From Anaeramoeba ignava BMAN (taxonomy: Eukaryota; Protista; Anaeramoebae), in the NCBI GenBank assembly GCA_028826165.1, contig JAPDFW010000096.1:124001-188000 (forward strand): a DNA stretch of 64,000 nucleotides, read 5' to 3'. How positions within the stretch are numbered: the stretch's first letter is position 1; every line of letters starts with the position of its first letter. Of the stretch, positions 1 to 64,000 are shown piece by piece. The translations under genes were made by a program, and so were the position numbers. The notes below the pieces were generated by a model that made no database searches, had not been told where the DNA came from, and saw only the letters and a list, made by a program, of their open reading frames with translations.

Positions 1-216
1 TAAAATTGGATAAACAGTTTCAATTATTTCATCTTGTGAAAGATTCTTAGTTCCTTTTTTTGTTTATTTTAAGTATGAAATTTTTCTTCATTTTTCATTT
101 TTCATTTTTTAGTTTTTATTTTTACTTTCAAATTCTTGTTTTGCTTTTTGTTTTTGTTTTTCTTCTGTTTGTGGAGTTTCAAAAAAGCTTTCAGGATCAG
201 CAAATAATTGACCCAT
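1..216 (-). CDS. 5' part of a spliced hypothetical protein that runs off the window start; possible N-myristoylation (MG start)
   Basis: ATG at 216 reads MGQLFADPESFFETPQTEEKQKQKAKQEFE. A short GT-AG intron follows, then RTKNLSQDEIIETVYPIL to the window edge. Repeated TCATTTT motifs lie just upstream on the same strand. Confidence 0.55.
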
Positions 217-431
217 GAGAAAAAATGAAAAATAAAAATGAAAAATAAAAATGAAAAATGAAAAAATGAAAATCGGATAAAAAAAAAATTTAGAGAAATT
301 AATTTTTTCATTTTTTTCTTTTTCTTTTTTTCTTTATTATTTTTTTTACTTCTCCAATTTTTTTAAAAAAAAAAAGCTTTTTGTAATAATTCTTGGTTTA
401 AAAAAATTTAAAATATAAAACATAAAAATTT

Positions 432-1937
432 ATGACAATGTTTTATCAAGATTTAAAAGAATTGTCAACTAATTTAAGTCAACTTTTTACGTTGGAAAAC
501 AAACAACCAGTTTTTAGTGATTTTTTAGTTGTAACACGAAACAAAACGTTCGAATGCCATCGAGCAATTCTGCATGCAAGAAGTGCATATTTTCGGGGTT
601 TGCTTCGGAGCCAAATGAAAGAAACAACGGAAGGAAAAGTGGAAATACGCGATATTTCTTCGGAGGTAATGAAAAATATATTAACATATATTTACACAGG
701 CAGCCTGGAAATTACGAGAGATAACGCAATTGAGATCTTAATTAGTTCTCAAAAACTTCTTCTTGATCAAAGGGTTTTAGACAACATTTCGCAGTTTGTT
801 GTCAGGCATGTGAGTCTGCAAAATGTTGCAGAGGTTCTTTCCCTTTCTTCCCGTTTTAGTTTTGAGACAATCCACGACTATTGCATCCGTTTTTGTATCC
901 TTAATTTCCGCGAGCTTATCCACGAAAGCTCGTTTCTTTTTCTTTCAGCCTCGGATCTCGAACTGATCCTTGCTGCAGACGATTTGCTTATCGATTCAGA
1001 ACAACAACTTCTTGAATCGATTATTCATTGGGCAAAAAATCGCCGGGATTTTAACGGACAAAACGAAGATCTTTATCAAGATGAAAAAAACTCCCCCAAA
1101 AATTTGATCCAAAAAAGACTTGCAAGACTTCTTCCTAGAATCCGTTTCTGCGAGATTGAGCAAACACAACTCCAGGTTCTGCAAAAGCAGGGAATACTTA
1201 CAAACGAACTTTTCGATGATATTGTGGAATTCCAGTGTCTCAGAACCCAAAAGGTGAATGCAGAAGAAATCGAGAACTTTCTTCGGAAATGCAAGTCACG
1301 ATATTCGAAAAGTAATTTCCTTGCTTTTCAGCCGCGAAACTGTTTTCCCGATAGTTTAGTTGTGTCAATAAAAAACACGAAATTGGTGAATTTTTTGAAA
1401 AATTCGATCGAAGACGATGTTTTTTTTAGCCAAATGAGACTGGGTTATTCTGCGCGGCAACATGGATTTTTTCCGCTTGCATTCCACGAAAAAGTGGATA
1501 ACAAAGGGAAAACTTTAGTGTTGATGAAAACGGTTGAGAATTATATTTTTGGGGGATACACAGAAGTTGGATGGGTTACTGACAAGCAAAAATGGTCAAC
1601 TGTCAATGCGAATTGGGGTTGGATTGGCGATCCAAAAGCTTTTGTTTTTGTTCTTAAACCAAGTGTGAACGGTGAAGATCACACACCACAAAAATTTGAT
1701 ATCAAGAAAGGAGAAGAAAAATGGGCAATTTTGTATCGTGATACTGCTGGTCCCCAATTTGGATATGATATTAGAATCACTTCTTGGGATGTCAATTCCG
1801 TTTTTGATATGATTTACTCAAATTTGGGTAATAATTATCAACTTGAAGGAAGTGATAATCCTTTCAAACAAAAGAGAAAAATTCCTGATTCTTTGGAAGC
1901 TTGGAAAATTAAAGAGATTGAGGTTTATTTCATTTGA
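432..1937 (+). CDS. BTB/POZ-BACK-TLDc domain protein (intronless)
   Basis: 501-aa ORF with a BTB motif (FSDF..FECHRAILHARSAYFRGLL..MKE), a BACK region (SEQQLLESIIHW..IRF) and a TLDc domain (GYSARQHGF..FHEKVDNKGKTLVLMKT..IFGGYT..AFVF..IKEIEVY). Confidence 0.9.
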   Translation: MTMFYQDLKELSTNLSQLFTLENKQPVFSDFLVVTRNKTFECHRAILHARSAYFRGLLRSQMKETTEGKVEIRDISSEVMKNILTYIYTGSLEITRDNAIEILISSQKLLLDQRVLDNISQFVVRHVSLQNVAEVLSLSSRFSFETIHDYCIRFCILNFRELIHESSFLFLSASDLELILAADDLLIDSEQQLLESIIHWAKNRRDFNGQNEDLYQDEKNSPKNLIQKRLARLLPRIRFCEIEQTQLQVLQKQGILTNELFDDIVEFQCLRTQKVNAEEIENFLRKCKSRYSKSNFLAFQPRNCFPDSLVVSIKNTKLVNFLKNSIEDDVFFSQMRLGYSARQHGFFPLAFHEKVDNKGKTLVLMKTVENYIFGGYTEVGWVTDKQKWSTVNANWGWIGDPKAFVFVLKPSVNGEDHTPQKFDIKKGEEKWAILYRDTAGPQFGYDIRITSWDVNSVFDMIYSNLGNNYQLEGSDNPFKQKRKIPDSLEAWKIKEIEVYFI

Positions 1938-2088
1938 AAAAGAGAAATTTTTGTTTTTTTCTTTTTGTTTTTGTTTTTGTTTTTGTTTTTTTGATTTGAG
2001 AAAATAAAAAATAAAGAAAAATTTTCCAAAAATTTCATTTTGATTTTTATTTTGAAAAAAGCAAATAAATTTAAAAAAAAAAAAAGAA

Positions 2089-2672
2089 TTATTGAGCGAA
2101 TGTCATATTGGAAAGAAGAATTAATAAAGCAAGAACCATCAAGAATGGCAAACAAAGTAAAGTTATTGCATCACCTAAAGCAACATTATATAATTTTCCA
2201 CAACTTTCTTTCTATTAAAAGAAGAATAATAAAAAAAAATTTTTTTGAAAAATGAAAAATGAAAAAAAATTTCAAAACAAAATATAAATCAAATGAATAG
2301 TTACAACACCACTTCTTGTTGCCCAAACAAGTCCCACGATACTCCATGAAAGAAAAAATAAACCGAAGATAGGGTTTGCTACGCAGGCTATACTATTATA
2401 GACTTCATTATCACAACCGGCAATGAACGTTAATAAATTTGCAACAGCAAAAGTTATATTGCAAACTAAGATCCAAGTCCAAAGAGGTTTTGGGCAATCT
2501 TTATCTTTATCTTTAGAAGCAACAACAAGTGAAGGGATAACAAAAGCAAGAGTTAAAATCAATCCACAAATTGGGAAAATCGCAAATCTTAATTAAAATT
2601 TTAATTTTTAATTTAAATTTAATTTTATTTTTAATTTTATTTTTAATTTTATTTAACGAACCCTGATGACAT
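2089..2672 (-). CDS. small multi-pass (about 4 TM) membrane protein, 3 exons
   Basis: ATG at 2672 (MSSG), GT-AG intron 2661-2588, then the hydrophobic exon of ORF 2272..2562. A second intron leads to KESCGKLYNVALGDAITLLCLPFLMVLALLILLSNMTFAQ* ending at 2089. Confidence 0.7.
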
Positions 2673-2778
2673 TTTTTTTTTAAAAAAGAAATTTCACAAA
2701 ATAAAAAAAATGAAAAAAAAAATTTACAAAAAAATTAATTTCATTTTTTTTTAATTAGTAAATAATTTTTAATTTAAA

Positions 2779-5700
2779 ATGTTTCATTCTTTATTAAGTC
2801 GACAAGAAATTACAACTCCTAATTCAATTTATTGGAATCAAGATAATTTTTTAGCAGTTAAATTTGATAAATTAATTAAAATTATTAATCCAGAAAAAAT
2901 TAATGAAACAAAATTAATTTATTTAAATGATAATGGAGATTATTTAAAGTTTGAAAAACTTTTATCAGATTATCAAGTTTCAGGAATTCCAAAACTTCTT
3001 CCTTATTGGACTCATATTTTACAAAAACCAAATTCTTTAATTTTTCAATCGATTTGTTGGTCATCTTCAGGATGTTCAAAGAAAAAGGGGTTGATTATTT
3101 ATATTTAAATTAAATATAAAATTATTTATAAAATTAAATATAAAATTAAATACAAAATTATTAATAAAATTAATTATAAAATTATTTATATTTAAATTAA
3201 TTATAAAATTATTTATAAAATTATTTATAAAATTATTAATAAAATTAAATATAAAATTAAATATAAAATTATTTATAAAATTAAATATAAAATTATATAT
3301 TAAATTATTTATAAAATTAAATATAAAATTATTAATAAAATTATTTATAAAATTAAATATAAAATTATATATAAAATTATTTATAAAATTAAATATAAAA
3401 TTATTAATAAAATTATTTATAAAATTATATATAAAATTAAATATAAAATTATTTATAAAATTATTTATAAAATTATTTATAAAATTATTTATAAAATTAT
3501 TTATAAAATTATTTATAAAATTATTTATAAAATTATTTATAAAATTATTTATAAAATTATTTATAAAATTATTTATAAAATTATTTATAAAATTATTTAT
3601 AAAATTATTTATAAAATTATTTATAAAATTATTTATAAAATTATTTATAAAATTATTTATAAAATTATTTATAAAATTATTTATAAAATTATTTATAAAA
3701 TTATTTAGTTGTCTTCTTGCTTCTTTAACAACAGGATCAAAAATAGAAATTCATGATATTGGAATAGAAACTGATTTAATTGAAACAATTGATTTTTCTT
3801 CAATATTATTTTCTAATCATTATTTAATTTCAACAAAGCAAAAAAATAATATACAAAAAACTCAAAAAAGAACAAAAAAACAAAATGCTTTTGATCCTAA
3901 TTTATATATTGCAATGATAGATAAACTTACTTTTCGATGTAAAATAAAAGGAATTATTGATTCTTTTCTTTCTAAAAAAAAAAATTTAATTATTTTTGAT
4001 TCATTTTGTAAATTAGCAATTTGTTGGTCAGATATTATTGTTGTTTCAGATACTAAATATTTACTTCTTTTAATTGGAACAAAATCAGGACATGTTTTAT
4101 TTTGTGGGAAAGAAATCGAGTTTGAAATGAAATAAATTATTTTTTTTATTTGAAATTCAAATTTTAATCACATTTAATTTTTGATAAAAAAAAATTAAAA
4201 GAGAAAATCAAAATGAAAACTCAAGTCCAAATGAATTTGTGTTTTTTAATGATGTTTTTATTGAAGAATCATGGATAATCGCATTATCTTGTTTCAGTAA
4301 AAACGGTATATTTGAAGAAAAAAAAAATGATTTTCCAAATATTTTAATAATTCAAGATATAAATATAAATATTAATGGAAAAATAGATGAACATTTTGTT
4401 GCGATTGGTCTATCAAATGGAAATATCTTCATTTATCAATTTAAACTACAAATTAAAACAAATAGAAATAGAATGGAAATCAAAGGAAATTTAAAAAATA
4501 AATCAAACAAAATTTTAGCAACAAAATTATATTCTGTAATTTCAGATATGGATTATTCAATACCCATAAATTTGAAATGGATTCCTTCATTTAGATTTGG
4601 AAATGAAGAAAAAAAAGAATTTGGACCGTTTCTTTTTTTCTCAAAAAATGCACAAGTATTTCTTTGGAATGAAAACGGAATTCAATATGAAAAAAATATT
4701 CATATCCAAATAATAACTGGATTAGACTTTAATTGTCAAAACTTGTTTAGTTGTTCAATAGATGGATCAATAAAATGTTATAATCCAGAAAATTCTTTGA
4801 TAACAAATTTATTTGATAATGATAAAGAAAAAGTTAAACAATTTTTTGGATTTGCTTTAAGTCCAAATTCTTTGGTTTATGCATCAGCAATAACAAAGTA
4901 GATTATTTTTAAATTCAAAATTTCAATTTAAATTTTAAATTAAAATTTAATTTTGTGGAATTTATAGTAAAAGTTCTCAAAAAAAAATGAAAAATTCAAA
5001 AGTACATTTTGCTTTAATTCCTAAAAACGACGATATAACTTCATCAATCATTCAATCACTCGAGAAATTAACAAAGGATATAAGACTTGAATCATGGGAT
5101 ATTTCTTATTCTATTTTACTTGAAGAATCATTAGATAATTTAAAAATATTATTTGATTATGCAAATGATCTTGTGATTCAATTTCAATCAAAAATTGGAG
5201 ATTTGTTTAATTCATTATTTAAAGAAGATGAAGTTGAATTAGATGTATTATTTTTGGTTCAAAAAAGCATATTTATTTATTCGTGTTTCCGAGAAGTAAT
5301 TTTTGAAATGAAAAAAATTTATTCGATTTTTTAAGATGGATTTTTTTTTTTCAATTTGATTTTTATAGAGAAAAGAATACAAACAAGAAATTGAAAAATC
5401 AATTAAATCTTCTCGTTTTCTTATTTATTCTTATTATTTTGCTCTTGTATTGACAAATTTAAGAAGAGAAGCCAAAGAGAATAATCTAGAAATTTCCAAA
5501 ATTATTGACGAAATTAAATTTCCAGTTTTATTAATGATTGATTATTTCATTTTAAAAAGCAACAAATTTCAAGATCATTTGACAGAAAATATTTATAAAG
5601 AATTAGAGAAATTAGTTTTAAGTTTTGTTGAAGATTTAGAACTAAAAGAAATGGGAAAAATAATTCAAGAAAAACAAAAAGAAAAAATTCCAAAAGAAAA

Positions 5701-5977
5701 ATTAATTGAATTTATTTCTGCCAAAGAAAAATGTCCAATTTGTGAAGAATTTATTAAGATTGAAAATCGTTCTCATCATTATTCAGATGTTCATGAAATT
5801 CTTCCTCTTGATAGATGTATGTTTTCACTTCAAGTTCTTGATGAAAAAGTTAGGCGTTGTGTTACTTGTGGAAAAAAATCTGCTTTAAATTTATCTTCTA
5901 ATCATTTTCTTTTTAAAAATATTAATTTAGATTTTTGTTTATTTTGTCATTCTCGTTTTGAAAGTCGTTTTATTTAA
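2779..5977 (+). CDS. GTF3C4: general transcription factor IIIC subunit 4 (TFIIIC90/tau60)-like; WD40 plus C-terminal Zn finger; about 6 exons
   Basis: Splicing out intron 3090-3708 gives CWSSSGCSKKKG|CLLASLT, the TFIIIC_delta-type motif. WD-like repeats follow. The C-terminus has EKCPIC..H..DRCMFSL..RRCVTC..CLFC, matching the zf-TFIIIC pattern. Confidence 0.75.
3090..3708 (+). repeat. intronic 12-bp satellite (ATAAAATTATTT)n filling GTF3C4 intron 1
   Basis: The tandem 12-mer is visible directly, is perfect toward the 3' end, and its last unit runs into the acceptor (ttatttAG). Confidence 0.9.
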
Positions 5978-5999
5978 AATTTATTAAATAATTTTAATT

Positions 6000-8370
6000 C
6001 AATTTATAATTTAATTTTAATTTAATTTTAAATCAATTTATAGAATTTTTATTTAATATTTAATCAATAATTTTAATTTAAATTTTAAATTAGAATTATA
6101 AATTAATTTTAAATAATATTTTTAAATCATTTTATAATTAAATTATAAATTAAAATTATATTAAATTGGGAAGAATAAATTTAAATTTTTATTTAATATT
6201 TAAAATAAATTTAAATTAGAATTATAAATTAATTTTTAAATAATAATTTTAAAATAAATTTATAATTAAATAATAAATTAAAAATTATATTAAATTGGGG
6301 AGAATTAATGGTAAAAAGTAAAATATTTTTATTTAATATTTAATAAATAATTTTAATTTTAATTTAAATTTTAAATTAGAATTATAAATTCAATTTATTT
6401 AAATTAAAATAATTAAATTTTAAAAATTAAATTTAAATGAATAAAAATAAAATAATTTAAATTTAATCAATAAGTTTAATAAATTTTAAATTAGAATTAT
6501 AAATTAATTTTAAATAATATTTTTAAATCAATTTTATAATTAAATAATAAATTAAAATTATATTAAATTAAGGAGAATAAATGAATAAAAAGTAAAATAT
6601 TTTATTTAATAATTTTAATTTAAATTTTAAATTAGAATTATAAATTAATTTTAAATAATAATTTTAATTCAATTTATAATTAAATAATAAATTAAAATTA
6701 TATTAAATTAGGAAATAAATAAAAATTAAAAATTTTTATTTAAATTTAATCAATAAGTTTAAATTTAAATTTTAAATTAGAATTAGTAAATTAATTTTAA
6801 ATATTTAATTTTAAAATAAATTTATAATTAAATTTAAATTAAAATTATATTAAATTAGGGAGAATTAATTAATAAAATTTAGAGAATTTTTATTTAATAT
6901 TTAATCAATAAATTTAATTTAAATTTTAAATAATAATTTTAGTTTAATTTTAAATAATAATTTTAAATTTAATTTATAATTAAATAATAAATTAAAATTA
7001 TATTAAATTGGGGAGAATAAATGAATAAAAAGTAAAAACATTTTTATTTAATTATTTTAAATAAATTTATTTAAATTTTAAAATAGAATTATAAATTAAT
7101 TTTAAATAATATTTTTAAATAAATTTAAATTTAAATTAATTAAATTAGAGAATTTTTAATAAATTTAAATAATTTAAATTTTTAAAATTTTAGTTTAAAT
7201 TTTTAAAATTAAATAATAAATTAAAAATTATATTAAATTAAGGAGAATAAATTAATAAAAAGTAAAACATTTTTTATTTAATATTTAATAAATAAATTTA
7301 ATTTAAATTTTAAATTAGAATTATAATTTAATTTTAAATATTGAATTTTAAATAATTTTATAATTAAATAATAAATTAAAATTATATTAAATTAGGGAGA
7401 ATAAATGAATAAAAAGTAAAACAATTATTTAATATTTAATCAATAATTTTAATTTAAATTTTAAATTAGAATTATAAATTCAATTTATAATTAAATAATA
7501 AATTAAAATTATATTAAATTATAAATTAAATTTATATTAAATTGAGGAGAATAAATGAATAAAAAGTAAAACAATTTTTATTTAATATTTAATCAATAAT
7601 TTTAATTTAAATTTTAAATTAGAATTATAAATTAATTTTAAATAATATTTTTAAATAAATAATTAAATTTTAAATTAAAATTTATAAATTGGGGAGAATA
7701 ATTAATAAAATTTAGAGAATTTTTATTTTAATATTTAAATAAAGGAGAATTTTTAAATGAATAAAAAATTTTAAAAACATTTTAAAATAAATTTATAATT
7801 AAATAATAAATTAAAATTATATTAAATTAAAATTAATGGTAAAAAGTAAAATATTTTTATTTAATATTTTTTAATTTTAAATTTAAATTTTAAATTAGAA
7901 TTATAAATTAATTTATAATTAAATAATAAATTAAAATTATATTAAATTATAAATTAAATTTATATTAAATTGAGGAGAATAAATGAATAAAAAGTAAAAA
8001 TATTTTTATTTAATATTTAATAAATAAATTTAATTTAAATTTTAAATTAGAATTATAAATTAATTTTAAATATTAATTTTAAATCAATTTTATAATTAAA
8101 TTATAAATTAAATTTATATTAAATTGGGGAGAATTAATGAATAAAAAGTAAAATATTTTTTATTTAATATTTAATAAATAAGTTTAATTTAAATTTTAAA
8201 TTAGAATTATAATTTAATTTTAAATATTATTTTTTAAATTTAATTTATTAAATTGGGGAATAAATGAATAACAAATTTTAAAAAGGAAAAATTTTTATTT
8301 GATCAATAAGTTTAAATCTAATTTTAAATTAGAATTTTAATTTAATTTTAAATCAAATTTATAATTAAAT
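6000..8370. repeat. degenerate AT-rich minisatellite, unit about 110-130 bp
   Basis: Recurring landmarks ATTATATTAAATT(G/A)(G/A)GGAGAAT, GAATAAAAAGTAAAA and TTTTAAATTAGAATTATAA, seen about 15-20 times. Confidence 0.85.
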
Positions 8371-9969
8371 TTGAAATGATTCATCATGAAAAAAAAGCAA
8401 AAAATTTCCCTTTTATTTATTTTTTTTTTAATTGTTTTTTCCTTTATTGAATTTTTTCCTTATTTTCCTCTTTTAAAAGTTATCCCAAAAAAAATAAAAG
8501 AAAAAAAGAAAATAAATCAAAGAAAATATTTATTTTATATTTTTTAGAAAGAGTTGTTAAATTAATTGAGTTGATGAAAGGATTTTTTAAAAGAAAAAAA
8601 GAAAGAAAAAAATTTTTTTTAAATGTTTTTGATCGCTTTTTGTTTTTTAATTTGAAAAAAAAATAAAAGAATTGAATTAAACAAAATTAAAGAAATTATT
8701 TATTTTATATTTTTTAGAAGAATTTTATTAAATATTATTTTTGATGAAAGAAAGAAAAGAAGGAAAAAAAATGGGAAAAAGAAATTTTATTTTGGATTTA
8801 TCTGGCAAATAAATATTTAAAAAATCCGGCTAATGAGAACAAGAAAATAATTCAGATTTTAATTAAAAATATAATTTTAAATAAAATCCTAATATTATTT
8901 ATAATTGTATTTGTTATAATAATTTATTTTTTAATTCTTTTTTTATTATTATTTTTAATTAAAAAAAAATTTTTTTTCTTTTAAGTAATTTAATCAGAAA
9001 TAAATGGGATTTTCAAATAGGAAAAATTAATTTTACTTAATATTAAAGAATTTTAAATCAAAATATAAACTTTAGGGGTTAAAATATTTTTTGAAAGAGT
9101 AAAAAAGTTATTAATAAAATAAATAAATAAAATAAATTAAAAATTAAAATTTAAATTGAAAATAAGTTAAATAAAAGGGGATTTTCAATTGATCATTTAA
9201 ATGGTTAATTGTAAAATTTAAATTAAAAATTAAAAATTAAAAATTAAAAAGCAAAAAAAAAAAAAAAATTTAAAAAGAAAAATTAAAAGAAAAATAATTT
9301 AAAATAAGTAAGTATTTTAATTTAAATTAATTAAAATAAATCAAATCCTTTTTTCCTTTTATTTTTCTTTTATTTTTCTTTTATTTAATTTTTTTTTAAA
9401 TTAAAATTAAAAAAAAAAAAAATTGGAAAAAAAAACAAACAATAATCTTAAAGATAAAATTGTAATTATCTTGATCGATGAGATTTAATAAAAAATCTAT
9501 GGAAATATCTTATTAATCCTATTATTAAATAAAGATTTTTTTAAATCAAAATAAATTGATGAGTCACAACTTTTGATCGTATTAAAAAAAGAATAAAAAC
9601 AATTGAATATAAAAAGAAAAAATGAATTGATCATAAAATAGCACGTTGCAAAAAAATTTTTTTAATTAAAAAATAAATAGAAAAAAAAAAATTTTTTTAT
9701 TTAATAATTTAAAAAAAATTTTCTTGTTGTTGTAATTTTTTTTTTTAAAAGAAAAAAAGAAAAGAAAAGAAAAAGAAAAGTAAAAGTAATTCTTTTTGAA
9801 AGGAAAACTTTAAAGCAAAAACAAAAATAAAAACTTAGAGAAAAAAAAAAGAAAAAAAACCAATTAATCAATTCACTTTTTTCTTCATCAATTTTTTTTT
9901 TTTACTTTTAAAAAAAATTTTTTTTAATTTGATTTTTTACTTTTTTTTTTTCTTAATTCTTTTTAACAA

Positions 9970-10801
9970 ATGGCTTATTATTACCGTAATTTAGATTCAT
10001 CAGAAAGAGAAGCAGTTGATTTATTAATGAATCTTAAAAAAGCATTTGAACGTTCATTTCCAATTTCTGGGGTTAGTCCATTAAGAACAGCTATTAAACA
10101 AAATAAAGAGGAGCAAAAAGCAAAATTTACACGAAATGAAAATCAACATCTTGAACCTCAAATGGGTTGTCCAAATCTAACAGTAACAAAAATTCCACAA
10201 ACAAGTGCAAGAGAATCCAATTTTTTCACTAGATCAAAAATTGACAAAAACGAGATTCACAAAGTTACAAGACACAAACAACATAAAAGAAGCACAAGCA
10301 TGGAAAGCAAAGGCAATAAAGAAAGCTATGCGGAAAAAATGACGAATCAAATAATTGGGGGTGCAGACACTAAAGATGCGAAAATGCCACTTGAAAAAAT
10401 AAATAAAGAATCAAAAGAACAAAAAGAACAAAAAGAAACTAAAAGAAACTAAAGAAACAGCAAAACAAAAAGTCAAAAGAAGTTGGGAAGATGATTTTGA
10501 ACATAATCTCAAGAATTTTATCAAAAGAAAACCCATTCCTGGCATTGGTTTGAGACTGGATATGATTGCAAAATACAGACCTCAATACATTTCTGGATGG
10601 AGATCAGATTCCTCAACTACAATTCATGGCAACGCCCCCAAAAAAATTAGAATTTCTAATAAGCTTTTCCGTTTTCTTGAAAAAGCAACTGGTCAATCTT
10701 CAAAGAATGCTAGAAGAAGTGTTTCTGCTTATTTTGCTAAACTCGGTTATACTAATTCTTCTAAATATCACAGAGGAAGACTTACTTTTCGCAAAGTTTA
10801 A
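9970..10801 (+). CDS. orphan basic protein of about 276 aa, split by a 1-nt A-run insertion near 10441; candidate DNA-binding regulator
   Basis: Removing one A at 10441-10444 restores the KETKET repeat and joins ORF 9970..10452 in frame to KRSWEDDFEHNL..GLRLDMIAKYRP.. (ORF 10550..10801). Confidence 0.7.
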
Positions 10802-11379
10802 ATGATTTTTTTTTACTTTTGGTTGGATAGATTTGTTAATTCATTTCTTTTTGTTTTTGTTTTCTTTCTTTTTGTTTTTGTTTTCTTTGACGAAAACTAT
10901 AACAATTTAATTAAAAACTTTTTGATCGGAAATTTGACACGTTTTTTTTTTTTAAATTTTTATTAGAATTTTAAATTGAATTTTCAATTAAATTTTAAAT
11001 TAAATTTTCAATTAAATTTTTAATTAAATTTTCAATTGAATTTTTAATTAAATTTCAATTGAAAAGGGTTATTTTTAAATTAAATTTCATTTGCTTTCTT
11101 TTATTTTAATAAAATCAATTAAAATTTTTAAAAAGGATTTTGATTTATTTTAATTTTTCTTTTTATTTTTATTTTCTTTTTATTTATTTAAAATTTCATT
11201 TTTTTTTTAATTTATTTTTAATTGATTTTTATTAAAATTTTCTTATTAAATTTTAAAAGTTTCTTAAATTTAATTTTTGAGGGTGTTTTTATTGATTTAG
11301 TGAATCAATTTTTCCTTTTTGGAATTCTTACAAAATTAAAAATAAAAGATGATTTGGAATTTCAGAAAAATATTTTCTT

Positions 11380-12590
11380 TAAATTTTAAAATAAAAGATT
11401 AATTAATTTTTAATTGATTTAATTAAATTTCTAATTAAAATTCAAAAGGAGAAAATTCAACAGAGATCAAATCAATTTTCTTATTAAATTTAAAATAAAA
11501 AGATTAAATAATTTAATCTAGCAAAATAAATAATTAAATATTTCAAATTTATTATCAATTTTCTAATAAATTTTGAAATAAAAAGATTAATTAATTTAAT
11601 TTAATAAAATTAATAATTAAATATTTCAAATTTTATTAATTTTCTTTTCTTATTAAATTAAAAAGATTAAAAATTTAATTAGTAAAATTAAATTTAATTT
11701 TTTTCAATAAAGAAATAAAAAAATAATTTAATTAATAAAATTAATAATTTTTCAAATTTAATTTATTAAATTTTAAAATAAAAAGATTAAATAATTTAAT
11801 CTAATAAAATAAATAAATAATTCAATTTTAATAAATTTTTAAATATTCAAATTTAATTTAAGAAAATTAATAATTAATTATTTCAAATTTATTAAATTTT
11901 TAAAATAAAAAAAGATTAAATAATTTAATCTAAAATAAATTAATTAAATCAATTTTTCTAATAAATTTTGAAATAAAAGATTAAATAATTTAATCTAATA
12001 AAATTAATAATTTTCTTATTAAATTTAAAATAAAAAGATTAAATAATTTAATCTAATAAAATAAATAATTAATTCAATTTTTCTAATAAATTTTAAAATA
12101 AAAAGATTAATTAATTTAATTTAATAAAATTAATAATTAATTATTTCAAATTTATTATCAAATTTTCTTATTAAATTTAAAATAAAAAGATTAAATAATT
12201 TAATCTAGCAAAATAAATAATTAAATCAATTTTTCCAATAAATTTTAAAATAAAAAGATTAATTAATTTAATCTAATAAAATTAATAATTAATATTCCAA
12301 ATTTAATTTTTCCATTAAATTTTAAAATAAAAAGATTAAATAATTTAATTTAATAAAAAAATAAATAATTAAATTAATTAAATTTTGAAATTTAAGAAAA
12401 TTAATAAAAATTTTTCAAATTTTTTTCAATTTTCTTATTAAATTTTAAATAAAAAGATTAAATAATTTAATCTAGCAAAATAAATAATTAAATCAATTTT
12501 TCCAATAAATTTTAAAATAAAAAGATTAATTAATTTAATCTAATAAAATTAATAATTAATTATTCCAAATTTATTTTTAATTTTGAAATA
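11380..12590. repeat. degenerate AT-rich minisatellite, unit about 55-65 bp, with alternating variants
   Basis: Recurring AAATAAAAAGATTAA(A/T)TAATTTAAT(C/T)TA(A/G) motif, seen about 15-20 times. Confidence 0.85.
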
Positions 12591-12647
12591 AAATTTTTCA
12601 TTTTTTTCTTTCTTTCTTTCTTTCTCTTTTTATTTTAAAAAAAAAGA

Positions 12648-15600
12648 ATGGAAAATCAAGAAATAAAACAAAAACCAATTGTTATTGATAATGTATTCAA
12701 ATTCCACTCTAAATTAAAATTTAAAATTAAAATTTAAATTGAAATTAAAATTAAAATTTAAATTAAAATTGAAAATTAAAATTGAAAATTGAAATTGAAA
12801 ATTAAAATTTAAATTGAATAAAATGCTAATTAAAAAAATCAGGGTTCTGGAATGATAAAAGCAGGATTTGCTGGTGATGATTTACCTACTTGCATTTTTC
12901 CATCAATGTATTAATTCAATCAACAATTAATTAATTAAGAAAAATTGAGAAAAATTCAAAAAAAATTAATTGAAAAAAAAAAATTTTCATTTTCAAAAAA
13001 TAATTTCAAAAAAAAATATTCAATCATTTAATAATATAATATCTAACTACACTTATAAATAAGTGTTGGAAAAGTCAAACACCAAAAAGTTATGGTTGGA
13101 GGTATACAAAACAATCTCTATATTGGTAATTCAGCTGAAGAATTTCGAGGATTATTGAAGTTACATTATCCAATTGAACACGGAATTGTCACAAATTGGA
13201 ATGAAATGGAGATGATTTGGAACCACGTTTATTCAGAACTTAATGTCAAGTCACAAGAAGTGTGTGAAAGATTGATTTTTCATAATTTCATTCTTGATTT
13301 ATTCAATACTAAATTTATTCAAAATTAAATGTGATTTTTTATTTAAATATTTTTAAAGCATCCGGTTTTACTTACTGAAGCCCCAATGAATCCAAAGAAA
13401 AATCGAGAGAAAGCAATTGAAATATTCTTTGAAACATATGGAGTTCCTTCATTTTATATTGCAATACAAGCTGTTATGGCACTTTATTCTTCAGGAAGAA
13501 CAACTGGTTTGATTTATTTTTAATTCATTTATTTCAATTTAATTTATTTTATTTTTTTAATTAAATTTATTTAATTTTTAGGTGTTGTTGTTGATAGTGG
13601 AGATGGTGTTACTCATATTGTTCCTGTTTATGAAGGCAAATTTCCAACTTATTTTAACTATTTTTAATCATAATCTATAACTGACTCTGAGAATTATTTA
13701 TAAACCAATTTATAAAATAATTTATATAATAATTTATATAATAATTTATCAAATAATTTATATAATAATTAATCAAATAATTTATATAATAATTTATATA
13801 ATAATTATATATAAAATAATTTATATAATAATTTATATAATAATTTTATATAATAATAATAATTTATATAATAAATAATATATATAATAATTTATATAAT
13901 AATATAATATAATAATTTTATATAATAATTTTATAATAATTTTATATAATTATTTATATAATTTATAAAATAATTTATTTAATAATTTATATATAATAAT
14001 TTATATAATAATTTATAATAATTTATAATTTAATAATTTATAATAATTTAAATAATTTAATATAAAATAATTTATATAATAATAATATATAAAATAATTT
14101 ATATATAATAATTTATAAAATAATTTATATAATAATTTATATATTTAATAATTTATATAATAATTTTTATATAAAATAATTTATAAAAATTTATTTATAA
14201 TAATTTATATAATAATTTATCAAATAATTTTATATAAAATAATTTATATAATAATTTATATAATAATTTATATATAATAATTTATAAAATAAATTTAATT
14301 TATAATAATTTATATAATAATTTATATTTATAATAATTTATAAAATATTTATCAAATAATATAATAATTTATATAATAATTTATATAATTTATATAATAA
14401 ATTAATTTATATAATAAAATATATAATAATTTTATAATAATTTATATAATAATTTAATTATAATAATTTAATAATAATTTATTAATAATTTAATAATTTA
14501 TATAATAATTTATATATAATAATTTATATAATAATTTATAAATAATTTATATAATAATTTATATATAATAATTTATATAATAATTTATAATAATTTAATT
14601 TATAAAATAATAATAATTTATATAAATAATTTATATAATAATTTTATAATAATAAATAATTTATAAAATAATTATATAATAATTTATATAATTTATATAA
14701 TAAATATAAATAATTTATAAAATAATATATATAATAATATTTATATAATAATTTATATAATAATAATTTATATAATATATAATAATTTTTATATAATAAT
14801 TTTTTATAATTTAATAATTTATTTAATAATTTATTTAATAATTTTTAATTTATATAATATATAATAATTTATATAATAATTAATTAATTTATATAATATA
14901 TAATAATTTATAAAAATTTTAATATAATAATTTATCAAATAATTTATAAAAATAATAATTTATATAATAATAATAATTATAATATAATAATTTATTTAAT
15001 ATAATAATTTATCAAATAAATAATAATTTTTATAAAATAATTTATATATAATAAATAAATTATATATAATAATTTATATAATAATTTATATAATAATTTA
15101 TAAAATAATTTAAATAATTTATTAAAATAAATTTATATAATAATTTTAAACTGGTTCGGGGAATTTATATAATAATTTATATAATTTATAAAATAATTTA
15201 TAATAATTTATATAATAATTTATATAATAATTTATAATTTAATAATAATTTTATAATAATTTATATAATAATTTTAAAATAATAATTTATATAATAATAA
15301 TTTATATAATAATTTTATAATAATAATATTTATATAATAATTTATAATTTATATAATAATTTTATAATAATAATTTATAATAATTTATATAATAATTTTT
15401 AATAATATAATAATTTATAATTAAAATAATTTATCAAATAATTTTATATAATAATTTAATAATTTATTTAATAATTTATATAATAATTTATATAATAATT
15501 TTATAATAATTTATATTAATAATTTATATAATAATTTATATAATAATTTATAAACAATAATTTATATAATATTTTAATAATTTATAAAAAATTTTTAATT

Positions 15601-16695
15601 TATATAATAAATAATTTATATAATAATTTATATAATAATTTATATAATTTTATAAAATAATTTATCAAATAATTTTTATAATAAATAATTAATTTATAAT
15701 TTATAAAATAATTTATATAATAAAATAATTTATATAATAATTTATATAATAATTTATATAATAATTTATATAATAATTTATATAATAATTTATATAATAA
15801 TTTATATAATAATTTATATAATAATTTATATAATAATTTATATAATAATTTATATAATAATTTATTTAATAAAAACAGGATTTTCTCTTCCTCAATCAAT
15901 TTCAAGAATAAATCTTGCAGGAAGAAATATTACTAAATATCTTCAATTATTACTTCGAAAATCAGGATATTCATTTATTACTTCAGCAGAATTTGAAATT
16001 GTCAGAAATATTAAAGAACAAAGTTGTGAATTGGCACAAGTATTTTTCAAAGATCAAACAGAAGAATTCGAAAAATCAATACAACCAATACAATATCAAC
16101 TTCCTGATAAAACAGAAATACAAGTAAACAAGAGGAAAAAAACGTTTATAATATTTATAATATTTATATTTAAATTGATATTTAATTTGAAATTTAAATT
16201 TTTTAATTTAAGATTGGAAGAGAAAGATTTCAAGCTCCAGAAATTCTTTTCAGACCAGAAATAATTGGCTTAGATTATCAAGGAATCCACGAAAATTTAG
16301 TCAATTCAATCCAAAAAACAGATGTTGATCTTCGATCAAGATTGTATCAAAATATTATTCTTTCTGGAGGAACAACAATGATTCCTCAATTTGGAAATCG
16401 TTTACTAATGGAAACTAAAAATATTGCTCCAAAAGATATTAATATTCGGTAATTTTATTCATTTTATATTTAACAAAAAAAAATAATTAAAAAACTGACA
16501 CTTTTTTTTTCATCTTTTTTTTTGGATTGAAATATTAATAATATTAATAGAATTATTGCTCCTCCTGAAAGAAAATTCTCTATTTGGATTGGTGGTTCAA
16601 TTTTGGCTTCTGTTTCCTATTTTCAAAAAATGTGGATATCAATGAATGAATATGATGAAACTGGAGTTTCAATTATTCATAAGAAATGTTTTTAA
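12648..16695 (+). CDS. ACTR1: actin-related protein 1 (centractin, dynactin filament subunit), 8 exons
   Basis: The reconstructed exons give PIVIDN|[40 protein letters not shown]|[76 protein letters not shown] and LLLRK are Arp1-type signatures. Confidence 0.9.
13636..15878 (+). other. 2243-nt GC-AG intron filled with an (ATATAATAATTT)n-like satellite
   Basis: The junction GAA G|gcaaat...aaacag|GA TTT restores the conserved PVYEGF. No GT is available at the homologous position. Confidence 0.75.
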
Positions 16696-16846
16696 GAAGA
16701 AACGAAAAAACAACACTTTTTTTTCTACTCATTTTAAAACAAATTTTCTTAACTTTTTTTTTCTTCTTTTTTTTTTTCATTCCACTTTTTTTTTTCCCTT
16801 TTCAAAAATAAAAAATTTTTTCTTTTTTTTTTTCATTTTTCATTTT

Positions 16847-19800
16847 TCAATCCAAAAATTTAAATACTCTTAAAAAAGGATTATCAGTTGAATTTTGTTT
16901 TGATATTTTTGCTTTTTTCAAATTTGAAAATGAAAAAGAATGAGGAAATTCATGAGAAATAAAAAGAGTTTTGATTTGATTTTTTTGGATTTGAAAAGAT
17001 TGATTTGATTCCTTTTTTTCTGTTTCCGAATCAGTTTCATCATCCCAATCAAAATTTTCCTCAAAACTCAAATTAGATTCATCATTTGAATCAGATTCAA
17101 AATTTTCACTTTTTGGAATTTTGTTTGATTTTTGTTTTTCATCTTCGTTATTATTTTCCTGTTTATTTTGAGTCATTTCTTTCTTGTTTTTTGCTGATTC
17201 AAATATATTTTCTTTGGAATCATTTGTTTGATTAATTTTTCTTTTTTCAAAAATAGAAGGTTTTTGAAGAATATTATCAGTTGAAGTTGAAGTTGAAGTT
17301 GAAGTTGAAAATAAAGAAAGTGTTTTCCCTCTTTCTTTTCGGAATTTTTTGAAAGTTAACCAATTTGTATTATTTTGAATTGAATTTTCACTATCGAATT
17401 CTGTTATATTTTGTGCTTCTTCCATTTTTTCAGTTTGACGATCAACGATAATTGGTTCTCTTTCACTAAAAATTGCGTTGTGAATTTTTTTATGTCTTCT
17501 TGACTTCTTTTCTTTAATTGGTTGAGTATTTGCATTTTTTATTGGTTTGGGATAACTGGGTTTGTTTGGTGAATTTTCTTTAAAATCATCAAGAGCAAAA
17601 TCATCTTTAATTTCTCCAAATTGTTTTTTTGTTTGTTTTAAATTTTCAGTTGAAGTTTCAGAATTTTCATTTAAAGTTTCAGTTGAATTTTCATTTTGAT
17701 TTTCAGTTGAATTTTCATTTTCATTTTGATTTTGATTTTGATTTTGATTTTGATTTTGATTTTGATTTTGATTTTGATTTTGATTTAAATTTTCTTTTGA
17801 ATTTTTGGATTGGTTAAATGTCATATTTTTATCTCCTTTTGTTCCTTTTGAAAATAAATTTGCAAATAATTTCTTTTCTGTTTTTTCTCCTGAAAAAATT
17901 CTTTCTTCAAATCTAGTGTTTTCAACTTGTCCTGTATTATATTTGTCTTCTAAAGTATCTCTCCAAATTGCAAAAGCTTGTGTATTTCTAAAAGCTTCCA
18001 AAAACTAAGAAAAAAAGAATTTAAAAGAACAAATTTTGATTTTAATTTTTATTTTGATTTTAATTTTGATTTTGATTTTTAATTTTAATTTTTATTTTGA
18101 TTTTCAGTTGAATTTTCATTTTGATTTTGATTTTAATTTTGATTTTTAGTTTGATTTAGATTTTGATTTTGATTTTTAATTTTGATTTTGATTTTGATTT
18201 TGATTTTGATTTTTATTTTAATTTTGATTTTAATTTAGATTTTAATTTAGATTTTGATTTTGATTTAGATTTTGATTTTAATTTTAATTTTAAATTAAAT
18301 TTTGATTTTGATTTTGATTTTTATTTTGATTTTAATTTTTAATTTAGATTTTGATTTTGATTTTAAATTAAATTTTGATTTTGATTTTTATTTTAATTTT
18401 AATTTTTACTTTTCTAGTTGATTTTGTTTTTGAAGAACTAAAAGATTCAAAATCAAATATATATCTTTTGGTTTCTGGATCTTCAATAAAAAAAGAATAA
18501 TAATCTCCAAATATTTTGATAAAAAATGAAAGAGAATGTTCAGCAATTTCTTCATTATTCCAGATTTTAGTTTCTTTTAAATTTTAAATGATTTTAAATT
18601 GATTTTAAATTGAATTTTGATTTTAAATTGAATTTTGATTTTGAAATTTCCAAAAAAATACTTTCAAAAACTTTTCTTATTTTTTGGAAAGAATTAATTA
18701 ATTGATTAACTCTTCTCGAAGGAAATAAATTTATGTCTGCAGGGTCGAATTCAAGTGTTTGTTTATCCAAATTAATATAAACAATTCTTTCTGTTGGAAG
18801 TTTTCTGATCTTCAAAGAAGTTGGTTCTTGAACACCTAATATAAAAGGAACAGGCGCACAAGCTGTATCAATAACTTGTACTGGTAAAATTGGAATGCAA
18901 GTATGCTAATCATTTTTGTTTTTGAAAATGTAAATTTTTTTAATCCAAAAAAATCAAAATTCAAATTATAATTCCAAAAATTAATGGAATTGTTTTTTTT
19001 CCACAATTAAATTATAAATATTTTGAAACAAATTCCACAAAACATACAAGCCATTCAAACGGACGAATCAACATGAGATAAAGTTGTATAGTATTTGTTA
19101 ATAATTCAAGACTGTTTGAAATAAAAATGATTTTTTTTTCAAGAAGAATTAACATCATAATATAAACAATAAATTTTGAATTTAAAGCTTCAAATAAATG
19201 ATGGACAAAAAACTAAATAAGAGAAGATCAGTAAAAGATAACAGGAGAAAAAAACAAAGAACATTTTCACTTACATCGCCTAATAAATCACCCTCTGGTC
19301 TTGTAAAACTAAAGTCTTCATCAAAATGTTGTCCTGGTGTAGGAATTGAAAATGATATGGATTCCCCTCTTTCAGGAGTCTCTTCATTCCATAATTTCTT
19401 AATAAAACTTATTAAAGACTTTAGGCTGATTCTTCTTCTATATTCCAATGTTAATAAAATCTTCTCCATAAAAGTAAAAAGTGGACTTAATTTTTTATAA
19501 AACATTGTTTTTTTTGATCAATAATTTAAAATTAATTTTGTTGAAAAATCCCTTTAATTTTATTTGCAATTTGTTTTTTATTTTGTGTTTGTTTTGTTTA
19601 CTTTTTTGTTATTAATACAAGACATTCTGGATCAAGACCTTTTCTAAAAATTCTCCTACACATTGCATAATCACGAGTTCCATCAGATTCTGTGATTATA
19701 AAAGAAAAACTTTCACTAAAATAATAATTTTAAATTCAAAATGAATTTTAATTTTAAATTTAATTTTAATTTTAATTTTAAATTCAAAATGAATTATAAT

Positions 19801-20223
19801 TTTAAATTCAAAATGAATTATAATTTTAATTTTAAATTCAAAATGAATTATAATTTTAATTTTAAATTCAAAATGAATTATAATTTTAAATTCAAAATGA
19901 ATTTTAATTTTAAATTCAAAATGAATTTTAATTTTAATTTGAAATTCAAAATGAATTTTAATTTTAAATTTTAATTTTAATTTTAATTTTAAATTTTAAT
20001 TTTAATTTTAATTATAATTTTAAATTGAATTTTACGAAAAAGATTTATCGTCTTTAATAATATCATCTATTGTTGGAAAACAAAACATTTTCACACTTTG
20101 TCCAAGATCATCTCTTGGTGAAGTTGGAAAGCATATCGTGATTGATAATGCATTCTCATTACTTACATTAAAGTTTCTTTTAAGAAATTTAATTATATAA
20201 AATGTTGTAAAAATTTTATTCAT
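16847..20223 (-). CDS. DENN domain protein (putative Rab GEF), multi-exon, with a low-complexity C-terminus
   Basis: uDENN motifs (VKMFCFP, ESFSFIITESDGTRDYAMCRR), cDENN motifs (LLEKKIIFIS, IRPFEW, CAPVPFILG) and dDENN motif (FLEAFRNTQAF). One apparent 1-nt deletion lies near 19075-19085. Confidence 0.85.
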
Positions 20224-20340
20224 TTTGTTTTATTTGATTTGTTTCAAAAAAAAATGAAAAGAAAAAAATGATTTTGAAAAAAATAATTTTGTTTTTAAAA
20301 AAAAAATTTGAAGTTCAATTTGATTGAATGTTTGTAATAA

Positions 20341-23300
20341 TTATTTTTCTTTTTTTTCTTCTTCTTCTTTTTCTTGTTTTTCTTCTTCTTGTTTTTCTTC
20401 TAAAAAATAAAAAATAAAAAAAAAATAAAAAATAAAAAAAATTTTTTTTTCAGTCCAAAAAAAAGTTCTTAATTTTTAATTTGGAAAAAAAAATTTAAAC
20501 AAATCAAACTTACTATAAGATTCCTTAACAACTGCTGTAGCAATTCCCCTTTTTGTTAAAGAACTTAAATTCCCAACTGTTTGAGTAACATCTTGAGCAA
20601 CTTCACCTCCTCTTCTTGAAAAATTTGCTGCTTCTTCTCCGTATTTATGACCAACAACTGTTGATACTGAATCTGATGTTGATTTCACAATTTCTTTTCC
20701 TGATTGAATAATTCCATCAAAAATATTCAAACCTGCATCAATAGTTGATATTCCAATTTCTTTGACTGCTTTCATTTTGGGTCCACTTGTGTTTTCTTTC
20801 AGTTTCTGCCCCACATTTGTTTTTTTTATTAAAGTATTTGCTCCTTTTTGATTTATATATTAATTTTGATTTTGATTTTAATTTATATATTAATTTTGAT
20901 TTTGATATTGATTTTAATTTTAATTTTGATTTTGATTTTAATTTATATATTAATTTAAATATTAATTTTGATTTTGAATTTAATTTTGATTTTAATTTTG
21001 ATTTATTTTGATTTTGATTTTGATTTTGATTTTAATTTTGAATTTGAATTTGATTTTGATTTTGATTTAAACCTTTTCCAGCATATCGAGCTGTTTCAAC
21101 AGCACCTTTTAAAAGTAATGTAGAAACTTCCACAATTCCACCAGAAATAGCTTTAGTTGTTTCCATTCTTTGTTTTGTTTTTTCACTTGGTTTCCATTCT
21201 TTTTCATTCTTTTTAATTTTTGTTGTTAATTTTTCTCCACCTCTAATATTTATAATATTTTGAATATTTTGAATATTTTGAATATATTGAATATATTGAA
21301 TATTTTTAATATTTTGATTATTTTGAATATTTTGGATATTTTGAATATTTTTATTATTTTGAATATTTTGAATATTTTGAATATTTATAATATTTTTAAT
21401 ATATTGAATATTTTGAATATATTGAATATTTTTAATATTTTGAATATATTGAATATTTTGAATATTTTGAATATTTATAATATTTATAATATTTTGAATA
21501 TTTTGGATATTTTGAATATTTTGAATATATTGGATATTTTTAATATTTTGGATATTTATATTATTTATAATATTTTTATTATTTATAATATTTTTGAATA
21601 TATTGGATATATTGAATATTTTGATTATTTTTGAATATTTTGATTATTTTGAATATTTTGAATATTTTGAATATATTGAATATTTTGATTATTTTGATTA
21701 TTTTTAATATTTTGAATATATTGAATATATTGAATATTTTGAATATTTTGATTATATTGATTATATTGAATATTTTGATTATTTTGAATATTTTGAATAT
21801 TTTGAATATTTATAATATTTTTAATATATTGAATATTTTGATTATATTGATTATTTTTATTATTTTGAATATTTTGAATATTTTGAATATTTTTAATATT
21901 TTGAATATTTTGAATATATTGAATATTTTGAATATATTAGATATTTTGAATATTTTGAATATTTTGAATATTTTGAATATATTGATTATTTTGAATATTT
22001 TGAATATTTTGATTATATTGAATATTTTGAATATATTGAATATATTGAATATTTTGAATATTTTGATTATTTTGAATATATTGGATATTTTGAATATATT
22101 GGATATTTTGAATATATTGGATATTTTGAATATTTTGAATATTTTTAATATTTTGGATATTTTGAATATTTTGGATATTTTGAATATTTTGATTATTTTG
22201 AATATTTTGAATATTTTGAATATTTTGAATATTTTGGATATTTTGAATATATTGATTATTTTGAATATATTGAATATTTTGAATATTTTGAATATTTTGA
22301 ATATTTATAATATTTATAATATTTTGAATATTTTGATTATTTATAATATTTTGAATATTTTTTAATAAATACTTTCGAATTAAATTTCCTCCTTTTTTTG
22401 CACCACTCACAAGCATTTTAGAAACAAATGCACCACCTTTTCTAATTTTATTGCCTATGATAGGACCCATTGGATGAATTGATTCATCAAATTCTAATTG
22501 ATCCTCTTTTTTGATTTCTTGATTTGAAGTGATTTGACTTGGTTTTTCTGTTTGAAATTCTTCAACCATTTTCTCTTCTTCAAGTTGATTTAAATAATCT
22601 TCATAATAAACTTGGTCTTCATCACTTTCACTATCTTTTGTTGGTTTTGTGTGCTTTTTTCTATGCTTTGTTTTTGTTTCTGGTTTTTTTGTTTCTTCTT
22701 TTGGATTTTGATTAGTTTCTTGATCTTCATTTTCATCTTCATCATCAACACTCCAAAATTCTGTGAGTTCATATAAAAAAGTTTCAAAAAGATCAACAGA
22801 ATCTTCATCAATATTTCTAATTGGAAAATAATTTATATTTTTATTTAATTTTAATTTGTGATCAAAAATGAATTCAAATTAGATCAAAAATAATTTATAT
22901 TTTTAATTAATTTTAATTTTAAATTGTATTTTAATTTATATTTTTAAATTAAATTTAAAATTGGATCATGAAACGTCATCGATAAATTATATTTTTGAAT
23001 TGATTTAAATTTGGATAATGAAAATTTTAAAAATAATTTTAATCTTTAATTGTGATCAAAAATGAACTTAAATTAGATCAAAAATAATTTATATTTTTAA
23101 ATTGAATAATTTTAAATTGTATTTTAAATTGTATTTTTAATTGATTTTAATTTTAAATTGTATTTAAATTATATTTTTAAATTGATTTAAATTTGGATAA
23201 TGAAAATTTTAAAAATAATTTTAATTTTTAATTGTGATCAAAAATGAACTTAATTTAGATCAAAAATAATTTATATTTTTAAATTGGAAATGAAACGTTT

Positions 23301-23848
23301 TAAATTTGGATAATGAAAATTTAAAAATAATTTTAATCTTAATTGTGATCAAAAATGAACTCAAATTAGATCAAAAATAATTTATATTTTTAATTTGAAT
23401 AATTTTTAATTGTATTTTAAATTATATTTTTAAATTGATTTAAATTTGGATAATGAAAATTTTAAAATAATTTTATTTTTAATTTGTGATCAAAAATGAA
23501 CTCAAATTAGATCAAAAATAAATTATATTTTTAAATTAATTAATTTTAATTTTAAATTGTAATTTACTTTGGAAGTAAAATTCCTGCAAACTCATTTTCA
23601 TTCAAAGGAAAAGCATAACTTAAAGGAGCAACTTTCATAAAAGATTTGGTTTTCAATAAAGGAGAAACAATTTCATTAATTTTTAAAAGCATTATTTCAT
23701 GTTGTTCATAAAGAGCTTTAAGTATTTGAAGTTTTCCTTGAGTCAAAATTTGTTTTGAATTATCATTGATTTTTCTCACAATAACATTATCAATTTCAAA
23801 AATAAGAGTCGCATTAATTGTTTGTTGTGTTTGTTTTTGATTTTGCAT
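20341..23848 (-). CDS. spartin/senescence-domain protein (SPG20/ERD7-like), 5 exons
   Basis: Senescence-domain hallmark VSTVVGHKYGEEAA; IGNKIRKGGAFVSKMLVSGA; an N-terminal beta-rich region. Introns at 23567-22817, 22372-21243, about 21072-20846 and about 20513-20400. Confidence 0.8.
21243..22372 (-). repeat. intronic 9-bp satellite (CAAAATATT)n filling spartin intron 2
   Basis: Tandem 9-mer variants run from donor to acceptor and explain the spurious (LNI)n/(QNI)n ORFs. Confidence 0.9.
22855..23535. repeat. five copies of a ~45-bp element TGTGATCAAAAATGAA(C/T)T(C/T)AA(A/T)TTAGATCAAAAATAATTTATATTTT in spartin intron 1
   Basis: Copies near 22857, 23051, 23233, 23344 and 23485, with variable AT-rich spacers, most of which share TTGGATAATGAAA. 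Confidence 0.85.
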
Positions 23849-23912
23849 TTAAAAAAAAAAATCAAGAAAAGGAAAAAAAAAATGAAAAATTTTTTCAATT
23901 CATTTTTCTTTT
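23849..23912. promoter_or_regulatory. 64-bp bidirectional promoter (spartin-like / GEMIN5) with one TCATTT initiator-like motif on each strand
   Basis: AAATGA near 23880 (minus-strand TCATTT) and TTCATTTTT near 23899 (plus strand), between divergent ATGs. Confidence 0.6.
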
Positions 23913-26900
23913 ATGATTCCTTCTTCACCTATTTGGTATTTTACTCAGTCTTCTGACTATGGAATCAATAACGATTTATTTGCATATGCAACTCAAAATT
24001 ATGTTTTCATTTTAAATACAAAATCCAAATCAATAATAGGCCAACTTAATGGTCATAAATCAAAAGTAACTTCAGTTGCATTTTCCCAGAGCAAAAATAT
24101 GAATTATATCATCGCTAGCGGTTCCGAAGACAGAAACATTAAGGTCTGGGACGTTAAAACTTTCTCGGAAATTTCCTCTCATTCAAAACATAATTCAACC
24201 ATCTCTTGCATTTCATTCTCAAAATTGAAATATGACCTATTAATATCAGCAGATTTTCGAGGTTTTATTGTTTCGTGGTTTTGGAGCCAAGACAAAATAC
24301 AAAAATTTCAACCGCTTAAAATGAAAATTCTCTGCTTATCTTGCTCTCCTTTTAATCCCAATCATGTTGCTGTTGGCTATGAAAAGGGCTCCATATTGAT
24401 TATAGATATTTTCGAATGCAAAATCATTTTGAATCTCACAGGCCATCTTCATGATGTTCTTTCTCTTGACTGGTTCAGACCCCCTTTTGATAAAGCACAA
24501 ACAAATAAAACCTCACATGAGATCTTGCTCTCTTCTTCTAAAGATAAAACACTTCGTATATGGGACTTAAAAACTGGGCAAACTTTGAAGATTTTGTCTG
24601 TTCCAAAAACAAATCAATCAAAATCAAAAATTAATGAAAATATTTGGATCATTTCAAAATGGGTTTTATTTAAAACCGAAATCAAAATTATCTTCACTTC
24701 CATTAATGGCGAATTGGTTCTTTGGGATCTTACAAATGATCCTATTGCCAAAATCCTTCTAGATCCTGATCAAGATCAAGCAAACCCAAAAAATATTCAA
24801 CCAAAAACCCAAAAAAGAAAAAAAAGAAAAAAAGGAAAAAAAACAAATCAATCGTTTTTCCGATTTAATCAAAATCCATTAAGATTGATTTTTAACATCC
24901 AATTGGTTAATAACGACTCAGAACTTAAAGAATTCATTACAACGTCTCTCGACAGAAAAATAACATTTTGGAGCTTTGCTTCAAATACAAAATTGTGGGA
25001 AATAACAGCGTTAACTTCATATCCAACATCTCTTGATGGCTCTCCTTTGAACCCAGCAAATTTGGCAATTGGGTGTGGTGAGACAATCCAAATATGGAAA
25101 ACAGGCAATTTTGATCAACCCTTTGATTCTCGAACATTTTGGAAAGGAATCACTTCCAGAATTTCTTGTTTGAATTGGTCTTTTCGTGAGGAGAATATCC
25201 TTGCTTTTGGAAATTATGCAGGCGGTTTGGGTATTCTTAATATAAAAACTGGGAAAGTTGTTCAATTTGCTTCTGTTAATCAAAATCAAATTAAACAAAT
25301 GCAATGGATTGAATTAACAAAATCAAAAAAATCAAAAGAAAAAGTGGATCAAGAAATTAATCAAGAAGTTCTTAAAAAATTAATGATTTTTATTTTGGAT
25401 TCAAATGGAAATTTTTATCAGTCAGATCCTAAACAGCCAAAATTAAAACCTCAAAATGTTATTTTTGATTTACCAAAAAATGAAAATTTAAATGAAAATT
25501 TAAATCAAATTGAAAATGAAAATAAAAATCAAAATCAAAATCAAATTGAGATTGAAATTAAAAATTTAAATCAAATTGAAATTGAAAATTTAAATGAAAA
25601 TCAAAATGAAAATCAAAATGAAAATCAAAATTTAAATCAAAATCAAAATCAAAATCAAAATGAAAATCAAAATGAAAATCAAAATGAAAATCAAAATGAA
25701 AATCAAAATCAAAATCAATATCAAAATCAAATTCAAAATCAAAATCAAAATCAAAATGAAAATCAATATCAAAAAAAAAATCCAATCTGTTTCCATTGGA
25801 ATGACACCTTTGAAACACTTTCAATTGGAAATAAAGATGGATCTATTGATTTTTTTTCATTAAAAAATTCAGAAGAGGATATTCCCAAAAAAAATAGTAA
25901 ATCAGAAAAGGAAAATGAACTACATTTAGAATATTTATTCAATTTGCATTATCATTCTGATTCAATTCTTTCTGTGAAATGGCAAAAAACAATTTTTGGA
26001 AGGAATTTATTAGCAAGTGCATCTAGTGATTGCACAATCCAAATTTATAACATTGAAACAAAAGAACGCATATTGATTCTTAAAGGACATACTAAGGAAG
26101 TAACTGATCTTTGTTGGAGTCCACATGATTCCAATCTTTTAGCCTCAATATCTGCAGATGGAACAGCCCAAGTATGGAATATAGAGAATGAAAATCCAAG
26201 AGCAATTTCCAATTATAGAGACCATACAAAACCTTGCAAATGTATTTTTTGGAGCGAAACTAATTTGGATTTTATTTTTACTGGTTCAGATGATCAAACC
26301 GTTAGAATGTGGAATTATCAAATGCAAAAATTCGAAAAGCCTCCAAATATTCAAGTTGTTTCAAATGAACAAAAAATCGACAGTTGTGAGAAAATTGAAG
26401 AAAAAATGATTGATTTATTAGCAGAATCAAATGAGATGCATGAAGAGGAAAACAAATCAAAACAAGTCACCAAAAAAAGAAAATCTAAATCAAAAAGAAA
26501 AAAGAAAGCAAGTAACGAAAATGTGGAACAAAAAATATTTCTTACAGTTTCAAATACAAACGATATAGATTCTCGAGAAAAGTATGGAAATGCTTGTATA
26601 AATTTGGCAAAGATGTTATATTTAAATGAAAATGAAAATGAAAATGAAAATGAAATTAAAAAATCTAAATTTAATATCCCTTTATTTCTTCAAGAAAAAA
26701 ATGATCCAAATAAATATCATTTGCACAAATTATTCAATCATGAAATCAAACAAGATTCAACCCAAAAAGAATTCAATAATGAATTTGTTGTGAATTTTTG
26801 GAGATCAGAATTCGGGAAAATATTTGAAAAAGTAAATGATAATGGGATGCAAACAAATATTAATCAAAATAACTTAAACAATCACATTTTAGCACTTTCG

Positions 26901-27869
26901 CCTTGTATGGGGATTGATTTCTGGAAGAAAATGATCGAAAAAAAGGCGAGAATATTTGAGAATTCACATCAATATCACATTTCAGTTTGCTATTATCTTG
27001 CATGTCATCAAGTAAGAAAAGCAATTGATGTTTATAAAAAAGCAAATATGCTTGATGAAGCAATTGCGCTTGCAAAAGAACGACTTTCTCCACAAGATCC
27101 AGAAATTCCAGCATTATATCATTTATTAGCCGAAAAATCTGAGAAAGAAGGACTTTATGAAAAAGCAGCTGAATGTTATATTGCTCTTAAAAATCCAAAA
27201 GATGCAATTTCATCACTTGTCAGAAAAGGAGATTTTTTTGCTTTAAAAATTGCTCTTCAAATTTCACAAGTTTGCAAACAGGATTTGGTATCATTTCCTG
27301 ATTTATCTTATCAAAACATCCGTGTTTTGTACGGATTAGAACTCCAGTCTATTCATTCTTTTGAAGATGCAATCCAATTTTTTGATTCTTCAAATCATTT
27401 GAAAATCCCTTTAATTTTCCATCATTTGCATCAAACATTACAAGAAGTTTCAACCATTTCTTCCAATAAGAATTCAAATGAAACGATTAATTCTCAAATT
27501 TTACTTTCTGATAATATTTTATCAAAATTTGCTTCAATTTTCAAAATAGATGATGAATATTTATTTAAATTATTGATTATTTTATGGGAAAAATTCCAAA
27601 TTCCTCTTGAAACTCAAAGTTTACAAAAGTTTCTTATTGAACTTGAAAATTCTAATGTTCTTTCTGTTATCCAAAAATGGGAAGAAGCGAAAAGAATTGA
27701 ATATAATTTTGCATTCCACATTTCAAAAATGTTTCTTTATTTGATTTTAGGAAATTATCAAAAAGGATTTTTAATTTTTAATGAAATTTCAAATGAAAAA
27801 TTAGAAAAAGTGGAATTATTATTATTATTAAAAATTTGGAATAAAATAATAATTAAATTAAAAAATTAA
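23913..27869 (+). CDS. GEMIN5: Gem-associated protein 5 (SMN complex); WD40 propellers plus TPR-like dimerisation domain; intronless
   Basis: N-terminal IPSSPIWY matches the Gemin5 PxSPxWY motif. Many WD40 repeats follow, including FWKGITSRISCLNW..ENILAFG. The C-terminal YHISVCYYLACHQVRKAIDVY..LDEAIALAKERL..G.YEKAAECY matches the Gemin5 dimerisation region as I recall it. Confidence 0.85.
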   Translation: MIPSSPIWYFTQSSDYGINNDLFAYATQNYVFILNTKSKSIIGQLNGHKSKVTSVAFSQSKNMNYIIASGSEDRNIKVWDVKTFSEISSHSKHNSTISCISFSKLKYDLLISADFRGFIVSWFWSQDKIQKFQPLKMKILCLSCSPFNPNHVAVGYEKGSILIIDIFECKIILNLTGHLHDVLSLDWFRPPFDKAQTNKTSHEILLSSSKDKTLRIWDLKTGQTLKILSVPKTNQSKSKINENIWIISKWVLFKTEIKIIFTSINGELVLWDLTNDPIAKILLDPDQDQANPKNIQPKTQKRKKRKKGKKTNQSFFRFNQNPLRLIFNIQLVNNDSELKEFITTSLDRKITFWSFASNTKLWEITALTSYPTSLDGSPLNPANLAIGCGETIQIWKTGNFDQPFDSRTFWKGITSRISCLNWSFREENILAFGNYAGGLGILNIKTGKVVQFASVNQNQIKQMQWIELTKSKKSKEKVDQEINQEVLKKLMIFILDSNGNFYQSDPKQPKLKPQNVIFDLPKNENLNENLNQIENENKNQNQNQIEIEIKNLNQIEIENLNENQNENQNENQNLNQNQNQNQNENQNENQNENQNENQNQNQYQNQIQNQNQNQNENQYQKKNPICFHWNDTFETLSIGNKDGSIDFFSLKNSEEDIPKKNSKSEKENELHLEYLFNLHYHSDSILSVKWQKTIFGRNLLASASSDCTIQIYNIETKERILILKGHTKEVTDLCWSPHDSNLLASISADGTAQVWNIENENPRAISNYRDHTKPCKCIFWSETNLDFIFTGSDDQTVRMWNYQMQKFEKPPNIQVVSNEQKIDSCEKIEEKMIDLLAESNEMHEEENKSKQVTKKRKSKSKRKKKASNENVEQKIFLTVSNTNDIDSREKYGNACINLAKMLYLNENENENENEIKKSKFNIPLFLQEKNDPNKYHLHKLFNHEIKQDSTQKEFNNEFVVNFWRSEFGKIFEKVNDNGMQTNINQNNLNNHILALSPCMGIDFWKKMIEKKARIFENSHQYHISVCYYLACHQVRKAIDVYKKANMLDEAIALAKERLSPQDPEIPALYHLLAEKSEKEGLYEKAAECYIALKNPKDAISSLVRKGDFFALKIALQISQVCKQDLVSFPDLSYQNIRVLYGLELQSIHSFEDAIQFFDSSNHLKIPLIFHHLHQTLQEVSTISSNKNSNETINSQILLSDNILSKFASIFKIDDEYLFKLLIILWEKFQIPLETQSLQKFLIELENSNVLSVIQKWEEAKRIEYNFAFHISKMFLYLILGNYQKGFLIFNEISNEKLEKVELLLLLKIWNKIIIKLKN

Positions 27870-28128
27870 TTAAAAATAAAAAAAAAGGAGAAAATGAAAA
27901 TTAAATTAAAAAAGGAGAAATTTTTCGTCATTCATATAAAAATATATATATATAATTTTATATTAAATTAAATAAAAATTTTTTCAATTAAAAAACGTTT
28001 AAATTACGTCATTTAATAATTTAAAAAGAAAAAAATAATAATTTCTTTTTTCATTCTTCAATTTACTTTTTATTTTTTATTTTTTAAATTTAAATTTAAA
28101 AACAAAATCAAATCAAATCAAATCAAAA

Positions 28129-28314
28129 ATGGTTCGTCAACATGGATCTTTAACTAGAGCTGGAAAAGTTCGAAATGTAACACCAAAAGTTGAAAAAACT
28201 TTCAAGAGAAAGTTAACAGGAAGAAAAAAGAAGAGAATTCTCTTCACACGGCGCTTTATTAATGCGCCTGTTCAAACCCAAGGAAAAGTTGGTTTGAACC
28301 CACAAAAGAAGTAG
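28129..28314 (+). CDS. RPS30: 40S ribosomal protein eS30 (no ubiquitin-like fusion)
   Basis: [35 protein letters not shown]. Confidence 0.95.
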
Positions 28315-28902
28315 AAAAAGAAGAAGATTATTTTTTTTTTAAAACAGAATTTGTTTTAAAAAGTCCCTTTATTTTTTTTATTTTGGATTTGCTAGTTCAA
28401 AATTATTCGTGACTTTTTTTTTTCTCTTTTTAAATTTTTAAATTTTCAAATTTTTAAATTTTCAAGTTGATTTTAATAACTCTTTAAAAATGGTTCTTGA
28501 TTAAATCTTTCTTTTTTTTTATGCATTCGTTCATTACTTGCTTAATTGATTAATTGATTACTTATTTGATTGATTTGGGACTTTATTTTATTTTTTTACA
28601 AACAAATTCTGATTGGAATATTTTTTTTTACTTCTTTTTAATTTCAAAATCAAAAATTCAAATTTAATTCTTCTTCTTCTTTCTTTCTTTCTTTCTTTCA
28701 AAAACAGAATAAAAATCAAAATTCAAAATCAAATTCTTTTTTTTTTTCATATTCAAATTAATCTTTATTTGAAAAAAAAAAATTATAAGAACAACAAATT
28801 TAAATTAAACCTTAAATTTGTGTTCAAAAAAAAAAATCGGAAAAAAAAATTTAAAGAAGAGAAAAAAAAAGAATTTTTCTTTGTTTTTAAAAGAAAGGAT
28901 TA

Positions 28903-31900
28903 TTATTTCTTTTCGGTATGGAAATCAATAATTTCTTCATAAATTAATTTTCTTAATTCTTCAGTAGATAATTCTGAATTTTCAAAAGAAAAATCAAATT
29001 TTTCTGTGCATTCAGTCTATAGAATTTAATAAAATTTAAAAGAAGAAAAATATTAGAATTTTATAATTAATTTTATAAATAATTTTATAAATAATTTTAT
29101 AATTAATTTTATAAATAATTTTATATATAATTTTATAAATAATTTTATATTTAATTTTATATATAATTTTATAAATAATTTTATATTTAATTTTATATTT
29201 AATTTTATAAATAATTTAATAAATAATTTAATAAATAATTTTATAAATAATTTTATAAATAATTTTATAAATAATTTTATAAATAATTTTATAAATAATT
29301 TTATAAATAATTTTATAAATAATTTTATAAATAATTTTATAAATAATTTTATAAATAATTTTATAAATAATTTTATAAATAATTTTATAAATAATTTTAT
29401 AAATAATTTTATAAATAATTTTTATAAATAATTTTATAATTAATTTTATAATTAATTTTATAATTAATTTTATAATTAATTTTATAATTAATTTTATAAT
29501 TAATTTTATAATTAATTTTATAATTAATTTTATAATTAATTTTATAAATAATTTTATAAATAATTTTATAAATAATTTTATATTTAATTTTTATAAATAA
29601 TTTTATAAATAATTTTATTAATAATTTTATAAATAATTTTATAAATAATTTTATATATAATTTTTATATATAATTTTTATATTTAATTTTATATTTAATT
29701 TTATAAATAATTTTATAATTAATTTTATAAATAATTTTATAAATAATTTTATAAATAATTTTATATTTAATTTTATAAATAATTTTATAAATAATTTTAT
29801 AAATAATTTTATATTTAATTTTATAATTAATTTCATAATTAATTTTATAATTAATTTTTATAAATAATTTTATAAATAATTTTTATAATTAATTTTATAA
29901 TTAATTTTATAATTAATTTTATAATTAATTTTATAATTAATTTTATAATTAATTTTATAAATAATTTTATAAATAATTTTATTAATAATTTTATATTTAA
30001 TTTTATAATTAATTTTATAATTAATTTTATAAATAATTTTATAATTAATTTTATAATTAATTTTATATTTAATTTAATAAATAATTTTATAAATAATTTT
30101 ATATTTAATTTTATAAATAATTTTATAAATAATTTTATAATTAATTTTATAAATAATTTTATAAATAATTTTATATTTAATTTTATATTTAATTTTATAT
30201 TTAATTTTATAATTAATTTTATATTTAATTTTATAAATAATTTTTATAAATAATTTTATTTAAAATTTATAATTAATTTTATATTTAATTTTTATTAATA
30301 ATTTTATAAATAATTTTATATTTAATTTTATAATTAATTTTATATTTAATTTCATAAATAATTTTATAAATAATTTAATAAATAATTTTATATTTAATTT
30401 TATATTTAATTTTATATTTAATTTAATAAATAATTTCATAATTAATTTTATATTTAATTTTATATTTAATTTTATATTTAATTTTATATTTAATTTTATA
30501 AATAATTTTATATATAATTTTATAAATAATTTTATAAATAATTTTATAAATAATTTTATATATAATTTTATAAATAATTTTATAAATAATTTTTATATTT
30601 AATTTCATTAATAATTTTATATTTAATTTTATAATTAATTTTATATTTAATTTTATAAATAATTTTATAATTAATTTTATATTTAATTTTATATTTAATT
30701 TTTATATTTAATTTTATATTTAATTTTATATTTAATTTTATATTTAATTTTATATTTAATTTTATAAATAATTTTATATTTAATTTTATAAATAATTTTA
30801 TAATTAATTTTATAAATAATTTTATAAATAATTTTATAAATAATTTTATAAATAATTTTATATTTAATTTTATAAATAATTTTATATATAATTTTATAAT
30901 TAATTTTATAAATAATTTTATAAATAATTTTATATTTAATTTTATATTTAATTTTATAAATAATTTTATAAATAATTTTATATATAATTTTATAAATAAT
31001 TTTATATATAATTTTATATTTAATTTTATAAATAATTTTATAAATAATTTTATAAATAATTTCAATCTATACAGCCTCATCAGGATCATAATGAGATTCA
31101 AGATAAGGATGTTTTAAAGCCTCATCCACAGTAATTCTTTTATCAGGATTAAAAGTAAGCATTTTATCAAGAAGATCCAAAGCCAAAGGATCAGCATTAG
31201 TATATAGTTTAGAGAAAGGTTGTTTTTGTTTTTTAGGGACTTTCATCATATATTCTTTAGCAGCTTCATTTTGAAAAGTATCAATTTCCTCAACAGAAGG
31301 AGTACCAATAAGTTCCACAATCAATTCGATTTGGTGAATATAATTACGACCAGGAAAAAGAGTTTTTCTTCCAAGAATTTCAGCAAAAATGCATCCAACT
31401 GACCAAACATCAATAGCCTTTGTATATTCTTTCCATGATAAAATAATTTCAGGTGCGCGAAACCATCTTGTTGCAACATATTCAGTCAGCATATTGTCCT
31501 CGTTATCAGTGAATCTTGCCAGTCCAAAATCGCAAATTTTCAATGAACAATTTCCGTTAAGTAAGATATTACTTGGTTTCATATCTCGATGAATAACGTT
31601 TGCTGAGTGAATATATTTTAAACCGCAAAGCATTTGGTACAAAAAATATTGAATGTGTTCGTTAGTTAATTTTTGCTTGGAAAGTATTACTCGTCGAAGA
31701 TCAGTGTCAACTAGTTCGCTTACTAAATAAACATCGTTGAAATCAGATTTAGAATCGGGTATAAGAATGTCAATTAGTGTCATTATGTTTTGATGCTTGA
31801 AATGCTTTAATAACTTGATTTCTCTTAATGTTCGTTTCGCATCTGTTACTCTTCCAAAAACGTTAATGATCTTTTTGATTGCTACTTTTGTTTTTGTTTC

Positions 31901-33942
31901 AAGATCCATTGCAGAGCTTAATTTTATAAATAATTTTATAAATAATTTTATTAATAATTTTATAAATAATTTTATAAATAATTTTATAAATAATTTTATA
32001 AATAATTTTATAAATAATTTTATAAATAATTTTATAAATAATTTTATAAATAATTTTATAAATAATTTAATATATAATTTTATATTTAATTTTATAAATA
32101 ATTTTATAAATAATTTAATAAATAATTTTATAAATAATTTTATAATTGATTTTATATTTAATTTTTAAATAATTTTATAAATAATTTTATAAATAATTTT
32201 ATAAATAATTTTATAAATAATTTTTTTATAAATAATTTTATAATTAATTTTATATTTAATTTTATATTTAATTTTTTATAATTAATTTTATAATTAATTT
32301 TATAAATAATTTTATAAATAATTTTATAATTAATTTTATATTTAATTTTATATTTAATTTTATTAATAATTTTATATTTAATTTTATATTTAATTTTATA
32401 TTTAATTTTATAAATAATTTTATAAATAATTTTATAAATAATTTTTAAAAATAATTTTATAAATAATTTTATATTTAATTTTATAAATAATTTTATATTT
32501 AATTTTATATATAATTTTATATTTAATTTTATAAAATAATTTTTATTAATAATTTTATAAATAATTTTATATTTAATTTTATTAATAATTTTATAAATAA
32601 TTTTATATTTTAATTTTATAAATAATTTTATAAATAATTTTATATTTATTTTAATTTTATTAATAATTTTATAAAATAATTTTATAATTAATTTTTATAT
32701 TTAATTTTATAAATAATTTTATATATAATTTTATAATTAATTTTATAAATAATTTTATAATTAATTTTATTAATAATTTTATATTTAATTTTATAATTAA
32801 TTTTATAATTAATTTTATATTTAATTTTTTTATATTTAATTTTATATTTAATTTTTTATATTTAATTTTATATTTAATTTTATATTTAATTTTATAATTA
32901 ATTTTATAAAATAATTTTATAAATAATTTTATAAATAATTTTATAAATAATTTTATATATAATTTTTATATATTTTAATTTTTTTATAAATAATTTTATA
33001 TATAATTTTATATTTAATCTTAATAATAATTTTATAAATAATTTTATAAATAATTTTATATATAATTTTATATTTAATTTTATAAATAATTTTTATATTT
33101 AATTTTATATTTAATTTTATATATAATTTAATAAATAATTTTATAAATAATTTTATAAATAATTTTATAAATAATTTTATAATTAATTTTATAAATAATT
33201 TTATAAATAATTTTATAATAATTTTATAAATAATTTTATAATTAATTTTATAAATAATTTTATATTTAATTTTATAAATAATTTTTTATAAATAATTTTA
33301 TAAATAATTTTATAAATAATTTTATAAATAATTTAATATATAATTTTATATTTAATTTTATAAATAATTTTATAAATAATTTAATAAATAATTTTATATA
33401 AATAATTTTATAATTGATTTTATATTTAATTTAATAAATAATTTTTTATATTTAATTTTATATTTAATTTTATATTTAATTTTATAAATAATTTTTATAA
33501 ATAATTTTATAATTAATTTTATAATTAATTTTTTATATTTAATTTTATATTTAATTTTATATTTAATTTAATAAATAATTTTATAAATAATTTTATAATT
33601 AATTTTATATTTAATTTTATATTTAATTTTATAAATAATTTTATTAATAATTTTATAAATAATTTTATATTTAATTTTATATTTAATTTTATATTTAATT
33701 TTATAAATAATTTTATAAATAATTTTATAAATAATTTTATAAATAATTTTATAATTAATTTAATATTTAATTTTATTGTTTCGGTTAATAAATTTTAATT
33801 TTATTTTTGTTGTATTTTTTATTTTTAATTTTATTTACCAAACAACTCCATATGCTCCTTGACCAATTAATTTAATTAATTTGTATTTCGAATCGACTTC
33901 AAATACTGTTCCTCCAACTGAAAATGCAACTTTTTTTGACAT
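28903..33942 (-). CDS. ERK-type MAP kinase with a TEY activation loop, 3 exons
   Basis: Exon 1 MSKKVAFSVGGTVFEVDSKYKLIKLIGQGAYGVVC. Exon 2 VAIKKI..AKRTLREIKLL..HRDMKPSNILL..DFGLAR..TEYVATRWFRAPE..HPYL. Exon 3 TECTEKFDFSFE..IYEEIIDFHTEKK*. Introns at 33838-31917 and 31072-29017. Confidence 0.95.
29017..31072 (-). repeat. MAPK intron 2 (2056 nt) filled with the 12-bp satellite (ATAAAATTATTT/ATAAAATTAAAT)n
   Basis: GT-AG bounded; tandem 12-mer variants throughout. Confidence 0.9.
31917..33838 (-). repeat. MAPK intron 1 (1922 nt) filled with the same 12-bp satellite
   Basis: GT-AG bounded; the last unit runs into the acceptor (ataaaattaAG). Confidence 0.9.
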
Positions 33943-34234
33943 AAATAAAAAAGAAAAATGATTTTGTAATTTTTTTTTTTTTCGATTTTTTTTTTGTTTT
34001 TTTATTTTTTTTTGATTTGTTTTGATTTTTCATGATTCACGATTTCAATTTGTTTTTCCTCTTTTTTTTTTTTGTTTTTTTAAATTATTTTTTTTTAAAA
34101 TGGTTTTTTGTTTTGTTTTTGCTATTTTATTTATTATTTTTTTTGTTGGAATTTTTTTTTAAAAAAAAGAGTTTTTGCGAATTTTCACTTTTTAATTATT
34201 TTTAAATTAAATTTTTAATTTGATCGAAAAAAAA

Positions 34235-34470
34235 AAGATCAATTCTAATATTTATTTTATAAGATCAATTCTAATATTTATTTAATCTTTTTTCTAATAT
34301 TTATTTTATAAGATCAATTCTAATATTTATTCAATATTTATCTAATATTTATTTTATAAGATCAATTCTAATATTTATTTAATATTTATTTTATAAGATC
34401 AATTCTACATTTTATTCAATATTTATTTAATATTTATTTTAAAAGATCAATTCTAATATTTATTCAATAT
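34235..34470. repeat. six copies of AAGATCAATTCTA(A/C)(T)ATTT between the phosphatase array and the MAPK start
   Basis: Copies near 34235, 34261, 34310, 34358, 34395 and 34443. Confidence 0.85.
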
Positions 34471-34523
34471 TTATTTATATTTTATTTATATTTTATTTAT
34501 ATTTATTGAAGAAAAAAAAAAAT

Positions 34524-35383
34524 TTAATCTTTCTTTTTATAATCTTTAACACAAAAAACTTTATTATCTGGAAGTAAAACAGCAGAAATATTTCCAGAAT
34601 GACCACCAGTTGTATCAACAAGAATTCTTTTTTGTTTAAAAATAACTTTATTTTGAGGAACATGACCAGAAACAATAATTTTTGAGCAAATTCAGGAGCA
34701 GTTAAATGATTTCTATCACAAATCCAAGTTGGTCTTGGATCACTTAAATCTTTTTTTCTTAAACATTCAATATGTTCATCCCAACTTTTATTATCATTAG
34801 GAATTCCTGAATGAATAAATACATAATCAGGATGTTCAACAATCCAAGGAAGATTAATATAAAAATCTCGATATTTTTGTGGAAATTTAGATGATAAACT
34901 TGGTTGTTTTGGAAATTCTGCTCCTAATCCTTTAAATGTAGGAAGTGATGAATAAACTACTGGATATCTTCTTCCTTGTAAATGCATTTTCTCTTTATTT
35001 TCTTCATTATAAAGTTGCCATTTATATTTATAATCATCAACCATTTTATCAAAATCAACATTTTCAGGTTCTGGAATAAGTTTAAGAAATGTCATTAATG
35101 CTAAATCATGATTTCCACAAATAAATGTTGTTTTGGGTCGATTTTCCCAAAGATTAATAAGAAAATCAAGTGTTTCTTTTGGATTTGGACCTTTATCAAT
35201 ATAATCTCCAAGAAAAACAACCCAAACATCATCAAAATTTTCAATATTTTCTTCTAACATTTCAAATAATTTTTTTAATCCATTTATATATGAATGAATA
35301 TCTCCAATAGCTATTACTCTTCCTGAAATTTGTGTTTCCATGCTTTTATTTTTATTTTTATTTTTATTTTTATTTTTTTCCAT
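34524..35383 (-). CDS. RLPH (Rhizobiales-like) PPP-family metallophosphatase, copy A; 1-nt deletion in a T-run near 34680
   Basis: Motifs GDIHS, FLGDYIDKGP, GNHD, MHLQGRR, FIHSG. Adding one base restores IVSGH..DTTGG..KKKD* as in the paralogs. Confidence 0.8.
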
Positions 35384-35637
35384 TCTTATTCTTATTTTTA
35401 TTTTTAAATTTTAAATTTTAAATTTTAAAAAAAATGAAAAGAAAAAATGATTTTTTAATTTTATAAAAAAATTGAGAAAAGAAATTAAAAAAATGAGAAC
35501 AAAATTCTTTTTTTAAAGAGAAAAATGAGAACAAAATAAAATGATTTGGAAAATTGATTTAATTTGAATTTAGAATGAAAAATTAATTTGAAGTAAAAAG
35601 AATGTTAAAAAAAAATTCTAAGAAAAATATTAACTAA

Positions 35638-36487
35638 CTAATCTTTCTTTTTATAATCTTTAACACAAAAAACTTTATTATCTGGAAGTAAAACAGCAGA
35701 AATATTCTCAGAATCGCCACCAGTTGTATCAACAAGAATTCTTTTTTGTTTAAAAATAACTTCAGGTTGTTCAACATGACCAGAAACAATAGTTTTTTGA
35801 GCAAATTCAGGAGCAGTTAAATGATTTCTATCACAAATCCAAGTTGGTCTTGGATCACTTAAATCTTTTTTTCTTAAACATTCAATATGTTCATTCCAAC
35901 TTTTATTATCATTAGGAATTCCTGAATGAATAAATACATAATCAGGATGTTCAACAATCCAAGGAAGATTAATATAAAAATCTTGATATTTTTGTGAAAA
36001 TTTAGATGATAAACTTGGTTGTTTTGGAAATTCTGCTCCTAATCCTTTAAATGTTAGGAAGTGATGAATAAATAAGTGGATATCTTCTTCCTTGTAAATG
36101 CATTTTCTCTTTATTTTCTCCATTATAAAGTTCCCATTTATATTTATAATCATCTGCTATTTTATCAAAATCAACATTTTCAGGTTCTGGAATAAGTTTA
36201 AGAAATGTCATTAATGCTAAATCATGATTTCCACAAATAAATGTTGTTTTGGGTCGATTTTCCCAAAGATTAATAAGAAAATCAAGTGTTTCTTTTGGAT
36301 TTGGACCTCTATCAATATAATCTCCAAGAAAAACAACCCAAACATCATCAAAATTTTCAATATTTTCTTCTAACATTTCAAATAATTTTTTTAATCCATT
36401 TATATATGAATGAACATCTCCAATAGCTATTACTCTTCCTGAAATTTGTGTTTCCATGTTTTTATTTTTATTTTTATTTTTTTCCAT
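35638..36487 (-). CDS. RLPH-like PPP phosphatase, copy B; 1-nt insertion near 36055
   Basis: ORFs 36047..36487 and 35638..36153 join when one T is removed (aaatgttagg here vs aaatgtagg in the paralogs). Confidence 0.8.
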
Positions 36488-36702
36488 TGTTATTCTTATT
36501 TTTAATTTTAAATTTTAAATTTTAAAAAAAATGAAAAGAAAAAATGATTTTTTAATTTTATAAAAAAATTGAGAAAAGAAATTAAAAAAATGAGAACAAA
36601 ATAAAATGATTTGGAAAATTGATTTAATTTGAATTTAGAATGAAAAATTAATTTGAAGTAAAAAGAATGTTAAAAAAAAATTCTAAGAAAAATATTAACT
36701 AA

Positions 36703-37578
36703 CTAATCTTTCTTTTTATAATCTTTAACACAAAAAACTTTATTATCTGGAAGTAAAACAGCAGAAATATTTTCATTTTCACCACCAGTTGTATCAACAA
36801 GAATTCTTTTTTGTTTAAAAATAACTTCAGGTTGTTCAACATGACCAGAAACAATAGTTTTTTGAGCAAATTCAGGAGCAGTTAAATGATTTCTATCACA
36901 AATCCAAGTTGGTCTTGGATCACTTAAATCTTTTTTTCTTAAACATTCAATATGTTCATCCCAACTTCTATTATCATTAGGAATTCCTGAATGAATAAAT
37001 ACATAATCAGGATGTTCAACAATCCAAGGAAGATTAATATAAAAATCTCGATATTTTTGTGAGAATTTAGATGATAAACTTGGTTGTTTTGGAAATTCTG
37101 CTCCTAATCCATCAAATGTAGGAAGTGATGAATAAATAAGTGGATATCTTCTTCCTTGTAAATGCATTTTCTCTTTATTTTCTCCACTATAAAGTTGCCA
37201 TGGACGTTTATAATCATCAACTATTTTATCAAAATCAACATTTTCAGGTTCTGGAATAAGTTTAAGAAATGTCATTAATGCTAAATCATGATTTCCACAA
37301 ATAAATGTTGTTTTGGGTCGATTTTCCCAAAGATTAATAAGGAAATCAAGTGTTTCTTTTGGATTTGGACCTCTATCAACATAATCTCCAAGAAAAACAA
37401 CCCAAACATCATCAAAATTTTCAATATTTTCTTCTAACATTTCAAATAATTTTTTTAATCCATTTATATATGAATGAACATCTCCAATAGCTATTACTCT
37501 TCCTGAAATTTGTGTTTTCATTCTTCTTTTTTTTATCTTTTCTCTTTTTTCTTTTTCAAGATGATGTTTTTTTTCCAT
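36703..37578 (-). CDS. RLPH-like PPP phosphatase, copy C (intact)
   Basis: 291 aa with GDVHS, FLGDYVDRGP, GNHD, MHLQGRR, LPWIVE, FIHSG, IVSGH and DTTGG. Confidence 0.9.
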   Translation of the reverse strand: MEKKHHLEKEKREKIKKRRMKTQISGRVIAIGDVHSYINGLKKLFEMLEENIENFDDVWVVFLGDYVDRGPNPKETLDFLINLWENRPKTTFICGNHDLALMTFLKLIPEPENVDFDKIVDDYKRPWQLYSGENKEKMHLQGRRYPLIYSSLPTFDGLGAEFPKQPSLSSKFSQKYRDFYINLPWIVEHPDYVFIHSGIPNDNRSWDEHIECLRKKDLSDPRPTWICDRNHLTAPEFAQKTIVSGHVEQPEVIFKQKRILVDTTGGENENISAVLLPDNKVFCVKDYKKKD

Positions 37579-37772
37579 TTAATTAATTTTCAAAATAAAT
37601 TTTAAATTGAAATTAAAAAAAAATTTTTTCTATAAAATAATTCTAATTTTAAAAAAGAAAAAATGAAAAAAATGAATTTTCGATTTTTATTTTTTGAAAT
37701 TTTTTAAAAAGAAAAAATGAATGAAAAGAAAAAAAAGAAATTTTAGAAATGAAAGAAATGAAAGAAATTGAT

Positions 37773-40471
37773 TTATTTCATTGTTATTTTTGGTGGTTCA
37801 ATTTCTTTAGATAATTTCTTTTCATCTAACTTTTTAATGATTTTGTTTGCAATTTCCATAAATTTTTTGGAATAACTACTATTTGGTTCTTTTTCAACTA
37901 TAGGAGTTCCTTCATCACTAAATTTACGAATATCTGTATGAAGAGGTATTTGTCCGAGAAGCTTTTTTTTGATTTTAATTTATATTTTGATTTTGAATTT
38001 GAATTTGAATTTGAATTTGAATTTTAATTTTAATTTTGATTTTAATATTGATTTATATTTTGAATTTGGATTTTATTTTGATTTTGATTTTGATTTTAAT
38101 TTTAATTTTAATTTTAATTTTAATTTTAATTTTGATTTTAATTTTGATTTTAATTTTGATTTTCATTTTCATTTTGATTTTGATTTTGATTTTGATTTTT
38201 ATTTTGATATTCATTTTAATTTTGATTTTCATTTTGATTTTGATTTTGATTTTCATTTAAATGATTAATTTAATATAAAAGTATAAAATTTTCAATTCCT
38301 GAATAAATACATCAATTTTCATATCTTCACTCATCTTTTTTGCTCCACCACTTCCAAAAATATTTTCTACATGATGGCATTTAGGGCATTCATAATAACT
38401 CATATTTTCAACAATTCCAATAACCTAACAAAAATCAAATTAAATTAAATCAAATCAAATTAAATTAAATTAAATTAAATTAAATAAAATTAAATCAAAA
38501 TTAAATCAAATTAAATCAAATTAAATTAAATTAAATTAAATCAAATCAAATTAAATTAAATCAAATCAAATTAAATTAAATCAAATCAAATTAAATTAAA
38601 TAAAATCAAATCAAATTAAATTAAATTAAATTAAATTAAATTAAATTAAATTAAATTAAATTAAATTAAATTAAATTAAATTAAATTAAATTAAATTAAA
38701 TTAATATAAAATAATATAAAATGTATAATTACAGGCACATTAACTTTCTGGAACATTACTACTCCACGAATTGCATCATTGAGTGCAATATCTTGTGGAG
38801 TACTCACTATTACTGCTCCTGATAATTGAAGTGATTGTGATATTGTAAGTTGTGTATCACCTGTTCCTGGTGGTAAATCTAAAACTAGAATATCTAATTC
38901 TCCCCATTCAACATCTCTAAATAATTGATTAAGTGTTCCTGTAACCTTTAAAATTCATTTCAAAATTATAATTAAAATTAAAATTAAAATTAAAATTCAT
39001 TTTAAAATTAAAATTAAAATTAAAATTAAAATTAAAATTAAAATTAAAATTAAAATTAAAATTAAAATTAAAATTAAAATTGAATTTAAAATTGAATTTA
39101 AAATTAAAATTAAAATTAAAATTAAAATTAAAATTAAAATCATAATTGAATTATACTAATGGACCTCTCCAAATCAAAGCTTGTTTTGGATCTATTAAAT
39201 TTCCAATACTAATTGTTTGAATATTATAAGCAGGAATAGGTAAAATTTTTTGTTCTGAATTTTGCATAATTGATGATCCTTCTGTTCCCATAAGTTTTGG
39301 AATTGATGGACCATACATATCTTAATTAGAAATGAAATAAATTATGATTAAATTTATTATTTAATTGATTAAATTTATTATTATTTAATTTATTATATTT
39401 ATTATTTATTTAATTTATTAAATTTATTAAATTTATTTAATTTATTTAATTTATTTTATTTATTTATTATTTAATTGATTTAATTTATTTAATTTATTTA
39501 TTATTAATTGATTAAATTTATTATTATTTAATTTATTAAATTTATTATTTATTTAATTTATTAAATTTATTATTATTTAATTTATTAAATTTATTATTAT
39601 TTAATTGATTAAATTTATTATTATTTAATTTATTTAATTTATTATTATTTAATTTTTATTTATTAAATTAAATTTTTATTATTTTGATTAAATTTATTTT
39701 TATTTTAATTTTATTTAATTTTTATTATTTTTGATTAAATTTATTTTAATTTATTTATTTAATTTATTATTATTTAATTTATTAAATTTATTATTATTTA
39801 ATTTATTAAATTTATTATTTAATTTATTAAATTTATTATTATTTAATTTATTAAATTTATTATTATTTAATTGATTAAATTTATTATTTAAATTTATTAT
39901 TATTTAATTGATTAAATTTATTATTATTTAATTGATTAAATTTATTATTATTTAATTGATTTATTATTTAATTGATTTAATTTATTAAATTTATTATTAT
40001 TTAATTTATTTATGATTTAATTGATTAAAAAATACCTGAATCTAAAATACCAACTTTTTTATTCATTTTCGAGAAAGCTAATGCTAAATTTACTGCAACA
40101 GTACTTTTTCCAACACCTCCTTTAGCTCTATAATTTTTTTAATTTTTTTTATTTTAATTTTTTTTTTCGAATTTCCAATTTTATTTAATTTTTTATACAT
40201 ACGAACTCACTGCAATTATATGTTCTACACCAGGAATCCCTAAAGGAACTGGTTTGAATTTATTTTCTTTTTTATTTTCATCTGAAAATTTTCTTGAAAA
40301 TATTTTTTGATGATCTAAAAGTCTTGGATTTTGATATTTTACTGAAGAATTAGACAAAATCTGATGTGTTTTTTTAACGAAAAACTTCTTCAAAACTAAA
40401 CTAGAAGTTTTTTGAAAAGGAATATTTGCTTTTTTTGCAAATTCTTGATGACTAAGAATTTTTTGTAACAT
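37773..40471 (-). CDS. NUBPL: Ind1/NUBPL (Mrp/NBP35 P-loop Fe-S scaffold ATPase) with an N-terminal organellar targeting-like leader, 6 exons
   Basis: Spliced exons give IIAVSS|[21 protein letters not shown]|MYGPSIP..WRGPL|[27 protein letters not shown]..|[19 protein letters not shown]. There is no N-terminal Nbp35 Cys cluster, and the leader is basic. Confidence 0.88.
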
Positions 40472-40547
40472 AAAAAAAAATGAAAAAAATGAAAAAAAAT
40501 GAAAATTTATTATTTTTATTTTTATTTTTTATAAATTTAAAAATTAA

Positions 40548-42422
40548 ATGTTTTATAATAAAAAATTTTCATTTAAAAAATCTCAATCTAATTCTTCTGT
40601 TGAAATTCCAATATCAAAAATTGAACCTAATAAAAAAGGTCAATTAATTAAAGCACGAATAATTTGGAAAAGTGATTTAAAAAAACTTTCTTCTGAAAAA
40701 TTTATGCTTAAAATACGTCTTATTGATTTTGAAGGAACTGAAATTCAAGCAATTGCATTTGAAAAAATAGCAGAAAATTTATCAGAACAATTAATAATTG
40801 GAAAAGTTTATTTAATTTTTGATTTTCTTCCTCAAAAGAAATATTATACAAATGATGATTCAATGGAATTAAAATTTAATGAATATACAAGTTTTGAATT
40901 ATGTCAAGATGATAATACAATTCCTCAATTAAAATTCACTCCAATTCAAATATCAACCATAGTTTCTTCATCTCAAAAAAAAGATATTGTTAATACTATT
41001 GGCATTATTGATTCAGTTTCTAATCCAATTTCTTTATTATCTCGAAATTCTCAACAACATACAAAATTATCTTTAAAAATTTATGATAAAAATTCTTCAA
41101 TAGAGGTTGCTTTTATGGAATGAAGTTGCAATGAATTTTCATCGTTTATATTCTTTGGAATCTCAAAGGAATATTAATCCAATTATTATTTCCTTAAAAA
41201 ATGTTCGTGTTGAAAATTATAATGAAAAATATTTAATAGCAGAAAAAAATTCTCAAATTGAATTAAATCCAAATTTAGATAATTTAGAAATATCAAGGGA
41301 TTTTTTTGATCAAATTCAAGATCAAATTCAAAATCAAAATCAAAATCAAAATCAAAATCAAAATCAAAATCAAAATCAATATCAAAATCAAAATCAAAAT
41401 CAAAATCAAAATCAAAATCAAAATCAAAATCAAAATCAAAATCAAAATCTATATAAAAAATTCAATGAAAATGAAAATCAGAATTTAATTATACACCAAT
41501 TTCAAAATCAAAACGAAATTGAAAATCAAAATCAAAATCAAAATCAAAATGAAAATCAAAATGAAATTGAAATTGAAATTGAAAATCAAAATGAAAATCA
41601 AAATGAAATTAAAAATGAAAATCAAAATGAAAATGAAATCAAAATGAAAATCAAAATCAAAATCAAAATCAAAATCAAAATCAAAATGAAATTGAAATTG
41701 AAATTGAAAATCAAAATGAAATTGAAAATCAAAATCAAAATCAAAATCAAAATCAAAATCAAATTAAAAATCAAATTAAAAATCAAAATCAAAATCAAAA
41801 TCAAAATCAAAATCAAATTAAAATAAGTTCAATTCAAAATAATAATAAATTTAATTTTAATTTAATTCAAAATAATAATCAAAATAAATTCCAAATACAA
41901 ATAATTCATGCAATTAAAGATCTTTATCAAAATCAAACAATTCAACACTTTTATATCAAAGGATTAATCTCTTATATTGTTTCACATGACTTAAACAAAA
42001 TAATGTATCCATCTTGTATTTCTGAAAATTGTAAAAAAAAAGTTAATAGACAAGATAATCAATGGTTTTGTTCATCATGTTCTAAAAAAATGCAAAATTG
42101 TCATTGGAGATTCAATTTAAAAGCAAGAATTCATGATTATTCAGGATCTTGTTTTGTAACCATTTTTGATCAAACTGCTCAATCTTTACTTGGAATATCA
42201 GCAAATCAAATACAAAATATCATTCATTCAGGAAAAATCAAAGAATATCATAAAATTTTCCAAAATGTAAAATATCAAGAATATCTACTTAAAATTACCA
42301 AAAAAAATTCGAAAAAATTTATGAATAGTTTTGTTGCTGAATCAATTACTCCAATACGAAATGAAATTATTGAATATTCCAAATATTTGATTAAAATTAT
42401 TCACTCATATTCCTCAAATTGA
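40548..42422 (+). CDS. RPA70-like OB-fold ssDNA-binding protein (DBD-A, B and C with Zn ribbon; no N-terminal DBD-F); frameshifts near 41112 and in the N/Q tract
   Basis: IKARIIWKS..IRLIDFEGTEIQAIAF..GKVYLI (DBD-A); IVNTIGII..VALWNE (DBD-B); YPSC..NCKKKV..WFCSSC..WRFNL..IHDYSG..VTIFD..A.SLLG (DBD-C). Confidence 0.8.
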
Positions 42423-42552
42423 AAAATTTTTTCAATTTAAATTATTTTTGTATTTTCAAATATTTTTTTTTTTCTAAAATTTTTTTTTCATTTTTTTTTT
42501 CACTTCATTTTTCCTTTTTTAAAAAAAAATATATAAAAAATTAAAAAGAAAA

Positions 42553-45500
42553 ATGAATTTTAATGAAATCACATTTAAATTTAAAAAATACAAATATCAA
42601 TTACCAAATAAAGAAATGAAAAAATTTGCAAAAGAAACAAAAACTCAATTATTTAATCATATAATTTCACAAATTCTTTCAGGAGAAAAAACTGATTTTG
42701 GGATTATTAAATTGTATTGCAAAATTACAGACTTATTTTGGGATTGTAAACAAGTACTTTCAAATGATTTAATTTCAATTCATTTGATTGATGATCCCCA
42801 AATTAAAGCAAATAAATTAGCAGAATTGTTCGATAAAAAATTCGAGAGATTTAACAATGAAACAACAAATCTTCTTTTATTTAATTCAACAGAAATATCT
42901 CAAAATGAGCTTCTTCATCAACATATAAAATTGAATAAAATGCTTATTCTTTGTGATGATCATCATATGATATCAGTTACACATGCAAAATGGTGTTTGA
43001 GTGTTCTTGAAGAAGCATTGAAAAAATCAGATGAAAATTCACATGAAAATTCACATGAAAAAGAAATCACCTCAAAATTATTAAAGGATTATTTAGAGGT
43101 TGTTTTGTTGTGGATTCTTGATAATAATGATCCATCCAAATTTCCTGATATTCAAAAAGCTCTTGAACTTTCAGAAAAATTGATAGCAATTAAACCTCAA
43201 GATAATGATTCAAAAATTCTCAGAGAAATGGTTTTAATTGCTTTGAAAGTTAATCAATCAGGAAATAATATTAATAATGAAAATAATAATGAAAATAATA
43301 ATGAAAATAATAATGAAAATAATAATGAAAATAATAATGAAAATAATAATGAAATTGAAGAAGAATGCAAGAATGTTGAACAGTTAATTGTTAATTTGGG
43401 AGAAAAAAGAGTGAAATTTTCATTGAAATTCGCAAAATGGATTGGAGGCTTAATTTATGTTATTTTGTTAAAAAAGAACAACGAATTTGAATATAAAAAA
43501 TCAAGAGTTTGGTATTTAGTGGAACTTATGAAATCCATATTTAAAAATATACTTCAATCTTATTATGATAAATATGAAGAACCAACTCAAAACTCGGATT
43601 TTTTGTATTTGCTGCAGGAATACACATTTAATTTGGCTTTAGTTGGAACAGCCTTATCCAATAAAACAAAGCAACAATGGGTGGAAAAGGCACAAATATT
43701 CCATGATTGTTTGGGTGTTTTGAATCAGGCATTATCCAAGAATTTACGCAACTCAAATATATGGACAAAAAAATTTGTTTTGGAAATTTATATCCTCAAT
43801 CATTTCCCATCATTCTCATTGCTTTTATCTCTTGTCATTTCGGCTGTAAATTGTATCATCCTGTCAAGTCACGAAAAAAGAGCTGAAAAGTTTTATGAAT
43901 TTTTTCGAGAATTTGAAAACTTTATCAAATTATTTATCCAATCAAAAGATAAATTCGATATATTTATTCAAAAAAGTAATTTGCTTTTGCAGCAACAAAT
44001 TCAGCTTTATCATGACAAGAACGAGAAAGATGAAGTGATTCAAGATGAGAAATTTTGCGAAGAAGAAGACATGATCCATTGTTTTCGTGGAGCAATGATT
44101 GGTGTTTCTTGTCTTTATATATATGAACATAGAGAAGCTGAATTTTTATTTGATCCATCAGAAAGTACAATTCTACAAGAAGTAGATATATCATTTGAGG
44201 ATCAAAAGGAACAGTTTCAAGATTGGGTTTTTGCAAAGACTATTTATGCTGAAGATGAGTTAGGAGTGTAAGATTAAGAGAAAAAGGATATTCCAAAAAA
44301 AAAATATTTATACAATTTCATTTTAATTTAATTTGATTTAATTTAATTTTGATTTAATTTTAATTTGATTTTAATTTGATTTTAATTTAATTTTAATTTT
44401 AATTTAATTTCATTTTAATTTGATTTTAATTTAATTTAATTTTGATTTTAATTTTAATTTAATTTTGATTTAATTTTGATTTAATTTTGATTTAATTTTG
44501 ATTTAATTTTGATTTAATTTAATTTTGATTTAATTTAATTTTAATTTGATTTTAATTTTAATTTAATTTTGATTTAATTTAATTTGATTTAATTTGATTT
44601 GATTTTAAATTTGATTTTAATTTAATTTAATTTTGATTTTAATTTTGATTTAATTTTAATTTCAATTTAAATTGATTTTAATTTGATTTGATTTTGATTT
44701 TGATTTAATTTAATTTTAAATTTAATTTTGATTTTAATTTAATTTTAATTTAATTTAATTTTAATTTTGATTTAATTTTAATTTAATAGGTTTTTGAATT
44801 CAAGAAAAAAACCAGAATATCTCTCTCTTCATATTGAATTTCTTGCTGCAAAATGTTTAAAAATATCAACAAAAATCAATACACAACTTTTTGGATACTC
44901 AAATTTTGCAAAGGAAATAATAGAAAAAATGATGGTTCATTTTAAAAATGCTGTTCATCTTTCATTTGAATTTCATCGCTCACCAAACATAATATTTGAA
45001 AATGCGATTGAAATTCTTCACTACATTTCAAAAACAACAAATCCACACTTTTTCATAAGAGCGGCTGCAACATCCTTTTTATTTATCCGGTTTCTTCTTT
45101 ATCTAAGAGACCAACCACAGCAATTAATCAAAGCATTTTCTCAATTGATTTTAATTATTCGAGACATCTCATCTTGTACATATTCCGTTTTTCAAGTGTT
45201 TAAAAAAGGAAACCGCAAAAGATTTTCTTCTTGGAAACCTTACCAAATGATTGCGACTCCTTTGAGACTACTATTTATCCCTCACAATATTGATTTTTGG
45301 ACACTTACAAAAAAAAAGAGAGAATTAAAAAATCGCAAATTGGAAAATAATAACTTTGTTTTTGAACAATTCCACCATATAAACTCACAAGATTTATTCG
45401 AGAAAATTCAAGGACTAAATATCCCATTAAAAATACTTGACAATTCCCAAATACATTCAATTAGAATTGTTCGCGATTCCATGAAAAAATCATTGAATAT

Positions 45501-45927
45501 TCGCTCTCCTCGAAAATACGCAGTCATCCTCGAAATAACAAATGAAAAGGGTTCTCGGTCTTTGAGAACATTGTCCTTTTTGGACGAAAAAAGTACTAAT
45601 CAATTCTATGATTTCATCTCGCCATACATAAACTGCTTCATCGAGGAAAGATACGATGAACATTTATTTTTTTTAAGATCCTTTCTTCAACAAAAAGTGG
45701 AACATCAATTTTTAACTAAAATTAATCAACTGGCTTTAGAAAAAGAAGAAAAGAAAAAAACAGAGCAGTTCCTAATCTTTGAAGAAAACAATCGTATTGA
45801 AAATAATCTTCATTTATCAACAGAAACCCAAGAATTAGCCTTTCAACTTAAAGCATCATTGAAACAATTTGCTCCAGAAATTGAAGAAGAAGATATCTCA
45901 AAAAATTTTTGCCAATATTGGTTTTAA
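42553..45927 (+). CDS. hypothetical helical (TPR-like) protein of about 950 aa, 2 exons
   Basis: ORFs 42553..44271 and 44794..45927 join in frame across GT-AG intron 44268-44789, which is filled with (TTTAA/TTTGA)n. Confidence 0.7.
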
Positions 45928-46096
45928 ATACTTTTTTTTTTTTCTTTTTCTTTTTATTTGAAAAAAAAAAGGAACAAAAAGGAGAACAAAAAAAATTTTT
46001 TTTGCTTTTTTTTTTTAACGGTTTTTTTTTAACGTTTCAATAAATTTTTTTTTTCTTTTTTCTTTTCATTTTTTTTTCATTTCTAATTTAAATAAA

Positions 46097-46959
46097 ATGA
46101 ATAATAATAATAATAATAAAACTAAAAATAAAAATAAAACTAAAAATAAAAATTCATCAAAATCAAAAATCGGAAAAAAAAAAGATTCAAAACAATCATT
46201 TATTTTAACAACAGATAAAAATCCTTCTAAATCAATAAGAAGAGTTACTGCTCAAGTTTATCCAATTACAAATGAAAAATTTAAAACAAAATTAAATACA
46301 ATTTCAAAACCAAAAATGAAATTAATCAATTATGAAAAAAAAAGAGAAAAAATTCAAAAAACAATTGAAAACGAATCAAAAAAACATGAGATTGAAATAC
46401 AATTTATTGAAGAAAGAAACAAAAAACTTGAAGTATTATATTTATAAATTTAAAATTTTTTTATTCAATTTAAATATTTTGGATTTTTCTCTTTTTTTTT
46501 TAGAATGAATTCAACTTAATTCAATCTGAGTTATTATCATTAAAAGAAGAAAGAATCTCTTTACAAAATAAAAGAGAATTTGAAGAAAAACAAAATTCAG
46601 GTAAATTAAAATTTATTTATGAAAAAAAAGTGTCAAAATTTTTTTAAAATTTTTTTTTTAAATTCATTTTTTAATTTTTAGAAAATTATCTTAAAAATTC
46701 ACAATCATTTTATCAAACAAAACAAGAATTAAAAGAAAGTCAAGAAAAATTATTAGATTTAAAAGAAAAAGTTGAATTTAGTTGTAAACAAATTGAAAAA
46801 TTGGAAAAAATGATTGAATTTTCTGGTTATGATCCAATTTCTTTAAAAAATTTTGAAAATTTTCTTTCAAAAGAAAATCAATCTGAAAATTTATCAAATC
46901 AATTAAATAATTTCGAAAAAAGAATTAAATTTTTGAAAAACAATTTGAAATTAAATTGA
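46097..46959 (+). CDS. hypothetical coiled-coil protein, 3 exons
   Basis: Two short GT-AG introns (about 46433-46503 and 46601-46681) join E/K-rich exons to the stop at 46957-46959. Confidence 0.65.
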
Positions 46960-47135
46960 ATTTTAAATTTTAAATTTAAATTGAAATTGAATTTTTTTTA
47001 AAAATAAAAAAAATAAAAAAAAATTTTTTAGATTTTTTCATTTTCCATTTTTTTCAATTTTTTTTTTTCACTTTTTGCTTTATATTATTTTTTATAATTT
47101 TTTTCTTTCTTTAAGTAATACAAAAAAAAAAAAGA

Positions 47136-50100
47136 ATGAGTAACAAAAAACAACAAAAGTAAAAATAAAAATAAAAATTTAAAATAAAAATTAATAAAAT
47201 AAAAAAACGTTTTAATTTCTTTCTTCTTTCTTTCTTTCTTCTTTAAAAGAAATCAAAATCAAAATCAAAATCAAAATCAAAATCAAAATCAAAATAAATT
47301 ACAAATAAGTCCAAAAACAAATAGACAATATACAATCGATAATGAAGCAAAAATTTTAAGTGAAATCCCACAAAAACATTACAAACAAAATTTCCGAATT
47401 GAAAAAGAATTATTTTCAATTCTTTCACGTGATTTTGATGAAAATGAAATTCTTCAAAAAAAAAACCAATTTAGTTTTATGTTTCAAGCAATAAACAACT
47501 GGCTTTCAGAAAAAGTCATTAATTCATATGATAAATTTGTAGAAGAAATTTCAAAAATTAATGAAATTAAGCAAGATCTTCAAATATCAGGAATTTATTG
47601 TAGAAATTTAAGAGGAAAATTGGAAGAATCACGAAATAATTTAGTTGTTTCATCATTTGAAGTTATAACAAAGCAAAGGAAAAGAAAATTTCTATTGGAA
47701 GTAATTAATCAATTACAAGCAATACGTGAAGTTAAAAGAAAAGGAGAATCACTTTCAGAAATTCTCGATAATGAGGATTTTTCTATCGCAATTCGCGAGT
47801 GCGATGAGCTTCAGCGCTCAATAAAATCGCTAATGGATTTTAAATGTTTGCAAGATATCAGGGATTTTCATTTGGAAGGATATAATTTAATTCAGGAAAA
47901 ACTTGATCAAAGTCTTGCCAAACAAAGCGAGACTTTTGATCCGCAAATTTATGTAAAAACAATCGAAGGATACCAGCTCCTTAACAGAGAATCCCAGATT
48001 AAGGATAAGCAGCATAAATATTATTTGGATCTCATTTCTCAAAAAACAAACCAATTGATAATAAGTTTTGTGAGAGAAGGAAAAAGTAAACAAGAAAAGG
48101 CTTCATTGAAAAAAATGAATTATGCAAGATTACTAAGTTATTTGAACGAATCCAACTTCCTGAATTGTTTGATTTCCATCTTTGAAGCATTCACTAATAT
48201 TTTGGATAATTTTCTGCAAAACTATCAATGGCTCAAAAATAATAGAAATCAAAACAGAACAATCAAAACATTGGGAAGAGCATTTTCGCAACTGCGAATT
48301 GTAATTTGGGACAATTTGCAAGAAAAAATTGTCACAGCAATCACTTCCCGTTTGAACCAAGGAAAAAGCTACAATTTGGGTCTTTCTTCATTTCGGGTTG
48401 ATAATTTTTTGAAGGTTCTTTATGTCTTGGATATTTTTATTGATGTTGGTTCAAATTTTTGCTCATTTAAACCAGATAAATTACAAATGATAAAAAACGA
48501 AAACAAAAGCAAAAACAAAAACAAAAACAAAAACAAAAACAATATTAGTGATGAAAATAATATCGATAGCGAAAACGAGTATAATGAAAATGAAAATAAC
48601 AACAATAACAGCAATAATAATAATAATAGCAATAATCAAATATATCCAAATTTGGAATCAGATCAAACGGAAAAAATCAAATCTCCTAAAAATAAAAAAA
48701 CTCCAAAATCAACGGAGAAAAAATCACGACAATTGTTTGAGGATCACACTCTAAAACTCAGACAAACAATGCGAAATCGAAGCGAAAGTTATTTCCAAAC
48801 CTTCCATTCGTTGAGGTTGGACGACATCCGAGAAATGATATCAGCAGAGATGTGGCAAAGATGCCCAACATCTCCCGATTTCTCGTTAAAAGATTTAGCA
48901 GTTTCAAGTTATTTCCATTCAATTAGAAAGCATTCTCATCACCAAAACGAGGATCACATTGATAATCAAAATCAAAACTCGAATATTTTCCAAAAATTCA
49001 ATCAAGAATCATCGAATCCATTTTCGCAGAAGAATATCAACGAGCTTCTTGGATCTTCACAACAAAAACAATCGCTTCAAAAGTCGCAAAACTTGAATTC
49101 GGATGAGGATGAAAATATTGACGAACAACTCAAACAAGATTTCATTGATGAAGACGAAGATTCTCATTTAAACACAAAATCAACGATTCGGGCGCAATTA
49201 TCACCGAATAAACATCAATATCAACAAAATCAAGATTATGAACAGTCATTTAACGAAAATCAACAAACAGACTCTTTTGAGGATGATTTAAAAGGACCCA
49301 TTTTGACAAGTGTTTCCATTAATATTGTGAAATTCATAGGCAAATATATCAAACTTATGGAAGTTTTGCAGCCGATTTCAATGCAAATATTTGTTGGATT
49401 AACAGAATTATATGAAGCATATCTTTTTTCAGTTTACAATTTTTTTGCAACATCAGAAATCCAGAAACAACAACAACAATTACAATCGCAATTGCAGCCA
49501 CAAACACAACCTCCTTTAACACAACAACACCACCATCATAACCATAATTATCAATTCGATATCACAACAGAATACAATTTGACTGATGAGGAAATACATA
49601 AAATCAAAGCAATCACTCAAAAAACAACAATATTCCAAAGAATTTTTTCCAATTTAATATTATCTCCCGATGTTATTTCGGATTTAAATTCTCCTGAAGA
49701 ACTATATGGTCTTAGATATAGAATCATCTCAATTGAATCTGTTATTTTTATTCAGAAATCACTTCTTTCTCTCAAAGACAGAATACAAGAATTACTGGGA
49801 AAACAACTTGATGAAAATCCAATTTTCTTCCAAAAATTTTTCACAGATTTATTGAATATTCCTCCTCGTTTTCAAAAATATATGTATCAATATTCTGTTT
49901 GGGCTTCAGCTAATTTTGGTGGTATTTTGCATTCAATATCTTCAATAAAATGGGAGAGTGGAATGATGGGAGCTGAGCATAGTCCGTATGTTAATGAATT
50001 TAAAAAAGAAATTGTTTCATTTGCAAGAAGATTGGATTTTATTGATACTTTGTCACTTCCTAAAGAACAAAGGAAAACTATTTGGGATTTTTTAGTATTG

Positions 50101-50826
50101 TTAATTATGAAATTATTGATTGAAGGATATTCTCGTGCAAAGAAATGTAGCAATGAAGGTATAAATCAAATCAAAATTCAAATCAAAATCAAATTAAAAT
50201 TCATTTATAATATTAAAATTCATTTATAATTAAATCAAAATTCATTTATAATATTAAAATTCAAATTAAAATTAAATCAAAATTCAAATTCAAAATTAAA
50301 ATTCATTTATAATATTAAAATTAAAATTAAAATTAAAATTAAAATTAAAATCAAAATTAAAATCAAAAATTAAAATTAATATTAAAATTAAAAAGGAAGA
50401 GCCTTAATGTCGTTAGATCTTTCAACACTACAAAGTACAATCAAAGAAATCTCAAAATTAAATTCAATTCCTTATGTTGATTTAGTTGATAATTATATTA
50501 AAGCATTTTATCTTCCATCTAAAGAATTTATTCGTTGGGTTAGAAAAAATCTTGATGTAAATAAAAATAAAAATAAATAAAAATAAAAATTTTTTTTTTA
50601 CTTTTAGGGAAAATTTTTTTTTAATTTATTTATTCTTCTTTATTATTCAAAAAATTAAAAAAATAAACAGAAATATCCAGAAAAACAAGTAGCTAATTTA
50701 TTATTATGTGGAATTGGTCAAAAAATGAAAAGAAAAGAAAGACAAGAATATATTGCTAAAATTCAATCAATTTATCAAAATCAAAGAAGAGATATTATTG
50801 CTGATTTTTCTAACGTGAAAAAATAA
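47136..50826 (+). CDS. VPS50: syndetin / VPS50 (EARP complex subunit), 4 exons
   Basis: Vps54_N-like region (VINSYDKFVEEISKINEIKQDL); YFQTFHSLRLDDIREMISAEMWQRCP; IGKYIKLMEVL; Syndetin_C motif IEGYSRAKKCSNEG|RALMSLDL..VDNYIKAFYL. Confidence 0.9.
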
Positions 50827-51157
50827 TTTCCAATTAAAAATTAAAAATTAAAAATTAAAAATTAAAAATTAAAAATTAAAAATTAAAAATTAAAAATTAA
50901 AAATTAAAAATTAAAAATTAAAAATTATTGGCATTTTTTTTAAAGATAAGAAATAAGAAGCAAACAAAGAAATTTGATTTGATTTGATTTGATTTGATTT
51001 GATTTGATTGAATTAAAATTAATTTAAGATCAAAATTTAATTTTAATTTTCAAAGACAATAAAAACAATAATTAAAAATTTTTCTTTTTTTATTATTTTA
51101 TTGTTTTAAATTCTTTTTTAAATTCTTAAATTCTTAAATTCTTAAATTGTTAAATGT

Positions 51158-52996
51158 TTATTTCTTAAAGAAAAGAACTAAAAGAGCAACAATAGCAGCA
51201 AAAACTGTTGAAATTAAAGTTATTAAATTAGTGATTTGAAAATCTTTTGTTTGACCAACTGGAACATTTAAATGATTTTCCAAAAGTGATTGATTAAAAT
51301 TTTGAATTGATGCTCTAAACCAACTTGATTGATGATCCATTTGAACAGGTTTTCTCTGAGAATTTTGATCAAGAATTAAAGATCCAAAAACAAAATCCAA
51401 AAAAGAGTTTTTATAGCGTTTCATTTGAATAACTTTTCCAAGAGAATTTAAACCATGATTTCTGCATTGAGAAAAAACAAGAGGAGATTTAATAAGCAAA
51501 TCCCTGAATACTTTTGAATCAGAAGGTTTTTGATATCTTAAATGAATTGGAATATTAGCCACAAAATGGTCAATTTTTTGAGTTGAGTTATTTCTTACTG
51601 GAATTGCCTTTATAACAAGGATATTTTGGTTCGCAATCCAAGAAGGTTTTTCCAAGTTGATTTCATCAAATTCAATCACTTCACTTCCATTAAATTGATG
51701 GAAAAGATCCTTGAGTTGATACATGTCAACAAACGCTTTTTCATCAAGAAATTCAACAAGAATAACTTTGCATTGATCGTTTAACTGAGTCAATTCATTG
51801 AAGAAAATGCTTGTTGTGATTGTGGGATGAAATCCATTGAGAGTGATTTCTCTTTCCAAATTGATTTTTGATGGTTCAACCAAATCGAAAAAATTCAATT
51901 TAAAAACTTGCAATTCTTCCAAATTGTTTTTGAGATTAACTTGGATATTTGTTTCTGAGCCATCAACTGCATCAACTTCAACTTCATAAATAGGGTTTTT
52001 GGATTCTGAAATAAATGGGCAAATCTGAGGTTGGATTAATTTGTTGATTTCCTTATCTGAAATTGCTATTTCAATCATATTCATAAAGAAAAAATGTGTT
52101 TTTTGCGGGAAATTTTGTTTGATTTTCTCGATAATTTCATTGTAATGCTTGATGTTATATTCCATGTGATGATTTTCAGATATTTTGAGTGCGGATTGTA
52201 TTGAATCAATTAATTTCTGCGAAGACGAAAATTGAGTAATTTGAACAATGGTTTGGATTCTTTTGAGCTGCAAGTCATCAATATTATAACAATCTCTAAT
52301 GATTCCCATCAAATTGGAAATTGAATAATCATTTGAATGGGATTTTTGAGGTTTTTCAAAAAAGGAAACAAGTTCAGGAAAGTTGCTTTTAGATAGAAAT
52401 AAAGTATTTGATTCAATTTTGTTATTGAAGTTGGAAAAATTATTGAAATATGGAATCCAATCAATATTAATAGCATCATTTAAACTTAATCTTGTGAAAA
52501 CATCCAATTTTGTGTTGTCAAATTTCCCCATTTTTTTGATATCAATAGAATTTGTGTTGGAAATTGATCCAAATAAAGTGTTGATAAACTTGTTTTGTTT
52601 TTCTGTAAATTTATTCGAGTTTTTATTGTCATAATAATTCTGGAAAAGTTTTGGGGAATCAAACTCATTAAACTGAATAAACAAATTCAATCCAGAAGGT
52701 GTTTCTTTTAAAAATGGCAAAAAATGACTAATGATTTTATTGTTGAATTTTTCAATTCCAAAACTTGTAAACTCCAAATCAATATTTTGTATTTTGGCTA
52801 AAGATTCTATTTCTTCTTCAGTGAAAATACCTTCTTTTGTTCCTCCATTTGAAAGTGGAAGAATTGCTTGTGAAGAAAATATTGCTGTGTTGTTAATACT
52901 TGTTATTCTATGATCTAAAACATTCCAATTTGAATTTGAAGAATGAATTAAAGAAAAAAAAAGAAAAAAGGAAAAAATTTGAAAGAAATTTATCAT
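51158..52996 (-). CDS. PIGX: PIG-X/PBN1 (GPI mannosyltransferase I subunit), long form
   Basis: Signal peptide; GFHPT; FVDMYQL; INLEKP; IPIHLRYQKP; VPVG followed by a C-terminal TM segment and KK. Confidence 0.8.
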   Translation of the reverse strand: MINFFQIFSFFLFFSLIHSSNSNWNVLDHRITSINNTAIFSSQAILPLSNGGTKEGIFTEEEIESLAKIQNIDLEFTSFGIEKFNNKIISHFLPFLKETPSGLNLFIQFNEFDSPKLFQNYYDNKNSNKFTEKQNKFINTLFGSISNTNSIDIKKMGKFDNTKLDVFTRLSLNDAINIDWIPYFNNFSNFNNKIESNTLFLSKSNFPELVSFFEKPQKSHSNDYSISNLMGIIRDCYNIDDLQLKRIQTIVQITQFSSSQKLIDSIQSALKISENHHMEYNIKHYNEIIEKIKQNFPQKTHFFFMNMIEIAISDKEINKLIQPQICPFISESKNPIYEVEVDAVDGSETNIQVNLKNNLEELQVFKLNFFDLVEPSKINLEREITLNGFHPTITTSIFFNELTQLNDQCKVILVEFLDEKAFVDMYQLKDLFHQFNGSEVIEFDEINLEKPSWIANQNILVIKAIPVRNNSTQKIDHFVANIPIHLRYQKPSDSKVFRDLLIKSPLVFSQCRNHGLNSLGKVIQMKRYKNSFLDFVFGSLILDQNSQRKPVQMDHQSSWFRASIQNFNQSLLENHLNVPVGQTKDFQITNLITLISTVFAAIVALLVLFFKK

Positions 52997-53076
52997 TTAA
53001 TTAATTTTTTAAAAAATGAAAAAATGAAAAAATGAAAAAATGAAAATTAAAAAATTTATTTTTTTTTTTAAATAAA

Positions 53077-53958
53077 ATGAAAAAAAGAAAAATTATTAAT
53101 TTTAAAAGATTATTTGAAAAATGCAAAATTCATTTAAATTCAAATCAAAATTTATTAGAGGAATCAAAATTAAATGCTGTAAAAAATAATAAACAAAAAC
53201 AACAATAAAAACAAAAACAAAAACAAAAACAAAAATAAAAAAACGTTTTATTTATTTTTTTAATTTATTGAATAAAAAAAAAGTATGTTATTTTACTTAA
53301 AAATCAAATGAAAGAAATTTCTGTTGATGATTCAATGAATTTTGAAGAAAGAAATAAATATCGTAAAGAAATTGAAGAATATGAAAGAATTTTAAAAAGA
53401 ATTAATGAAGAAAATGAAGAAAAAAGAATTAATGATGAAAATATAAATGAAAATATAAAAGAAAATATAAAAGAAAATATAAAAGAAAATATAAATGAAA
53501 ATATAAAAGAAAATATAAATGAAAATATAAATCAAAATATAAATGAAAATATTAATCAAAATATAAATCAAAATATTAACAATAATTCTCAAATTAAAAA
53601 AAGATTTGAAAAACCAAAATTAACATCAAATCAACAATCAGAATTTAATATTGAAAAAGATAAACAAACTCATGATTATTTAACTTCCGAAATGCTTAAA
53701 ATGACTTCAAATTTAAAACAAAATTCATTAACTGTTTTAGAAATATTAAAAAAAGATTCAGTTATAATTGATAAAACAACTGTTCATGCAGAACAAAATG
53801 TTTCAAAAGTGAAAAAAGAAAGCTTTCGTTTTGATTCTTTTTCAGGTTTATCTTGGAAATCAAAATTACTTTGTATTCTTTGGTTTTTTTTTCTTGGAAT
53901 GGTTTTTCTTTGGATGTTAATGCTTATCAGAATTTTACCTCAAAAAAGAAGAAAATAA
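53077..53958 (+). CDS. USE1: Use1-like ER Qc-SNARE, 2 exons
   Basis: N-terminal INFKRLFEKC; SNARE coil HDYLTSEMLKMTSNLKQNSL..LKKD; C-terminal TM; short intron about 53179-53283. Confidence 0.75.
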
Positions 53959-53964
53959 ATAAAT

Positions 53965-54930
53965 CAAAAATTTAAAAAATCAAAAATTTGGAACAAAATT
54001 CTTTTAAATTATAAATTAAATTATAAAATCAAAAATTTAAAAAAGTGGAACAAAATTCTTATTAAATTATAAATTAAATTATAAATTAAATTATAAAATA
54101 AATTATAAATTAAATTATAAAATAAATTATAAATTAAATTATAAATTATAAATAAAATCAAAAATTTAAAAAAAGTGGAACAAAATTCTTATTAAATTAT
54201 AAATCAAATTATAAAATAAATTATAAATTAAACTATAAAATCAAATTATAAATTAAATTATAAAATTAAAAATTTAAAAAAGTGGAACAAAATTCTTATT
54301 AAATTCTTATTAAATTCTTATTAATTTCTTTTAAATTCTTTTAATTTATAAATTTAAATTATAAATTAAATTATAAATTAAATTATAAAATCAAAAATTT
54401 AAAAAGTGGAACAAAATTCTTATTAAATTATAAATTAAATTATAAAATAAATTATAAATTAAATTATAAATTATAAAATCAAAAATTTAAAAAGTGGAAC
54501 AAAATTCTTATTAAATTATAAATTAAATTATAAATTAAATTATAAAATCAAAAATTTAAAAAGTGGAACAAAATTCTTTTTAAATTATAAATCAAATTAT
54601 AAATTATAAAATCAAAAATTTAAAAAAGTGGAACAAAATTCTTATTAAATTATAAATTAAATTATAAATTAAATTATAAAATAAATTATAAATTAAATTA
54701 TAAATTAAATTATAAATTAAATTATAAATTAAATTATAAATTAAATTATAAAATAAATTATAAATTAAATTATAAAATAAATTATAAAATAAATTATAAA
54801 TTATAAATAAAATCAAAAATTTAAAAAAGTGGAACAAATTTCTTTTTAAATTCTTTTTAAATTCTTTTTAATTTCTTTTTAAATTCTTTTTAAATTCTTA
54901 TTAAATTCTTTTTAAATTCTTTTTAATTTA
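53965..54930. repeat. compound array: a ~40-bp conserved unit AAAATCAAAAATTTAAAAA(A)GTGGAACAAAATTCTT alternating with variable numbers of 11-bp (AAATTATAAAT) subunits
   Basis: GTGGAAC cores at 54045, 54175, 54282, 54406, 54494, 54563, 54628 and 54829, plus TTGGAAC near 53988. Confidence 0.85.
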
Positions 54931-55297
54931 TAAATTTAATTTTTCTTCTTTTTTTTTTCTCCTTTTTTTTTTTATTGATTAAATTATTTAAAAAAAAATT
55001 CCAAAAATAATAAAAATAATAAAAATAAAAATAGCAAAAATAACCATAAAATTTAAATTGGATTTTAATTCAAAAAGAAAAAGAAAAATATTCACAACAA
55101 CAACAATAAAATAAAATAAAAAATAATTAAAAAAAATTTTTTTTTTTTTTTTTTTCATTTTTTTCGAATCAATTAATTCATCAAAAAAATTTTTTTTTAA
55201 CTCTTTATCCAACTCTCTTAAAACTTTTTTTTTAATTTTCCTTAAAAAAAAAAAGCAACAAAATAACCAAATAATCAAAAAAAGAAAATAAAATAAG

Positions 55298-58200
55298 ATG
55301 GAGAAAAAAAAATTAAATTGTTGGCTTCGATTTACAACAAAATTTGATAAATCTGTTCAAGATAAATTTACGAAATGGACTGCATTTGTATCAAGACATC
55401 CCAAAAAAATAATTACAATTATGTTCATTTTATCAATAGGACTTGGAATAGGTTTTTTGAATAAAAAAGTGGAGAATGATCTTGATAAAACTTATGTTCC
55501 TCAAGATAGTGTGAGTATGAGAGATTTGGATTGGTGGTCTGATGTTTGGGGTTCTCCTCCAAGATATCTTTATTTTCTTCTTGAAACTGAACCAACTGGA
55601 AATAATGCTCTTGTTAAAGGTGCTTTTGATATTCTTTGGGAAATTGATTCATTTTTGAGAAATTTGAAAGTTGAATTTAATGGAAATCAAATTGGTTTTG
55701 AGGATGTTTGTATTATGAATCCTATTACAAAAGCTTGTGTTGAATGGGGTGTATTTGCATATTGGAATTTCAATAGAACTTTAATGGATGTTTATAATGA
55801 TTATTATGGAGTTGTTAATGGAGGTATTGATATTATAACTGGTGAAAGACTTCCTTATGAAAACGCACTTGGAGGAGTTGAACGTAATAATGGAAATATT
55901 ACATTTGTTAAAGCAATAAGAACATATTATGCTCTTAGTAACGCACCTGAAGAAAAAGAAAAATGTCTTGCTTTTGAAAAAAAAATTTTAGATTGGCTTG
56001 CTGATTTTGATTATAGTTCTTCATTTGCAATTGGATACGTAACTGGTAGATCAATCGATGATGAAATTGGTAGATCAACTGGTTCAACACTTGGATCTGT
56101 TGCGATAGGATATTCAATTATGTTGATTTTTCTTGGAGTCACATTAGGGAAAATCACAAGTCTTTTACATTCACACTTTTTAATGGCACCTATTGGAGTA
56201 TTAAGTGTTGGATTGGGAATTATTTCAGCTTTTGGTACTGGTTCTTATTTCATAACTTGGAGTAATATTTGTTCAATTCTTCCATTTTTGATATTAGCAG
56301 TTGGAGTAGATAATATTTATATTATTATCAATAATCTTGATAGAATATCATCAATTCTTTCACCTTTAGAAAGGTGTCAAAAAGCATTATCAAGATCAAC
56401 AAGTATTTTGATGACAGCCATTATTGATACACTTGCATTTTTATCAGGAACTGTAACTAAATTTCCAGCTATCAAATGGTTCTGCGCATATGGAGCACTT
56501 TGTATTTCGATTGTTTTTATTTTCCAAATGACAATGTTTCTTTCATTTTTAACAATGGAAGCAAAAAGAATCAGAAAAAGAAAACATTGTTTGTTTCCTT
56601 GTTATAGATTAAAAGAAAAGTTTTGGATTGATGTTGATACTGAAAAAGAAAGTGAAACTGAAATTGAAATGATTGAAAAAGAAAAATTAGCTGATAATGA
56701 ATTTATAACTGAAAAAGAGAAAATAACTGATAATGAATTTATAACTGAAAAAGAGAAAACAACTGATAATGAATTCCAAACTGAAAAAGAGTCAAGTGAT
56801 AATGAATTCCAAACTGATCAAGAATTCCAAACTGAAAAAGAAACAACTGAGTCTGAACAAGAATTTAAAAAAGAAATTTTCAAAGAAACTGAAAGTACAA
56901 ATGGAGTTTCTTTAATTGATAATAATGAATTTATTGATCTTGATTTAGAAGAAAGTTCAGTTCCACATCATATCAGAATGCAACAACAAAAAGCAGCAAG
57001 AAAGAAAAAACAAAGAGAACAAAAACTCAAAAAACAAGGAAAAATCAATGAAAAAGATGAAACTCAAAGTACAATTTCCAAAAAAAGTATCGATTCAGGA
57101 AGTACAATTATTGCAGAAATTGAAGAAGAAGATTATGATGTTGATTTTGAAGATCTTCCATTTTTACCAAGATTTATTGAGAAATATTATGGTCCATTTA
57201 TCACAAAGAAAAATATCAAAATTCTTATTGTTATTATATTTACAATCATGTTTGGAGTTTCAATTTATCTTTCAACACATATCACAGAAGGATTAGTTCG
57301 TAAGGATACCTTCCCTCTTGACTCACATCTTCAAGATTATTATCGAATTAGAGAAAGATATTTTGATCCTGAAGGAAGAGATTATTATCTTGTTTTTGAA
57401 ACAGGAACACCTTATCATACACTTTATGGAAAAAATGCAGTTTTAGAAACAGCATCAAAAATAAACGAAAGTAAATGGCTAAAACATAATATTGAGAATT
57501 GGTATTTTGATTATTTGGTTTATCTTCAAGCGACATATAATGGAACAAGTTTCCTTGATGAGAATGGACTTCCACAAGATCCTTATAGTTTCTATGTTGT
57601 TATTTATGATTTCTTTTCTCAAAGACAATATATGCATTATTTACTTAAACAACATGTTCTTATCAATCCAAATCAAAGTGCACCTTTAGATCAAAGAATC
57701 ATTGCATCAAGAATGCCAATTTATTCAATTGATTTATCTAATTCACAAAAGGATGTTGAATCAATGCTTGATTTAAGAGAAATAACTGAATCAAGTCAAG
57801 TTGATTGTTATATGTTCTATTACTTTCTATTTTTAACAGAACAATTCGTTATTATCAAACAACAAACATTCCAAAGTATTGGACTTGCATTAGTTGGATT
57901 ATTTGTTGTTACTATTATTTTTCTTGTTCATTATCGAATTGCTTTTATTATATTAATCACGATTGCGTTTATCGATATTGATTTGTTTGCTTACATGACA
58001 TTACTTCACATTCGACTTGATGTTGTTGCTTATATTGTTCTTGTTATGAGTATTGGATTTTCATTAGATTATTCAGCACATTTATCACATTATTTTGTTA
58101 TTACACCAGGAAGAGATAACAACAAAAGAGTTATCAAAAGTTTATCAGTAATGGGACTTTCAGTATTTTTTGGAGCATTTTCTACTTTTCTTGGAGTTTT

Positions 58201-58360
58201 ACCTGTTTTGACTTTCGCAAACAGTAATTTCTTTAGAACTTTTATTAAACTTTTTTATGGAACAATTTTATTTGCTATTTTACATGGATTATTATTTTTA
58301 CCAGTTTTACTTTCAACATTTGGACCTAAATATATTGATTCACATAAAAGAAAAAAATAA
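55298..58360 (+). CDS. Patched-related / NPC1-like RND sterol-sensing-domain protein, copy 1 (intronless)
   Basis: About 12 TM segments in a 1+5 / 1+5 layout; SSD motif LPFLILAVGVDN; TM10 motif MSIGFSLDYSAH; HGLLFLPVLLS; no NPC1 N-terminal domain. Confidence 0.9.
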   Translation: MEKKKLNCWLRFTTKFDKSVQDKFTKWTAFVSRHPKKIITIMFILSIGLGIGFLNKKVENDLDKTYVPQDSVSMRDLDWWSDVWGSPPRYLYFLLETEPTGNNALVKGAFDILWEIDSFLRNLKVEFNGNQIGFEDVCIMNPITKACVEWGVFAYWNFNRTLMDVYNDYYGVVNGGIDIITGERLPYENALGGVERNNGNITFVKAIRTYYALSNAPEEKEKCLAFEKKILDWLADFDYSSSFAIGYVTGRSIDDEIGRSTGSTLGSVAIGYSIMLIFLGVTLGKITSLLHSHFLMAPIGVLSVGLGIISAFGTGSYFITWSNICSILPFLILAVGVDNIYIIINNLDRISSILSPLERCQKALSRSTSILMTAIIDTLAFLSGTVTKFPAIKWFCAYGALCISIVFIFQMTMFLSFLTMEAKRIRKRKHCLFPCYRLKEKFWIDVDTEKESETEIEMIEKEKLADNEFITEKEKITDNEFITEKEKTTDNEFQTEKESSDNEFQTDQEFQTEKETTESEQEFKKEIFKETESTNGVSLIDNNEFIDLDLEESSVPHHIRMQQQKAARKKKQREQKLKKQGKINEKDETQSTISKKSIDSGSTIIAEIEEEDYDVDFEDLPFLPRFIEKYYGPFITKKNIKILIVIIFTIMFGVSIYLSTHITEGLVRKDTFPLDSHLQDYYRIRERYFDPEGRDYYLVFETGTPYHTLYGKNAVLETASKINESKWLKHNIENWYFDYLVYLQATYNGTSFLDENGLPQDPYSFYVVIYDFFSQRQYMHYLLKQHVLINPNQSAPLDQRIIASRMPIYSIDLSNSQKDVESMLDLREITESSQVDCYMFYYFLFLTEQFVIIKQQTFQSIGLALVGLFVVTIIFLVHYRIAFIILITIAFIDIDLFAYMTLLHIRLDVVAYIVLVMSIGFSLDYSAHLSHYFVITPGRDNNKRVIKSLSVMGLSVFFGAFSTFLGVLPVLTFANSNFFRTFIKLFYGTILFAILHGLLFLPVLLSTFGPKYIDSHKRKK

Positions 58361-58819
58361 TCAATCCATCAATTAACTTAATTTAATTTAATTTGATTTG
58401 ATTTGATTTGATTTGATTTGATTTAATTTAATTTGATTTGATTTGATTTAATTTAATTTGATTTGATTTAATTTGATTTGATTTGATTTGATTTCTTTTC
58501 TTCTTTTCTTCTTTTCTTTTCTTAATCCAAAATTAGTTTAATTTCATCCCAAAAAAAAAGTAAAAAAATTAATTAAAGAAAAAGAGGAAAAATTATTTTT
58601 CGCCTTTTTTTATTAAAAAGAAAAAGAGAATGATTAATTTTAATTTAAAATTACTTTAAAATTTAATAAGGAAAAGAAGAGAAAGAAAGAAAATAATTTT
58701 TAATTGAGAATTTCTTCTTTCATTCTTTTTTTCTTTTTAATTTTTAAAAACAAAAATTTTTTTTTAAAATCATTTCATTTATTTTTTTGCTTTTTTTAAA
58801 AAAGCCAAGTTAAAATAAG

Positions 58820-61800
58820 ATGGAGAAAAAAAAATTAAATTGTTGGCTTCGATTTACAACAAAATTTGATAAATCTGTTCAAGATAAATTTACGAAATGG
58901 ACTGCATTTGTATCAAGACATCCCAAAAAAATAATTACAATTATGTTTATTTTATCAATAGGACTTGGAATAGGATTTTTGAATAAAAAAGTGGAGAATG
59001 ATCTTGATAAAACTTATGTTCCTCAAGATAGTGTGAGTATGAGAGATTTGGATTGGTGGTCTGATGTTTGGGGTTCTCCTCCAAGATATCTTTATTTTCT
59101 TCTTGAAACTGAACCAACTGGAAATAATGCTCTTGTTAAAGGTGCTTTTGATATTCTTTGGGAAATTGATTCATTTTTGAGAAATTTAAAAGTTGAATTT
59201 AATGGAAATCAAATTGGTTTTGAGGATGTTTGTATTATGAATCCTATTACAAAAGCTTGTGTTGAATGGGGTGTATTTGCATATTGGAATTTCAATAGAA
59301 CTTTAATGGATATTTATAATGATTATTATGGAGTTGTTAATGGAGGTATTGATATTATAACTGGTGAAAGACTTCCTTATGAAAATGCACTTGGAGGAGT
59401 TGAACGTAATAATGGAAATATTACATTTGTTAAAGGAATAAGAACATATTATGCTCTTAGTAACGCACCTGAAGAAAAAGAAAAATGTCTTGCTTTTGAA
59501 AAAAAAATTTTAGATTGGCTTGCTGATTTTGATTATAGTTCTTCATTTGCAATTGGATATACAACTGGTAGATCAATCGATGATGAAATTGGTAGATCAA
59601 CTGGTTCAACACTTGGATCTGTTGCGATAGGATATACAATTATGTTGATCGTTCTTGGAATCACATTAGGGAAAATCACAAGTCTTTTACATTCACACTT
59701 TTTAATGGCACCTATTGGAGTATTAAGTGTTGGATTGGGAATTATTTCAGCTTTTGGTACTGGTTCTTATTTCATAACTTGGTGCAATATTTGTTCAATT
59801 CTTCCATTTTTGATATTAGCAGTTGGAGTAGATAATATTTATATTATTATCAATAATCTTGATAGAATATCATCAATTCTTTCACCTTTAGAAAGATGTC
59901 AAAAAGCATTATCAAGATCAACAAGTATTTTGATGACAGCCATTATTGATACACTTGCATTTTTATCAGGAACTGTAACTAAATTTCCAGCTATCAAATG
60001 GTTCTGCGCATATGGAGCACTTTGTATTTCGATTGTTTTTATTTTCCAAATGACAATGTTTCTTTCATTTTTAACAATGGAAGCAAAAAGAATCAGAAAA
60101 AGAAAACATTGTTTGTTTCCTTGTTATAGATTAAAAGAAAAGTTTTGGATTGATGTTGATACTGAAAAAGAAAGTGAAACTGAAATTGAAATGATTGAAA
60201 AAGAAAAAACAACTGATAATGAATTTATAACTGAAAAAGAGAAAACAACTGATAATGAATTTAAAACTGAAAAAGAGAAAACAACTGATAATGAATTCCA
60301 AACTGATCAAGAATTCCAAACTGAAAAAGAAACAACTGAGTCTGAACAAGAATTTAAAAAAGAAATTTTCAAAGAAACTGAAAGTACAAATGGAGTTTCT
60401 TTAATTGATAATAATGAATTTATTGATCTTGATTTAGAAGAAAGTTCAGTTCCACATCATATCAGAATGCAACAACAAAAAGCAGCAAGAAAGAAAAAAC
60501 AAAGAGAACAAAAACTCAAAAAACAAGGAAAAATCAATGAAAAAGATGAAACTCAAAGTACAATTTCCAAAAAAAGTATTGATTCAGGAAGTACAATTAT
60601 TGCAGAAATTGAAGAAGAAGATTATGATGTTGATTTTGAAGATCTTCCATTTTTACCAAGATTTATTGAGAAATATTATGGTCCATTTATCACAAAGAAA
60701 AATATCAAAATTCTTATTGTTATTATATTTACAATCATGTTTGGAGTTTCAATTTATCTTTCAACACATATCAGAGAAGGATTAATTCGTAAGGATGTTT
60801 TCCCAGATGATTCACATCTTCAAGATTTTTATCGAATTAGAGAAAGATATTTTGATCCTGAAGGAAGAGATTATTATCTTGTTTTTGAAACAGGAACACC
60901 TTATCATACACTTTATGGAAAAAATGCAGTTTTAGAAACAGCATCAAAAATAAACGAAAGTAAATGGCTAAAACATAATATTGAGAATTGGTATCTTGAT
61001 TATTTACTTTATCTTCAGGCAGCATATAATGGAACAAGTTACCTTGATGAGAATGGACTTCCACAAGATCCTATTAACTTCTATGTTAATCTTACTAATT
61101 TCTTTTCTCAAAGACAATATATGCATTATTTACTTAAACAACATGTTCTTATCAATCCAAATCAAAGTGCACCTTTAGATCAAAAAATCATTGCATCAAG
61201 AATGCCAATTTATTCAATTGATTTATCCGATACACAAAAGGATGTTGAATCAATGCTTGATTTAAGAGAAATAACTGAATCAAGTCAAGTTGATTGTTAT
61301 ATGTTCTATTACTTTCTATTTTTAACAGAACAATATGTTGTTATCAAACAACAAACATTCCAAAGTATTGGACTTGCATTAGTTGGATTATTTGTTGTTA
61401 CTATTATTTTTCTTGTTCATTATCGAATTGCTTTTATTATATTAATCACGATTGCATTTATCGATATTGATTTGTTTGCTTACATGACATTACTTCATAT
61501 TCGACTTGATGTTGTTGCTTATATTGTTCTTGTTATGAGTATTGGATTTTCATTAGATTATTCAGCACATTTATCACATTATTTTGTTATTACACCAGGA
61601 AGAAATAATAACAAAAGAGTTATCAAAAGTTTATCAGTAATGGGACTTTCAGTATTTTTTGGAGCATTTTCTACTTTTCTTGGAGTTTTACCTGTTTTGG
61701 TTTTCGCAAACAGTAATTTCTTTAGAACTTTTACTAAACTTTTTTATGGAACAATTTTATTTGCTATTTTACATGGATTATTATTTTTACCAGTTTTACT

Positions 61801-61849
61801 TTCAACATTTGGACCTAAATATATTGATTCACATAAAAGAAAGAAATAA
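58820..61849 (+). CDS. Patched-related / NPC1-like RND sterol-sensing-domain protein, copy 2 (tandem paralog)
   Basis: Near-identical to copy 1; it is 11 aa shorter in the acidic cytosolic loop repeats. Confidence 0.9.
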   Translation: MEKKKLNCWLRFTTKFDKSVQDKFTKWTAFVSRHPKKIITIMFILSIGLGIGFLNKKVENDLDKTYVPQDSVSMRDLDWWSDVWGSPPRYLYFLLETEPTGNNALVKGAFDILWEIDSFLRNLKVEFNGNQIGFEDVCIMNPITKACVEWGVFAYWNFNRTLMDIYNDYYGVVNGGIDIITGERLPYENALGGVERNNGNITFVKGIRTYYALSNAPEEKEKCLAFEKKILDWLADFDYSSSFAIGYTTGRSIDDEIGRSTGSTLGSVAIGYTIMLIVLGITLGKITSLLHSHFLMAPIGVLSVGLGIISAFGTGSYFITWCNICSILPFLILAVGVDNIYIIINNLDRISSILSPLERCQKALSRSTSILMTAIIDTLAFLSGTVTKFPAIKWFCAYGALCISIVFIFQMTMFLSFLTMEAKRIRKRKHCLFPCYRLKEKFWIDVDTEKESETEIEMIEKEKTTDNEFITEKEKTTDNEFKTEKEKTTDNEFQTDQEFQTEKETTESEQEFKKEIFKETESTNGVSLIDNNEFIDLDLEESSVPHHIRMQQQKAARKKKQREQKLKKQGKINEKDETQSTISKKSIDSGSTIIAEIEEEDYDVDFEDLPFLPRFIEKYYGPFITKKNIKILIVIIFTIMFGVSIYLSTHIREGLIRKDVFPDDSHLQDFYRIRERYFDPEGRDYYLVFETGTPYHTLYGKNAVLETASKINESKWLKHNIENWYLDYLLYLQAAYNGTSYLDENGLPQDPINFYVNLTNFFSQRQYMHYLLKQHVLINPNQSAPLDQKIIASRMPIYSIDLSDTQKDVESMLDLREITESSQVDCYMFYYFLFLTEQYVVIKQQTFQSIGLALVGLFVVTIIFLVHYRIAFIILITIAFIDIDLFAYMTLLHIRLDVVAYIVLVMSIGFSLDYSAHLSHYFVITPGRNNNKRVIKSLSVMGLSVFFGAFSTFLGVLPVLVFANSNFFRTFTKLFYGTILFAILHGLLFLPVLLSTFGPKYIDSHKRKK

Positions 61850-61870
61850 TCAATCCATCAATTAACTCGA

Positions 61871-61901
<31 letters not shown>

Positions 61902-62025
61902 TTCTTTTCTTTTCTTTTCTTTTCTTTTGAGTTATTTTTTTAATTCAAGATTCAATTCAATTCCAAAAAAAAAATTTTTTTTAATTTTTTTTTTCATTTT
62001 TTTTTTTTCATTTTTTTCTTTTTTA

Positions 62026-64000
62026 ATGGATTCAAAATTAATTACAAATCTTGAACAAAAGCAAATAACATCAATAAACACATCAAAATCACCAATCAAA
62101 GAATACACAAAAGAGCAACTATTGTTCTTATCAAAAAACGAAACATGTCAAAAAACACCAAAAGAATTGCAAGAACTTTTCCAAAAATATCCATTTCTTA
62201 AAAATAATTTTCTTTATTCTCCAATAAATTTTTTAAATCAAAGAAATATTCCAATTTCTCACAATTTTTATTTAACCAAAAAAAAATTTGAAACTCCAAA
62301 TAAAACAGACAAATTTGAATCACATTCACCAACTGGTTTTTTTGGTTTTCCTAAAGTGCAAAAGCATGAAGAACTTTCCAATCAAAAAATTCAAAAAAAA
62401 ATTGATCCATTAACTTTGGATGGAATTGAAACATTGAGTTTAGATGAAATTGAATTAAATTTAAATAATAAAAATAAAGAATTAACAACAAAATCAAAAT
62501 CAAAATTAGAATCAAAATCAAAATCGATACCAAAATCGACACCAAAATCAAAATCAAAATCAAAATCAAAATCAAAATCAAAATTAGAACCAAAATCAGA
62601 ATCAAAATCAAAATCAAAATCAAAATTAGAATCAAAATCAAAATCAAAACCAAAATTAGAACCAAAATCAGAATCAAAACCAAAATCAAAATCAAAATCA
62701 AAATCAGAATCAAAATCAAAATCAAAATCAAAATCTAAATTAAAATCAGAATCAAAATCAAAATCAAAAACAGAATCAAATAGCTCAATAATTAAAAAAT
62801 TTGATGCAGTTGACGAAAAATCTCCAAATCAAAAAAACATTCCTGATGGAACAATTTCGCTTTTAGATCTTGAGGATTTCATTGAAAATAATGAGTCAAA
62901 TGATCCACCACAACCTTTCTATTCTCAAGAAGATATAAACAAAAATATGGCAAATCAAAATGATATTTCTAATTTTTCACAAAAAACAAAAAATAGTCCG
63001 TTAACAGATTCTATTCCAATATTAGATCTTGAAACAATTGAAAAACTTGAAACAAAAGAAACAGATGAAGCGAATCAATCACAAATATTAACTTCAAATT
63101 TATTATCACAAAGTCCAAAACCAAAACCAAAACCAAAATTCAAACCAAAACCAAAATCAGCATCACCAAAAAAAAAATTAATCAATAATTCACATAAAGA
63201 AATGTTATCAAAAAATCAAAAGGATATTCAAAAAAAACTCCAAGAAAGACAAGAATATTTAAAAAAATCTCAACAAAATGATGATAATCAACGTGGATCA
63301 CATTTTTTTCTTCCAATCCAAAATCAATTAAATCAATTAAATCAAAATCAATTAAATCAATCAAATCCAGAAAATCAATTAAATCAACAAACTCAATTTA
63401 ATCAACAAAACCTTCAACAAATTATTCCAAAAAACCAATTAAATCAACAAAATCAACAAATTCAATTAAATCAACAAATTATTCCAAAAAACCAATTAAA
63501 TCAACAAAATCTTCAACAAAATCAACAAACTCAATTTAATCAACAAATTATTCCAAAAAACCAATTAAATCAACAAATTATTCCAAAAAATCAATTAAAT
63601 CAACAAAATCAACAAATTCAATTAAATCAACAAATTATTCCAAAAAATCAATTAAATCAACAAATTCAATTAAATCAACAAAATCAATTTAATCAACAAA
63701 ACCTTCAACAAATTATTCCAAAAAACCAATTAAATCAACAAATTATTCCAAAAAATCAATTAAATCAACAAAATCAACAAATTATTCCAAAAAATCAATT
63801 AAATCAATTTAATCAACAAATTCAATTAAATCAACAAAATCAACAAAATCAAAACCTTCAACAAATTATTCCAAAAAATCAACAAAATCAACAAAATCAA
63901 CAAATTCAATTAAATCAACAAATTATTCCAAAAAATCAACTAAATCAACAAAATCAACAAATTATTCCAAAAAATCAATTAAATCAATTTAATCAACAAA
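62026..64000 (+). CDS. putative eIF4E-binding (4E-T-like) low-complexity Q/N-rich protein, 3' truncated by the window
   Basis: The frame is open from ATG 62026 to the window end and is absent from the ORF track, presumably because it has no stop. It contains YTKEQLL (YxxxxL-phi), a KS-repeat and a long NQ/QQIIPKNQL repeat. Confidence 0.7.
   Translation, partial: MDSKLITNLEQKQITSINTSKSPIKEYTKEQLLFLSKNETCQKTPKELQELFQKYPFLKNNFLYSPINFLNQRNIPISHNFYLTKKKFETPNKTDKFESHSPTGFFGFPKVQKHEELSNQKIQKKIDPLTLDGIETLSLDEIELNLNNKNKELTTKSKSKLESKSKSIPKSTPKSKSKSKSKSKSKLEPKSESKSKSKSKLESKSKSKPKLEPKSESKPKSKSKSKSESKSKSKSKSKLKSESKSKSKTESNSSIIKKFDAVDEKSPNQKNIPDGTISLLDLEDFIENNESNDPPQPFYSQEDINKNMANQNDISNFSQKTKNSPLTDSIPILDLETIEKLETKETDEANQSQILTSNLLSQSPKPKPKPKFKPKPKSASPKKKLINNSHKEMLSKNQKDIQKKLQERQEYLKKSQQNDDNQRGSHFFLPIQNQLNQLNQNQLNQSNPENQLNQQTQFNQQNLQQIIPKNQLNQQNQQIQLNQQIIPKNQLNQQNLQQNQQTQFNQQIIPKNQLNQQIIPKNQLNQQNQQIQLNQQIIPKNQLNQQIQLNQQNQFNQQNLQQIIPKNQLNQQIIPKNQLNQQNQQIIPKNQLNQFNQQIQLNQQNQQNQNLQQIIPKNQQNQQNQQIQLNQQIIPKNQLNQQNQQIIPKNQLNQFNQQ

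Follow-up and report, generated by a model that had tools for sequence, protein, structure and literature searches.

Anaeramoeba ignava (Metamonada), an anaerobic amoeba, carries a young tandem triplication, specific to its lineage, of a gene encoding an RLPH-type phosphatase of the PPP family. One copy (copy A) is intact. The array lies next to a MAP kinase (MAPK) gene, an adjacency that is most likely incidental or at best recently arisen; we give this reading as a whole a probability of about 0.65. The features are listed below with their positions in the window, i.e., the whole stretch of 64,000 nucleotides that was analysed.

36703..37578 (-), RLPH-type PPP phosphatase copy A, intact ORF of 291 aa (Metallophos, 1e-14)
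35638..36487 (-), RLPH copy B, 1-nt frameshift (additional A at 36055/36054)
34524..35383 (-), RLPH copy C, one base short in the A-run 34683-34679, just before (V)SGH
33943..34523 (-), spacer separating copy C from the MAPK ATG, 581 bp
33839..33942 (-), MAPK exon 1, start codon and glycine-rich loop GQGAYGVV
31917..33838 (-), MAPK intron 1, 1,922 bp, GT-AG, GC content of about 2%
31073..31916 (-), MAPK exon 2, kinase core (HRDMKPSN, DFG, TEY activation loop; Pkinase, 8e-62)
29017..31072 (-), MAPK intron 2, 2,056 bp, GT-AG, same 12-bp minisatellite as intron 1
28903..29016 (-), MAPK exon 3, C-terminal L16-like tail and stop codon

The phosphatase array

The three phosphatase genes are intronless and co-oriented, in tandem on the minus strand upstream of the MAPK, and the 42.8-Mb assembly of the A. 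ignava genome has no RLPH match besides them. The initial annotation had described a trio of phosphatase genes at this place. Three such loci are present, but only copy A forms one open frame. Its catalytic motifs are complete (GDVHS, GDYVDRG, GNHD, HSG, SGH) and every metal- and phosphate-binding residue is kept; in our alignments D33, H35, D65, R69, N96, H97, H196, and H246 show little or no variation. The frameshift splits copy B into ORFs of 146 and 171 aa, and the NCBI model P0002 (250 aa) spans the break by means of an artificial intron. In copy C the conserved Arg of GDxxDRG is replaced by Lys (GDYIDKG), the indel sits within an A-run, and the in-frame ORF continues, in the wrong frame, to 34493. 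The homologous stop of copy C is found at 34526-34524. The distance from this stop to the MAPK ATG is the reason why the previously given spacing of 580 bp was right, as was the end of the locus at 28903. The motifs attributed to the trio also held largely true: GNHD, MHLQGRR, LPW, and VDTTGG occur in all three copies, and VSGH is in frame in copies A and B but not in copy C. The assembly was made from 2017-era Nanopore reads using Racon and Nanopolish, followed by two rounds of Pilon. Copies B and C are either decaying duplicates or genes with unpolished Nanopore errors.

The copies are very similar. Only 39 of the 816 aligned coding nucleotides vary among them, and pairwise dS is around 0.02-0.03. 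The repeat unit of about 1.1 kb includes the inter-copy spacer (around 215 bp), which was duplicated too. The variable sites are evenly spread over the three codon positions (16/13/10), and the dN/dS values of the three pairs (0.83, 2.04, and 1.06) are not distinguishable from 1; with only 22-32 substitutions per pair, such values do not separate 0.5 from 1. One might then suppose that all of the array is in decay, with copy A on its way to a pseudogene and the RLPH function being lost in A. ignava. This would fit the dN/dS close to 1 in every pair, those involving copy A among them, the even distribution of the variable sites and the frameshifts in two copies. The database matches included no RLPH protein that was recognisably derived from a transcript, which says little. 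Against general decay, the frame of copy A is open throughout and all its catalytic residues are present, the substitutions are too few to reveal moderate constraint, and the frameshifts may be Nanopore errors (that of copy C falls in a run of A). We regard the decay of the whole array as very unlikely, and favour a young triplication in which copy A remains intact.

Assignment to the RLPH family

The assignment of the Anaeramoeba genes to the RLPH-type PPP phosphatases, made by the initial annotation for a non-plant protist, is solid, and copy A is a new member of this already known family. The best PDB sequence match of copy A is RLPH2 of Arabidopsis thaliana (At3g09970; 5vjv, E-value 1.2e-29; also 5vjw), a pTyr-specific PPP phosphatase of D-group (TDY) MAP kinases, followed by PP2A (6e-6). 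Foldseek aligned the predicted model of copy A (pLDDT 92.9) to 5vjv with TM scores of 0.82/0.80 and an rmsd of 1.9 Å over 292 columns, and the predicted fold superposes on AtRLPH2 including the helices of the family-specific HLQGRR insert, by which the active site of RLPH2 is made deeper. The TM scores were much lower with lambda phosphatase (0.54), Shewanella PTP (0.52), ApaH (0.40), and PP1 and PP2A (0.55 or less). Copy A and AtRLPH2 agree in their PPP catalytic motifs and in the insert that follows GNHD and ends in MHLQGRR, and both lack long regulatory tails. Yet, they are only around 30% identical, and the A. ignava protein lacks two plant inserts, one of about 18 aa after HLQGRRW and one of about 13 aa before HAG. 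Tandem duplication is common to both species, since Arabidopsis RLP1 and RLP2 adjoin on chromosome 3 as tandem duplicates (PMC535813).

The insert of 30-45 residues, with HLQG(R/L)R at its end, occurs in Anaeramoeba, plant RLPH2, Naegleria, Planoprotostelium, and sequences from protist transcriptomes, a patchy distribution as had been claimed for the family. It is a clean indel between GNH(E/D) and HAG, present in 38 out of 38 rows of the insert clade and in none of the 24 rows of the Planctomycete type. Within the insert, H139, L140, Q141, and G142 show little or no variation throughout the eukaryotic clade; R144 is invariant, whereas R143 varies (Leu in A. flamelloides). The two Arg were considered with regard to the basic pocket that, in RLPHs, lies beside the active site and holds the pThr of pTxpY. 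We built unrooted trees in which SLP, ALPH, and alpha-proteobacterial references were left out. Even with the insert columns dropped, one branch of the 62-row tree separated proteins with and without the insert (UFBoot 100, SH-aLRT 97); it was recovered in 100% of the bootstrap trees, with Anaeramoeba on the side of plant RLPH2. The insert clade received an SH-aLRT of 94 in a quick tree with 127 rows. Anaeramoeba was, in the 62-row tree, the insert-bearing lineage closest to the bacterial proteins of the Planctomycete type. The latter (e.g., P0011, P0018, Planctomycetaceae MAGs) are 36-38% identical to the A. ignava RLPH and share its catalytic motifs, LPW and VDTTGG, but they lack the whole insert except for its final Arg-Trp.

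Two motifs associated with this family deserve mention in A. ignava. The Rhilph motif LxxAxPxxH, located inside the insert (Andreeva & Kutuzov 2004, PMC535813), is degenerate: it reads LSSKFSQKY, with Ala, Pro, and His all replaced. It is partial in the A. flamelloides paralogues and kept by AtRLPH2, most other members of the clade, and the Planctomycete-type proteins. A further mark of Rhilphs is that (I/L/V)D(S/T)G stands in place of SAPNY; in plants its S/T position is taken by Glu or Gln. SAPNY is absent from the A. ignava RLPH, where one finds VDTTGG with the bacterial-type Thr instead of the plant-type residue (IDEGGG in AtRLPH2). The SGH region differs as well (SGHVEQPE versus SGHHGK).

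The nearest relatives are three proteins of A. flamelloides (P0004, P0005, P0006), which are 52-53% identical to the A. ignava RLPH and form a clade with it (100/99). Two of them are named "tyrosine-protein phosphatase rlph2" at NCBI. They have the same short architecture, but differ in gene structure, as they are dispersed and each has two spliceosomal introns at shared positions.

The neighbouring MAP kinase

The neighbour of the array is an ordinary ERK-type TEY MAP kinase. The joined translation of its three exons is identical to the NCBI protein P0121, and the junction of exons 2 and 3 is also found in the transcript-derived protein P0122. Intron 1 consists almost entirely of a 12-bp minisatellite (AATTTTATAAAT on the plus strand). 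The protein has a CMGC kinase domain and is 57-66% identical to ERK-type MAPKs of many eukaryotes. Its activation loop reads ...DNMLTEYVATRWFRAPE; the stretch LTEYVATRWFRAPE fits the ERK-type pattern, in which TxY is followed by V-A-T-R-W-(Y/F)-R-A-P-E. Near the C-terminus it has an acidic stretch, HYDPDEA, which we take to be at the usual position of the docking site in ERK-type kinases. This was the only canonical TxY MAPK found in the genome (15,022 genes, PMC11550330), a count to be read as a lower bound because the search was done exon by exon and the best candidates alone were scored.

Linkage between phosphatase and kinase

The initial annotation proposed a linked on/off module in which the RLPH strips the activation-loop pTyr of the neighbouring MAPK, the maintained proximity of the genes and the amplification of the phosphatase serving co-regulation. 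The only RLPH genes of A. ignava do adjoin, in the same orientation, the only canonical MAPK found. The chance that a single RLPH locus flanks a single detected MAPK is about 2/15,022 (~1.3e-4). Hence, an incidental adjacency requires some luck, and a module keeps some probability. However, no relative examined shows the adjacency. The RLPH genes of A. flamelloides (three paralogues), Naegleria lovaniensis, and Planoprotostelium fungivorum have no MAPK within ±10 kb, and the same interval around the two MAPK loci examined in A. flamelloides contains no RLPH. It should be noted that microsynteny around these genes is entirely lacking between the two Anaeramoeba species, which makes the missing linkage in A. 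flamelloides weak evidence. Further points against a module are the two broken copies of the assembly, the lack of detectable purifying selection between copies, and the other pTyr phosphatases encoded elsewhere in the genome (classical PTPs and at least 15 DSPs with DSPc). To our knowledge, neighbouring genes in eukaryotes are rarely enzyme-substrate modules; for this reason, and because the adjacency is not conserved in the relatives examined, we rate it as incidental or recent. The module is so far not supported, and we consider it unlikely.

Candidate substrates

RLPH2 is among the very few enzymes with a PPP fold that are known to be tyrosine-specific. By homology, copy A would be a metallophosphatase of the Mn/Fe type with a preference for phosphotyrosine, and its most plausible class of substrates would be the pT-x-pY loop of MAPKs. 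Besides the preference for pTyr, RLPHs are characterised by their insensitivity to okadaic acid. The first physiological substrates of RLPH2 became known as late as 2026, in the form of plant TDY MAP kinases, and MAPK pTxpY loops are the only proven in vivo substrates of the family (PMC12817480). This agrees with a linked module. So do the activity of AtRLPH2 on a pTEpY peptide of human ERK, which PMC12817480 cites, and the acidic HYDPDEA stretch kept in the MAPK. The loop type of the A. ignava kinase is nevertheless the one disfavoured by AtRLPH2, whose activity on TEY is 12-19-fold below that on TDY and which leaves the TEY kinase MPK3 phosphorylated (PMC12817480). Human VHR/DUSP3, like MAPK phosphatases in general, is a functional analogue of the proposed activity, with a pThr-guided removal of pTyr from the pTxpY loop according to PMC12817480, on a cysteine-based fold unrelated to RLPH.

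The substrate might instead lie outside the MAPKs, among other pTyr proteins or non-protein phosphoesters, as for other "bacterial-like" PPPs, ApaH-like enzymes for example. The position of Anaeramoeba close to the Planctomycete-type proteins would be in line with this, as would the absence of the second and third inserts specific to plants, the bacterial-type VDTTGG, the degenerate LxxAxPxxH, and the lack of conservation of the first Arg of HLQGRR in A. flamelloides. The predicted fold argues the other way, since it matches AtRLPH2 down to the insert helices, as do the nearly invariant insert residues of the eukaryotic clade. A non-MAPK substrate seems improbable to us.

A functional link between RLPH and MAPK is a testable, if doubtful, hypothesis. 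A. ignava is an unusually clean system for such a test, with one RLPH locus and one canonical MAPK found, side by side. Its RLPH, intact in a deep-branching metamonad and short, as it lacks the inserts specific to plants, lends itself as a minimal enzyme to asking whether the removal of MAPK pTyr is the old function of the family. Should copy A be inactive on the MAPK loop, the locus would amount to an annotated phosphatase duplication next to an annotated kinase. The relatives add a further element: A. ignava combines TEY with HLQGRR, whereas in A. flamelloides every MAPK has TQY and every RLPH has HLQGLR. This single co-variation (E/R versus Q/L) fits a real enzyme-substrate relation and speaks for the module. 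One may tentatively propose that MAPK pTyr is the ancestral substrate of eukaryotic RLPHs, far beyond plants, that the A. ignava pair is co-regulated, and that the first Arg of HLQGRR recognises which residue stands in the middle of TxY, though we find this combination rather unlikely. A. flamelloides, with TQY and HLQGLR, offers the natural paired change.

Organisation of the phosphatase array

The array consists of a unit of ~1.1 kb present three times head-to-tail on the minus strand, with one PPP-family phosphatase gene per unit (copies A, B and C). The MAP kinase (MAPK) gene starts 581 bp downstream of the homologous stop of copy C. Positions are those of the window.

Features of the array and its surroundings
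23913-27869, plus strand: Gemin5-like protein, 1,318 aa
33942..33839, 31916..31073, 29016..28903, minus strand: the three MAPK exons, with GT-AG borders
35383..34524, minus strand: copy C, one base short in the A-run 34683-34679, which directly precedes the SGH motif
36487..35638, minus strand: copy B, split into two ORFs by an extra A at 36055/36054
37578..36703, minus strand: copy A, intact ORF of 291 aa
40548-42422, plus strand: replication protein A large subunit, several ORFs, upstream of the array
47479-50229, plus strand: syndetin/Vps54-like protein, upstream of the array
51158-52996, minus strand: PIG-X-like protein, upstream of the array

The initial annotation placed three phosphatase genes upstream of the MAPK. 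There are indeed three copies, but only copy A has an open frame as assembled, B and C being broken. Of the motifs reported for them, GNHD, MHLQGRR and LPW are present in A, B and C, and DxxGG reads VDTTGG in each; VSGH is in frame in A and B only. In copy C the conserved Arg of GDxxDRG is replaced by Lys. The NCBI model of copy B (P0002) bypasses the frameshift by an artificial intron, and a search for contigs encoding the product of copy C found none on record. A genome search gave these three copies as the only RLPH matches in A. ignava.

Early Nanopore reads underlie the assembly; their correction relied on Racon, Nanopolish and no more than two rounds of Pilon. In a tandem repeat whose copies are 95-97% identical, residual single-base errors are therefore quite possible, the indel in the A-run of copy C being the likeliest case. 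We give about an even chance that both frameshifts are genuine.

Among 816 aligned coding nucleotides, 39 vary between the copies (16/13/10 by codon position); pairwise dS is 0.02-0.03, and the dN/dS values are 0.83, 2.04 and 1.06, none of them different from 1. The differences are strongly clumped (20 neighbour pairs at most 3 nt apart vs 5.2 expected; 0 of 20,000 shuffles as high) and include whole-codon replacements, e.g., GAA to CCT. The clumps occupy two C-terminal loops and the part of the insert that immediately precedes HLQGRR. The pattern is compatible with copies under relaxed constraint that underwent short conversions or multi-nucleotide changes, and also with surface loops under diversifying selection.

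The A. ignava copies are intronless, unlike the RLPH paralogues of A. flamelloides, which span 4.5-5.4 kb each (loci L001-L004). Paralogues 2 and 3 (L002-L004) have introns near residues 77 and 186, and paralogue 1 (L001) has a single tblastn gap, near the first intron position. The intronless array could result from intron loss or from a retrocopy origin.

Assignment to the RLPH family

Copy A matched Metallophos alone in Pfam. Among all PDB sequences its top match was Arabidopsis RLPH2 (AtRLPH2, 5vjv; E 1.2e-29), followed by PP2A (6e-6). The AlphaFold2 model of copy A, made from a 22-sequence alignment, had a mean pLDDT of 92.9 and a pTM of 0.90, and its top Foldseek match was again 5vjv, aligned over 292 columns with E 2.7e-22, TM 0.82/0.80 and an rmsd of 1.9 Å. 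Scores were lower for lambda phosphatase (0.54), for the tyrosine phosphatase of Shewanella (0.52) and for ApaH (0.40).

We ranked the relatives of copy A from large protein collections. Three A. flamelloides proteins came first (52-53% identity; two already named "tyrosine-protein phosphatase rlph2"), then Planoprotostelium fungivorum (41%), a protein of a Promethearchaeota MAG (41%), numerous proteins from Planctomycetaceae and unnamed metagenomes (33-39%), Naegleria lovaniensis (34%), protist transcriptomes (33-40%) and plant RLPH2-like proteins (29-30%). In the alignment, an insert of 30-45 residues ending in HLQG(R/L)R was found in Anaeramoeba, Planoprotostelium, Naegleria, the protist transcriptomes, the Asgard protein and plants. 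The Planctomycete-type proteins all lack it and keep just the last Arg-Trp. A metagenome-contig search returned 80 distant bacterial PPP loci (full-length matches at 20-29% identity; 44% at most, and only on short N-terminal segments), none with the insert or with a MAPK nearby, and was uninformative.

The insert-bearing clade was recovered in a quick maximum-likelihood tree of 127 rows (SH-aLRT 94). When the insert columns were taken out of the alignment for a more careful tree (62 rows), one branch separated insert-bearers from the rest (UFBoot 100, SH-aLRT 97, 100% of bootstrap trees), and Anaeramoeba was the insert-bearing lineage attaching nearest to the bacterial group. The match to 5vjv in sequence and fold, the HLQGRR insert and the 100/97 branch thus give good support to the RLPH identity initially proposed.

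Compared with the 2004 definition of Rhizobiales-like phosphatases, or Rhilphs (PMC535813), copy A has the catalytic motifs and the insert, no SAPNY and no long tails. It does not have LxxAxPxxH (it reads LSSKFSQKY), its VDTTGG carries the bacterial-type Thr in place of the Glu or Gln of plant Rhilphs, and two further plant-specific inserts are missing. Because it shows the Rhilph features only in part, we class copy A within the RLPH clade, as a short form that branches early, rather than as an RLPH2 of the plant type. Existing annotations call the A. ignava genes "metallophosphoesterase" and "mitogen-activated protein kinase" and use "rlph2" in A. flamelloides; the metallophosphoesterases mentioned in the supplements of the Anaeramoeba genome paper are only those of symbionts.

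The Asgard protein (P0008, L033:9357-10199, JBQSIE010000080.1, Promethearchaeota), 41% identical, carries the HLQGRR insert in its complete eukaryotic form. The genes around it have a prokaryotic or archaeal look and encode a sensor kinase of HisKA type with a fused response-regulator domain, HycI and a tRNA intron endonuclease. The protein either was acquired from a eukaryote or gives a clue to the origin of the insert-bearing clade.

Genomic setting and the MAP kinase gene

The A. ignava assembly comprises 42.8 Mb in 147 contigs, and the window corresponds to C97:124001-188000. Its GC content is ~20% overall and 2-5% in repeat blocks. We rejected a bacterial gene or contamination as the source of the array, given the 246,680-bp contig, the spliced eukaryotic neighbours, the intron-containing orthologues in A. 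flamelloides and the GC of ~20%. The Gemin5-like gene, tail to tail with the MAPK, encodes WD40 propellers, a long Asn/Gln/Glu-rich low-complexity insert between them and a GEMI5 TPR domain.

The joined MAPK exons translate into the NCBI protein P0121 (353 aa) at every residue, with the activation loop LTEYVATRWFRAPE. A transcript-derived EukProt protein of A. ignava (P0122), 72% identical, might be taken for a second MAPK paralogue. We rejected this because P0122 is chimeric: its N-terminal ~125 residues are CDK-like and its C-terminal two thirds are identical to the window MAPK. Since this identity extends across the exon 2-3 junction, the MAPK is transcribed and that junction is real.

The two MAPK introns (1,922 bp, 31917-33838; 2,056 bp, 29017-31072) consist almost entirely of a 12-bp minisatellite, AATTTTATAAAT with variants, at ~384 copies across the gene and a GC of ~2%; they are still spliced at GT-AG. 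Arrays of the same 12-mer occur at 3107-3707, 13692-15872 and 54061-54803.

Linkage between the array and the MAP kinase

The initial annotation proposed that the array and the adjoining MAPK form a linked on/off module, with the phosphatase amplified beside its substrate. The location is unlikely by chance. The kinase core had 19 CMGC matches in the genome, all others with loops of CDK, CK2, DYRK or PRP4 type, and when the DNA was scanned with a degenerate pattern for Y-V-x-T-R-W-(Y/F)-R-A-P-E, the window MAPK was the sole gene to fit without mismatch. Hence, the single RLPH locus adjoins the one canonical MAPK that the searches detected, a MAPK count that is a lower bound. With 15,022 predicted genes (PMC11550330), the chance of this is ~2/15,022 = 1.3e-4. 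Moreover, no substrates but MAPK activation loops have been proven in vivo for any RLPH (PMC12817480).

There is also a suggestive co-variation, in a single case: A. ignava combines TEY with HLQGRR, whereas A. flamelloides combines TQY (all six MAPK clusters: P0127, P0128, P0131, P0376, P0377, P0381) with HLQGLR (all three RLPH paralogues, P0004-P0006). TQY is rare, found in 3 of the 120 best MAPK matches, all from A. flamelloides. The second Arg of HLQGRR (R144) is invariant, even in proteins lacking the insert, and is probably the active-site phosphate ligand, in which case the variable first Arg would sit beside the catalytic centre.

The linkage is not conserved in the relatives examined. 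Using called genes and tblastn, we found no MAPK within 10 kb of any of the three A. flamelloides RLPH genes and no RLPH within 10 kb of either of the two MAPK loci examined there; the RLPH loci of Naegleria lovaniensis and Planoprotostelium likewise had no MAPK within 10 kb. For A. flamelloides this is weak evidence, because the two species have zero neighbouring genes in common around these loci: the replication protein A, syndetin/Vps54-like and PIG-X-like genes have no counterpart near its RLPH or MAPK loci.

AtRLPH2, the only characterised enzyme, prefers TDY. In a 2026 study (PMC12817480) its activity on the TEY peptide of MPK3 was 19-fold lower, a single D-to-E change cost ~12-fold activity, the TEY kinase MPK3 was not dephosphorylated, and D-group kinases were bound via features outside the loop. 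Besides RLPH, the A. ignava genome has genes for classical PTPs and for 15 or more phosphatases of DSP type. Finally, only one copy of the "amplified" phosphatase is intact in the assembly, the other two being broken.

Weighing the unlikely adjacency and the one co-variation against the missing conservation and the TDY preference, we give the linked module a low but not negligible probability, of about 0.2. The predicted complex of the MAPK with copy A scored 0.00, which bears neither for nor against it.

A 2022 run from another study (X3; 40 million letters, type not stated) contained 29% of the sampled words of 33800-37700. As this exceeds the expectation for a sub-1x DNA run, X3 is maybe RNA and may hint at expression of the array/MAPK region. 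Another tandemly duplicated tyrosine phosphatase locus, with at least two classical PTP (Y_phosphatase) genes, lies at C35:651739-654640.
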